A DNA stretch of 41,944 bases from Patescibacteria group bacterium (GCA_018895765.1 JAHINX010000061.1:1-41944), one strand, 5' to 3'. Numbered from the stretch's first letter, positions 1 through 41,944 are shown. Notes: generated by a model not told the origin, from the letters alone. Numbers and translations: made by a program.

Positions 1-61
1 AATTTTCACACCAAATATTTTATATTTTATTTTTAATTTTTTATTTTGAGCGATAGCGAAT

Positions 62-2719
62 ATGTCCATAGCATTTCACAATTTAACAGTGGAGGGGGCG
101 TTAGAAGAATTAGGGACAAGTATTGATGGCCTCAAAGAGAAGGAGATAAAAGCGCGTCTTAAACAGTATGGTAAAAATGAATTGCCAAGGGAAAAAATGC
201 TTTCCCGTTTTTCAATATTTCTTTCACAATTCAAATCGCCTTTAGTTTATATACTTTTATTTGCGGCTATAATAAGTGGCATATTGATGGAAACAATTGA
301 TATGGTGATTATTCTGGCCGCTATTTTTATTAATGTTATTATTGGTTTTGCGCAGGAGGATAAAGCTAATCGTTCTTTAGAACAGCTAAAGACGTTAGTA
401 GAACGTAGATCGCACGTAATAAGAGGAGGTCGGGAGATTGAAATAAAGGCTGAAGATTTGGTCCCAGGAGATATCGTTGTTTTGGAAGAGGGAAGTAGAG
501 TACCTGCTGATGGACGGATAATTAAAGAAAATGATTTAGAAGTAAACGAGGCTTCTCTCACGGGTGAATCGCTTCCTATTAAAAAAACATCAAAAAAGAT
601 TGATAAAAACATTGTTTTAGCAGAACGAAAAAATATGGTTTTTATGGGAACGCTTGTTACTGGAGGAAGGGCATATTTTGTAGTTACTGATATTGGAATA
701 AAGAGCCATTTTGGCGAGATCGCCAGTTTGGTTAGAGAGACAAAAGAAGAAAAAACACCTCTTCAAGAACGTATTGGAAATTTTAGTAAGATATTGGGCG
801 CGGTGATTGTTTTTGTTACAATTATTTTATTTTTAGTCGGTATAGCTTTGGGTAGATCGCCACTTGAGATGTTTTTAACTTCAATCGCTGTTGCTGTTGC
901 GTCTATTCCCGAAGGTTTGCCTATTTCTATTACCGTCATCCTGGCAATCGGGATGCAAAAAATGTCCAGACATAAAGCATTAACGCGAAAAATGATTGCC
1001 GCTGAAACGCTTGGTAGCGTAAGCGTTATTTGTACGGATAAAACAGGGACGCTTACGATTGGAGAAATGCGCGCAGTCCACCTTATGTCTTATTGCGGAG
1101 ATTTATTTATTCAAAAAAATAAGCAACATAAAGCAATACATAAGGAATTATTAGATCAAGCTATGAAGATAAGTTTATTATGTAATAATGCTGTTGCGGA
1201 AAATATGAAAGGAGAGCTGAAAAGTTGGAAAATATTGGGCGACAGTACGGAAAAGCCATTGCTTATAAAAGGCTATGAAATAGGTTATGATAAACAAACT
1301 TTGGAAAAGAAGATGCCGCGTCTTCATGAGTTGACTTTTAATTCTGAACGAAAGTTTATGGCAACCCTGAATAAGACCAGTAAAATAAAAGCAGAAATAT
1401 TTATAAAAGGCGCACCGGAACTTCTTTTAGAAAAATCAAAATATTTTTTTGATGGTATAAAAACTTTAAAACTTGGATCAAAAGAAAAGGCATATTTTAA
1501 AAAAGAAATAGAAAAATTAACCTCAAATGGTCTTAGGGTTTTGGGTCTTGCTTATAAAGATGCAGAAAATGGACGCGAAAAAATTGAAGAAAAGGATATA
1601 AAAGATATTGTTTTTGTTGGTATAATGGGGCTCAAAGATCCTCTCCGTGAAACCGCAAAAAGCACTATTCAGCTTACCAGAGATGCGGGTATTAGGCCAG
1701 TGATTGTAACCGGTGATCATATTTTGACAGCCAAGGCAATTGGCGAAGAGATTGGTTTTCGGATAGGAGAAGAAAACGTTTTGGAAGGAAAGGATATAGA
1801 TGAATTAAGCGATGCGGAACTAAAAGAAAAAATAAAAGATATTGATATTTTTGCTAGAGTACTGCCAAAGCATAAATTAAGAATTATTGATGCATGGCAG
1901 AGCAGGGGCGAGATAGTGGCGATGACAGGAGATGGCGTAAATGATGCGCCAGCAATCAAGAGAGCGGACATTGGGATTGCTCTTGGTTCGGGTTCGGACG
2001 TAACAAAAGAAACTTCTGATATGGTTCTTTTGGATGATAATTTTAGCACTATAATAAAAGCTATTGAGCGGGGACGAATTCTTTTTGATAATATAAGAAA
2101 GGTTATTGTATATTTACTTTCTGATAGTTTTACCGAGGTAATCCTTATTGCTGGAGCCCTTATCTTGGGATTGCCTTTGCCAGTTACCGCAGCTCAGATT
2201 TTATGGGTGAATATTATTGATGATGGCCTGCCAGGGCTATCTTTGGCTTTTGACAAAGGAGAGAAAGATGTAATGGAACGCAAGCCTAGAAAAAGAACAA
2301 CACCGATTTTAAATAACGAAATGAAGGCTATAATATTTATTATGGGAATATTAACTGATCTTTTTTTATTAGGCGTTTTTTATTTTGTCTGGGAGCTAAC
2401 CAAGGATTTGAATTATAGTAGGACGATTTCTTTTGTTGGACTTGGCATTGATTCTTTATTTATTGTTTATGCAGCGAGAAGCCTGCACCACAGTATTTGG
2501 CATACAAAGTTTTGGAATAATCAATTTCTAAATTTGTCGGTTTTAGCGGGAGTTTTAATGCTTTTTCTTGTTGTGTATTTGCCTGTTTTACAAACAGCCT
2601 TTAAAACAATCGGACTTGGCTGGCGTGAATGGGTTTTTCTTTTAGGCATCGGAATGATTAATCTTGTACTTATAGAATTTATAAAATGGTTTTTTATTCA
2701 TAGACATAAAGTTGATTAG
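62..2719 (+). CDS. P-type cation-transporting ATPase (P2-type, Ca2+/Mg2+-ATPase-like)
   Basis: 885-aa ORF with the P-type motif set: LTGES, ICTDKTGTLT (DKTGT phosphorylation site), KGAPE, VTGDH, MTGDGVNDAPA. Hydrophobic helices at both ends. Confidence 0.9.
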   Translation: MSIAFHNLTVEGALEELGTSIDGLKEKEIKARLKQYGKNELPREKMLSRFSIFLSQFKSPLVYILLFAAIISGILMETIDMVIILAAIFINVIIGFAQEDKANRSLEQLKTLVERRSHVIRGGREIEIKAEDLVPGDIVVLEEGSRVPADGRIIKENDLEVNEASLTGESLPIKKTSKKIDKNIVLAERKNMVFMGTLVTGGRAYFVVTDIGIKSHFGEIASLVRETKEEKTPLQERIGNFSKILGAVIVFVTIILFLVGIALGRSPLEMFLTSIAVAVASIPEGLPISITVILAIGMQKMSRHKALTRKMIAAETLGSVSVICTDKTGTLTIGEMRAVHLMSYCGDLFIQKNKQHKAIHKELLDQAMKISLLCNNAVAENMKGELKSWKILGDSTEKPLLIKGYEIGYDKQTLEKKMPRLHELTFNSERKFMATLNKTSKIKAEIFIKGAPELLLEKSKYFFDGIKTLKLGSKEKAYFKKEIEKLTSNGLRVLGLAYKDAENGREKIEEKDIKDIVFVGIMGLKDPLRETAKSTIQLTRDAGIRPVIVTGDHILTAKAIGEEIGFRIGEENVLEGKDIDELSDAELKEKIKDIDIFARVLPKHKLRIIDAWQSRGEIVAMTGDGVNDAPAIKRADIGIALGSGSDVTKETSDMVLLDDNFSTIIKAIERGRILFDNIRKVIVYLLSDSFTEVILIAGALILGLPLPVTAAQILWVNIIDDGLPGLSLAFDKGEKDVMERKPRKRTTPILNNEMKAIIFIMGILTDLFLLGVFYFVWELTKDLNYSRTISFVGLGIDSLFIVYAARSLHHSIWHTKFWNNQFLNLSVLAGVLMLFLVVYLPVLQTAFKTIGLGWREWVFLLGIGMINLVLIEFIKWFFIHRHKVD

Positions 2720-2742
2720 GGAAACTAATTACGAATATTTAT

Positions 2743-3408
2743 ATGAGAAAAGCAAAAATCGCCGTGATTATACCGGCGTTTAACGAAGAAGAAACAATTG
2801 CAGGTGTGGTGGCGGCGGCAAGCGCGAGTGAATTGGTAAGTGAGGTTATTGTGGTTTCTGATGGTTCAGCCGATAAAACCGCCCGGTTAGCAAAAAAAAA
2901 TGGCGCAACTCAAATTTTTAATTTGCCAATAAAAAAAGGAAAGGGCGCCGCAATGCTTCACGGGCTCACTCATACGGATGCAGAAATAATCGTTTTTTTG
3001 GATGCGGATTTAAAGGGGTTTCGAGCGGAACACTTAAAGCGTTTGATAGAGCCGGTTTTTCGCGGTGAGTTAGTAATGAGTGTAGGGATTAGAGATCGTG
3101 GAAAGATAATGGAAAAAATCGGTCCATATCTTCCTCTTATCGGAGGAGAAAGAGCTATGCAGAGATTTGTAATAGAGAACATCCCGGACAAATATTTAAA
3201 GGGATTTATGATTGAGTCAGCGCTGAATTATTATTGCAGGTCCAGAGAGCTTCCCTATGGGACTGTTTTTTTGCCGGGCGTAAAAATAAGACGGAAGATG
3301 CAGAAAGTTGGGGTCTTGAAAGGGCTTTTGCAATATGTTAAGATGATATATCAAATTATAAAGGCAATGATATTGGTCAGATTGGCGAAAATGAGAGGAA
3401 GGTTTTAA
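2743..3408 (+). CDS. family 2 glycosyltransferase
   Basis: N-terminus KIAVIIPAFNEEETI...VVSDGSADKT...FLDADL is typical of the GT-A/GT2 fold. 221 aa. Confidence 0.75.
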   Translation: MRKAKIAVIIPAFNEEETIAGVVAAASASELVSEVIVVSDGSADKTARLAKKNGATQIFNLPIKKGKGAAMLHGLTHTDAEIIVFLDADLKGFRAEHLKRLIEPVFRGELVMSVGIRDRGKIMEKIGPYLPLIGGERAMQRFVIENIPDKYLKGFMIESALNYYCRSRELPYGTVFLPGVKIRRKMQKVGVLKGLLQYVKMIYQIIKAMILVRLAKMRGRF

Positions 3409-3530
3409 AGAAATTATCAATTATCAACGTTCAATTATCAATGAATTTCAAAGTTTAATTTTTTCAATGATCATTAAACGGTTTGCGATTGATTATTCAT
3501 TGATCATTGGTTATTGAATATTGAGTATTT

Positions 3531-4955
3531 ATGAAAGTTATTATCATGGGTCTGGGTTTATATGAAAAAGGAAGCGGCATTTCTGCCGCCAAGTTTTTTA
3601 TTGAAAAAGGCGACGAAGTTTTGATTACTGACTTAAAAGAGAGAAAGGAGTTGCTGCGTCAGATAAAAGAATTGGAAAAATTTTGCAAGAATCATAATAA
3701 AAAAATGCCCATACTTCATCTTGGTGGACATAAAGAAGATGATTTTAAAAGTGTAGATATTGTGATGCGGAATCCCGGCGTGCCAAAGGATTCGCTTTTT
3801 TTAAAAATCGCGCGAAAAGCCGGAGCGCAAATAGAAACCGATGTTACTATTTTTATGAAAAATTGCCACGCGATGGTTATTGGCGTAACAGGCACCCGTG
3901 GAAAAAGCACCACAGCATCTTTGATCTATGAAATATTGAAAAAATCCCCCCTAACCCCCCTTTGCAAAAGGGGGGAGAAAGGGGGAATTTGGCTTGGCGG
4001 AAATATAAAAATTTCTCCGCTTTCGTTTATAGAAAAAGTTAAGCCAAGCGATATTGTTGTTTTGGAATTTTCAAGCTGGATGCTGGAAAACTTTTCTGAA
4101 TATAAAATTGCCCCGCATATTGCTGTTATCACAAATATTTATCCCGACCATTTAAATACTTACAAAAATATGGCAGAATATATTTCTGCCAAGAAAAATA
4201 TTTTTCAATATCAAAAGGCAGGAGATTATTTAGTTTTAAACGGAGAGAATAGGGAAACGAAAAAATGGAAAGGCTATGGAAAAACAATTTATTTTTATAA
4301 AGAAAATATTAAAAAGTTTTATAAATTGCCCATTAAATTGCAGGGTGAGCATAATTTAGAAAATATTAGCGCGGCATATGCAGTGGTAAAAATTATGAAG
4401 GTGCCAGTAGCAAAGATTGAAAAAGTTTTGAAAAAATTTAACGGCCTCTCCGATAGACAGGAGATAATCGCGCAAAATAAGGGGATAACTTTTGTTAATG
4501 ATACAACAGCTACAACGCCGGACGGAACAATCGCGGCTCTCCGTAGATTTGGCGCGAACCAAGAAATCAAGAAAACAAGAAAACAAAAAAACAAGAAAAC
4601 AAGAAAGCAAGAAAGCAAAAAAATCATCCTAATCTGTGGTGGAAGCGACAAGGGGCTAGACTATAAACAATTTGCAAAAGAAGCAAAAAAATATTGCAAA
4701 GCAGTAATATTTTTTCCGGGAACGGCGACGGAAAAAATAAATTATAAATTATCAATTATCAATTATCAATTAATTATTATGGCGAAAGACATGAACAGTG
4801 CGGTAAAAAAGGCAAGACAACAGGCCATTAGAGGAGATATTATATTATTGTCTCCAGCTGCTGCCAGTTTCGGTTTGTTTAAAAATGAATTTGACAGAGG
4901 AGAGGAATTTAAGAAAGTAGTAACACAGGTAACACAGAAAGAACAGCACAGATAA
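3531..4955 (+). CDS. murD: UDP-N-acetylmuramoylalanine--D-glutamate ligase
   Basis: GVTGTRGKSTT P-loop and C-terminal LLSPAAASFGLFKNEFDRGEEF (MurD signature). Carries three repeat-derived in-frame inserts (see findings). Confidence 0.85.
   Translation: MKVIIMGLGLYEKGSGISAAKFFIEKGDEVLITDLKERKELLRQIKELEKFCKNHNKKMPILHLGGHKEDDFKSVDIVMRNPGVPKDSLFLKIARKAGAQIETDVTIFMKNCHAMVIGVTGTRGKSTTASLIYEILKKSPLTPLCKRGEKGGIWLGGNIKISPLSFIEKVKPSDIVVLEFSSWMLENFSEYKIAPHIAVITNIYPDHLNTYKNMAEYISAKKNIFQYQKAGDYLVLNGENRETKKWKGYGKTIYFYKENIKKFYKLPIKLQGEHNLENISAAYAVVKIMKVPVAKIEKVLKKFNGLSDRQEIIAQNKGITFVNDTTATTPDGTIAALRRFGANQEIKKTRKQKNKKTRKQESKKIILICGGSDKGLDYKQFAKEAKKYCKAVIFFPGTATEKINYKLSIINYQLIIMAKDMNSAVKKARQQAIRGDIILLSPAAASFGLFKNEFDRGEEFKKVVTQVTQKEQHR
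3941..3990 (-). repeat. G-rich hairpin element, family A, inverted copy inside murD
   Basis: aaaaatcccccctaacccccctttgcaaaaggggggagaaagggggaattt is the reverse complement of the family seen at 17213-17310, 19410-19455 and 35907-35953. Translated in frame as SPLTPLCKRGEKGGI. Confidence 0.7.
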
Positions 4956-5016
4956 CACAGATAACACAGATTTTTAAGACACAGATAACACAAATTTTTA
5001 AGACATAGATAACACC
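4921..5016. repeat. tandem repeat (cagataaca units, about 24-nt higher-order unit) spanning the murD stop codon
   Basis: cacagataacacagatttttaaga / cacagataacacaaatttttaaga / catagataacac. The murD TAA and its last roughly 10 codons (VTQVTQKEQHR) lie inside the repeat. Confidence 0.8.
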
Positions 5017-5116
5017 CCAGTAGTAGAGCAAAGCTCACTACGGGGCAGGCAGATATGCGCTCGCCTCGCTTCGCGGTCGAAGCGGGCTTCGCGCTATTAA
5101 AAAATCCCGCATTATT

Positions 5117-5536
5117 CTAAGCGGGATTTTGTGGTAGATCAAACTGTTCCAAAATAACATCATAGGCCTCTTTTTTAATGGGCCCGCGTGTTTTTAATGA
5201 AAAAGAAAAAAGTATATAGCATTTATTGTCTGTCCCTACATAACCGACACGCATTTCCTGGTCGTCATATCTTCCTAAAAGATGCATTGCAAAGCCGGGT
5301 CTGGGTTTCGGCATAAGAGTCGCCTTATCCATTTCATTTTTATTAGTATGAATAAAGACGACAAAGATATCGTTCTTATCGTCTGCGCAAATTGCGGCCA
5401 ATCTTTTGCCATTTTTAAATAACTTGTATTCAAAGATAGTATTCGCTATAATCTTTAGCTTTCCATCTAGGAATAATCTTTCTTTTTCATCTTGTCTGAC
5501 TTTTGTTACTTCGTTTTTTGGCACGATTTCCTCCAT
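5117..5536 (-). CDS. hypothetical protein (orphan cassette)
   Basis: 139-aa ORF. Upstream minus-strand promoter TTGACA(5606-5601)-17-TAGTAT(5583-5578). The stop codon lies inside the hairpin aatcccgc/gcgggatt, which is followed by a T-run. The start could instead be the GTG 12 nt downstream, just after GGAGG. Confidence 0.6.
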   Translation of the reverse strand: MEEIVPKNEVTKVRQDEKERLFLDGKLKIIANTIFEYKLFKNGKRLAAICADDKNDIFVVFIHTNKNEMDKATLMPKPRPGFAMHLLGRYDDQEMRVGYVGTDNKCYILFSFSLKTRGPIKKEAYDVILEQFDLPQNPA

Positions 5537-5694
5537 TCTTCACTGAAGCTTCGAATGGCACAGCCCCCTCTTTACTTATACTATAAATTTAAAAGATCAT
5601 TGTCAAATAAGCAAAAAAATGATATTGTTATTATAGGAACCTCTCTAAAACACGTCACCTATGGCATTCTGTTTACAGAGATTCCTATATAAGT

Positions 5695-6993
5695 ATGAAA
5701 AGATTATTGAAAAAAATAGTCCCGAAATGGGCTATTAGATTTTATCATTGGCTTTTGGCAAACCTGGGAGCGCTTGTTTACAGATATCCTTCACGGAAAA
5801 TAATAGTTATAGGCGTAACCGGAACCAAAGGCAAATCAACAACTTCGTATCTTATAGCCAAGCTTTTGGAGGAGTTTGGAAATAAAGTCGGGCTTACCTC
5901 CACGATAATTTTTAAAATAGGCAAAAAGGAATGGTTGAATGATAAAAAAATGACCATGCTTGGACGTTTTCATTTGCAAAAGCTTTTGCGTCAGATGGTA
6001 AACGAAGGGTGCAAGTATGTAATTATAGAAACTTCTTCGGAAGGGATTGCGCAATATAGACATAGCGGGATAGACTATGACATAGCTGTTTTTACCAATC
6101 TTTCGCCAGAGCATATAGAGTCGCATGGTAGTTATAGTAAATATAAAAAAGCAAAATCAAAATTATTTTCTTCTCTTGAGCGCGGCCGCGAGAAAGGCGT
6201 CCCTAAAACGGCAATAATAAATCTTGACGATAAAGAAGCGGATTATTTTTTGGGATTTAATAATAATAATGTCGGCTATACTTTAAAAAATTCATATAAA
6301 AAGCAGGCAAAAAAAATAATATCGGCAAAAAATTTAAGCGTTAGCGAATCCGGTATAAAATTTTTCATATCGGACATCGAGTTAAGGAGTAAGTTATTAG
6401 GAGAATTTAATGCTTATAATATTCTTGCCGCAATCGCTTGTTGCGACGCGCTCGGCAAGAGCCTTCCGGAATTGCCCGAAAAAGTAGAAAAAATAGAATC
6501 AGTCCCCGGCAGGATGGAGTTTATAAATGAAGGGCAAAATTTTCAGGTAATTGTTGATTACGCACATGAACCGGTATCAATGCGCGCGCTTTACGGCATT
6601 GTCCGTGAAATTCCCCATAAGCGGGTTATTCATATCTTTGGCGCCACTGGCGGAGGACGCGACAAATCGCGCCGGCCGATTTTGGGAGAAATCGCAGACC
6701 AGAATGCCAGCATCATAGTTCTTACGAATGACGATCCATATGAAGAAAATCAGGAAAAAATTGTCAGTGACATAAAAAAAGGAATTAAGAAGAAAAAAGA
6801 AGGGGAATCGTTTTTTGTCGTTATGGATAGAAAAAAAGCCATAGAAGACGCTGTTATGCAGGCCGAAGAAGGAGACATACTACTTATAACCGGTAAGGGT
6901 TCTGAACAGAAAATTGCTATTGATGGAAAAATGCTTCCATGGGACGATAGAGATATTGCCCGGCAAGCCATAAAGCTAAAACTTAAAAAATAA
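5695..6993 (+). CDS. murE: UDP-N-acetylmuramoyl-L-alanyl-D-glutamate--diamino acid ligase (MurE-type Mur ligase)
   Basis: GVTGTKGKSTT, IETSSEG...FTNLSPEHIESHGSYSKYKKAK, VDYAHEP, TNDDPYEE at the DNPR position. 432 aa. Confidence 0.75.
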   Translation: MKRLLKKIVPKWAIRFYHWLLANLGALVYRYPSRKIIVIGVTGTKGKSTTSYLIAKLLEEFGNKVGLTSTIIFKIGKKEWLNDKKMTMLGRFHLQKLLRQMVNEGCKYVIIETSSEGIAQYRHSGIDYDIAVFTNLSPEHIESHGSYSKYKKAKSKLFSSLERGREKGVPKTAIINLDDKEADYFLGFNNNNVGYTLKNSYKKQAKKIISAKNLSVSESGIKFFISDIELRSKLLGEFNAYNILAAIACCDALGKSLPELPEKVEKIESVPGRMEFINEGQNFQVIVDYAHEPVSMRALYGIVREIPHKRVIHIFGATGGGRDKSRRPILGEIADQNASIIVLTNDDPYEENQEKIVSDIKKGIKKKKEGESFFVVMDRKKAIEDAVMQAEEGDILLITGKGSEQKIAIDGKMLPWDDRDIARQAIKLKLKK

Positions 6994-6998
6994 ATATG

Positions 6999-7143
6999 CC
7001 CAGTAAGACCAACTTTGATCTTTGTTGCGCTAAGACGCAACAGGTAAAAATGCTGTTTTTCTTGGCGTAAATTATAATCAAAAAATAAAATTAATCAACT
7101 TTTAAAATTTTATATAAATTATTTTCAAAGTTGTCTTACTGGG
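6999..7143. repeat. family F intergenic element with about 19-bp terminal inverted repeats, abutting a start codon
   Basis: cccagtaagaccaactttga (6999-7018) pairs with tcaaagttgtcttactggg (7125-7143). Contains an internal hairpin gttgcg/cgcaac and an AT-rich core. Homologous to 35022-35152. Confidence 0.7.
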
Positions 7144-7144
7144 T

Positions 7145-7786
7145 ATGACTGACCAAAAAGAAGAAAAAATTGAAAAATCTGATTTTAAAGCCGTAAAGCT
7201 GAAAGACGGCGAAGAAATTTTATTGGTAGTTAGGCAAACGCCGGTTGCTTTTAGCTCCGCGTTTTTAATCGGCCTTTTTTTATTTCTTTTGCCCTTTTTC
7301 TTCTTGTTTCCGCTTTTTTCTTGGGGAAAGATTGGGATGGTGATTTTTTTCATTCTTTTGGGAGGAGCGATACTTTTTGCCCTCTATGAATTAATCAACT
7401 GGTATTTTAATTGCGGGATTATTACCAGTCTTAGAGTAATAGACATTGATCAAAAAGGACTCTTCAACCGCATTGTTTCTGAAGTTCCATATTATAAAAT
7501 TGATGATGTTTCATATAATATAAAGGGGATAAAGCAATCAATGTTTAGGTATGGCAACGTAGTGGTGGCGATAAGAGGTTATCGGTCTAGCGTCACTTTG
7601 CGAAACGTTGCTAAGCCGGCAATGATTCAGGAATTGGTTTTGGAAGTTGAGCGCCGGGTGCGGAAGTGGGACGAAAATGAAGAAAAAAAGCCGGTAATGG
7701 ATAAAATTATGGATGAAATGGATAAGCTTTCTTCTGTGGAAAAGCGCGCTCTTGCCCTTGCGCTTAAAAAAATGAAAAAAGAATAA
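7145..7786 (+). CDS. membrane protein with bacterial PH-like (YdbS/YdbT-type) domain
   Basis: Two hydrophobic helices followed by a segment resembling bPH-domain proteins (ITSLRVIDIDQKGLFNRIVSEVPYYKIDDV). 213 aa. Confidence 0.5.
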   Translation: MTDQKEEKIEKSDFKAVKLKDGEEILLVVRQTPVAFSSAFLIGLFLFLLPFFFLFPLFSWGKIGMVIFFILLGGAILFALYELINWYFNCGIITSLRVIDIDQKGLFNRIVSEVPYYKIDDVSYNIKGIKQSMFRYGNVVVAIRGYRSSVTLRNVAKPAMIQELVLEVERRVRKWDENEEKKPVMDKIMDEMDKLSSVEKRALALALKKMKKE

Positions 7787-7789
7787 GAT

Positions 7790-8167
7790 ATGAAAGATTT
7801 ATCGCTAAAAAAAATATTGGGAATGAAGATAGCGGGTATTGCTATTCTGCTTCTTATTATTCTTTTTGGATTTAATTTTTTTAAAGAATATAGCCGGAGC
7901 AGGGCGCTTGATAAAGAAATAAAAAAATTGGAAGTTGCAGCAAAAGAAGTGGAAGCGCAAAATCTTGATATTCTTAATCTGGCGACATATTTGGATACGG
8001 AAGAGTTTTTGGAAAGCGAAGCAAGGACAAAGCTGGGGTTGAAAAAACCGGGAGAAGAAGTTATTTCCGTTTCTTTGCCTGAGGAAGCAAATGCGCTTGT
8101 GGACAATTTAAATAATCCGGAGGAGCCAAACTTTGTTTTGTGGTGGAAACATTTTTTTAATAAATAG
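7790..8167 (+). CDS. septum formation initiator (FtsB/DivIC-like)
   Basis: N-terminal TM helix, then a coiled coil and the conserved ESEARTKLGLKKPGEEVI motif. Confidence 0.65.
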   Translation: MKDLSLKKILGMKIAGIAILLLIILFGFNFFKEYSRSRALDKEIKKLEVAAKEVEAQNLDILNLATYLDTEEFLESEARTKLGLKKPGEEVISVSLPEEANALVDNLNNPEEPNFVLWWKHFFNK

Positions 8168-8179
8168 TTAAAGAAATTA

Positions 8180-8212
8180 AATCTGAAATTTGAAATCTGC
8201 AATTTGAAATTG
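8180..8212. repeat. heptamer tandem repeat (aatctga/aatttga units)
   Basis: aatctga aatttga aatctgc aatttga. The 20-mer at 8180-8199 is the exact reverse complement of 18239-18258. Confidence 0.85.
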
Positions 8213-8215
8213 TAT

Positions 8216-8289
8216 GCGGGTATAGTACATTGGCAGTATGCGACCTTCCCAAGGTTGAGAGACGGGTCCGATTCCCGTTACCCGCTCCA
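8216..8289 (+). tRNA. tRNA-Gly (anticodon CCC), CCA encoded
   Basis: Manual cloverleaf: acceptor GCGGGTA/TACCCGC, D stem GTAC/GTAT, anticodon arm CGACC-TTCCCAA-GGTTG, T arm ACGGG-TCCGATT-CCCGT, then T-CCA. Confidence 0.8.
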
Positions 8290-8298
8290 ACAGAGGAT

Positions 8299-8320
8299 CC
8301 GGCTTAAAGCCGGGTTTTTT
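8299..8320 (+). terminator. rho-independent terminator after tRNA-Gly
   Basis: ccggc-ttaaa-gccgg hairpin followed by T6. Confidence 0.7.
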
Positions 8321-8350
8321 GATTTTGCAGATGTCTGCTATAATATAAAT

Positions 8351-8707
8351 ATGTATAATTATATATTAAGCGATTTGGGATTTTTTGTTCTCAGGTTTTC
8401 TGTTGGCATTATACTCATAGCGCACGGTATCCCTAAAATAAGAACAAGAAAAGCGCCATTTACAACCGGATGGAAAAATTTGCTTTTAGGCATTTGGGAA
8501 CTTTTGGGCGGATTCCTTTTAGTTGCGGGATTGTGGATGAATTTTGTTGCAACTGGTTTAGCAATCGAAATGCTCGGAGCAATATATTTTCATATTTTGG
8601 TTTGGAAACAAGTATTTAAGGGTGGATGGGAATTACCTTTTCTAATTTTCTGCGCTCTTATTCTTTTAGCATTGACAGGAGGAGGGAACTGGCGTATCAT
8701 AATTTAG
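8351..8707 (+). CDS. DoxX-family membrane protein
   Basis: The track ORF at 8204 overlaps tRNA-Gly, so the internal ATG at 8351 is used. Sequence FVLRFSVGIILIAHGIPKI...LLGGFLLVAGL matches the DoxX pattern. Confidence 0.6.
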   Translation: MYNYILSDLGFFVLRFSVGIILIAHGIPKIRTRKAPFTTGWKNLLLGIWELLGGFLLVAGLWMNFVATGLAIEMLGAIYFHILVWKQVFKGGWELPFLIFCALILLALTGGGNWRIII

Positions 8708-8746
8708 ATATGCCAGCGCAAAATCAGTTTGTCTTCCCGCCTTTAT

Positions 8747-8818
8747 GCCGAAGTGGCTCAATGGTAGAGCAACGGTATCGTAAACCGTAGGTTGTGGGTT
8801 CGATTCCCACCTTCGGCT
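8747..8818 (+). tRNA. tRNA-Thr (anticodon CGT)
   Basis: Acceptor GCCGAAG/CTTCGGC, D arm GCTC-AATGGTA-GAGC, anticodon arm ACGGT-ATCGTAA-ACCGT, T arm GTGGG-TTCGATT-CCCAC. 72 nt. Confidence 0.9.
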
Positions 8819-8867
8819 ATGAAGGTGGGGAGGTAAAAAGATTTTGACTGGCTATTTTTAATTCCTA

Positions 8868-8900
8868 AATAGCTAAAAAGCTAAGTAGCTAAGTAGCTGA
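8868..8900. repeat. octamer tandem repeat (agctaaaa/agctaagt) directly before the ftsE start
   Basis: tagctaaaaagctaagtagctaagtagctga. TAA/TAG recur every 8 nt. Confidence 0.8.
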
Positions 8901-8901
8901 T

Positions 8902-9582
8902 ATGATCGAATTTAAAAATGTTTCAAAAATTTATCCGCCGGATTTTGTTGGCGTGAAAAATATAAGCCTCCGCATCCAAGATGGAGAGTTTGTTTCTGTT
9001 ATTGGAAAGTCAGGTAGCGGAAAAACGACACTAGTAAAGCTGTTAATGGCCGAAGAACCCATCTCTCATGGCGAGCTCAAGATTGGAGACGTGGAAGTTA
9101 CGAAAATAAAAAGAAATGAGATTCCCTCTTTGCGCAGACAGATAGGCGCGGTTTTCCAGGATTATAAGCTTTTGCCAAGAAAAACAATTTTTGAAAATGT
9201 AGCTTATGCCTTGGAGGTTTGTGGAATAAATAACAAGCGTATAGGCGAAATTGTTCCGCAAGTTCTAAGAGTTGTGGGCCTTGAAGGGAAAGAAGGTAGA
9301 TACCCACTTCAAATATCAGGCGGAGAACAGCAAAGGGCGGCTATAGCCCGGGCTCTTGTTCATAGCCCAAAGCTCTTAGTCGCTGATGAACCGACCGGAA
9401 ATCTTGATGCCTTGAATACGCAAGAGATTATTGAGCTTCTGAAAAAGATAAACAGTCTTGGCACAACGGTCCTTCTGGTTACTCATAATCGCGAGGTAGT
9501 GAATGCATTAAAAAAGCGGGTTGTCACCTTGGACATGGGGATGGTAGTCGGTGATGCCGAGCATGGGAGATATAAGATATAA
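8902..9582 (+). CDS. ftsE: cell division ATP-binding protein FtsE
   Basis: ABC ATPase (GKSGSGKTT, LSGGEQQR, LLVADEPTGNLD) immediately upstream of an FtsX-like permease gene. Confidence 0.85.
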   Translation: MIEFKNVSKIYPPDFVGVKNISLRIQDGEFVSVIGKSGSGKTTLVKLLMAEEPISHGELKIGDVEVTKIKRNEIPSLRRQIGAVFQDYKLLPRKTIFENVAYALEVCGINNKRIGEIVPQVLRVVGLEGKEGRYPLQISGGEQQRAAIARALVHSPKLLVADEPTGNLDALNTQEIIELLKKINSLGTTVLLVTHNREVVNALKKRVVTLDMGMVVGDAEHGRYKI

Positions 9583-9584
9583 GA

Positions 9585-9622
9585 AATGACCAATTTCCCA
9601 AATCCCAATGACCAATGAAGAG
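9585..9622. repeat. heptamer repeat block (aatgacc/caaatcc/caatgac)
   Basis: cccaaatcccaatgaccaatgaag (9597-9620) is identical to 38189-38212. Both copies start at a stop codon. Confidence 0.85.
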
Positions 9623-9641
9623 GGAATGACTAATAAATTAT

Positions 9642-10556
9642 ATGATTTCTAACTTGCAAAAAATATTCAAATTCGGAGCGCAAAATTTTGCCCGTAATTT
9701 TTGGCTGAAAATTTTGACTATCGTAATTTTAACAGTTCTACTTTTGCTAATAAATGGACTTGTGATTATAAATTTTTTGACCAACGAAGCATCTCGTCAG
9801 GTTCAGTCAAAAGTTGATGTCAGTATTTATCTGAAAACAAGTGCGACAAATGAAGAGGCGCAGAGTCTGCGATCTTATCTTATGAGTCTGGCTAACGTAT
9901 CCAATGTAACCTATAAAAGTTCGGATGATGTTTTGAAAGAATTTAAAGAAACGCACAAAGACGACCAAGACATTCTTTCTTCCCTAACGTTTTTAGAGAC
10001 AAATCCTTTCGGCGGGGCTTTAGTCGTGCAAACAGTAAATGTTAATGACTATAATACTGTTTTAAAACAACTCGACACTCCTATTTATGATAAAATAATT
10101 GAGAATAAAGATTTTGGCGACAATGAAAAACTTATTGAAGTAATAAATAGGATGACTAGTTTTGTAAAGCAATTTATAGTTCTAATTAGCCTATTTTTTG
10201 CCCTTATTGCGGTTATTGTGATATTTAACACTATCCGCATGGGGATTGATGCCCATCGCCACGAGATAAGCATAATGCGCCTTGTCGGCGCGGCAAATTG
10301 GTTTGTTAAGGGGCAATTTGTTGTTGAGCTGCTTATCTATAGTACTATTGCTGCTATAGCTTCTCTTATATTAATTTTTCCGATAATATCCGTAATACAG
10401 CCAAATGTGTTGGCATTTTTTAATGGTCAGGCAGGTGATATTTTTGCTTATTACAGGGCAAATATATTCGGGCTGTTTGCTTTGCAATTTGTTGGTATTT
10501 TTGCCTTTTCTTTGCTTTCCGCATGGTTTGCGCTGGGAAGATATTTGAAGAAATAA
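9642..10556 (+). CDS. ftsX: cell division permease FtsX
   Basis: N-terminal TM helix, extracytoplasmic domain, then three C-terminal TM helices. Adjacent to ftsE. Confidence 0.8.
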   Translation: MISNLQKIFKFGAQNFARNFWLKILTIVILTVLLLLINGLVIINFLTNEASRQVQSKVDVSIYLKTSATNEEAQSLRSYLMSLANVSNVTYKSSDDVLKEFKETHKDDQDILSSLTFLETNPFGGALVVQTVNVNDYNTVLKQLDTPIYDKIIENKDFGDNEKLIEVINRMTSFVKQFIVLISLFFALIAVIVIFNTIRMGIDAHRHEISIMRLVGAANWFVKGQFVVELLIYSTIAAIASLILIFPIISVIQPNVLAFFNGQAGDIFAYYRANIFGLFALQFVGIFAFSLLSAWFALGRYLKK

Positions 10557-10621
10557 TCAATGATCAATTTTCAATTATCAACTATGGTGTTCCCGCTATC
10601 GCGGGAACATTATTTAAAACT

Positions 10622-11545
10622 ATGAAATTTAGTTGGAAAAAAATAAAAAAACCAATAGTGGGACTTTCTCCAATGGCGGATTATACTGATAGCGCCTTTT
10701 GTTTAATGTGCCGGAGTTTTGGCGCGGATATTGTTTACCGCGAAATGGTAAGCGCGGACGCAATAGTTTATGAGAATAAAAAAACTTTAGAAATGGCAAA
10801 GTTTGACGAAGAAGAGCGTCCGATAATTCTGCAAATTTTTGGAAAAGACCCGGAGATTATGGCTCGCGCCACGCGCATTCTGGAAAAAAAATATAAGCCC
10901 GACGGGATTGATATAAATATGGGTTGCCCGGCAAAAAAAATTGTTGGAAGCTTTAATGGAGCATCATTAATGAGAGACGCGAAGTTAGCAGGGGATATTG
11001 TCCGCGCCGTAAAAAGGGCAGTAAAAGTTCCGGTTTCGGTAAAAACCCGGCTTGGTTGGGAAAAGCCGAATGAGATTTTGCGTTTTGCGCCAGTTCTTGA
11101 GCGCGCTGGCGCGGATGCGATTGCAATTCATGGCAGAACAAAAGCTCAGGGCTATAGCGGAAAGGCAAATTGGGAGATGATTAGACGGGTTTCTAAAAAA
11201 CTAAAAATCCCGGTTTTAATAAACGGCGATATAGTTGACGCAGAAACTTTTCAAAAGGCGATTGAAGTTAGCGGGGCAGATGGCGCGCTAATTGGCCGAG
11301 GAGCGCTTGGTCATCCTTGGATTTTTCAAGAAATAAAAACTAGCGGGTTTCCAACCCCCGATAGTAAGGAATTGAGAAAAATAATTTTGGAACATGCCAA
11401 ACTTCATATAAAAGAACATCACGAGTTGATAACTTTCCGTAAGCATTTGGTTTATTATGTAAAAGGCTTTACTGGCGCCAAAAAGCTGAGAGGAATGCTT
11501 GTAAAGGTTAATGACCTGTCGGATCTTAAAAAAATATTTGAATAA
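10622..11545 (+). CDS. tRNA-dihydrouridine synthase
   Basis: LSPMADYTDSAFC..., IDINMGCPAKKIV, AIHGRT motifs. The start is moved to the ATG at 10622 because the track ORF's N-terminus reads through heptamer repeats and a hairpin. Confidence 0.85.
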   Translation: MKFSWKKIKKPIVGLSPMADYTDSAFCLMCRSFGADIVYREMVSADAIVYENKKTLEMAKFDEEERPIILQIFGKDPEIMARATRILEKKYKPDGIDINMGCPAKKIVGSFNGASLMRDAKLAGDIVRAVKRAVKVPVSVKTRLGWEKPNEILRFAPVLERAGADAIAIHGRTKAQGYSGKANWEMIRRVSKKLKIPVLINGDIVDAETFQKAIEVSGADGALIGRGALGHPWIFQEIKTSGFPTPDSKELRKIILEHAKLHIKEHHELITFRKHLVYYVKGFTGAKKLRGMLVKVNDLSDLKKIFE

Positions 11546-11619
11546 CAGGTGCGGTTGACGCCTGTTTCTATTTATGCAAAGATGGTAATAGGGTTCTTTT
11601 CATCGAAGGAGGAGTGAAA

Positions 11620-12975
11620 ATGTGTAAAATTGCAATACTTTTTGTTATTCTTTTTTCCGGATGCGGTATGTTCGGTCCGCCAAAAATTGGTAGTGGAAAG
11701 CCGATTAAAGAGGTTTTTGCGATTGAAGCAACTTTGAATCCGTCAAGTAAGTGTTCATTCCTGATGCTTTACAGGGCTTTTAGCGAGATTAATAAGTCTT
11801 ACTATAAGAAGGTAAGCAAGAAGGAAGTTTTTGAGGGCGGATTAAAAGGTCTTTCAAAAGAATTGGGAACCGAGCTTGTTCTCCCGGAGTTTGAAAAAGA
11901 TGATGAGTATACTAGTGATAAATTATGGCGGACAATAATCGACGCTCGCGATAAGAGTAAAAAGAGCTTAAGCCAGCTTTGCTATGCCACGGTACAAGGC
12001 GCGGTCAGCAATTTGGGTGACAGATTTAGTATTTTTATTCCCGCGAAAAACTCTAAAGATTTTGTCCGTGGAGTTCTTGGCGGAAGCTATTTTGGCATTG
12101 GAGCTGTCTTTCAGATTTTTGTAGAACCGGAACAAAGAGTTTTTATCCGCACAGTGCACCATTCGTCTCCCGCAGAGCGGGCTGGGCTGAAAGATTATGA
12201 TGAGCTAATCGCCGTAGAGGATGTTGTTATTAAAAAACTCAATATTAAAAGAGCTAATGAATATTCAAAGGTAGTGTCGCTCATTAAGGGAAAAAATGGA
12301 AAGCCTGTTTATCTTACTGTAAACAGAAAAGGATGGAAGCATCCCAGAAAGATAAAAGTTATTCGCGGAAAAGTGAAAAATAAAGAGGCGAATTGCAAGC
12401 TTTTGGGAAAAATTGTTTATTGTCGGGTTTTTAACTTCGGCGAGAGAATGATGAAGGATTTTAAGGAAAGCTTTGAAGCTTTGTCAAAAGAGCATGACAA
12501 TAAGGTTGTCATTGATTTGCGAAACAATCTTGGCGGTCTTTTGTATCAAGCTACGGGACTCTTGGCTTATGGGTGGTTTAATGCAAGATTTAGCGCGGCA
12601 GTAATAAAGTCCAGAGAGCAGTTTACTATGCTTATAAGCGAAGGCGGAGAGGCAAGGCTTCGTGGATATAAAACCGTTATTCTCGTAAACCATACCAGCG
12701 CCTCGGCTTCGGAGATTGTTGCCGGCGCTTTGCAAGACCACGGAAAAGCGGTTCTTATCGGCACTAAAACATTTGGCAAGGGAACGGTTCAGGCCTTGAT
12801 GCCGGTCTTGGGAGCGGCCCTAAATCTCACTGTTAGAGAATACTGGACGCCACTTGGTGACATCGTTAACAAAAAGGGTATTACTCCGGACATTGAAGTG
12901 CTAAAAGACATCGCAGATTTTATAAATGCGCGCGATCCTCAGCTTGGCACCGCAATAAAGTATCTTAACAAATAG
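11620..12975 (+). CDS. S41 C-terminal processing peptidase, lipoprotein, with PDZ domain
   Basis: Lipobox LFSGC, a PDZ-like GIGAVF...SPAERAGLKDYD segment, catalytic NHTSASASE and TFGKG. SD GAAGGAGG. Promoter TTGACG(11555)-17-AAAGAT. Confidence 0.8.
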   Translation: MCKIAILFVILFSGCGMFGPPKIGSGKPIKEVFAIEATLNPSSKCSFLMLYRAFSEINKSYYKKVSKKEVFEGGLKGLSKELGTELVLPEFEKDDEYTSDKLWRTIIDARDKSKKSLSQLCYATVQGAVSNLGDRFSIFIPAKNSKDFVRGVLGGSYFGIGAVFQIFVEPEQRVFIRTVHHSSPAERAGLKDYDELIAVEDVVIKKLNIKRANEYSKVVSLIKGKNGKPVYLTVNRKGWKHPRKIKVIRGKVKNKEANCKLLGKIVYCRVFNFGERMMKDFKESFEALSKEHDNKVVIDLRNNLGGLLYQATGLLAYGWFNARFSAAVIKSREQFTMLISEGGEARLRGYKTVILVNHTSASASEIVAGALQDHGKAVLIGTKTFGKGTVQALMPVLGAALNLTVREYWTPLGDIVNKKGITPDIEVLKDIADFINARDPQLGTAIKYLNK

Positions 12976-13059
12976 TATTATGCCGTTCTCCTAGAGAGCG
13001 GCTTTTTTATTGACAAAGTCGCTGATTTATGCAATGATTAAAAGAGGCAAGGAGAAGAA

Positions 13060-14112
13060 ATGCGAGTAAAATTCTTTTTTGTTCTTTTAATTTATTTTTG
13101 CGGTTGTGGACATACAGAACGCAGGGATATGGCTGGAAAATTAAACAGGGGATATAATCTTGCTATTAATTCAAATCCTTCCGGCGAATGCGATTATTTA
13201 GTTTTGGGCGAAACGTGGTTTGCTGTGTCTCATCAATTCTATAAGGAAGTCACAAAGAAGCAGATTTATAACTACGCGCTTGAAGGAATTAAAAAAGCAT
13301 TGGGCAAACATACTTTGGATTTTTACAGCAACAAGTCTAAAAAATATAGCGCTTGGTATTTTTGGCCACTTGTAGTTCGCGCTTCGCGTATTTCCGGAAA
13401 AAGCAAAAGCGAATTATGCTATGCCACTATCGAAGCCATTGTAAAAAAATTGGACGATCCCTACAAAGGATTCTATGTTCCAAAAAAAGCAAAAAAGGCG
13501 ATTAAATGGATGATTGCGCCAAAGGAATATCGTCCCGAGCCAGTTGCTACTTGTAAGAAATATGAGGACGTAATTTATTGTAAGATTTTGGTGTTTGACT
13601 CCAGGACGACGGCAGAGTTTTTGTCCGTTTTTAGTCCTTTGAAAAATGGAAGCAAAAAGTTTATTCTTGATCTGCGGGACAGTAAAGGCGGACTAACAGA
13701 AGTTTGTCGCGAAATGCTTGGGCTTCTCTGGCTTGGCAGAAAAACAGCGTACATGGTAATTGATAGCAATGGCAAAAAAAGCCCGGTGTATGCCACGTTT
13801 GATGGCACGCCTCTTTTGAAAGGGTTTCGCTCGGTAGTCCTCATCAACAGGAATACTTATTCCTCCTCAGAGTTTTTTAGCTCGGCAGTCAAGGATTATA
13901 AAAGCGCGGTTTTGATTGGTGAAAAGACATATGGGAAAGGCATGCTCCAGTATAGTCATTTTTTGCGCGGAGGAGGCGTACTAAGGATTAGTATGTATCA
14001 CGTTCTAAGTCCAAGGGGGAAAAAATTGAACGGATTTGGAGTAGTCCCCGATATTTACATAAAAGATAAAAACGATGCTCCACTAAAAAAAGCATTAGAG
14101 GTTTTAAAGTAA
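13060..14112 (+). CDS. S41 peptidase paralog lacking the PDZ segment, lipoprotein
   Basis: Lipobox YFCGC. N-terminal region homologous to the upstream paralog. NRNTYSSSEF and TYGKG are retained. Promoter TTGACA(13010-13015)-17-AATGAT shares atttatgcaa with the paralog's promoter. Confidence 0.7.
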   Translation: MRVKFFFVLLIYFCGCGHTERRDMAGKLNRGYNLAINSNPSGECDYLVLGETWFAVSHQFYKEVTKKQIYNYALEGIKKALGKHTLDFYSNKSKKYSAWYFWPLVVRASRISGKSKSELCYATIEAIVKKLDDPYKGFYVPKKAKKAIKWMIAPKEYRPEPVATCKKYEDVIYCKILVFDSRTTAEFLSVFSPLKNGSKKFILDLRDSKGGLTEVCREMLGLLWLGRKTAYMVIDSNGKKSPVYATFDGTPLLKGFRSVVLINRNTYSSSEFFSSAVKDYKSAVLIGEKTYGKGMLQYSHFLRGGGVLRISMYHVLSPRGKKLNGFGVVPDIYIKDKNDAPLKKALEVLK

Positions 14113-14247
14113 AGAGTACTATATTGGCTTCCTCGGCTCGGAAATAAAAAAATTACTTTTTCATTTCGCTCGCTCTACGTCGCCAATAAAAAAATTCACC
14201 CGTTATTTTTCGGGTGATTTTTAATTTAAAAAATTATCAGAGGTTCC

Positions 14248-14730
14248 TTAAACCAGTTCTCCGACCCATCTGCCGATAAAATAAGTTGCAATAATAACTA
14301 GAACAGCGATGAAGATATGCTCCAGGATCGCTCGGAAAGGGGATTTTTTTTGCTGTCTTGCGAGATAAAAACTAAAAATTCCAATTAAAAACAACCCCCA
14401 AGCCGCCCCTGCGATTACAGCTGTGCTTAATGCCAAGAGTAGAACCGGAACAACAAAAGTGAGCGCTGTGACAAATTTGAAAACAAAAGTGGATCCGGTT
14501 GCTTCCCAAATTTCTTTTTTGGAGCGGTTTTTATTTGTTTCTTCCGCTATATGGATCCCTAAAGCATCGGAAAGCGCGTCCGCAATGGCGATAACTAGAA
14601 TGCCCGCCACTACCGCTGTTTTGGAGTGCGTGCCGGCATTGAGCCCGACTATCAAGCCAAGCGTTGTAATAACCCCGGAAGTAAGGCCAAACCCCAATCC
14701 GGTTTTGAATGACTGTTTGATGTTTAACAT
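14248..14730 (-). CDS. VIT1/CCC1-family membrane protein (putative Fe/Mn transporter)
   Basis: 160 aa. GLGFGLTSGVITTLGLIVGL...AIADALSDALGIHIAEE resembles the membrane domain of the VIT family. Confidence 0.5.
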   Translation of the reverse strand: MLNIKQSFKTGLGFGLTSGVITTLGLIVGLNAGTHSKTAVVAGILVIAIADALSDALGIHIAEETNKNRSKKEIWEATGSTFVFKFVTALTFVVPVLLLALSTAVIAGAAWGLFLIGIFSFYLARQQKKSPFRAILEHIFIAVLVIIATYFIGRWVGELV

Positions 14731-14786
14731 ATTATTTAATTATATCACAAGATAAAAAAATCCGAGATTTTCTCGGGTTTTTTTAT

Positions 14787-14814
14787 CTTCGGGGCTTGGA
14801 TTCGAACCAAGATA
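14787..14814 (-). pseudogene. tRNA 3' remnant (T arm plus degenerate acceptor strand)
   Basis: The minus strand reads TATCTTGGTTCGAATCCAAG-CCCCGAAG. The 20-mer at 14795-14814 is identical to 15875-15894 in the intact tRNA-Gln. No 5' half is present. Confidence 0.7.
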
Positions 14815-14857
14815 TTGTATTTATCTAAAACGATATACAATAAATATTTTTCTATTC

Positions 14858-14886
14858 TTGACAAAATGTTTAAAATGCGCTACTAT
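14858..14886 (+). promoter_or_regulatory. sigma70-type promoter TTGACA-17-TACTAT
   Basis: TTGACA at 14858-14863, an exact 17-nt spacer, TACTAT at 14881-14886. About 50 nt upstream of the GC-rich ORF. Confidence 0.6.
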
Positions 14887-14933
14887 ATTTCCAAGTTAAG
14901 TCGTACATTCCCAAAACCCCGCTGTGGTAAAAC

Positions 14934-15590
14934 ATGGCAAAAACAGGAGAAAAACAGATGAAAACAACGGATATGAAGAGTTTTTCTGTGAAAGAGTTGG
15001 TTGCATTGGGCAAGGCGAAGAGCGTTGGCAGGGAGGATTGGCTTAACGCTGTCGCCGAGGTCTATGGCGAGCTGACGGTTTCTGAACCGGCCCGCTCATG
15101 GAGGGAAGAGGACGGCGTCATCTACTTCTCGGTTACCTCTGACGGTACGACTGGCGAGGAGTGGATCAAGCGTCTAGGGGATAGGGACTTCTGTGTGAGC
15201 GACTATGCCAAGCAAATGCTTCGTTCCCCGGACTTCAAGCCGACCAATGGTGTGACGACCGAAGTCGCTGTTTTGAAGGGCATGCTCTTCGCGGACGACG
15301 ACCGGGTCACGAAGAAGATTCGTGCCAAAGCCAACAAGAGGAAGCTTGCGAAGCCGAATGCCGAGGTCGCCTGCCTCATTCGCGAGAAGTTCACGGATGG
15401 GGAGATCAAAGCCATAGGGCTCTACTGGATTCTCGTGATGCACGAGCCTATCGATAATTTTGGTGGTCGTCCGCGCCTCCTTTATGTTTGCCGCAGCGGC
15501 AGCGGTCGCTGGTTGTACGCGTGCTACGGCAGGCCTGACGGTAGGTGGGATCGTGAGTACGGGTTCGCGTTTGCCGTTCCGCAAGTGTAG
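14934..15590 (+). CDS. hypothetical protein, GC-rich (foreign composition)
   Basis: 218-aa ORF that is visibly much more GC-rich than its flanks. Alternative start ATG at 14958 follows AGGAG. Followed by terminator 15689-15716. Confidence 0.65.
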   Translation: MAKTGEKQMKTTDMKSFSVKELVALGKAKSVGREDWLNAVAEVYGELTVSEPARSWREEDGVIYFSVTSDGTTGEEWIKRLGDRDFCVSDYAKQMLRSPDFKPTNGVTTEVAVLKGMLFADDDRVTKKIRAKANKRKLAKPNAEVACLIREKFTDGEIKAIGLYWILVMHEPIDNFGGRPRLLYVCRSGSGRWLYACYGRPDGRWDREYGFAFAVPQV

Positions 15591-15688
15591 CACTTTGAAC
15601 TCTGATTTTTAGAACTTAGCCCTTTTGATACTTTGTCCTTTGCCCTTCCCGCCGGGTTTTTTAGACGGGATTCTCAATAACGCATCTT

Positions 15689-15716
15689 GCCGCATGGTTC
15701 GCCCTGCGGCTTTTTT
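15689..15716 (+). terminator. rho-independent terminator
   Basis: gccgca-tggttcgccc-tgcggc followed by T6. Confidence 0.7.
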
Positions 15717-15731
15717 ATTTTTCAAAATATC

Positions 15732-15756
15732 AAAAAATCCCAAGATGAACTTGAGA
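15732..15756 (-). terminator. rho-independent terminator of the tRNA-Gln transcription unit
   Basis: The minus strand reads TCTCAAG-TTCAT-CTTGGGA followed by T6, starting 10 nt after the outer tRNA 3' end. Confidence 0.7.
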
Positions 15757-15765
15757 CTTTTTTAT

Positions 15766-15982
15766 TTCCGGAGTAGGGATTCGAACCCCAATAGTCAGGA
15801 TCAAAACCTGAAGTCCTGGTTCACCCCGCCAGAGGCGTGGGTTGACCCAATCTATTTTTTACAAATTTCCGAGACTTGGATTCGAACCAAGATAGCGGGC
15901 TTCAAAGGCCCGAGTCCTACCATTAGACGATCTCGGAAAATTGTAAAAAAATGTACGGCGGGGCAAGTTAGACGACTCCGGA
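15766..15982 (-). pseudogene. split (outer) tRNA-Gln(UUG)-like gene interrupted in the D-loop by a 147-nt block
   Basis: 5' piece TCCGGAGTCGTCTAAC (15982-15967). 3' piece GGAC-T-TCAGG-TTTTGAT-CCTGA-CTAT-TGGGG-TTCGAAT-CCCTA-CTCCGGA-A (15816-15766). The acceptor strands are perfectly complementary. Confidence 0.65.
15867..15937 (-). tRNA. tRNA-Gln (anticodon TTG), intact, nested in the split gene
   Basis: TCCGAGA-TC-GTCT-AATGGTA-GGAC-T-CGGGC-CTTTGAA-GCCCG-CTAT-CTTGG-TTCGAAT-CCAAG-TCTCGGA-A. 71 nt, and all stems pair. Confidence 0.9.
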
Positions 15983-15992
15983 GTATGGAGTT

Positions 15993-16021
15993 ATAATAGC
16001 ATAATTTCAGAAAAATTGCAA
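15993..16021 (-). promoter_or_regulatory. promoter TTGCAA-17-TATTAT of the tRNA-Gln unit
   Basis: -35 at 16021-16016, -10 at 15998-15993. The outer tRNA 5' end begins 10 nt after the -10. Confidence 0.6.
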
Positions 16022-16307
16022 GTGTCCGGTATTCGGCCAAAGTAGGTGTTTGCGTATTTTATTTATATCATATAAAATTGTAATGGAACCTCTGATAAAT
16101 ATAGTGCCGTAGCGAAATCTTCAAATTTTGAGCGAAAATTTTGAACAAGCAACGATGTTTAATGGCTATTAAGCGGAGGAGCTTTTCAAAATTTGCAGCC
16201 AAAATTTGGAAATTGCAGTAGGTAATATGTTTTTCAGAGGTTCTAAAGGTGAGATAATTAAAGATTTTAAAATGTTTGGTCCAAGAGTTTACAAAAGTAG
16301 TCCCTTT

Positions 16308-16874
16308 ATGGAGCAGAAGGGTTTTTCCCTGGTCATAACGGGACCCATGGGTTCTGGAAAGACGACAGAGCTTTTTCGTCAACTGGAGAGAATTGAGATA
16401 GCTGGCGGAACAGTAATGTTGATAAAGCCGGTTCGCGACGATCGCGACACAGGCGTCCGCACTCATGGGGGATTTGAAAGAGAAGCGATAGCGCTAAATT
16501 CTCCGGAAGAAATTTTTGATTATTTGGAGCCGGAGATAACGACAATCGGCATAGAAGAGGCGCAATTTTTTGATGACTCAATTTGCGGAGTAGTGCGTGT
16601 TTTGGTGGCACATGGAAAAAGAGTCATATTAAGCGGTTTGGATTTGGATGCAATGGGCAGGCCGTTTGGGCCAATGCCTTTTCTTTTAACACAGGCGGAA
16701 TATGTAATGAAGCTCCAGGCAGTATGTATGTCCTGCGGAGCCGACGCCTCCAGAACCAAGAGAAAAGTTGAGTCCAAAGAACAGGTAATGGTTGGCGGTA
16801 TGGAAATTTATGAACCTGTTTGCACCGCTTGCCATGAAAGCTGGCTTCGGGGTGAAAGAGAGGGGGAGTTGTAG
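16308..16874 (+). CDS. tdk: thymidine kinase
   Basis: ITGPMGSGKTTEL P-loop, IEEAQFFD, C-terminal Cys pairs (CMSCG...CTAC). The start is set at MEQKGFSLV (ATG 16308), with 16272 as an alternative. Confidence 0.85.
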   Translation: MEQKGFSLVITGPMGSGKTTELFRQLERIEIAGGTVMLIKPVRDDRDTGVRTHGGFEREAIALNSPEEIFDYLEPEITTIGIEEAQFFDDSICGVVRVLVAHGKRVILSGLDLDAMGRPFGPMPFLLTQAEYVMKLQAVCMSCGADASRTKRKVESKEQVMVGGMEIYEPVCTACHESWLRGEREGEL

Positions 16875-16940
16875 CTTACTTGCTTTTATTATCATTTTAA
16901 GGTAGAATGTATATATAGTTTAAAAATTAACCTCATATCT

Positions 16941-17099
16941 ATGGAAGCATATTGCGTAAAATGCAAAGCCAAAAGAGAGATGAAAGATGCAAAGGATACC
17001 ACCTTTAAAGCAAAGGGTGGCAAGACCAGAAATGCAATGAAAGGCGTATGTCCAGAGTGCGGTACTACTATGTTCCGCATCATGCCTAACAAAAAATAA
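16941..17099 (+). CDS. small zinc-ribbon protein (DUF5679-like)
   Basis: 52-aa ORF absent from the track: MEAYCVKCKAKREMKDAKDTTFKAKGGKTRNAMKGVCPECGTTMFRIMPNKK. CxxC...CxxC pattern. Followed by terminator 17148-17168. Confidence 0.65.
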   Translation: MEAYCVKCKAKREMKDAKDTTFKAKGGKTRNAMKGVCPECGTTMFRIMPNKK

Positions 17100-17147
17100 G
17101 GCATTTTCTCAAAATTTTCGCTAAAATAGCGGAAATAAAACAAAATT

Positions 17148-17168
17148 CTCCCTTATGGGGAGTTTTTT
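17148..17168 (+). terminator. rho-independent terminator
   Basis: ctccc-ttatg-gggag followed by T6. Confidence 0.65.
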
Positions 17169-17212
17169 GTTATTTCTGCTGGAGTGTGTCGTATAAAAAG
17201 CGTATCTATGAA

Positions 17213-17310
17213 TTCCTCCCCGTCTTCTCCCCCTTAGGAGAAGGGGGACCCGGGGGGATTTAATAATTTTTAAGTCCCCCCTGCCCTTCTTTTTCAAAGG
17301 AGGGGACTTG
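17213..17310. repeat. family A G-rich hairpin elements, two copies arranged tail to tail
   Basis: tcttctcccccttaggagaagggggacccggggggatttaataat, followed by the inverted copy ttaagtcccccctgcccttctttttcaaaggaggggacttg. Confidence 0.7.
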
Positions 17311-17385
17311 CTGAAACAGCCTCATTTTCCTTAAAAATTATCCACACCTTGCAATTTTTGGCGTATCTGTTTATTATAAATATAT

Positions 17386-17583
17386 ATGGCAGAAAAATTG
17401 CGTATCCCGGACCCGATTTTGGCACAGCCAAAACATAAAAAAATGACATTCAAGCGCGAGGCGCTTATTGTTTTGTTTATCGGATTTTTGGCGGGCTGGG
17501 TATGGATGACCTGGGCGATGGTTATTGAAAAGCCACTTGGCCTGGGAGACGTCAGCTTTTTCCGATTACTACTTCCGTTTTAG
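17386..17583 (+). CDS. small membrane protein, hypothetical
   Basis: 65-aa ORF with one hydrophobic helix. Upstream TTGCAA-17-TATTAT. A perfect TTATCCACA box lies at 17338-17346. Confidence 0.4.
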   Translation: MAEKLRIPDPILAQPKHKKMTFKREALIVLFIGFLAGWVWMTWAMVIEKPLGLGDVSFFRLLLPF

Positions 17584-17622
17584 TAATTGTAATCCGTAAC
17601 TCGTAATCCGTAACTCGTAAAA
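17584..17622. repeat. heptamer tandem repeat (gtaatcc/gtaactc)
   Basis: tagtaat tgtaatc cgtaact cgtaatc cgtaact cgtaaaa. A TAA recurs every 7 nt. Confidence 0.85.
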
Positions 17623-17646
17623 TGTGTCGCTTTGCGACAAATTATT

Positions 17647-18195
17647 ATGAAAAAATTCAAAAAAATTATATTATTGGTTTTAATTTTTATCGCCGGTTTT
17701 GGAATCGGCAATGCGGTGAAATATTATTTGGATATGTGGCGCGCCGATATGAGCGTGCAAACATTTTTAAACGCCATTGAAGCGCCGTATAAAAATGATA
17801 ACTATGGCGGAGCAACGCCGGAAGAAACATTTGATATGTATCTCACGGCTTTGAAGAAAGGCGATCTGGAATTGGCAAGTAAGTATTTTGTGATTGGGAA
17901 ACAAGAAAACAGATTAGCTATTTTATCCGATAAAAAGGATAATAATGAGTTGGATGATTATATAGCAAAATTGGAAAATGCAAAAAATACTTGGAAAATA
18001 AAAAAAGATGAATTTTATAATTGGGAAAGCAGGGCGGCGTATGAATATGAGACAGTGGTAGAAAAATTAAAATATATAGAAGTAGAGAATCCAGTTTCAA
18101 AACAATTAGAAAAAGTTGCAGTAAAACCAGGAAAATATAATGAGATAATACATTTTGAAAAAAATAATAACATTTGGAAACTCTATTTATTATGA
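17647..18195 (+). CDS. membrane-anchored hypothetical protein
   Basis: MKKFKKIILLVLIFIAGFGIG anchor. Its stop TGA overlaps the possible ATG of the nuclease ORF (ATGA at 18192-18195). Confidence 0.55.
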   Translation: MKKFKKIILLVLIFIAGFGIGNAVKYYLDMWRADMSVQTFLNAIEAPYKNDNYGGATPEETFDMYLTALKKGDLELASKYFVIGKQENRLAILSDKKDNNELDDYIAKLENAKNTWKIKKDEFYNWESRAAYEYETVVEKLKYIEVENPVSKQLEKVAVKPGKYNEIIHFEKNNNIWKLYLL

Positions 18196-21100
18196 TAAAA
18201 AAATCCTCTTTCTATAAAAAAGGAGGATTTTGGAATTTCAGATTTCAAATTTCAGATTTTAGATTTAATCTGATTAAATTATTTATACCGGTTATTTTGA
18301 TTGCCGGTTTTTTTGTCCCCTATTTTTCTTTTGCTTGGGACAGCCATTTTACCCATCGCGCCTTAACTTATGAAGCGGGAGAATTTTTTAATTATTTTAA
18401 TGATAGCCAACTAAGTGAAGAAGAAATTAATTGGCTGATGCAAGGAGCGCAAGAAGAAGATACTCCTCCGCGCTGGATAAACCATTTTTACAATCCAATA
18501 ACAGGCGAGGGTTGGACAGGCGATAAGCTGGGAGAAAACTCCCCAGGGCTTGTAAAATTTTTAAGCGGATTTTTTCTTTCTTCAAGAACTGCGCTTTCTG
18601 CAAAAAACTGGGCAAAAAACCGTTCCGCCCAAGCTGACTATTCATTATATAAAGGCGACCAAACCTGGCAAAAAGCGATTGATGCCTATTTGGAAGGGGA
18701 TAGAGAATCCGCTTTTGTTGCTTTGGGCCATATTCTTCATCTATTGGAAGATATGACGGTGCCGGACCATACGCGCGGAGACACTCATGCCGGCATTGTT
18801 GGCGACAAAGGAAGCCCCTTGGAAAATTGGGCAAAAGAATATAACAAAGACAAAATTGGCAAATTACAAACAGCAGAGGAATTATATAAGTCAGGCCAGA
18901 AGCCAAAAGATTTTTCAATTTTGGAAAATTATTTTGATTGGAATGCAAAATACAGTAGTGAAAATTTTTTTAGTGAGGATACAATAAATGAAAACTTAAT
19001 AGCTGTTCCAGAGTTAATTATTGGAGAAAATCAGCAAATTTACGGTTATATTAATAATTATCCCGTTTATACGGTAAAAGATAATAAAGAAACTATCAAT
19101 GATCCCCAAATCCTCACCGCTTATTGGCAGCGCCTCTCAAAGCAGGCAGTCATCTCCAGCGCCGGAGTAATAAATCTTTTTTTCAAAGAGGCCGAACGCC
19201 AATCAAAACTTCCGCAAAAAATGACAAAAAAGAGCAATACTACAACAAACACAATTTGGTCGCCATTTGGGGAGCTTACAAAATTATACAATACAGCAGT
19301 TCAGTTCGCGCAAGGTTTTTTCCCGCAAAGCACAAAAGCCGATGAATCGGTAAATGATGAGATTGTCACGTCGCAAGCTAATAGTGGTGACGAACGACTA
19401 TCAGAGCAAGCTTCTCCCCCTTCGGAGAAGGGGGATTTAGGGGGATTTAATAATAACCAATCAACAATAATCAATCAGCAATCAATAATTCCTGACCCGA
19501 CTCCCGCAAGCGAATCAATAACAGAGCCGGAAACAAATTTCTACGTCAGCCAGGTAATAGACGGCGATACGATTACGTTGAATAGCGGAGAAGATGTCCG
19601 TCTAATTGGTATGGATACGCCAGAACGCGGAGAAGAGTGTTTTGAAGAAGCAAAGCAGAAAATGGAATCAATGGTATTGGGCAAGAATATCCGTTTAGAA
19701 AAAGATACAAGTGAAACCGACAAATATAATCGGTTGTTACGTTATATTTATATAGACGGCGTGTTGGTAAATGCCGAGATGCTAAAAGAGGGATATGCGC
19801 ATCTTATGATGATACGGCCGGATACGAAATATTACAGCGCTTTCAAGTCATACGAAGAAGAAGCGAAATTTTTTGAACGCGGATGTTTATTTCAAAAGGA
19901 AGGCGTCGGTGGAGCCGATCCAATAGATGAAACGCCGGTATACACGGGCTGGTCATCAGCCGGCGGGAGTTCTAAGCCGGCGCCTCAAGCGCCAAAGGAA
20001 GAAACGCCGACTTCAACTCCGGAAACCGCCACCAGCACGTTGGAAGTAATTTTGGAAGATATAACTTCAACCTCAACTCCGCAAACTTCAACCTCAACTC
20101 CGCAAACTTCAACCTCAACTCCGGAAACTTCAACCTCAACTCCGGAAACCGCCACCAGCACGTTGGAAATCCCCGAAATTTTGCCAAATATTATTATAAA
20201 TGAAATACAGATTAGCGGAGGTCCGGGTGACACCGATAATGAATTTATAGAATTATATAATAATTCATCTGGCGCAGTTGATATTACTGATTGGAAATTA
20301 TTTAAAAAAACAGAAACGGTGCTGAGTTATAACCCTGATAAACAGCCTCCTGCGGAATATAATCTTGTTTCAAAATTCCCCACGGGCTCAACAATTCCAG
20401 CGAATTCGTATTTTCTTATTGTCCCCAAAAATGCCATTGGTAAACATGCGGATACGAATTATACCAACGGAAGCAATTTTGCCACGAGCGACGATACTCT
20501 TATTATAAGAGATGCGGACGGAAATATTATTGATAAAGTCGGTTTTGGCCTTGCGAATGACTATGAAGTACAACAAACGTATAATCCGCTGGACGGCCAA
20601 AGCATAAGCCGCACAAATTTTATCGACACGAATAATAATTTTAATGATTTTACGGTTTCCAGTTCAACGCCACAAGGGACAAGTAGCACTATGGCAATTG
20701 CGCCAGAACCAGAGCCGGAACCGGTTATTCCACCTGTCGTACCGGAACCGTCGGCGCCAACAATAGCTTGCACTACCTTTACTTACGGTACTCATAACAA
20801 AGAGGAAGGAGAAGCAGACAAAATCGCCGCCGAACCATTTCCGGATTTTTCAAATACATTAACTGTTACATTGGAAGCAGGGAAGACCTACTACACCGAC
20901 GATACAATATCCATTCCTAATAATAGAAAGTTAATAATAGAAGAAGGTGTGGTGTTAAAATTTGGAAGATGGCGCTGGGGAGGATGGATGAACTTTCCAA
21001 TCAGTTTGCGCATTTTAGGAGACCTGGAAGTAAATGGCACTGCTTCAAACCCGGTTATTTTTACAACTTTCCGCGATGACGCGCACGGCGTGGCGATTGA

Positions 21101-21704
21101 TATTTCCGGTTCCGAGCCCGCGCCTGGCGATTGGGGCTCTATACAGATAGAAAGTCCTAATGGTAAAGATATAAAAATTCAGCACGCCAAAATTTATTAT
21201 GCCGGCGGAGCGGCGAGTGCCGCCAATTCTTCCGGTGGCGCAATATTTGTGAATTTTTCGGACGCGGACATAGAGATTTCCGATATAGAAGTTAGCCACA
21301 GCCAGTCAGGCATCTATTCGCGCCTATTCCCGGGCACCCAGCCGAATATTTTAAATAGTAATTTTGAATATAATGCGCTCTGGGGCATATCTGCCCAAGA
21401 AGATAGCGCTATCCGTATAATCGGAAATACATTCCAGTGCAACGGCTTAACCGGCAATTCCGGTACAACCGGTGGAGTGAATGTTGTGGGTAATCCGGAA
21501 AATATTGTGATAGAAAATAATGATTTCATCAATAATAAAATCGGGTTGAATTTTTATAACGATAATCCGGACATAGAATTAAATGCGCAAAATAATTATT
21601 GGGGTGCAGAGTCCGGTCCGTGGCACGAAACAAAAAACCCCGCCGGAGCAGGGGATATAATACAGGGAAATGTAGATTTTAATCCGTGGACAGAAATAAA
21701 ATAG
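18192..21704 (+). CDS. secreted multi-domain nuclease: Zn-dependent PLC/P1-nuclease-like domain, SNase (thermonuclease) domain, TS-rich linker, lamin-tail domain, parallel beta-helix repeats
   Basis: Signal peptide ending FSFA, then mature WDSHFTHRAL and HILHLLEDMTVPDH (PLC/P1 fold). DGDTITL...RLIGMDTPE...YNRLLRY (SNase). IINEIQISG...NEFIELYN (LTD). PbH1-like repeats at the C-terminus. The exact start is uncertain (see findings). Confidence 0.75.
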   Translation: MIKKSSFYKKGGFWNFRFQISDFRFNLIKLFIPVILIAGFFVPYFSFAWDSHFTHRALTYEAGEFFNYFNDSQLSEEEINWLMQGAQEEDTPPRWINHFYNPITGEGWTGDKLGENSPGLVKFLSGFFLSSRTALSAKNWAKNRSAQADYSLYKGDQTWQKAIDAYLEGDRESAFVALGHILHLLEDMTVPDHTRGDTHAGIVGDKGSPLENWAKEYNKDKIGKLQTAEELYKSGQKPKDFSILENYFDWNAKYSSENFFSEDTINENLIAVPELIIGENQQIYGYINNYPVYTVKDNKETINDPQILTAYWQRLSKQAVISSAGVINLFFKEAERQSKLPQKMTKKSNTTTNTIWSPFGELTKLYNTAVQFAQGFFPQSTKADESVNDEIVTSQANSGDERLSEQASPPSEKGDLGGFNNNQSTIINQQSIIPDPTPASESITEPETNFYVSQVIDGDTITLNSGEDVRLIGMDTPERGEECFEEAKQKMESMVLGKNIRLEKDTSETDKYNRLLRYIYIDGVLVNAEMLKEGYAHLMMIRPDTKYYSAFKSYEEEAKFFERGCLFQKEGVGGADPIDETPVYTGWSSAGGSSKPAPQAPKEETPTSTPETATSTLEVILEDITSTSTPQTSTSTPQTSTSTPETSTSTPETATSTLEIPEILPNIIINEIQISGGPGDTDNEFIELYNNSSGAVDITDWKLFKKTETVLSYNPDKQPPAEYNLVSKFPTGSTIPANSYFLIVPKNAIGKHADTNYTNGSNFATSDDTLIIRDADGNIIDKVGFGLANDYEVQQTYNPLDGQSISRTNFIDTNNNFNDFTVSSSTPQGTSSTMAIAPEPEPEPVIPPVVPEPSAPTIACTTFTYGTHNKEEGEADKIAAEPFPDFSNTLTVTLEAGKTYYTDDTISIPNNRKLIIEEGVVLKFGRWRWGGWMNFPISLRILGDLEVNGTASNPVIFTTFRDDAHGVAIDISGSEPAPGDWGSIQIESPNGKDIKIQHAKIYYAGGAASAANSSGGAIFVNFSDADIEISDIEVSHSQSGIYSRLFPGTQPNILNSNFEYNALWGISAQEDSAIRIIGNTFQCNGLTGNSGTTGGVNVVGNPENIVIENNDFINNKIGLNFYNDNPDIELNAQNNYWGAESGPWHETKNPAGAGDIIQGNVDFNPWTEIK
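19410..19455 (+). repeat. family A G-rich hairpin element inside the nuclease ORF, followed by caatcaa heptamers
   Basis: cttctcccccttcggagaagggggatttagggggatttaataat is translated as SPPSEKGDLGGFNNN. The following caatcaa caataat caatcag caatcaa is translated as QSTIINQQSII. Confidence 0.7.
20064..20147 (+). repeat. 4 x 21-bp coding tandem repeat (TSTSTPQ/E)
   Basis: acttcaacctcaactccgcaa x2 and ...ccggaa x2, flanked by a 33-bp direct repeat tcaactccggaaaccgccaccagcacgttggaa (20013-20045 and 20137-20169). Confidence 0.9.
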
Positions 21705-21705
21705 C

Positions 21706-21742
21706 ATATATTCAGAGCCCAGCCCTGAATATATTGTTTTTT
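21706..21742 (+). terminator. rho-independent terminator of the nuclease gene
   Basis: atatattcag-agcccagcc-ctgaatatat (10-bp stem) followed by tgtttttt. Confidence 0.8.
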
Positions 21743-21867
21743 CACGTGTTTTTATTTTTTCTGGGGAGCAAAACGGAGCTAGGATGAACATACCAATGTA
21801 TGTTCATCGCTCTAAACAAAAAAAGACCACCCGATTGATTGGGTGGTTTTGTTTTGGGTGGTTTTGC

Positions 21868-22221
21868 CTATGGCATAAGATTTTTTGCTCGGGTTCTTAT
21901 TTTGCAGTTCGGGCAAGAGTCCGGCATCTCTGCGCTGTAAAGAATCATTTTGTATCCGCAATTAGCGCATTGAATTTCAGTTTCTAGTGGATCACTAAAG
22001 TTCCATATTGTCCGAGGCGGTCTCCCTGGCGCAGTAGTATTTTCCGCAATACTTCTTTCTGTATTTTTTGATTCAATTACAATCGGCGTTTTGTCTTTTG
22101 GCCACTTCCAGCTAATCGCTTCCATATGTTTTTTTAAAAAATCATTGTTTTCGCCCAAAAGATGAAGAGGGCAATTGGTGTTTCTAAATATCTCTACATC
22201 TTTGTCAGTGTACTTGCTCAT
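21868..22221 (-). CDS. zinc-ribbon protein, paralog 1 (hypothetical)
   Basis: 117 aa. SD AGGAGG. Promoter TTGACA(22297-22292)-17-TAAGAT(22274-22269). C-terminal CANC...CPNC. Terminator accaccc/gggtggt at 21815-21855. Confidence 0.7.
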   Translation of the reverse strand: MSKYTDKDVEIFRNTNCPLHLLGENNDFLKKHMEAISWKWPKDKTPIVIESKNTERSIAENTTAPGRPPRTIWNFSDPLETEIQCANCGYKMILYSAEMPDSCPNCKIRTRAKNLMP

Positions 22222-22338
22222 TTTCGTCCTCCTGCTTATCTTTCTAGCGAAAGATTTGTGTTTTGCTCATCTTAACATAATTTTTGGAGATTGTCAAGAA
22301 TAAAAAAACGCTATCTGGACGATAGCGATAGTTTGGTA

Positions 22339-22692
22339 TTAAGTTGTGATTGGTTTGTTTTTATCTGTTGGCAAATTGCAACAAGGGCAGGCATAAGGCG
22401 GGTTTCCTCTGGAATCTAACGAGGAAAAGATTTTGCAATTATTGCACATTATAATACCCATGGCTTTATTGGTGATGACCCAAGACGTAGAGAAAGAGTA
22501 TCTTTGCGGGACAGTATCCTCCTCTTCCGGTCGAGTATTTTCTTTTTCCGATTCAATGATAATGTTCGGCGGTTGCCAGTTAAGTTTTTTCATCCATTGT
22601 ACATACTCTTCATCATTTGAGCCGAGCAAATGCGCTGGACAGGCCTCGGGGTCGGCCTTAAAATCCTCGATGTCCTCTTTTGTGTATTCCAT
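22339..22692 (-). CDS. zinc-ribbon protein, paralog 2 (hypothetical)
   Basis: 117 aa counted from ATG 22692 (SD AAGGAGG 8 nt upstream). Shares YT.[KE]D[VI]E.F...CP.HLLG.N...IIES...C.NC...CP.C with paralog 1. Terminator cgctatc/gatagcg followed by T7. Confidence 0.7.
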   Translation of the reverse strand: MEYTKEDIEDFKADPEACPAHLLGSNDEEYVQWMKKLNWQPPNIIIESEKENTRPEEEDTVPQRYSFSTSWVITNKAMGIIMCNNCKIFSSLDSRGNPPYACPCCNLPTDKNKPITT

Positions 22693-22733
22693 TATCAAGA
22701 CCTCCTTTACTTAAAAAATAACATAAAAGCGAT

Positions 22734-22755
22734 ATTTTGTCAATGTTGACAAAAT
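22734..22755. promoter_or_regulatory. perfect 10-2-10 palindrome forming back-to-back -35 boxes of divergent promoters
   Basis: attttgtcaa-tg-ttgacaaaat. On the + strand: TTGACA(22746-22751)-17-TAGATT(22769-22774). On the - strand: TTGACA(22743-22738)-17-TATTTT(22720-22715). Confidence 0.65.
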
Positions 22756-22801
22756 ATAAAATTTGTGATAGATTGGGATATTGGCAGAAAAGGAGAGAAA
22801 G

Positions 22802-23023
22802 ATGCCAAAGCTCATTCCAAGAGAATATGTTCTAAGGGTTTGCCGGCCTGGTATGGAGAATGCTTGTTCGTATCTTATGTGCAGTTCCAAGGGTTTTGAA
22901 TGCGCAAAGGGTACGGAATTTGAAAAAAGAATAAATGCAAAAAGAAATGCGAATGTGATGAATGCTTTGTCGTCCAACTGTCCTGGTATTGATAGTTTAG
23001 ATAAAAAAGAAACTCTAAACTAA
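22802..23023 (+). CDS. small 4-Cys protein (hypothetical)
   Basis: 73 aa counted from ATG 22802 (SD AAAGGAGAG). Homologous to the C-terminal 50 aa of the downstream Nudix protein, with the pattern VC..C.[YF]L..SS.G..C.K.T...NC. Confidence 0.6.
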   Translation: MPKLIPREYVLRVCRPGMENACSYLMCSSKGFECAKGTEFEKRINAKRNANVMNALSSNCPGIDSLDKKETLN

Positions 23024-23034
23024 GGAGAGAAGAG

Positions 23035-23715
23035 ATGGCAAAAGACCCGACCGTGACACATAATAAATCCGGCGAACAGGTTCATCATTCTGTCGGAGCT
23101 ATTATCAAAAATCGCGAAGGAAAATACCTTCTTATTGATAGAAAAAATCCGCCCCATGGCTTTGCTTGCATTGCCGGCCACATAGACGAAAGCGAAACGC
23201 ATATTGAAGCGATTGAGAGAGAAGTCTATGAAGAATCCGGTTTCAAGTCAAAACATCAGAGATTAGTGGAAGAAAAAGAAATCGCCAACAATGTCTGCAA
23301 GAGTGGTATAAAAATACATTTTTGGTATTTGTTTGAATGCGAATGTAATGGCACACCTTGGCTGAACGAAGATGAGGCGCACTCTATTGCCTGGTATTCG
23401 CAAGAAGAAGTCCAGATTCTAGCAGACGAGGGCAAACTGGAGCCGGTTTGGAATTTTTGGCTAAAGCGTCACAATGTTATCATTGACAGGGACAAGGTAA
23501 GGGAAATAACAGAAGATCGCGAAGAAGCAAGTTTTAGAACAGGTCTTCCGGCTGACAAACGAAAAGGCGTCTGCCAGGAAGATAATCCGGAAAAGCGCTG
23601 TGATTTTTTAATTCTTTCATCCGAAGGATGGGTATGTGAAAAATCCACAGATCTTGGCGAGGCAATAAAAGAATATTTTAAAGATAAGGGCAAAGAGCTC
23701 CAAGATAATTGCTAA
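23035..23715 (+). CDS. Nudix hydrolase fused to a C-terminal 4-Cys module
   Basis: Nudix box GHIDESETHIEAIEREVYEESGF. C-terminal GVCQEDNPEKRCDFLILSSEGWVCEKST...DNC. Its SD overlaps the stop codon of the upstream gene. Confidence 0.8.
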   Translation: MAKDPTVTHNKSGEQVHHSVGAIIKNREGKYLLIDRKNPPHGFACIAGHIDESETHIEAIEREVYEESGFKSKHQRLVEEKEIANNVCKSGIKIHFWYLFECECNGTPWLNEDEAHSIAWYSQEEVQILADEGKLEPVWNFWLKRHNVIIDRDKVREITEDREEASFRTGLPADKRKGVCQEDNPEKRCDFLILSSEGWVCEKSTDLGEAIKEYFKDKGKELQDNC

Positions 23716-23721
23716 TAATAG

Positions 23722-23748
23722 TCCGCGATAAAAATCGCGGATTTTTTT
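23722..23748 (+). terminator. rho-independent terminator
   Basis: tccgcgat-aaaa-atcgcgga followed by T7. Confidence 0.8.
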
Positions 23749-23758
23749 ATTGTCTGGG

Positions 23759-23787
23759 TTGACATTTTTCAATCGGGTGAATATAAT
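23759..23787 (+). promoter_or_regulatory. full-consensus promoter TTGACA-17-TATAAT
   Basis: TTGACA at 23759-23764, a 17-nt spacer, TATAAT at 23782-23787. It lies 224 nt upstream of the uvrB ATG. Confidence 0.65.
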
Positions 23788-23793
23788 ATTAGA

Positions 23794-23846
23794 ACAACAA
23801 AAAAGACAATACCCCTAAGCGAACATGTTTGCCGGGGGATTTTTTA
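23794..23846 (+). ncRNA. candidate about 50-nt small RNA or uvrB leader/attenuator
   Basis: The consensus promoter is followed by the hairpin cccc-taa-gcgaa-catg-tttgc-c-gggg and then gattttttag. Confidence 0.3.
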
Positions 23847-23929
23847 GTAGCTGGCTTCAAATTTTGGATTCGCCGGCTGGCGGAGAGCAAAATTTGATTA
23901 GCAGCTGCTAACCCCGCCCTAATTTTGTA
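23841..23929 (+). repeat. family E long-hairpin element ending in TAACCCCGC
   Basis: tagctggcttcaaattttg...caaaatttgattagcagctgctaaccccgccc. An inverted homolog lies at 26152-26227. Confidence 0.7.
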
Positions 23930-24010
23930 TTATAGGAAGTATTGATAATAAATTATAATTAAAATATTTCAACTGGTCCTGCGCAGAGGGCGGGGTGGAT
24001 AACATTTATT

Positions 24011-25999
24011 ATGAAATTTAAACTAAAATCAAAATATAAGCCGGCAGGCGACCAGCCAAAGGCGATTGAGGCTTTATTGGAGGGTTTAAAAAAGGGGATG
24101 CGCGCGCAAACACTTTTGGGAATTACCGGCTCCGGAAAAACTTTTACCATGGCTAATGTTATCGCAAAGATAAATCAGCCTACTCTTGTAATTGCGCACA
24201 ATAAAACTCTTGCCGCCCAGCTTTGTCAGGAGTTTCGCGAATTTTTTCCGGAAAATGCAGTGCATTATTTTGTCTCTTATTACGATTATTATCAGCCCGA
24301 AGCGTATATTCCGACAAGCGACACTTATATAGATAAGGAAGCAATGATAAATGATGAGATAGATCGTTTGCGCCATGCGGCCACTCAGTCGCTTCTCTCG
24401 CGCAGAGATGTAATAATAGTAGCTTCGGTTTCCTGTATCTATGGTCTTGGCGCGCCGGAAACATATGAAAAAATAAATCTGCATTTAAAAATCGGGGACG
24501 AATTTCTCCGTGATGATCTCATTCGGCGCCTTATTGATATGCAGTTTGAACGCACTAATTCCGATCTGACCCGCGGACATTTTCGTCTTCGCGGAGATGT
24601 TTTGGAAATAATGCCGATCAGTGAAGAAATCATCTATCGTATAGAGTTTAGCGCCTTAGGAAAAAACAATAGCGTGAATAATATTGTCCTTATTGACCCT
24701 GTCACGCGGAAAATAAAATCAAAAGAACAGAGCGCTTGGATTTTTCCGGCAAAGCATTTTATAACAAAAGAAAGCGAAAGAAAAAAATCCCTGAAAGAGA
24801 TAAATATAGAGCTTGAAAAACAATTAAAAATTTTTGAACGTGAAGGAAAGTTATTGGAAGCCGAACGTCTGGCGCGCCGGACAAAAAACGATATAGAAAT
24901 GATACGCGAGCTGGGGTATTGTCATGGGATAGAAAATTATTCTCGCCACTTATCCGGTAGAAAGGCGGGCGAATCGCCGGACACTCTTTTGAGTTATTTT
25001 CCAAAAACTTTTTTAACAATTATCGATGAGTCGCATGTCACTATTCCGCAAATTGGCGGGATGTATGAGGGTGACGCTTCCAGGAAACGGACGCTTATTG
25101 AATATGGCTTCCGTTTGCCGTCTGCCGCCGACAACCGTCCACTTAAGTTTCCGGAATTTTTGGCGCGGACAGGACAGATGATTTTTACTTCTGCCACCCC
25201 GAGTACTTATGAAAAAGAAAATAGTGAGCAGATAGTAGAGCAGATTATTCGCCCTACCGGACTCATAGACCCGAAGATTACAATTTGTCCTATAACTGAA
25301 ACAGAAAAAAATCTTTCGCAAGTTGATGACCTCTTGAAGCGCGTAAAAGAAAAAGTTGAAAAAGGGGAGCGCATATTGGTAACGACCCTTACAAAAAAAA
25401 TGGCTGAAGATTTATTTCAGTATTTGCATGAAGAGAAAATAAAAGCCAATTATATTCATAGTGATGTAAAAGCCCTGGATCGTATTAAAATTTTGACTGA
25501 TTTTCGCAGAGGAAAGTTTGATTGTTTAGTTGGAGTAAATCTTCTCCGCGAAGGGCTGGATTTGCCGGAAGTGACAATGGTGGCAATTTTGGATGCGGAT
25601 AAAGAAGGATTTTTGCGGAGCGAAACCGCGCTTATCCAAACAATTGGTCGGGCGGCAAGAAATGTTTTGGGCGAAGTTATTCTTTATGCCGACAATATGA
25701 CCGGTTCTATGCGCCGTGCGTTTGACGAAACAGAACGGCGCCGTTTTTTGCAACTGGCATATAATAAACGCCACAACATCACCCCGCAGACGATTATAAA
25801 GAATATCAAAAATATTTTGCCGGAAATAATGGAAACAGAAAAGCAAGAAGATGCGCCAATAAAGGGTAGAAATATAAAACAAATTATTTCTGAAAAAGAG
25901 CGCCAGATGAAAGATTCGGCGAGCCGGTTGGATTTTGAAACCGCGGCCATTCTGCGTGATGAGGTAAGGATTCTGAAAAAGAAATCCCGGAATCATTAA
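24011..25999 (+). CDS. uvrB: excinuclease ABC subunit B
   Basis: 662 aa. GITGSGKTFTMA, the YYDYYQPEAY beta-hairpin region, helicase motifs and a C-terminal UVR domain. Confidence 0.95.
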   Translation: MKFKLKSKYKPAGDQPKAIEALLEGLKKGMRAQTLLGITGSGKTFTMANVIAKINQPTLVIAHNKTLAAQLCQEFREFFPENAVHYFVSYYDYYQPEAYIPTSDTYIDKEAMINDEIDRLRHAATQSLLSRRDVIIVASVSCIYGLGAPETYEKINLHLKIGDEFLRDDLIRRLIDMQFERTNSDLTRGHFRLRGDVLEIMPISEEIIYRIEFSALGKNNSVNNIVLIDPVTRKIKSKEQSAWIFPAKHFITKESERKKSLKEINIELEKQLKIFEREGKLLEAERLARRTKNDIEMIRELGYCHGIENYSRHLSGRKAGESPDTLLSYFPKTFLTIIDESHVTIPQIGGMYEGDASRKRTLIEYGFRLPSAADNRPLKFPEFLARTGQMIFTSATPSTYEKENSEQIVEQIIRPTGLIDPKITICPITETEKNLSQVDDLLKRVKEKVEKGERILVTTLTKKMAEDLFQYLHEEKIKANYIHSDVKALDRIKILTDFRRGKFDCLVGVNLLREGLDLPEVTMVAILDADKEGFLRSETALIQTIGRAARNVLGEVILYADNMTGSMRRAFDETERRRFLQLAYNKRHNITPQTIIKNIKNILPEIMETEKQEDAPIKGRNIKQIISEKERQMKDSASRLDFETAAILRDEVRILKKKSRNH

Positions 26000-26151
26000 C
26001 ATTGGCGGAAATAATAGCTTTGGACTTCAAAATTTGAAGTCAGCCTACCCCGCGCCAAAGCCCGAACAGAATCTACTTTATCCTTTTGGATATCGGCTCG
26101 GAATCGCCTAACGGCTTACACCAACTAAAAATAATATCTTTCAAACGGCTT

Positions 26152-26227
26152 GGTGCGGGGTTAATAACTGCTGGTCAAATTTTGTTCGTCCTTTGGACTT
26201 CAAAATTTGAAGCCAGTTATTAAAAAA
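26152..26227 (-). repeat. family E long-hairpin element (inverted relative to 23841-23929)
   Basis: Its reverse complement is tttttaataactggcttcaaattttgaagtcc...caaaatttgaccagcagttattaaccccgcacc. A shortened third copy lies at 26015-26058. Confidence 0.7.
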
Positions 26228-26252
26228 AGCCCCGCTCAAATGAGTCGGGGCT
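26222..26252 (-). terminator. rho-independent terminator of the minus-strand GC-rich unit
   Basis: The minus strand reads agccccg-actcatttgag-cggggct followed by T7. Confidence 0.75.
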
Positions 26253-26301
26253 AGGTTGGTGGGAATAGGCAAGTGCCTATGCAGTGGGGTAGGCGCGGGG
26301 C

Positions 26302-26508
26302 CTAAGAGATGGGCAGAACCGCGGGGATGCAGGTGAATTGCTCGGCGAGGCCGGGCGAATCGTTTTTCCAGAACCGGTCGTGTAGGTTCTTGGCCTCAAT
26401 CCGCGCTTCCATAAGCGTGAAAGCGGTGATTCCGAGAACCTTGTTTGGCTCTCCGGGCCAACCACAGGCGCATCTTGCCGCCCAGACGATTTTTCGCTGA
26501 CAAGGCAT
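26302..26508 (-). CDS. hypothetical protein, GC-rich
   Basis: 68 aa. SD AAGGAG 7 nt upstream of the ATG. Last gene before terminator 26222-26252. Confidence 0.55.
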   Translation of the reverse strand: MPCQRKIVWAARCACGWPGEPNKVLGITAFTLMEARIEAKNLHDRFWKNDSPGLAEQFTCIPAVLPIS

Positions 26509-26528
26509 ACTTTTCTCCTTTATGGGTT

Positions 26529-26771
26529 TTATACAGCCATGATCCTTGCAAGCTCGCGTGCCTCGCGTTGCGCCTCGTGGAATTTACTCCTCATTTCTCC
26601 ATAGGTGAAGAAGCGTTCTGCCAGCGCGTCCGGTCCGTCATCCATTTGGCGGATGCTCATCGGCGCTTTTTCGCAAAGCCGGCGAAGGTCGTTCAGGCCG
26701 GAATCGGTGAGCTGAGCTTGGATCTCGTCTTCGATCATACTGTTGATCATTTTGATAGCCTTCAGGGTCAT
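26529..26771 (-). CDS. hypothetical protein, GC-rich
   Basis: 80 aa counted from ATG 26771 (MTLKAIKMINS...), preceded by AAAAGGAAAAG. Confidence 0.5.
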   Translation of the reverse strand: MTLKAIKMINSMIEDEIQAQLTDSGLNDLRRLCEKAPMSIRQMDDGPDALAERFFTYGEMRSKFHEAQREARELARIMAV

Positions 26772-26856
26772 CTTCTTTTCCTTTTCGGATTTTTGCGGCA
26801 AGTTAGGTATGCCGCAGAAATCCGCGGCAGGAGATTAGTCGCCGGTGTTTCTGACC

Positions 26857-27021
26857 TTACTTAAACTGGACAGTCAACGCCGGTTTGAGACAGAGAGTCG
26901 GATTTGGTCGCAGAACTGAGGCCGTTTTGTGCGCCTGCACTGCTTTGAGGCGCGCTTTCAGAACCGAGCTGGCCAAAAAAAAGTCTTTGAATGAGCAGTT
27001 TGCGCATTTGCACTCGAACAT
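26857..27021 (-). CDS. hypothetical small protein (54 aa)
   Basis: ORF absent from the track: MFECKCANCSFKDFFLASSVLKARLKAVQAHKTASVLRPNPTLCLKPALTVQFK. AAAGGAA lies upstream. It begins 27 nt after the tRNA-like sequence. Confidence 0.35.
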   Translation of the reverse strand: MFECKCANCSFKDFFLASSVLKARLKAVQAHKTASVLRPNPTLCLKPALTVQFK

Positions 27022-27048
27022 TTTTTTTCCTTTCTTTTCTGTGTTTTG

Positions 27049-27126
27049 TGGTACCCCCGACCGGATTCGAACTGGCGAATACTGGCGTTAAAGGCTAGTC
27101 TCTTAAGCAAACTAGAGTACGGGGTA
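27049..27126 (-). pseudogene. tRNA-like sequence with UUA at the anticodon position and an encoded CCA; degenerate
   Basis: TACCCCG-TA-CTCT-AGTTTGCTTA-AGAG-A-CTAGC-CTTTAAC-GCCAG-TATTC-GCCAG-TTCGAAT-CCGGT-CGGGGGT-A-CCA. There is an A-C mismatch in both the anticodon and T stems, the 5' acceptor strand is one C short, and the D-loop has no GG. Confidence 0.45.
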
Positions 27127-27129
27127 TTG

Positions 27130-27202
<73 letters not shown>

Positions 27203-27235
27203 GGTTAGCGCCTGCTAAATAGCCGACGCTAAGCA

Positions 27236-27523
27236 CTACTTATTGTCATTGAACTGATCGGTGAAGAACTCCAGAGAGAGCACTTCCATAGTCGGTCGCA
27301 AGAGCGGGTTTTCGTTATTGGCGATTGCCTCGCGACACTTAGTATCTGATTCGTTGATAGGTGGCAAGAAGATCGTAATAGGGATATCGTCATCATCCTC
27401 TATGGTTGTTTCCTCATCTACGGGGATAATGACTCTTCCGTACTCCGTCTTTTCGCGGTGGTGCTGGGAGATAATATCAAAGAACGTCTCTGCTAGTCCG
27501 CCAGTTTCCTTTAAAATGTCCAT
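27236..27523 (-). CDS. acidic hypothetical protein
   Basis: 95 aa counted from ATG 27523 (GTG 27529 is also possible). SD AAGGAG. Its stop lies 33 nt upstream of tRNA-Lys. Confidence 0.55.
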   Translation of the reverse strand: MDILKETGGLAETFFDIISQHHREKTEYGRVIIPVDEETTIEDDDDIPITIFLPPINESDTKCREAIANNENPLLRPTMEVLSLEFFTDQFNDNK

Positions 27524-27557
27524 TTTCACTTTTCTCCTTTTTGTGAAATATGGCTAC

Positions 27558-27586
27558 AATATAGCACATTTTAATCTTTTTGTCAA
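27558..27586 (-). promoter_or_regulatory. promoter TTGACA-17-TATATT with TGn extension
   Basis: -35 at 27586-27581, -10 at 27563-27558, with TGC immediately upstream of the -10. Confidence 0.6.
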
Positions 27587-27685
27587 GGGGGGTCTATAAA
27601 AATACTGTAATTTTAGCTAAATATGATAGTAGTATCTTGCTTAAAGTACCGAAATAAGCTAAAATTAACCAACCTATACATTATT

Positions 27686-30340
27686 ATGCAGGATAAGATA
27701 ATTATAAAAGGCGCGCGTGAGCACAATCTGAAAAATATTAGTTTGGAGCTTCCGCGCAATAAGCTGATCGTTTTTACGGGATTATCCGGTTCGGGAAAAT
27801 CGAGCCTGGCTTTTGATACTATTTTTGCCGAAGGCCAGCGCAGGTATATTGAGTCGCTATCGGCATATGCCCGGCAGTTTTTGGGAAAGATGGATAAGCC
27901 GGATGTTGATGAAATAGAAGGTCTTGCGCCGGCAATTTCCATTGATCAAAAAGCCCATAGCGCAAACCCGCGTTCAACCGTGGCGACCATTACCGAAATT
28001 TATGATTATTTGCGCGTCCTCTTTGCTCGCGTGGGAGAACCGTTTTGTCCAGTTTGCAAAAAGAAAATTCAAAAAATGACTGTCCAGGAAATGGTGGATG
28101 TAACGCTAGAAAAATTGGAAAAAGAAAAAATAAAAAGCGAAGATAAACTAATTATTTTATCTCCAATTATTCGTGGCCGAAAAGGCGAATATTATCAGCT
28201 TCTTTATGATTTATATAATAAAGGTTTTAGTGAAGTCGCGGTTGACGGAAAAATGCATAAGCTTAGTGGAACGATAAAATTATCCCGTTATAAACGGCAC
28301 GATATTGATTTGGTTATCAGAAAATTAACCATCGCATATCCGATCCATGATAATAAAGTTTTGCAAAAAGAATTATCCGAAGCAATAGAAACTTCTTTAG
28401 AAGAGTCGGACGGTTTGGTAAAAATTATTATGCCGGGGACGTCTGTCATTGCGAGGAGTCCGTACTCGGAGGACGTGGCAATCTCACTGCAAAAAGATAG
28501 GATTGCTTCGTCGCAGAATTCTCCATTTTCCGTCAAGGCTACGAACGGCACGCAGAATGACGTTTTATTACTTTCGTCAAAATATTCTTGCCCGAATGAT
28601 AATTTTGCTTTTCCGGAAATAGAACCGCGTCTTTTTTCATTTAATAGTCCATACGGCGCTTGTGAATATTGTCATGGAATTGGAACGAAATTTATTTTTT
28701 CTGACGAAATATGCCCAAAGTGTCTTGGTAAGCGCCTAAAAATAGAAGCGCTTCATGTTTTAATCGGCGGAAAAAATATTAATGATGTTGTTAATATGTC
28801 GATAAGCGAAGCAGTAGAGTTTTTTAGTGGATTAAAATTATCCGCAAAACAAAAAGAAATTGCCGAAGCCGCGCTCCGCGAAATAAAAAACCGCCTTACT
28901 TTTATGCTTGATGTTGGGCTTAATTATCTAACATTGAATAGAAAGGCTGGCACCTTGTCTGGCGGAGAAGCACAAAGAATCCGGCTTGCTTCGCAAGTTG
29001 GCTCACGTCTTGTCGGCGCGCTCTATGTTCTTGATGAGCCGACAATCGGGCTTCACCAGCGTGACAACGAGCGTTTGCTTGAAACGTTATCTGAGCTCCG
29101 CGATATCGGCAATACGGTGATTGTAGTTGAGCATGATGAAGATACAATCTTAATGAGTGATTATATGGTTGATATAGGTCCTGGCGCCGGTAAAAACGGT
29201 GGAGAAATAGTTGCATCAGGCACGTTGCAGGAGGTTTTGAAAAATAAAAATTCTTTGACCGCAAAATATCTCCGCGGAGAATTAAAAGTGCCAATGCCCG
29301 AGACGCGCAGAAAAAATATTAAAGAAAAAATTGTAATTTCCGGCGCGACCGAGCATAATCTGAAAAATATAAAAATTGAAATTCCCTTGAAAAAATTTGT
29401 TTGTCTTACCGGCGTTTCCGGTTCCGGTAAATCAACGGTGATGAATGACATTTTATACCGCGCGGCTTCCAAAAAAATAAACCATTCAGGGGTTAGGCCG
29501 GGCGCATATAAAAAAATAGAAGGCCTCTCGCATATTGATCGCGTGATTGTTGTTGACCAGTCGGCAATTGGTAGAACTCCGCGTTCCAATCCGGCAACTT
29601 ATACCGGATGTTGGACACATGTCCGCGAACTTTTTTCCACTACGCCCGAAGCGCGGGCGCGTGGGTATAAAATCGGACGTTTCAGTTTTAACCGCCCGGG
29701 TGGAAGATGCGAACACTGCGAAGGTAATGGCACGATTGCTATTGAAATGCATTTTTTGCCGACAGTTTATGTAAAATGCGATGTTTGTAAGGGCAAGCGG
29801 TTTGACCGCGAAACATTGGAGATAAAATATAAAGGGAAGAATATTGCTGATATTTTGGATATGGAAATAGATGAAGCCGATGGATTTTTCAAGAATATTC
29901 CGCAGATATCCGACAAGCTGAAAGTTTTGCGCCAAGTCGGTTTGGGCTATTTGGAACTCGGCCAGGGCGCGCCGACCTTGTCTGGCGGAGAAGCGCAAAG
30001 AGTGAAATTGGCAAAAGAGCTTTCAAAATATTATTCTCTTCGTTTCCGTCAAGGCCTGTCGCGTTCGCTTTATCTTTTGGATGAGCCGACAGTCGGCCTC
30101 CATTATGACGATATAAAAAAGCTTGTCGCGGTTTTGCAAGAGCTTGTTTCCGCGGGAAATACAGTTCTAATTATTGAACATAATCTTGATATAATAAAAA
30201 ATGCGGATTATATTATTGACCTTGGTCCGGAGGGCGGGGATAAAGGTGGAGAGGTTATTGCAACTGGTACACCGGAAGAGGTGGCGCGGATGCCCAGATC
30301 ATATACGGGGCAATACTTGCGAAAAGTTTTGGGGGTTTAG
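27686..30340 (+). CDS. uvrA: excinuclease ABC subunit A
   Basis: The start is set at [18 protein letters not shown]. Two ABC modules ([26 protein letters not shown] x2) and zinc-finger Cys clusters. Confidence 0.95.
28445..28561 (+). mobile_element. family C MITE-like element, 117 bp, in frame inside uvrA
   Basis: gtcattgcgaggagtccgtactcggaggacgtggcaatctc...cgcagaatgac, with terminal inverted repeats. The first roughly 40 nt match 32027-32066. Translated as [39 protein letters not shown]. Confidence 0.75.
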
Positions 30341-30384
30341 TTTACCCCGCGCCAAACTCAATAAAAAAAAGCCCAAGTTGGGCT

Positions 30385-30642
30385 TTAGTTACGGTTTTGT
30401 TTCCATTGGCGGAGTTTATCGATAATTGCTTCAAGACGCATTTTGAAATTGAAATCATCTTCGCCGGGCATGCGTGTTTTGACTAGTGTGATTCCGTTTT
30501 TATACCTTTCAATAAAATCTATATCAAATTGAGTATAAGGGATGACACTTACAAATACCGGAGCTCCTACTTTTTCGTCATAAGGCATTTCAATGATATA
30601 GCCCCTATTAGGCAACGACGATACTTGAATGAGCTGGTTCAT
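30385..30642 (-). CDS. hypothetical protein (orphan cassette)
   Basis: 85 aa counted from ATG 30642 (SD AAGGAGG). Promoter TTGACA(30690-30685)-17-TAATAT(30667-30662). Terminator hairpin aagcccaa/ttgggctt overlaps the stop codon. Confidence 0.6.
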   Translation of the reverse strand: MNQLIQVSSLPNRGYIIEMPYDEKVGAPVFVSVIPYTQFDIDFIERYKNGITLVKTRMPGEDDFNFKMRLEAIIDKLRQWKQNRN

Positions 30643-30773
30643 GACTACCTCCTTATCCATAATATTAAGCGTAAATATATTTTATGTCAACCAAATTAGA
30701 AAAATATTCATAAAAATCCCCAATACTTTTCGCGAACGCGAAAAGTATTGGGGATTTAAATAAAATCAGGATT

Positions 30774-32015
30774 ATGTTTAGTAAAAAAATGGCAAAAGCA
30801 TTAAATAACCTACCTGACAAGCCCGGCGTATATCTTTTTAAAGATAATCGTGGGGAAATTATTTATGTTGGCAAAGCCGGCTCATTAAAGCGGAGAGTAA
30901 AATCATATTTTGCGCGGGCAGGGGACAGAAAAACAGAAGCGCTTGTTTCGGAAGCTATTGATTTGGAAATCCGCGAAACGCCATCTGTTCTTGAAGCTCT
31001 GATTTTGGAAGCGGAACTTATAAAAAGATTAAAACCAAAATACAACATCCGCGATAAAGACGATAAGTCATTTATTTATGTCGGCATCACGCGGGAAGAT
31101 TTTCCAAAACCGATATTGGTGCGCGGGCATGAGTTGCAAGCTATGAATTCTAAGTTTCAAGTTTCTTTTGGGCCGTTTACCAGCGCCGGCGCGCTCCGTG
31201 AAGCGTTAAAAATTTTGCGCGGAATTTTTCCTTGGTCAGAGTGTAAACCAAACCAAAACAAACCATGTTTTTATTATGGCATTAAAAAATGTCCCGGTGT
31301 ATGCGTTGGCAAAATCAGTAAAAAAGATTATCAGAAAAACATTTCAGGTTTAAAATTATTTTTTCGCGGGAAGAAGACGCAAATTATAAAAAATCTGGAA
31401 CGCGAAATGAAAGAGGCTTCAAAAGATCGCGAGTTTGAGCGCGCGGCTGAATTTCGCAATAGGATTTATGCCCTAAACCATATTCATGATATTTCTTTGA
31501 TAAAAAAAGACGATTTTATGAACTGTAGGGCTCCCGAAGCCCTACAGCATAAAGCAATGGGCAGAATTGAGGGGTATGATATATCCAATATCAGCCAAAA
31601 GCTGGCAACCGGTTCTATGGTCGTTTTTAGAGATGGCGCGCCGGAAAAAAAAGAATATAAAAAATTTCGCATAAAAAATACCAAGTCCGGCGACGTGCCA
31701 ATGCTTCGCGAGGTTTTGACGCGCAGATTTAAAAATAATTGGCCAAGTCCTGATATAATTTTGATTGATGGAGGAGAAGCGCAGGTTGGCGTTGCGGAAA
31801 AAGTTTTGAAGGCAAACAAATTGAATATTCCGGTTATTGGCATTGCCAAGGGGATCTCCAGAAAAAACGACCGTTTTGTTTTTGATTATAATGACCAGGA
31901 ATTGAAAAGAATAACTAAAATTTTTGAAAATTTATTTAAACAGGTTCGCGATGAAGCGCATCGTTTTGCGATTGGCTACCATAGAAGTTTGCGGAAAATA
32001 AAACGGCCGTTATAA
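30774..32015 (+). CDS. uvrC: excinuclease ABC subunit C, short form without the C-terminal (HhH)2 domain
   Basis: GIY-YIG (PGVYLFKDNRGEIIYVGKAGSLKRRV), a UVR domain (FERAAEFRNRI) and an endonuclease domain (IEGYDISN...DGGEAQ...RDEAHRFAI). It ends after 413 aa. Confidence 0.85.
   Translation: MFSKKMAKALNNLPDKPGVYLFKDNRGEIIYVGKAGSLKRRVKSYFARAGDRKTEALVSEAIDLEIRETPSVLEALILEAELIKRLKPKYNIRDKDDKSFIYVGITREDFPKPILVRGHELQAMNSKFQVSFGPFTSAGALREALKILRGIFPWSECKPNQNKPCFYYGIKKCPGVCVGKISKKDYQKNISGLKLFFRGKKTQIIKNLEREMKEASKDREFERAAEFRNRIYALNHIHDISLIKKDDFMNCRAPEALQHKAMGRIEGYDISNISQKLATGSMVVFRDGAPEKKEYKKFRIKNTKSGDVPMLREVLTRRFKNNWPSPDIILIDGGEAQVGVAEKVLKANKLNIPVIGIAKGISRKNDRFVFDYNDQELKRITKIFENLFKQVRDEAHRFAIGYHRSLRKIKRPL
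31521..31547 (+). repeat. family B 27-nt hairpin element in uvrC
   Basis: aactgtagggctcccgaagccctacag. Stem gtagggct/agccctac, loop cccga. Translated as NCRAPEALQ. Confidence 0.85.
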
Positions 32016-32026
32016 AACCTCTTTCC

Positions 32027-32131
32027 GTCATTGCGAGAAGTGCGTACTCGCGCGACGTGGCAATCCCGTCTAAAATGAGATTGCCACGCCCCGCTCCAGT
32101 TTTGAAGAACTGGATCTGGACTCGCAATGAC
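32027..32131 (+). mobile_element. family C MITE-like element, intergenic copy directly after the uvrC stop
   Basis: gtcattgcgagaagtgcgtactcgcgcgacgtggcaatccc...ctcgcaatgac. Flanked by the imperfect direct repeats aacggccgttataaaac (32002-32018) and aacggcctcataaaac (32149-32164). Confidence 0.75.
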
Positions 32132-32213
32132 ATGCAGGGGAGTTTTAGAACGGCCTCATAAAACGGGTTGACAAAAAGTAATAAATTTGCTTAAATATAA
32201 GGAAGGAGGCGCG

Positions 32214-32387
32214 ATGGATAAGCGGGTTTTATTGGTTTTTCTGGTAATGGGTATTGATGATACAATGAATCTTGACCGCATTCTGCGGAAAAGTACCTTT
32301 AGTCCGCCCGCAAAAAGAAAAGTTCAGCGGATTTTGAAAAACCGAGCTTTTGCTCATCGTTTATTGGTCATTCACAAAAAAGGATAA
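32214..32387 (+). CDS. small hypothetical protein
   Basis: 57 aa counted from ATG 32214. Promoter TTGACA(32168-32173)-17-TTAAAT. SD AAGGAAGGAGG. Confidence 0.45.
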   Translation: MDKRVLLVFLVMGIDDTMNLDRILRKSTFSPPAKRKVQRILKNRAFAHRLLVIHKKG

Positions 32388-32399
32388 GAGGAGGAGAAA

Positions 32400-32732
32400 A
32401 TGAAAAAAGTAACGGTTCTGATCGTTTTATTGTTTTTTTCCGGATGCGCTGGCGCAAGATATGAAAAATGCAATTGTGACACGTCTTTAAGAACGCTAAA
32501 ACAGGAAGTCAACAAAGACTTAACAGAGCAAAAATTGGCAAGCGCCCGGAATGAATCAATTTCCAGAGAATACCGTTTGCTTTTCTATAAGCTAGTGACT
32601 CATGTGAAGGAAATGCAAAAGGATTATAATGGTCTACAGGCAAGATATATGATGTTGGAGCTCCACGGCGCCCAACTGGAAAAAAATATCAGAGATTTGA
32701 AAAAGCCACGCCACACAAGAAAGAAGAGGTAG
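32400..32732 (+). CDS. coiled-coil lipoprotein with basic C-terminal tail
   Basis: Lipobox LFFSGC, heptad-like helical body, C-terminus KKPRHTRKKR. SD GAGGAGG. Confidence 0.6.
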   Translation: MKKVTVLIVLLFFSGCAGARYEKCNCDTSLRTLKQEVNKDLTEQKLASARNESISREYRLLFYKLVTHVKEMQKDYNGLQARYMMLELHGAQLEKNIRDLKKPRHTRKKR

Positions 32733-32735
32733 AAA

Positions 32736-33104
32736 ATGAAAAATCTCATATTGTTTTTATCGATTTTTCTTTTTGCTTGCACCAAAGGAACGCCAGTACC
32801 AGCAACCCCTTTAAAAACTCATAACGAGCTTAGGCTTGAAAAAGAATTTACCGCGTTAAAGAAAGATTTTCAAACATTAAAAAATGAAACGAATGACGAT
32901 CTTGCTAAGCTTCAACTTCAAATTATTCAAGATAGAAAAAGAACCGATGATTTGATCCTTGGAGCGGTAAAAGGCATTGGCGCCGGAGTAAGGAATGCTT
33001 TTGGAAGTTTTGCCAAGAGTATCACTTTAACATTCACATCATTTGACACGCGCATCAAGGAATTGGAAAAAGTTCATCATAAAAAGATAAAAAAGAAAAA
33101 GTAG
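32736..33104 (+). CDS. coiled-coil lipoprotein with basic C-terminal tail
   Basis: Lipobox LFAC, coiled-coil body, C-terminus HHKKIKKKK. Terminator aacgggc/gcccgtt followed by a T-run at 33109-33133. Confidence 0.6.
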   Translation: MKNLILFLSIFLFACTKGTPVPATPLKTHNELRLEKEFTALKKDFQTLKNETNDDLAKLQLQIIQDRKRTDDLILGAVKGIGAGVRNAFGSFAKSITLTFTSFDTRIKELEKVHHKKIKKKK

Positions 33105-33149
33105 TTTTAACGGGCCCTTCCGCCCGTTTTTTTAAATTCCACAATATGT

Positions 33150-33273
33150 TTGAATTGTGGTGAATATTGGTGTATAATAAAGTTACAGTGGTGAAAAGTG
33201 GGGGATATTCTGTGGATAACAACCCCTTTTTACTCTATTTTAGTTAAAATGCTGTTACTTCTACTTATCCACA
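33150..33273 (+). promoter_or_regulatory. mraZ/dcw promoter region with GTGG-type (MraZ-box-like) repeats and two perfect DnaA-box 9-mers
   Basis: TTGAAT(33150-33155)-17-TATAAT(33173-33178). GTGGTG at 33188-33193 and GTGGGG at 33198-33203, spaced 10 bp apart. tgtggataa at 33211-33219 and ttatccaca at 33265-33273, in inverted orientation. Confidence 0.5.
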
Positions 33274-33375
33274 GTATCAATTGCAAATATCAAATTGCAA
33301 ATTTATTGATTATATTGTTTTAGGGTAATCGTAATAATTTAATAAAATTTGGAATCTGAAATTAGAAATTAGAAT

Positions 33376-33807
33376 ATGTTCATCGGCGAATACCACCACA
33401 ATATGGACGATAAGGGACGGCTGGCAATACCAGCCAAGTTTCGGGCTGAGTTGGAACGGGGCGTTGTAATAACTCGTGAGCTTGATAGTTGTTTATCTAT
33501 TTATCCGGCAGAGGAGTGGGATAAGCGCGCGGAAAAGCTTGCTAAAATACCAACAGTCCAGACTGATCCGCGCTCTTTTGTACGTTCACAACTTTCAGGC
33601 GCAATGGATATGAAATTGGATGGTCAGGGAAGGATCGTTTTGCCGGATTACCTTCGCAAATACGCGGGACTTGCAAAAGAAGCGGTAATTGTCGGGCTTT
33701 ATAATCGTTTAGAAATTTGGGATAAAGGCGCTTGGGAAAAATACCGCGATTCTATGGAAGAAAAAGCAAATGAAGTGGCGGAAAAGCTTGGAGATTTTGG
33801 AATATAA
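33376..33807 (+). CDS. mraZ: transcriptional regulator MraZ
   Basis: MFIGEYHHNMDDKGRLAIPAKFR... with the duplicated DxxGR motif (DDKGRLAIP and DGQGRIVLP). First gene of the dcw-type cluster. Confidence 0.9.
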   Translation: MFIGEYHHNMDDKGRLAIPAKFRAELERGVVITRELDSCLSIYPAEEWDKRAEKLAKIPTVQTDPRSFVRSQLSGAMDMKLDGQGRIVLPDYLRKYAGLAKEAVIVGLYNRLEIWDKGAWEKYRDSMEEKANEVAEKLGDFGI

Positions 33808-33812
33808 AATAA

Positions 33813-33896
33813 CCCCTAACCCCTAACCTTTAACCTTTAACCTTTAACAATTAACCGTCAAATGTCAGATGTCAAATGTTAGATGTTAAATGTTCT
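33813..33896. repeat. 12 consecutive heptamers (cccctaa x2, cctttaa x3, caattaa, ccgtcaa, atgtcag, atgtcaa, atgttag, atgttaa, atgttct)
   Basis: Direct reading. It fills nearly the whole mraZ-rsmH spacer, with TAA or TAG in most units. Confidence 0.9.
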
Positions 33897-33900
33897 TACT

Positions 33901-34896
33901 ATGTATCATAATCCGGTAATGATTAAGGAGGTTTTGGAAGAAATGAATCCGCAACCTGGAGAAAATTTCATTGATTGCACTTTGGGAAACGCAGGGCATA
34001 CGATAGAAATTTTAGGAAGAACGAAACCCGACGGCAGAATTTTGGGTTTTGAATTAGACATCAAGGCGAGCGGGGAGGCAAAGGAACGGCTCCAAGAATT
34101 ACCGTGCCATTCGAAGCTTTCAAAGAGCGAAGAATGGTCAAATTTTGGAGAGGAGGGCCTTTTGAGCAGAGTTCACCCCGTTAAATCCGACAAGGTCGGT
34201 GCGAAGCAATTTAACAGAGTGGAAATTATTGAAGATAATTTTCGCAATATTAAAAAATATAAAAACAAATTGCCAAAAATAGATGGTATATTGGCTGACT
34301 TAGGTCTCCGAAGCGGACAAATAGAAGAAAGTGGAAAAGGGTTTTCTTTTAATGCGGACGAACCTCTTGATATGCGGTTCGGTTCAGAAGGAACAAGCGC
34401 GGAAGAAATTGTAAATACTTATACAACAGATGAGCTGGCGCATATTTTTCGCGAATACGGTGAAGAAAAAAATTATCAGCACATTGCAAAAGAAATTGTA
34501 AAAGCAAGAAAAAATAAACCAATAAAAACAACAGGCGAATTGGCGGAAATTATTCTGGATTTTTATCGCCAAAAGTTGAAAACTAAAAAAGAAATTCCAT
34601 GGCTCGGAGGAATACATCCGGCAACGCGTATTTTTCAGGCGCTTCGGATTGAGGCTAATGATGAGCTTGGTGCTTTAAAAAAATTATTGGAAGACGGGTC
34701 TGAGATTTTATCTCCCGGAGGAAGAATAGGAATTATTTCTTATCATTCTTTGGAAGATAGAATCGTCAAACGATTCTATAGAACTAGCCCCCAATTGGTC
34801 GTAAAGACCAAAAAACCGATCATTCCAAGCGAGGAGGAGGTAAAAAAAAATCGGCGTGCAAGAAGCGCAAAGTTTCGTGTCGCCATTAAGGAATAA
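33901..34896 (+). CDS. rsmH: 16S rRNA (cytosine1402-N4)-methyltransferase
   Basis: MYHNPVMIKEVLE..., DCTLGNAGH, GILADLGLRSGQ, HPATRIFQALRIEAN, SYHSLEDRIVK. Contains an insert of about 38 aa at 34099-34212. Confidence 0.9.
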   Translation: MYHNPVMIKEVLEEMNPQPGENFIDCTLGNAGHTIEILGRTKPDGRILGFELDIKASGEAKERLQELPCHSKLSKSEEWSNFGEEGLLSRVHPVKSDKVGAKQFNRVEIIEDNFRNIKKYKNKLPKIDGILADLGLRSGQIEESGKGFSFNADEPLDMRFGSEGTSAEEIVNTYTTDELAHIFREYGEEKNYQHIAKEIVKARKNKPIKTTGELAEIILDFYRQKLKTKKEIPWLGGIHPATRIFQALRIEANDELGALKKLLEDGSEILSPGGRIGIISYHSLEDRIVKRFYRTSPQLVVKTKKPIIPSEEEVKKNRRARSAKFRVAIKE

Positions 34897-34941
34897 AATC
34901 TCCTAAACACACCCTTTATAAAATTTTTTTATCCTCGTTTA

Positions 34942-35017
34942 TCCCCGCCCCGGTTTTGTCAGTAAGGTTTTTTTTGAAATCTTTTGGATAAAACCGGGGC
35001 GGGGGAAATCGGTTTTT
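34942..35017 (+). terminator. long GC-rich hairpin with T-run after rsmH (terminator or REP-like)
   Basis: tccccgccccggtttt (34942-34957) pairs with aaaaccggggcggggga (34990-35006), then ...ggtttttt. Confidence 0.5.
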
Positions 35018-35021
35018 TATG

Positions 35022-35152
35022 CCCGGTAGTGAAACTTTGACAGCTTTGCATGGCAAAGCCGGACATTGCCGGAAATATAAAAGCTTTCAAAAACATTTTA
35101 ATTTCAACAAATTAATCTAAAAAATTATAAAAGTCAAAGTTCTACTACCGGG
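35022..35152. repeat. family F intergenic element abutting the ftsL-like start codon
   Basis: cccggtagtgaaactttgac (35022-35041) pairs with gtcaaagttctactaccggg (35133-35152). The AT-rich core contains aaattaatc, as does the copy at 6999-7143. Confidence 0.7.
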
Positions 35153-35153
35153 T

Positions 35154-35507
35154 ATGGTAAAAAGAAAAATAAAAAAACAAAAATTTGAATTTAGGAGACA
35201 AAGAGGCCGGGCAAAAAAAGGAAAATTACCCGTTTTCCGATTTAATATTTTTGCTGTTGCACTTGCGCTTGTTTTTTTAATTGGTAATCTTGTTATTATT
35301 AACAGCATCACGGAAAATGGATACAAAATGAAAAAAATGAAAGAAGATTTAATGGACTTGAAAAATAAAAAACAAGAATTAAGTTTAGAAATCTCCGAAA
35401 GGCAATCAATGGAAAATGTTCTGTCAAAAGTGGAAGATTTGGGTTTGGTAAAAGCCGATAAAATAGAATATATAGAGGGCTCCGCAAGTGCGATGGTGAA
35501 AAGATAA
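35154..35507 (+). CDS. cell division protein FtsL-like
   Basis: Basic N-terminus, one TM helix, then a coiled coil. It sits directly after rsmH, as in dcw clusters. Confidence 0.6.
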   Translation: MVKRKIKKQKFEFRRQRGRAKKGKLPVFRFNIFAVALALVFLIGNLVIINSITENGYKMKKMKEDLMDLKNKKQELSLEISERQSMENVLSKVEDLGLVKADKIEYIEGSASAMVKR

Positions 35508-35544
35508 CACCTAACACCTAACATTTAACACCTAACATTTAACA
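35505..35544. repeat. heptamer tandem repeat (taacacc/taacatt) starting at the ftsL-like stop codon
   Basis: taacacc taacacc taacatt taacacc taacatt taaca. A TAA every 7 nt gives stops in all three frames. Confidence 0.9.
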
Positions 35545-35630
35545 TGCCCCCGCTTTAGCGGGATTTTTTGTTTTTAACGATTTTAGATATCTCTTGCAAA
35601 AAAGCATATTTTAAGATAATATTATATAAT

Positions 35631-37109
35631 ATGCCATACAAAAAATATAAAAAGATTCATTTTATAGGGATTGGCGGAATAGGCGTAAGCGCTGTTGCTA
35701 AGTGGGCGCTTTTGGAAGGCGTGGAGGTGAGCGGTTCCGATGTGGAAAATACAGAAATAACGAGTGAGCTTCAAAAAATGGGAGCCAAAATTTTTATTGG
35801 TCATAAAGAAAAAAACATTGCGCGTGATATTGACTTAATTGTTTATTCTTCGGCCGTGCCAGCCACAAATCCTGAACGCTCGGTTTTGAGACGGATACGC
35901 CACAGCAAGTCCCTTCCTTTGGAAAAGGAAGGACAGGATGGATTTAATAATGATTTAATTCCCCAGAAATCATATTTCGAATTTTTGGGAGAAATAACCC
36001 GTGGGAAAAAATTGATTGCAGTGTCAGGGACTAATGGCAAGAGCACGACAACGGCAATGCTGGGAAAAATTTTGATTGACGCCGGTCTTGACCCACTTGT
36101 TATCGTCGGTTCAAAAATAAATGTTTTTTCGCACGGCAATTTTAATTATGGAAAAGGGGAATACGCAGTCGTGGAGGCATGCGAGCATAACGCGCATATG
36201 TTGAATCTGCATCCATGGTCAATCGTTCTTACAAATATAGAAGCAGATCATTTGGATTTTTATAAAAATTTGGACAATATTCTGGAAGCGTTTAAAAAAT
36301 ATGTCGCCAAGATAGAAAAAGGATGTTTTCTAATATATAACGGCGATGATAAAAATAGCGCCGAGGTGGCAAAAACTCACGCTTGCCGTCTTATTTCCTA
36401 TGGCGTGCATGAAGATGCGGACTTGCGGTTTGAAGAGCGCCATATCGATAAAGGCACACAGATTTTTCAAACAAAAACTGTAGGGCTCCCGAAGCCCTAC
36501 CAGATGGAATTGCAAGTACCTGGGCTTTTTAATGTTTATAATGCGATGGCGGCAATATCTATGGCAAAGGCGCTTGGTATCAAATTTGAGGTAATAAAAA
36601 AATCGCTTGCAAATTTTCGCGGGCTTTGGCGCAGGTTTGAGCACGTTGGAGAATATAATGGCGCGCCAATTATTTCCGATTACGGCCACCATCCGCACGC
36701 GATAGAAGCAACGCTTTTGGCCGCACGCGAATTTTATCCGGATAGAAGAGTTATATTAGCATACGAACCACACCAGCACCATAGGACAAAGGCTCTTTTT
36801 GCCGATTTTGTCCGCAGTTTCGACAAGGCAGATGTTCTTATTTTGGGAGAGATATATAATGTAGAAGGAAGAGTCGAAAAACAAGATTGTGATATATCTT
36901 CGCGCAAACTTGCAGACGCAATTATAAAGTATTGGGAATCGGATGAAAATAAAAAGGAGCGTACAGAGCACGAATTATTTTATTGTGAAAATAATGATGA
37001 AGTTTTGAAAGCGCTGAAAGAGACAATAAACTCCGACGACGTTGTGATAATTATGGGAGCAGGGGGGATTTACAAAGTTGCAAAAAGATTGATTGCCGCG
37101 GATTCCTAG
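35631..37109 (+). CDS. murC: UDP-N-acetylmuramate--L-alanine ligase
   Basis: The start is set at MPYKKYKKIHFIGIGGIGVSAVA. GTNGKSTT and DYGHHPHAIEATL. Carries a family A insert (35907-35953) and a family B insert (36476-36503). Confidence 0.9.
   Translation: MPYKKYKKIHFIGIGGIGVSAVAKWALLEGVEVSGSDVENTEITSELQKMGAKIFIGHKEKNIARDIDLIVYSSAVPATNPERSVLRRIRHSKSLPLEKEGQDGFNNDLIPQKSYFEFLGEITRGKKLIAVSGTNGKSTTTAMLGKILIDAGLDPLVIVGSKINVFSHGNFNYGKGEYAVVEACEHNAHMLNLHPWSIVLTNIEADHLDFYKNLDNILEAFKKYVAKIEKGCFLIYNGDDKNSAEVAKTHACRLISYGVHEDADLRFEERHIDKGTQIFQTKTVGLPKPYQMELQVPGLFNVYNAMAAISMAKALGIKFEVIKKSLANFRGLWRRFEHVGEYNGAPIISDYGHHPHAIEATLLAAREFYPDRRVILAYEPHQHHRTKALFADFVRSFDKADVLILGEIYNVEGRVEKQDCDISSRKLADAIIKYWESDENKKERTEHELFYCENNDEVLKALKETINSDDVVIIMGAGGIYKVAKRLIAADS
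35907..35953 (+). repeat. family A hairpin element (diverged copy) inside murC
   Basis: aagtcccttcctttggaaaaggaaggacaggatggatttaataatgat is translated as KSLPLEKEGQDGFNNDL. Confidence 0.6.
36476..36503 (+). repeat. family B hairpin element in murC
   Basis: aactgtagggctcccgaagccctaccag is translated as TVGLPKPYQ. Confidence 0.85.
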
Positions 37110-37213
37110 CGGATTCTCACGGATGGGATTTACGGATCCGTGTAATCTAATCAGTGGAAATCAGCTATAAATCCGTAAAAATCCTTTTTATTAAACGGAA
37201 GGAACTATAACAT

Positions 37214-38182
37214 ATGATAAATATTTTAGAAAATCAACTCCTATCCAAATACACCACCTTTCATATTGGCGGGGCGGCCAAACATTTTGTAATTGTAAAA
37301 AATACAGAAGAATTGCAAGAGGCCTTGGAATGGGCAAAAGAGAATAATGAGAAATATTTTATCCTTGGTGGAGGGTCTAATGTGCTTTTTTCCGATGATG
37401 GATATGAGGGGCTGGTTATAAAAATTGCTTTTTTCGACATAATAATAGAAGGAGGGGGGATGATTGCCGGAGCAGGCGTTCCCTTGCTCTTAGCCGTCAA
37501 GCGCGCGGGAGATGCAGGGCTCGCGGGCTTGGAAAATTTTGCAGGCATTCCTGGCACAATTGGTGGCGCGGTTACAAATAATGCCGGCGCTTATGGATCA
37601 TCTATAGAAAAAGCCGTAGAAAAAGCCGAAATCGGCTTTGCCGTCCCGAGCGAAGTCGAGGGATCTCACAATTACAATATAAAAATAGTAGATAACGAAT
37701 GGTTTGAATTTGGTTATCGGAAAAGTAAGCTGAAATATTGGCAAGACGCTGACAAGCCGGTTATTCTACGCGTTTGGTTGAAATTGCAAAAAGAAGATAA
37801 AGAAAAATTGCAGGAAAAAATTAAAGAAGTAATGAATGACCGGATAAAGAAAGAGCCAAAGGGCTTTTGCGCCGGATGTGCTTTTAAAAATATAAAAGGA
37901 GAAGAAGTGGCAAAAATTTTGGAGAAGTTTGATTTTACTCCCGAAGAACGCGAACGCTTTGGCTCCCGTAAGGCAATTCCGACAGCCTGGTTTATTGATC
38001 ACGCGGGATTAAAGGGTAAAAAAATCGGCGGAGCCTATATTTCGGAAGAGCATGCTAATTATATAATGAATGATAGCACAGCAACCGCGGATCACGTCCT
38101 TCAGCTTGTTTCACTTGTAAAACAGCAGGTCCGTGATAAATTTGGAGTGCAATTAGAAGAAGAGGTGCAAGTAGTAGAATGA
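37214..38182 (+). CDS. murB: UDP-N-acetylenolpyruvoylglucosamine reductase
   Basis: LSKYTTFHIGGAAKHFV, GGGSNVLF, and YRKS followed by the C-terminal substrate domain. Confidence 0.9.
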   Translation: MINILENQLLSKYTTFHIGGAAKHFVIVKNTEELQEALEWAKENNEKYFILGGGSNVLFSDDGYEGLVIKIAFFDIIIEGGGMIAGAGVPLLLAVKRAGDAGLAGLENFAGIPGTIGGAVTNNAGAYGSSIEKAVEKAEIGFAVPSEVEGSHNYNIKIVDNEWFEFGYRKSKLKYWQDADKPVILRVWLKLQKEDKEKLQEKIKEVMNDRIKKEPKGFCAGCAFKNIKGEEVAKILEKFDFTPEERERFGSRKAIPTAWFIDHAGLKGKKIGGAYISEEHANYIMNDSTATADHVLQLVSLVKQQVRDKFGVQLEEEVQVVE

Positions 38183-38212
38183 CCAAGTCCCAAATCCCAA
38201 TGACCAATGAAG
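38178..38212. repeat. heptamer repeat block identical to the one after ftsE
   Basis: gaatgaccaagtcccaaatcccaatgaccaatgaag. The murB TGA stop is part of the first aatgacc unit. Confidence 0.85.
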
Positions 38213-38259
38213 GCGCTTTGCTGTCGCAAAAATAAATTATTAAAAATTAATTTAAATTT

Positions 38260-38637
38260 ATGAAATTAGAATCAATAAAATATACGGGGATAGAATCAAG
38301 CCCCGCGTTAAATGAATACGTAGAAGAAAAGATTGCGACTCTTAGTAAATATGTAGAAAATTTTGGCACTCCGCGCGATATTCGTGTGGAGCTTGAAAAA
38401 ACTACACACCACCATCAGACAGGCCCATTTTTTCGCGCTGAGGCGAATATTAATATTCCCGGGCATTTTTTCCGCGCAGAGCAGACTGCGGATGATATAT
38501 ATGACGCGATTGATATGTTAAAAAATGATTTGGAACGCCAACTTTCCGATTACTCGGATAAACTCCGCACAAAAAAGCGCGATGGTGGACAAGAGATGAA
38601 AAATATGTTAAATTATGACGAGTCAGTAGGGGAATAA
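38260..38637 (+). CDS. hpf: ribosome hibernation promoting factor (short HPF/RaiA type)
   Basis: 125 aa. S30AE-family pattern: ...SPALNEYVEEKI...RVELEK...FRAEANINIPG..FRAEQTADDIYDAIDMLKNDLERQL. Confidence 0.8.
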   Translation: MKLESIKYTGIESSPALNEYVEEKIATLSKYVENFGTPRDIRVELEKTTHHHQTGPFFRAEANINIPGHFFRAEQTADDIYDAIDMLKNDLERQLSDYSDKLRTKKRDGGQEMKNMLNYDESVGE

Positions 38638-38656
38638 AAAAAGAGCCCGCAGGCTC

Positions 38657-38884
38657 TTAAGTGAGAATTCTGTATTTAACTAAAACTGATATAAATCGCT
38701 GAGGAAGCCCGGTGGCAGCATGCGGTAAAGGCAGTCTTCCATTAGAGGAATTGATTATAACGGTCATGTCAAACTCTGTTTTATAGCTTATTACGTCAAC
38801 TTTTCCTAATTCTTTATGTATTGCGTCAGATACTGCTTTATCATCGCATATTGTATTTTGCAAAATTACGCGGTGCTTTAGCAT
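38657..38884 (-). CDS. hypothetical protein (orphan cassette)
   Basis: 75 aa counted from ATG 38884 (SD AAGGAGGG). Promoter TTGACA(38939-38934)-17-TAATAT(38916-38911). Hairpin aagagcc/ggctctt plus a T-run overlaps the stop codon. Confidence 0.6.
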   Translation of the reverse strand: MLKHRVILQNTICDDKAVSDAIHKELGKVDVISYKTEFDMTVIINSSNGRLPLPHAATGLPQRFISVLVKYRILT

Positions 38885-39015
38885 TACTCCCTCCTTTTCT
38901 TTTGTTCTTGATATTATCAAAAAATTAAATATTTGTCAAGTGTCAATGATTAGCTCCACAGAACGGGATACGGCATTCCCTTACTACTTGCTACACACTA
39001 CTTACTACATTTTTT

Positions 39016-41679
39016 ATGTTCTTCTCCGACCCAAACAAAAAAGCGTTAAAAAGAATGCAGCCATTTGTGGATAAAACCAATGAGCTGGAACCAGCATTTG
39101 AAAAAATGTCTGATTTTGATTTGCAAAATAAAAGCAAAGAACTAAAAACGCAGGCTCAAACAACTGTAGGGCTCCCGAAACCCTATAGTTTAGATGATAT
39201 TTTGCCTGAGGCGTTTGCCTTAGTGCGCGAAGCGGCAAAGAGAACATTGGGACAGCGTCATTTCGACGTTCAGCTCTTGGGCGGAGTCGTTCTTCATAAT
39301 GGAGAAATCGCGGAGATGAAAACCGGTGAAGGAAAAACCTTAACTTCCACTTTGGCGGTATATCTAAATGCTTTGGCAGGAAGGGGAGCGCACGTTGTTA
39401 CTGTAAATGATTATCTTTCCCGCCGTGACGCCATATGGATGGGGCAGATTTTTGGATTTTTAGGTCTTTCGGTTGGTATTATCAACCATATGCAGTCATT
39501 TCTATATGACGCGAGCTGGAAGGCGGAAACGCCGGAAGAATCGGAAGAAGCTGACCGCAAACGCGACCTTTATGCCAGCTTCCGTGTAAATGAGGATTTT
39601 TTGCGCCCATGTTCCCGCAAAGAAGCATATGACGCGGACATTACTTACGGCACAAACAATGAATTTGGTTTTGATTATTTGCGTGACAATATGGCAACTC
39701 GGCTGGAGGATAGAGTTCAGCGCGAATTTTATTATGCGATTGTGGATGAAGTAGATTCTATTTTAATTGATGAGGCGCGTACCCCGCTCATTATCTCGGC
39801 GCCAGCAGAAGAATCTGGCGAAATGTATGCCCGCTTTGCCCGTATTGTAAAAAATTTAAAAGAAGACGAAGATTATAATCTAGATTTAAAAATGCGCGCC
39901 GCAACGCTTACGGATGCAGGCGTGGATAAAATAGAAAAAGCGCTTAATATTCCGAATATTTATGCTGAAGGCGGAATAAAAATGGTCCATCATCTTGAGC
40001 AGGCCTTAAAAGCTGAAACACTTTTTCACCGTGACAAGGAATACGTAATCCGAGACGGAGAAGTTTTTATTGTTGATGAATTTACTGGCCGGTTAATGCC
40101 TGGTAGGAGATATAGCGAAGGGCTTCATCAGGCGATTGAGGCCAAAGAGGGCGTAAAAGTTCAGCGCGAAAACCAGACGCTAGCCAGCGTTACATTTCAA
40201 AATTATTTTAGAATGTATGAAAAGCTCGCCGGTATGACCGGCACGGCCTTGACGGAAGCGGAAGAATTTTCAAAAATTTATTTTCTTGAAACTGTGGCCA
40301 TGCCGACAAATAAGCCATTATCAAGAAAGGATTTTCCGGACAGAATTTATAAAAATAAAAAAGGAAAAATCCGCGCGGTAATAGAAGAGGTGAAAGAACT
40401 TCAGGCAAAAGGACAGCCAGTATTGGTTGGTACGGTATCGGTTGAAGAGAATGAAGAATTTAGCGAAAAATTTGAAAAAGCAGGCATACGCCATGAAATT
40501 TTGAATGCAAAAAATCATGCCCGTGAAGCGGAGATTATTGCTCAGGCAGGCAAAAAGGGCGCGGTGACTCTAGCTACCAATATGGCAGGCAGAGGCGTTG
40601 ATATTGTCTTGGGTGGTGCTCCATATAATGAGAAAGCGGCCGAAGAAATCCGCGTTTTGGGAGGCTTAGCGGTAATTGGCACTGAACGGCACGAATCGCG
40701 CCGGATCGATAATCAGCTCCGCGGACGCGCCGGACGCCAGGGCGATCCGGGCTTTAGTCGTTTTTATGTATCCTTGGAAGATGAACTGATGCGTATTTTT
40801 GCGGCCGAAAAGATAGGATATATAATGGAAAAGCTGGGTCTTCCGGAAGATACGCCGATTGAAAACGGAATGGTTTCAAAGGCTATTGAATCAGCCCAGA
40901 AAAAAGTTGAAGGACATAATTTTGATATCAGAAAGCACTTACTTGAGTATGATGATGTTATAAATCGTCATCGCGAAGCGATTTATTCACGCAGAAGAAG
41001 CATTTTGGAACGGGAGAACATAAAAGAAGATATATTAAAAATAATAGAAGACGAGCTGGAGCAGGTGATTGTTTTTCATACTTCCGATCCGGCACGTAAA
41101 AATTGGAATTTAAAAGAAATATGGCAGGTGGCAAATACAATTTTTTCTTTAGAAAAAGAAGTATTAGCAAAATTTTCAGAGATTTTGGCAGGCGAGGGGA
41201 GCGACAATCTTAGCGTCGTAAAACGCAGAGACGCGATGGTTGAGATTTTGGTTAAAAAAATGCGAGAAGAATACGAAAAAATGGAAAGTAGAATGATTGA
41301 ACAATCTGGAAACCGCGAAATTTTGCGCCAGATTGAAAAAGGCCTTAGTATGCGCGTTCTTGATACTTTATGGATAAGCCATCTTGAAGAAATTGATTAT
41401 TTACGTACAAGTATCGGTTTGCGTGGAATTGCCGGCAAAGATCCTTTGGTGGAATTTAAGCGCGAAGCATATCGCCTTTGGAATGAGCTCCAGTCCGCAA
41501 TTGATAAGCAAATGGCGTACTCTATTTTTAAAATTGAACTTGCGCAGAATATGGCCCCCCAGTCTCCCTTTAAAAATCAAAACGTGAATGCTCCTTTAGA
41601 GCAAAAAGAAAAAGCTGGTCGCAATGATCCTTGTCCCTGTGGAAGCGGTAAAAAATACAAAAAATGCTGTGGCGTGTAA
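39016..41679 (+). CDS. secA: preprotein translocase ATPase SecA
   Basis: 887 aa. LPEAFALVREA, MKTGEGKTL, DEVDSILIDEARTPLIIS, and the C-terminal zinc motif CPCGSGKKYKKCCG. Confidence 0.95.
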   Translation: MFFSDPNKKALKRMQPFVDKTNELEPAFEKMSDFDLQNKSKELKTQAQTTVGLPKPYSLDDILPEAFALVREAAKRTLGQRHFDVQLLGGVVLHNGEIAEMKTGEGKTLTSTLAVYLNALAGRGAHVVTVNDYLSRRDAIWMGQIFGFLGLSVGIINHMQSFLYDASWKAETPEESEEADRKRDLYASFRVNEDFLRPCSRKEAYDADITYGTNNEFGFDYLRDNMATRLEDRVQREFYYAIVDEVDSILIDEARTPLIISAPAEESGEMYARFARIVKNLKEDEDYNLDLKMRAATLTDAGVDKIEKALNIPNIYAEGGIKMVHHLEQALKAETLFHRDKEYVIRDGEVFIVDEFTGRLMPGRRYSEGLHQAIEAKEGVKVQRENQTLASVTFQNYFRMYEKLAGMTGTALTEAEEFSKIYFLETVAMPTNKPLSRKDFPDRIYKNKKGKIRAVIEEVKELQAKGQPVLVGTVSVEENEEFSEKFEKAGIRHEILNAKNHAREAEIIAQAGKKGAVTLATNMAGRGVDIVLGGAPYNEKAAEEIRVLGGLAVIGTERHESRRIDNQLRGRAGRQGDPGFSRFYVSLEDELMRIFAAEKIGYIMEKLGLPEDTPIENGMVSKAIESAQKKVEGHNFDIRKHLLEYDDVINRHREAIYSRRRSILERENIKEDILKIIEDELEQVIVFHTSDPARKNWNLKEIWQVANTIFSLEKEVLAKFSEILAGEGSDNLSVVKRRDAMVEILVKKMREEYEKMESRMIEQSGNREILRQIEKGLSMRVLDTLWISHLEEIDYLRTSIGLRGIAGKDPLVEFKREAYRLWNELQSAIDKQMAYSIFKIELAQNMAPQSPFKNQNVNAPLEQKEKAGRNDPCPCGSGKKYKKCCGV
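39162..39188 (+). repeat. family B hairpin element in secA
   Basis: aactgtagggctcccgaaaccctatag is translated as TVGLPKPYS, just upstream of the conserved LPEAFA segment. Confidence 0.85.
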
Positions 41680-41680
41680 T

Positions 41681-41724
41681 ACAAGGACGTTCCTTGTAAG
41701 ATTGACAAGGAACGTCCTTGTAAG
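41681..41724. repeat. pair of 17-nt hairpins (REP-like doublet) upstream of the RAYT-like gene
   Basis: acaagga-cgt-tccttgt-aag (41681-41700) and acaagga-acg-tccttgt-aag (41705-41724). The stems are the same and the loops are complementary. TTGACA(41702-41707)-17-TATAGG overlaps the second hairpin. Confidence 0.75.
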
Positions 41725-41769
41725 TATAGGATAGTGTATTTTATAAATAAAAGTTGATAAAATTGATAT

Positions 41770-41944
41770 ATGCGAGATGATAGATATAAAAATTTTGCCG
41801 AAGGAGCCGTATATCATATTTATAATCGAGGCAATAATAAACAAAGTATTTTTTTAGATAAAGATGATTATAAATTTTTTATAACTCGATTAAGGCAAAA
41901 TCTTTATCCTGATGAATTATTAAAACGTATAGATCCTTTGCCAT
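41770..41944 (+). CDS. IS200/Y1-family transposase, RAYT-like (5' part only, cut by the window edge)
   Basis: MRDDRYKNFAEGAVYHIYNRGNNKQSIFLDKDDYKFFITRLRQNL... matches the N-terminal pattern of REP-associated tyrosine transposases (H.I.RGNN.Q.IF..D.DY..F). The ORF runs off the end of the window. Confidence 0.7.
   Translation, partial: MRDDRYKNFAEGAVYHIYNRGNNKQSIFLDKDDYKFFITRLRQNLYPDELLKRIDPLP

Follow-up and report, generated by a model that had tools for sequence, protein, structure and literature searches.

A 27-nt hairpin in frame in uvrC, murC and secA of a Patescibacteria bacterium is probably a REP-type element whose relatives flank RAYT-type transposase genes

Three copies of a 27-nt hairpin lie in frame in uvrC, murC and secA of a Patescibacteria bacterium, and they are probably REP-type copies belonging to a REP/RAYT system found widely in Patescibacteria, mobilised by a Y1 tyrosine transposase and tolerated within reading frames. 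We assign them to a REP/RAYT system rather than to the Rickettsia palindromic elements (RPEs) because, in relatives, members of the same hairpin family flank Y1/HUH RAYT-like genes in inverted orientation. The family exists in genome-specific versions and is found both within and between genes. The stretch of DNA analysed here, which we call the window, is 42 kb long (41,944 nt) and its host belongs to a Parcubacteria/Paceibacteria-type lineage of the Patescibacteria.

A search of the window with the 27-mer ACTGTAGGGCTCCCGAAGCCCTAC, allowing up to three mismatches, returned three copies, all on the + strand and in frame, at 31521–31547 (no mismatches), 36476–36502 (two) and 39162–39188 (two, both transitions). 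The same search in 100 dinucleotide shuffles of the window returned none, which upholds the claim of a first-pass annotation that one and the same hairpin lies in frame in all three genes. Over their first 25 nt, the copies in uvrC and murC do not differ (repeat family D17). Judged by the relatives, the natural unit runs from ACT to AGT, that is, ACTGTAGGGCTCCCGAAGCCCTACAGC at 31522–31548 (+ strand) in uvrC, ACTGTAGGGCTCCCGAAGCCCTACCAG at 36477–36503 (+) in murC and ACTGTAGGGCTCCCGAAACCCTATAGT at 39163–39189 (+) in secA codons 50–58, the last with two transitions in its 3′ arm. The encoded peptides are (N)CRAPEALQ, TVGLPKPYQ and TVGLPKPYS, respectively, and the translations proposed earlier were recovered, as NCRAPEALQ in the uvrC ORF and as TVGLPKPY in murC and secA. 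The 5-nt loop, CCCGA, is also as first described, but the stem, given there as 8 bp, is 10 bp long in the uvrC copy (CTGTAGGGCT/AGCCCTACAG). RNA folding of the three copies gave −18.6, −13.7 and −12.4 kcal/mol (z = −6.6, −3.4 and −4.1). An Rfam 15 scan of the window at the gathering score returned tRNAs only, the hairpins matching no known structured RNA family. As an exact pattern, the window version had no match among species-representative genomes, and a metagenome scan gave only five contigs, all from genomes other than that of the window.

All three host ORFs remain open across the hairpin and the proteins that carry it are presumably functional. The uvrC gene (30774–32015, +; TIGR00194, 380 bits) encodes a short form of 413 aa without the HhH domain, and its hairpin lies in the linker joining the UVR/UvrC_M part to the RNaseH-like endonuclease domain; NCBIfam uvrC stretch 1 extends to residue 245, and the PDB endonuclease-domain match begins at RIEG. 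In murC (35631–37109, alternative start 35568, +; TIGR01082, 405 bits), the copy sits where a native beta-turn precedes the PGxxNxxNAxAA motif, and alignment with five relatives and PDB MurC leaves only a 1-residue gap. The same gene carries a second in-frame insert of 69 nt (35881–35949), unrelated to the 27-mer. In secA (39016–41679, +), the AF2 model places the copy in a coil between helices 33–51 and 63–78, with pLDDT below 50 at residues 53–57, and homologues have 3–4 residues (xGxx) at this point. All three window copies occupy a loop or linker.

Alignment with the closest relative and with orthologues further away shows that UvrC has changed in length by 0 to −1 codon, MurC by +1 and SecA by +6, and in UvrC and MurC the hairpin replaces native residues at nearly unchanged length. 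The earlier ideas that the hairpin adds nine codons, that SecA homologues have no such residues there and that these are lineage-specific 9-aa insertions are not upheld. Many relatives also carry hairpins at the secA and uvrC sites, which are therefore not peculiar to this genome. The window copies are not simple +27-nt insertions, a result at odds with a model of plain insertion.

Across versions, the unit has a constant length of 27 nt (nine codons) and the architecture ACT-RT-N-GG-(4)-CCG-(4)-CC-N-AY-AGT; the family palindrome is a 12-bp stem with a CCG loop, of which the innermost pair is broken in the window version. The ACT/AGT foot, the GG/CC pairs and the CCG loop are conserved, the middle of the stem covaries, and position 6 is variable (A8, C10, G3 and T22 among 43 copies). 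The window version shares GTAG/CTAC with some others, most versions having ATCG, GTTG or ATTG there, and the family as a whole lacks the conserved terminal GTAG of the GTAG-tagged REP superfamily, the best studied one (Di Nocera et al., 2013). An unbiased genome scan with ACTRTNGGNNNNCCGNNNNCCNAYAGT returned 75 matches at 69 loci; 23 of these matches are perfect 12-bp palindromes (about 0.04 expected), mostly in Patescibacteria MAGs. The strict pattern has at most five matches per species-representative MAG (five each in JAUYME01 and CAJWTE01), and copy number per genome looks low; the very high genomic copy number proposed in the first-pass annotation is not supported. A scan of viral contigs for the family gave matches at chance level only. 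Family copies occur between genes and, in other MAGs, in frame in LeuRS and RecG; among the Patescibacteria copies of the unbiased scan, about 6 of about 24 lie within long ORFs. The palindromes often continue into copy-specific flanks, in which neither direct target duplications nor terminal inverted repeats were found. A conserved target sequence was considered and rejected, the flank preference being weak (−1 never G, +1 mostly T) and forming no motif.

The family is tied to RAYT-type Y1 transposase genes whichever way the search is run. Starting from the hairpin, a Y1_Tnp gene lies within 100 nt of a 27-mer in L047, L064, L053, L034, L075 and L046/L052; in L047, an inverted pair of 27-mers stands on both sides of the gene, and in L002/L003 a near window-type variant directly follows a RAYT remnant. 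Starting from the protein, four RAYT homologues were picked by sequence only, and in all three whose DNA was examined (L088, L089 and L090) the RAYT gene is flanked by the 27-mer family in inverted orientation. These three loci, 67–83% identical to the query RAYT, have a syntenic neighbourhood in common that includes nusA, H+-PPase, tig and clpP. From both directions, inverted REP pairs are seen to bracket RAYT genes within about 25–130 nt in independent genomes, and REP copies also lie inside the RAYT ORFs of L047, L053 and L090. The encoded proteins have HUH (NHFHL/NHYHL) and YIHxNP motifs and carry PF01797 in precomputed Pfam data. Their sole NCBIfam match is NF047646 (REP-associated tyrosine transposase) at 36–44 bits and, because these scores fall below the curated cut-off of 80, we take the RAYTs that flank the 27-mer to be a distant RAYT clade. 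At E ≤ 1e-20 there are at least 6830 homologues.

The window itself ends within a RAYT-like gene, of which the 5′ part is present (Y1_Tnp, PF01797; 41771–41944, +), and in front of it another palindrome, of 17 nt, forms an inverted doublet (ACAAGGACGTTCCTTGT/ACAAGGAACGTCCTTGT; 41680–41722). This gene shares 75% identity with that of L006 and about 30–35% with the 27-mer-carrying RAYT clade. Equivalent flanking palindromes are found in L006 and L012 and occur solely as flanks. We rejected this gene as the partner of the 27-mer, for it belongs to another clade and is flanked by a different palindrome found only in that position; the pairing is also contradicted by L006, which has the RAYT-like gene without the 27-mer, and by L009, which has 27-mers with the gene absent in 22.7 kb. 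The gene and its doublet form a second Y1-transposase unit, distinct from that of the 27-mer. No cognate RAYT of the 27-mer lies within the 42-kb window, and the cognate gene, expected to be of the L047/L064 clade and to have ACTGTAGGGCTCCCGAAGCCCTACAGT-like flanking hairpins, probably resides elsewhere in the same genome.

In relatives, the orthologous sites are variously empty or filled. The closest relative, L006, is syntenic (SecA 91% identical, about 80% nucleotide identity) and has no 27-mer copy; its secA site is empty, its uvrC is without the hairpin and both genes are intact. The notion that L006 uvrC holds a recognisable decayed copy was rejected, the similarity being no higher than two AT-rich sequences give. 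The secA codon of the window copy is filled by other versions in L009–L012 and L091, and the uvrC linker holds an orthologous hairpin in L009, L091 and L092. None of the relatives examined has a hairpin at the murC site. L009 carries ACTATCGGAAGTCCGACTTCCGATAGT four times in 22.7 kb together with one variant copy, and L010, L011, L012 and L091 have one further genome-specific version each. At the orthologous secA site, double-sided stem changes are seen in 5 of 13 pairs; in the alignment, 90.8% of cells are paired versus 23–45% with the partner slid, and none of 500 shuffles reaches the observed score. The intragenic secA and uvrC sites stay filled across genomes while the version of the hairpin differs.

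One could read this persistence as the mark of selected cis-acting RNA or DNA structures that are kept at set gene positions, their mobility being incidental; a ribosome pause, a site for an RNase or RNA-binding protein and a replication or supercoiling signal are all possible roles. Such a reading would accommodate the compensatory stem changes at the secA codon and the uvrC linker in many diverged relatives, the CCG loop lying on the sense strand in each of the 11 intragenic copies that are not in RAYT genes, and the over-representation of frame 1 among intragenic copies. We nevertheless consider it unlikely, since the same sequence also turns up between genes, in genes that have nothing in common and on the flanks of a transposase gene, the closest relative manages without the hairpin in both secA and uvrC, SecA proteins with and without the REP are interleaved in the SecA tree, and the murC site is unique to the window genome among the relatives examined. 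Moreover, the orientation bias could equally stem from replication, because nearly all genes in the window are on one strand and GC skew is positive. Stop-codon avoidance was rejected as the cause of the sense-strand bias, each orientation leaving at least two of three frames open when the sequences are read directly.

The copies inside RAYT ORFs would also be accounted for by a selfish palindrome of RPE or MITE type that has no enzyme of its own and spreads through processes such as template switching or recombination, with the transposase gene as a preferred landing site. Palindromes that extend into copy-specific flanks, as template switching would give, and native codons replaced at unchanged length agree with it. 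However, inverted REP pairs closely bracketing RAYT genes in independent genomes are the defining layout of a REPtron, terminal inverted repeats and direct target duplications are absent, 27 nt is much too short for an RPE or MITE, and the strict conservation of bases in the foot and loop points to protein recognition, and we therefore hold enzyme-free spread to be very improbable. Chance similarity or an assembly artefact can be set aside with near certainty, since no shuffle matched, independent NCBI, ENA, JGI and Logan assemblies all contain family members and every host ORF is open.

The preferred reading, of REP copies served by a RAYT, would work as follows. A RAYT-type Y1 (HUH) transposase would recognise the single-stranded hairpin and copy or exchange the 27-nt unit between sites, and in-frame copies landing in surface loops or inter-domain linkers would persist. 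Tolerance there may be explained by the unit being exactly nine codons with at least four of its six reading frames open, and the Gly/Pro/Ser/Thr-rich peptide of the usual frame would suit loops. The flanking of RAYT genes by the family suggests the RAYT as the mobilising enzyme. Several points weigh against this reading: no cognate RAYT was seen in the window, the RAYTs of relatives score below the NCBIfam cut-off, the GTAG head is not shared by all versions, the copies are no simple +27-nt insertions, and the copy numbers counted are low. A doubtful but specific form of the mechanism is that the RAYT swaps the unit as a fixed-length cassette, cutting two single-stranded hairpins at their conserved ACT/AGT feet and rejoining them crosswise. 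Cassette exchange would explain the constant 27-nt length, the long occupation of secA codon 50 and the uvrC linker by hairpins rewritten to genome-specific versions, the replacement of native codons in UvrC and MurC at almost unchanged length, and the growth of palindromes into locus-specific flanks. If true, it would amount to transposase-driven overwriting of short essential coding stretches.

What is new here is the lineage; the kind of element (REP/RAYT) and the existence of intragenic REPs are already known (PMC3733652). The first-pass annotation had supposed the element to be undescribed in this lineage, and a literature search indeed found no report in Patescibacteria. The REP/RAYT partnership is thereby extended to a very large radiation, for the most part uncultured, whose genomes are tiny and gene-dense and in which an abundant RAYT-type family is labelled merely 'transposase'. 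For annotators, the element offers a simple account of the 9-residue peptides, TVGSPTSNS, TIGSPTSDS and NCWTSDVQQ among them, that recur in SecA, MurC, UvrC, LeuRS, RecG and surface proteins of Patescibacteria. The same codon positions occupied by different versions in many genomes also provide a natural data set on how REP copies keep pace with their transposase.

Among known systems, RPEs form Rickettsia-specific sequence families; the classic RPE-1 is considerably longer and extends its host protein by tens of residues, and we know of no RAYT partner described for RPEs. MITEs have IS terminal inverted repeats, a direct duplication and a length of 70–300 bp, and the unit here is a single 27-nt hairpin. 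Like the RPEs (Ogata et al., 2000, cited in PMC3733652), the 27-mer is a selfish palindrome in frame in functional, often essential genes of a host-dependent bacterium with a small, reduced genome, and to this extent the first-pass likening to RPEs stands, the palindrome being dispersed and tolerated in core-gene ORFs. The likening fails on anatomy, by which we judged it rather than by similarity to RPE sequences: the 27-nt unit is a REP tied to a RAYT, adds essentially no net length in two of three genes and lacks the CGTC tag of the short intragenic Rickettsia repeats RPE-4/6 (PMC3733652). With IS200/IS605 elements the system shares the PF01797 superfamily, a presumed recognition of single-stranded hairpins and an orientation bias that fits action on one strand. 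Unlike them, its RAYT gene appears not to be multi-copy and lies in conserved synteny at the loci seen, and the dispersed unit is a bare hairpin without a gene or distinct left and right ends.

From known REPtrons the system differs in its Patescibacteria host and its distant RAYT clade (about 43 bits versus the NCBIfam cut-off of 80). From known REPs it differs in having neither a conserved GTAG nor a CGTC head, the foot, GG/CC pairs and loop being conserved instead, in its constant length, and in intragenic sites that remain filled as the version changes at an apparently low copy number. REPs were originally named for an extragenic location, whereas the 27-mer is intragenic in all three window copies and in about a quarter of the scan copies. 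Intragenic REPs have, however, been catalogued, including some in excinuclease, aminoacyl-tRNA synthetase and replication/repair genes (Di Nocera et al., 2013; PMC3733652), and the in-frame copies in UvrC, LeuRS and RecG resemble these. As in the REPtrons of E. coli, Pseudomonas and Stenotrophomonas, a short palindrome of genome-specific sequence is dispersed in several copies (27 nt, within the usual range of about 20–40 nt, and three in the window), and in relatives a Y1/HUH (PF01797) gene in conserved synteny is bracketed by inverted copies of it.

The 27-mer ACTGTAGGGCTCCCGAAGCCCTACAGT is present exactly at 31521-31547 and, with two mismatches each, at 36476-36502 and 39162-39188, always on the + strand and in frame within genes whose identity as uvrC, murC and secA, respectively, is backed by NCBIfam and PDB matches. 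The first 25 nucleotides are identical between the uvrC and murC copies, and none of 100 dinucleotide-preserving shuffles of the window contained a match; the threefold in-frame occurrence reported in the first-pass annotation is thus borne out, and chance or artefact as the origin of the 27-mer is excluded. The translations given there likewise agree with those of the ORFs: NCRAPEALQ in UvrC and TVGLPKPY in both MurC and SecA, the SecA peptide with its insert reading QTTVGLPKPYSLDD. RNA folding of the uvrC, murC and secA copies gave -18.6, -13.7 and -12.4 kcal/mol (z = -6.6, -3.4 and -4.1), and the uvrC copy has a stem of 10 bp where 8 bp had been described. UvrC itself (30774-32015) is 413 aa long, about 160 residues below its 574-position family model, apparently lacks the usual C-terminal helix-hairpin-helix domain and has equally long relatives (414-415 aa).

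SecA homologues place the window taxon in the Patescibacteria (Parcubacteria/Paceibacteria-type), with protein P0001 as best match (91% identity). The contig carrying P0001, L006 (GCA_002772895.1), is syntenic with 27.7-41.9 kb of the window at about 80% nucleotide identity, and its global alignment to the window revealed no copy of the hairpin in L006. At the secA site L006 reads CAA GAA GGG AAA AAA TTA versus CAA ACA, the 27-mer and TTA in the window, a net gain of 18 nt; uvrC is equal in length in both, with no hairpin there in L006, and murC differs by only +3 nt. The hairpin-encoded residues of MurC pair with the native beta-turn of a PDB MurC with one gap, and the length of the UvrC linker is equal within one residue in 40-odd more distant orthologues. 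These comparisons overturn the earlier proposal that the element adds nine codons and forms lineage-specific nine-residue insertions: the unit stands in place of native residues, with near-exact length conservation in UvrC and MurC, and other relatives carry SecA inserts at the identical point.

The same alignment shows further in-frame inserts missing from L006 in uvrA (117 nt, 28434-28550), rsmH (102 nt, 34091-34214) and murB (24 nt, 37644-37667); the uvrA insert includes GTCATTGCGAGGAGTCCGTACTCGGAGGACGTGGCAATC, a close copy of which is found in the spacer 3' of uvrC (related sequence within 31998-32157). Just 5' of uvrC, inside a 93-nt stretch that L006 lacks, is a perfect hairpin with a 20-bp stem and a GAAC loop (30714-30757). 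Another family of hairpin repeats, TCTCCCCCTTnGGAGAAGGGGGA...GGGGGGATTTAATAAT, occurs at 17224-17267, 19411-19454, 35908-35951 and, in reverse orientation, 3942-3986; one copy is intergenic and three are in frame, in an SNase/LTD protein (SPPSEKGDLGGFNNN), in MurC (SLPLEKEGQDGFNND, absent in L006) and in MurD. Spacers at 33809-33899, 35520-35545, 3405-3447, 4733-4783 and 18229-18276 consist of short motifs in tandem (CCCCTAA/CCTTTAA, ATGTCAAATGTTAG, CAATTATCAA and TTTCAGATTTCAAA among them), and certain motifs are mutual inverted copies flanking genes. A tRNA-like gene at 27049-27126 (- strand) adjoins tRNA-Lys(UUU); its anticodon loop is CUUUAAC, whose UUA anticodon would decode UAA stops (ARAGORN call 'tRNA-Stop'). 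It scores only 37.9 bits as an Rfam tRNA, has several non-standard pairs and may be either suppressor-like or a duplicate of tRNA-Lys in decay.

In the SecA alignment, relatives at 69-77% identity have other short inserts at the exact same point (e.g. TIGSPTSDS, TIGLAKSNS), and the prediction that palindromes encode them was confirmed by their DNA. The versions at this site in five relatives, ACTATCGGAAGTCCGACTTCCGATAGT in L009, ATTATCGGAGACCCGACCTCCGATAGT in L010, ACTATTGGACTTGCGAAGTCCAATAGT in L011, ACTATTGGTCACCAGGTAACCAATAGT in L012 (two copies present) and ACTATAGGAAGCGAAACTCCCTATAGT in L091, are all 27 nt long and start at a common codon. When the window sequence was aligned with those of L009-L012, the stem of these five sequences showed double-sided change at 5 of 13 pairs and 90.8% paired cells versus 23-45% with slid partners, a covariation that none of 500 shuffles reached. 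Across 43 copies the family consensus is ACT-RT-N-GG-NNNN-CCG-NNNN-CC-N-AY-AGT, a pattern that barely varies at the foot, the loop and the GG/CC pairs and leaves the mid-stem free; the window version conforms to it, with the innermost pair broken and the loop CCCGA.

A degenerate-pattern scan through 185,579 species, each represented by a single genome, returned 75 matches at 69 loci, with at most five in a single MAG. Perfect 12-bp palindromes numbered 23 among them, against about 0.04 expected, and lie nearly all in Patescibacteria MAGs (Paceibacterota, Parcubacteria, Minisyncoccia, Saccharibacteria and two further bins). About a quarter of the Patescibacteria copies from the scan fall within long ORFs, including those of two large surface proteins, of LeuRS (at the junction of the catalytic and editing domains) and of RecG (between helicase motifs I and Ia). 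The metagenome collection contains a single instance of the exact window consensus, at an intergenic position (L001).

In an AF2 model of SecA (36 sequences, mean pLDDT 72), T50-S58 is predicted as coil, flanked by helices 33-51 and 63-78, and pLDDT falls below 50 over residues 53-57. The UvrC unit comes after residue 245, where the match to the N-terminal portion of the family model stops, and before the endonuclease domain; the MurC unit takes the place of a beta-turn. Outside RAYT genes all 11 intragenic copies carry CCG on the sense strand, and the majority of these are in the frame reading T-[VI]-G-x-P-x-S-x-S, a count in which orthologous secA copies are not independent. Since nearly all genes of the window share one strand and its GC skew is positive, this bias could stem from strand-specific action during replication, from selection acting on RNA or protein, or from both.

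Using as tblastn query the Y1_Tnp (PF01797) protein encoded beside secA in L006, and as targets the loci fetched by hairpin pattern alone, we found that distant homologues directly adjoin 27-mers. In L047 the homologue's gene, of the REP-associated tyrosine transposase (RAYT) type (1453-2172, - strand), has 27-mers in inverted orientation 22 nt upstream and 49 nt downstream, with similar adjacency in L064, L053, L034, L075 and L046/L052; in L002/L003 a hairpin near the window type (GTAGGGTT CCCGA AACCCTAC) lies directly 3' of a RAYT remnant's stop codon. In an independent protein-first test with the L064 protein as query, four RAYT relatives were chosen by sequence alone, and at all three loci for which DNA was obtained (L088, L089, L090) the gene is bracketed by inverted members of the 27-mer family at 25-130 nt and adjoins nusA, H+-PPase, tig and clpP. 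These proteins have HUH and YIHxNP motifs, and their sole NCBIfam match is REP-associated tyrosine transposase at a score under the cut-off; relatives of the L064 protein number at least 6830 and are named just 'transposase'. The layout around these genes is that of a REPtron, a RAYT gene with inverted REPs around it.

Copies of the 27-mer, in either orientation, also lie inside the RAYT ORF itself in L047 (within 1453-2172), L053 (939-965) and L090 (10192-10218), apparently in a loop after the FEFND motif. A second RAYT-like clade has a conserved position 3' of secA (window 41680-41722 and 41771-41944, L006 12652-13335, L012 10120-10875), bracketed by genome-specific palindromes of its own that were seen solely as flanks, none dispersed. 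The RAYT-like gene at the window end (from 41771) was rejected as partner of the 27-mer, being of this other clade (about 30-35% identity) with its own flank-limited palindrome; the cognate RAYT is therefore not seen in these 42 kb.

Each genome-specific version recurs elsewhere in its genome. That of L009 is found in murC (at another site than in the window), in secA, just 5' of where uvrA begins and ahead of secD, and that of L012 also after secF. The uvrC linker carries ACCGTAGGACACTGAGTGTCCTACGGT in L009, two L012-type units in direct repeat in L092 (10743-10796; assigned with L012 to one genome on a shared metagenomic sample and matching repeat version) and, in L091 (2398-2451), an in-frame inverted dimer of 54 nt with a 25-bp stem (-61 kcal/mol). 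Copies in several relatives make codon 50 of secA and the uvrC linker two intragenic sites that are filled across a clade; the version there usually, not always, equals the genome's other copies, and turnover of versions was seen. Hairpin-bearing and hairpin-free sequences, the latter with a native-looking xGKx, are interleaved in a neighbour-joining tree of SecA, a pattern that may reflect repeated gain at one codon or else an old gain and later clean losses.

Hairpins in single-stranded DNA are what Y1 HUH transposases (IS200/IS605 superfamily) work on, and each RAYT binds and cuts the REPs that belong to it. The RAYT is likely to spread or exchange the 27-mer, with survival probably limited to copies lying in frame within loops. 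Exchange as cassettes by the RAYT, which would account for both the length conservation in UvrC and MurC and the version turnover at fixed sites, seems to us rather unlikely. That the hairpins are a selected structural signal agrees with their persistence at fixed sites, but copies of the 27-mer also surround a transposase gene and sit in spacers and in unrelated genes, and the hairpin-free genes of the closest relative are intact; we consider this improbable. Among 30 copies across Patescibacteria loci L001-L090, the palindrome extends into the flanks in a copy-specific manner by at least 3 bp in 15 (0.66 expected) and by at least 5 bp in 7 (0.05 expected); ctcac and gtgag flank the unit in RecG, and cttccaa and ttggaag another. 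Such extension and the overwriting of native codons agree with a palindrome spreading without any enzyme, but this leaves the REPtron layout unaccounted for and is very improbable.

No paper connecting Patescibacteria with RAYT or REP was found, in keeping with the first-pass remark that such an element is not known to be described for this lineage. REPs within genes have already been described (Di Nocera et al., 2013; PMC3733652), and are over-represented in genes of replication and repair, among which excinuclease subunits and aminoacyl-tRNA synthetases are listed; the same work relates the Rickettsia RPEs to short tagged palindromes (PMC3733652). The 27-mer family differs from the GTAG-tagged REPs in lacking a conserved GTAG tag and from REPs as originally named in not being solely extragenic. 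In relatives it surrounds RAYT genes as in a REPtron, and in how it works it is like intragenic REPs and RPEs.

Follow-up and report, generated by a model that had tools for sequence, protein, structure and literature searches.

What gene is cut off at the end of this contig, do the two small hairpins in front of it belong to it, and could its product be what spreads hairpins through the rest of the genome? The stretch analysed here, which we call the window, is 41,944 nt long and is the entire contig C63 of genome G000, an assembly of 832 kb in 76 contigs with 38.5% GC, whose related records carry Patescibacteria or Parcubacteria-group MAG names. A first-pass annotation took the truncated ORF for the start of a RAYT-type Y1 transposase gene with its cognate hairpins, and saw in it a plausible mobiliser of the hairpin families of this genome, acting in coding DNA as well as between genes. 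The features concerned are collected in Table 1.

Table 1. Features at the end of the window, their continuation beyond it, and copies of two other hairpin families in the window.
Feature	Coordinates	Strand	Remarks
secA	39016-41679	+	887 aa; ORF plus C-terminal CPCGSGKKYKKCCG motif; SecA Pfam domains called on the identical L157 gene
REP-like hairpin copy 1	41681-41697	+	ACAAGGA-CGT-TCCTTGT; 7-bp stem, 8 bp counting flanking T/A
Spacer between hairpins 1 and 2	7 nt		AAGATTG
REP-like hairpin copy 2	41705-41721	+	ACAAGGA-ACG-TCCTTGT
REPIN-like doublet	41680-41722	none	Perfect 18-bp stem, 7-nt loop, formed on either strand
Promoter-like TTGACA-17-TATAGG	41702-41730 (TTGACA 41702-41707)	+	Overlaps hairpin 2; weak
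RAYT-type Y1/HUH gene, 5' 175 nt	41770-41944	+	Residues 1-58, with conserved H16 and R20; cut at contig end
Full RAYT-type gene	41770 to window-equivalent 42393	+	624 nt, completed from L157
Downstream doublet	Window-equivalent 42396-42412 and 42426-42442		Beyond the window; L157 4627 and 4657
GTAGGG...CCCTAC copies	31525-31545 and 36480-36500		Inside long ORFs 30774-32015 and 35568-37109; 18 more on other contigs
G/C-run hairpins	3955-3975, 17224-17248, 19411-19435, 35912-35932		Also on many other contigs

Hairpin 1 lies 1 nt past the secA stop codon. The pair of 17-nt hairpins with identical 7-bp stems, complementary loops and AAG after each is present exactly as first described, and hairpin 2 is the precise reverse complement of hairpin 1. 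Folded as DNA, the doublet forms one 18-bp hairpin on the plus strand (dG -20.2 kcal/mol, z = -9.8) and does nearly the same on the minus strand (dG -19.9, z -11.4). A chance origin of the pair is excluded, because the pattern ACAAGGANNNTCCTTGT has 2 matches in the window against 0.00 expected from 100 shuffles of it. The promoter that had been proposed to overlap hairpin 2 fared less well: its two hexamers are there at the right spacing, but the -10 hexamer is poor, with no T at position 6, the site is absent from the output of a consensus promoter scan, and it is kept neither in the ortholog of the sister species G001 nor in the downstream doublet described below. Behind secA, the promoter/terminator scan called no terminator, and the hairpins have no T-tract.

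The ORF at the contig end (41770-41943, open at its 3' end) encodes MRDDRYKNFAEGAVYHIYNRGNNKQSIFLDKDDYKFFITRLRQNLYPDELLKRIDPLP, and Pfam finds no match on this 58-aa fragment alone because the fragment stops before the HUH motif. The gene identification is built instead on a full-length copy plus orthologs. Searching with the G001 ortholog retrieved a protein of 207 aa, P0002, whose first 58 residues are exactly those of the window ORF. Its contig, L157 (NCBI GCA_022012845.1), is 100% identical to window positions 37770-41944 over 4175 nt, runs on for a further 4.3 kb and, judged by this identity, comes from the same strain as the window genome. The remainder of the gene was not found in the G000 assembly, and the genes that lie downstream in G001 are likewise missing from it; the position of the contig end inside the gene is a matter of assembly, not of biology. 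We also considered the contig end as the mark of a multi-copy repeat and ruled this out, as no other contig shares the sequence and L157 reads through it.

In L157 the hairpin recurs after the gene, where the first-pass annotation had suggested looking for it, and it does so as a second doublet: ACAAGGACGTTCCTTGT begins 3 nt past the stop codon and ACAAGGAACGTCCTTGT follows 13 nt further on, together folding into a 21-bp stem (dG -22.2). The layout of the unit, roughly 0.75 kb in all, is [-> <-] gene [-> <-]. The hairpin feet read (T)ACAAGG, the T at position -1 being the only thing common to the four copies, and none of the four has a GT[AG]G guide tetranucleotide at its foot. Directly after the unit, in G000 as in G001, there is a 57-aa ORF with two CxxC pairs (Zn-ribbon-like; L157 4699-4872 and L006 2150-2326), which in L157 starts about 75 nt past the downstream doublet and has no Pfam family on record.

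The full-length protein carries the motifs NHFHIIL (H73-F-H75), YIHQNP (Y133), FQG and WSSY, so that both the HUH pair and the single catalytic Tyr of HUH/Y1 nucleases, the latter on the C-terminal helix, are in place. Six residues (H16, R20, H73, H75, Y133 and N137) are invariant in 77 aligned relatives. P0002 passes the Pfam cut-off for Y1_Tnp (PF01797; 27.9 bits vs 23), and its sole NCBIfam match is REP_Tyr_transpos (NF047646), at 47.6 bits against an equivalog cut-off of 80 that it does not reach; all 77 relatives match this model and no other NCBIfam model. When the profile of the 77 relatives was compared with PDB sequences, the best match was 4ER8, the E. coli TnpA-REP (E 3e-6, with ISDra2 TnpA at 0.04), a match that only the profile reached, as phmmer with the single G001 protein found none among the same sequences. 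The fold was tested on the ortholog L026, which is about 51% identical to P0002, rather than on P0002 itself. Its AF2 model (pLDDT 90.9) again had 4ER8 as the top Foldseek match (E 2e-7, with an rmsd of 2.7 Å across 150 columns). The TnpA proteins of IS200, IS608 and ISDra2 came next, and the top 30 matches were Y1 transposases throughout. Full-length motifs, family matches and doublets on both sides identify a RAYT-type Y1/HUH gene between cognate hairpins, as had been proposed from its first 58 codons.

The Tyr motif of P0002, Y---NP within YIHQNP, is of class 2: Y---NP is the signature of class-2 TnpA-REP proteins and Y---Q that of IS200 subclass 1.1 (PMC6006769, Table 1). Within class 2, P0002 appears by its motifs to resemble TnpA-Y1 subclass 2.1 (Bertels Group 1, or TIRYT) most closely, its NHFH, FQG, YIHQNP and WSSY answering to the set NH[YF]H, FQ, Y[IV]H.NP and SS tail, a match judged by eye against PMC6006769 Table 1 rather than from a tree with reference sequences. 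That subclass is reported as not REP-associated, with no REP-like structures nearby (PMC6006769). As for the distal HTH (Bac_DnaA_C / HTH_23 / HTH_28), Pfam calls nothing beyond Y1_Tnp in P0002 at E up to 1, and the C-terminus of the L026 model is one long helix (residues 180-205).

In the sister species G001 the gene occupies the same site after secA and its product is 79% identical in amino acids; the order in both G001 and L157 is secA, hairpin, gene, hairpin, small Zn-ribbon ORF, FKBP. Comparison of the G000 and G001 genes gives a dN/dS of 0.19, with a dS of 0.72 vs 0.98 for secA. The gene is single-copy in each of the two genomes, with paralogs at most 42% identical. Single copy, vertical inheritance and purifying selection are among the marks of RAYTs, and the profile of this gene is housekeeping-like, as for RAYTs (PMC5581495), not insertion-sequence-like.

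The hairpins have diverged together with the gene. In G001 the hairpin TGTTAAGGACGTACCTTAACA stands 40 nt before the gene start, and directly behind the stop codon comes its exact inverse; these are the only two copies in the 99%-complete genome. The single upstream hairpin of G001 aligns with copy 1 of the window; the hairpin sequences are TTAAGGACGTA... in G001 and ACAAGGACGTT... in G000. Their alignment keeps the core AAGGACGT-N-CCTT, and the outer three stem pairs, TAC...GTA in G000 and GTT...AAC in G001, are altered on both sides, in a compensatory manner. Within each genome the copies are identical to one another. Every copy of a genome having changed at several sites in the same way, independent origin of the changes is ruled out, and the copies must have been re-copied or homogenised after the species split: the hairpins evolved concertedly, with compensatory changes.

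The same arrangement extends across related loci. Among 74 that could be analysed, mostly from Patescibacteria, the upstream and downstream flanks share an exact repeat of at least 12 nt in 58, vs 18 of 733 mismatched flank pairs taken as control. A gene flanked on both sides by its own inverted palindromic repeat, the layout of a REPtron, is thus found in the window strain, in G001 and in most of the 74 relatives, with the upstream hairpin ending 5-30 nt before the start codon in many of them. The stems are lineage-specific, each Y1 gene among the 74 loci carrying a hairpin of its own; those of the closest clade include ACAAGG, ACAATGG, ACAAAGA and TTAAGG. A centred apex RGG-N5-CCY, present in the window hairpin, occurs in 39 of 132 flanking hairpins (30%); among the remaining hairpins of these loci the figure is 10 of 274, and in G000 it is 8 of 1145 hairpins (0.7-3.6%). 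The exact 17-mer was also met at 49 loci in metagenome contigs, which is roughly the chance level for a 17-mer; 8 of the 49 adjoin a Y1 gene, and none came from the window's strain.

How far has this hairpin spread? In G000 the family consists of the four copies around the gene, with no dispersed population. Outside the unit, the assembly contains no copy of the ACAAGGA hairpin at 0-3 mismatches, a count that covers 832 kb at 89.5% completeness and leaves the absent tenth as a place where copies could hide. At 4 mismatches there are 8 further matches (10 with two real copies), vs 13-23 in shuffled genomes, and none of the 8 keeps the stem. The first-pass annotation had named a lack of further acaagga hairpins in the genome as counting against it, and outside the unit this is what the assembly shows. 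Relative G012 has three copies of its variant, all at its gene. Two copies of ATGGTCAAGGCTCAACCTTGACCAT in G000 (C2:12225-12249 and C3:21195-21219) have the apex CAAGG-N5-CCTTG in common with the window hairpin, differ from it in foot and loop, and are possibly left over from a related REP type.

Other relatives have dispersed copies. G034 has nine copies of ACAAGGAC[G/C]GTCCTTGT. Three belong to its gene; the other six are dispersed, for the most part in inverted doublets 39-42 nt long, and four of the loci lie inside long ORFs (murG, tgt, glycosyltransferase and thiI), where they encode TRTVLV/KDRPC-type peptides. G002, which belongs to another genus of the same family, has four copies that form two doublets of the exact G000 17-mer (its C10:6620-6658 and C29:187-242; L017 and L018), one of them in frame in the ORF of a 610-aa membrane/TPR protein. 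A cognate gene was not found in the 94%-complete G002 assembly, and its doublets are either orphan REPINs or belong to a gene that was left unassembled. At the G000 site orthologous to one G002 doublet there is no such hairpin. The proteins bearing the intragenic copies of G034 and G002 are 32-50% identical to their G000 orthologs, and the residues encoded by the hairpins belong to variable loops where the alignments have gaps of 0-6 aa; clean insertion boundaries cannot be drawn from them. In the wider lineage the hairpin family moves, the doublet being its unit, but in G000 it is confined to the REPtron; the earlier suggestion that it inserts into coding DNA in this genome finds no support, in-frame copies having been seen only in the relatives G034 and G002.

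The window genome does have abundant hairpins of other kinds. The 27-nt GTAGGG...CCCTAC family numbers 20 copies in G000 (0 for a reversed control pattern). Its canonical GTAG double foot is also that of the REPs of TnpA-Y1 subclass 2.4; no Y1 gene of the assembly is flanked by its copies. The most abundant families are G/C-run hairpins (TCCCCCTTTGGAAAAGGGGGA, CCTCCCTTTGGAAAAGGGAGG and CCCTCCTTTTCCAAAGGAGGG), with about 50 copies whose stem is at least 8 bp, often paired some 61 nt apart; several fall within long ORFs. ACAAGGA-NNN-TCCTTGT bears no sequence relation to the abundant families of G000. There are three Y1 genes in the assembly, and the two others, on contigs C10 and C17, each come with a different hairpin of their own.

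The C10 gene (42047-42861; L003) is a second RAYT-type gene, of 228 aa with NHFHLLL and YIHLNP. A copy of ATGTGCAGAATCCAATCTCGCACAT precedes its start, another lies just after its stop, an inverted one 30 nt further on, and a one-mismatch copy sits inside the coding sequence. The Y1 gene on C17 (1440-2078; L004) is divergent, with HYH present; two AGCCGACTAAAGTCGGGTAAAT copies precede it and the contig ends in a AGCCGACTAAAGTCGGGTAAAT repeat. A linked hairpin, GGTAAATA-N7-TATTTACC, lies near contig ends in at least 5 of the 6 other contigs carrying it, the pattern that a multi-copy element would give by interrupting the assembly. The thiI ortholog on C49 (about 6520-6880) has an insertion of about 59 aa relative to the ThiI of G034, rich in PSFPPLEKGD/FSKGGG, which looks like translated G-run hairpins. 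In the window itself, positions 30714-30757 form a perfect palindrome with a 20-bp stem (AAATCCCCAATACTTTTCGC GAAC ...), with longer relatives at C49:5250-5287 and 5975-6028, and at 21783-21808 and 21826-21847 ATGAACATAC-N4-GTATGTTCAT, which has six copies in G000, adjoins ACCACCC-N8-GGGTGGT. The C10 RAYT gene, too, is followed at a distance of 110 nt by an ACCACCC hairpin similar to this one. Contig C39 (3770-3880) holds a tandem 53-nt repeat with a GTAGGGAACGCATATATGCGTTCCCTAC hairpin in each unit. The 'gtccttgt' found beside GTAGGG hairpins on C39, which we examined as possible kin of the window hairpin, belongs to this unrelated tandem repeat and is a chance resemblance.

We read the unit, with a probability of about 0.8, as a REPtron: a single-copy, vertically inherited class-2 TnpA-Y1 gene of RAYT/TnpA-REP type between two REPIN-like doublets of its own hairpin. 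Gene identity, motifs, fold class, flank architecture, synteny, purifying selection, hairpin evolution and copy numbers, on which this reading draws, are all direct observations. Some points count against it. A dispersed REP population, the defining trait of RAYTs, is absent from G000, G001 and G012; the GT[AG]G guide is lacking, the NCBIfam cut-off is missed and the protein resembles subclass 2.1; and the palindrome, being perfect, could just as well serve a dimeric protein as its operator in double-stranded DNA. Autonomous movement of the whole 0.75-kb unit as an IS200-like insertion sequence, with the hairpins as its left and right ends, strikes us as improbable. Hairpins do stand at both ends of the unit, close to the start and stop codons, and metagenome loci L132 and L152 have two 17-mers in direct orientation 711 nt apart; the unit is patchily distributed in the class (19 of 61 genomes), and in G002 other genes follow secA and there is no ortholog. 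However, several near-identical copies would be expected of such an element, and neither G000 nor G001 has more than one copy of the gene, its paralogs being at most 42% identical. The two species share site and neighbours, with a dS like that of secA and a low dN/dS. The Tyr motif is that of class 2 and not the Y---Q of IS200 subclass 1.1 (PMC6006769), TnpA-REP rather than an IS200-family transposase is the best match in both sequence and fold, and it is the doublets, not the gene, that are dispersed in G034 and G002.

We think it very unlikely that the hairpins are expression signals only, serving as a secA terminator or insulator, or as an operator or 5'-UTR structure for the Y1 gene. Hairpin 1 follows the secA stop almost immediately, TTGACA overlaps hairpin 2, the upstream hairpin is close to the start codon in many relatives, and the layout recalls the left-end structures of IS200. 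Those structures block read-through and hide the ribosome-binding site. A purely regulatory role is nonetheless hard to reconcile with the lack of a T-tract or terminator call, with a promoter-like site that is weak and not conserved, with the recurrence of the same hairpin after the Y1 gene, and with the identical 17-mers that G002 and G034 carry at unrelated sites and within ORFs. As a side-role of the doublets, termination of secA or a 5'-UTR structure would be compatible with a REPtron and is possible but unsupported. Equally small is the probability we give to the idea that the RAYT acts in trans on the G/C-run, 27-nt GTAGGG...CCCTAC and other families and drives their spread into genes. 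Hairpin families abound in the genome, several of them with copies in long ORFs of the window, and just three Y1 genes, none flanked by those families, are available in the assembly to account for them. Yet the window hairpin is unrelated to them in sequence and lacks the GTAG double foot of the GTAGGG family, and each Y1 gene across the 74 loci has its own lineage-specific hairpin. The role of general mobiliser that the first-pass annotation gave to this gene is therefore unsupported, because published work pairs every RAYT with a REP family of its own (PMC6006769).

If the unit is a REPtron, analogy with TnpA-REP (PMC3479197) and with the TnpA proteins of IS608 and ISDra2 suggests that its protein would bind single-stranded DNA at the hairpin. 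Cleavage would occur beside the hairpin, with Tyr133 as the likely nucleophile and His73 and His75 holding the metal, and the strands would be rejoined after the cut. This activity may be what keeps the flanking copies identical to each other and, in some relatives, may copy the doublet to new sites.

The reference case for RAYTs and REPtrons is the E. coli YafM TnpA-REP (4ER8) with its flanking REP/REPIN sequences (Nunvar 2010; Bertels & Rainey 2011, PMC3116915; Messing 2012, PMC3479197). Our unit is like it in having HUH plus a single Tyr in Y---NP, the best fold and profile match, a single-copy, vertically inherited gene under purifying selection, inverted REPIN doublets of its own hairpin, and co-evolution of hairpin and protein. 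It is unlike it in that the hairpin is very short (17 nt) and has no GT[AG]G guide, in the presence of only four copies, all at the gene, without dispersed REPs in G000, and in the protein, which has 207 rather than 165 aa, a WSSY tail and a C-terminal helix, and misses the NCBIfam equivalog cut-off. The second comparison is with the TIRYTs and TIRtrons of TnpA-Y1 subclass 2.1, or Bertels Group 1 (Di Nocera 2013, PMC3733652; Quentin 2018, PMC6006769; Bertels 2017, PMC5581495). Here the likeness lies in the NH[YF]H, FQ, Y[IV]H.NP and SS-tail motifs, in low copy number, in flanking inverted repeats with partial or full self-complementarity, which in some cases make up small families of dimers, and in occurrence in species without GTAG REPs. 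The window protein differs, however, in having no detected distal HTH (DnaA-C-like) and in its length (207 aa vs a median of 238), and its repeats are not long TIRs with GGGGWSAS but short, clean hairpins; whereas subclass 2.1 is reported without nearby REP-like structures, repeats are present at 58 of 74 loci here.

With the TnpA proteins of IS200/IS605 elements (IS608, ISDra2 and IS200) the window protein shares the HUH/Y1 fold, these filling Foldseek ranks 2-30. The mechanism of that family is recognition of subterminal DNA hairpins. The Y---Q motif, the high number of near-identical copies and the frequent tnpB partner of such elements are all absent here, and their ends are direct hairpins on one strand, whereas the window gene has symmetric inverted doublets at its flanks. 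Rickettsia palindromic elements, reportedly from Ogata 2000, have to our knowledge no known cognate enzyme. The doublets in frame in the murG, tgt, thiI and glycosyltransferase genes of G034 and in G002 are like these elements and other intragenic REPs (Di Nocera 2013, PMC3733652), unlike the window's own genome, which shows no in-gene copies of the ACAAGGA hairpin. REPtrons, TIRtrons, REP-less tyrosine-transposase genes with flanking repeats and intragenic REPs have all been described (PMC3733652, PMC6006769), and none of the RAYT/REPIN papers listed by our literature search mentions Patescibacteria.

These results settle the identity of the truncated ORF and separate its enzyme from the in-gene hairpin families of the genome, which need another explanation. 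Their main value is thus negative, in that the unit is not the source of the in-gene hairpins. They also add a clean case of CPR RAYT-type genes bracketed by lineage-specific hairpins even without a dispersed REP population, which suggests that the flanking copies matter to the gene itself. The G000 and G001 units, with enzymes 79% identical and hairpins that differ by three compensatory pairs, are a ready-made test of how such nucleases read their hairpins. More tentatively, and with some doubt on our part, Patescibacteria may carry a large undescribed branch of RAYT-type genes that are subclass-2.1-like, have no HTH tail and, in contrast to published statements on subclass 2.1, form true REPtrons, each enzyme co-evolving with a short hairpin whose foot changes in a compensatory manner and whose RGG-N5-CCY apex is kept, and with doublets that sometimes colonise essential genes in frame. 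If so, the secA-linked unit and the diverged enzyme and hairpin of G001 would be a natural matched set for working out the recognition code.
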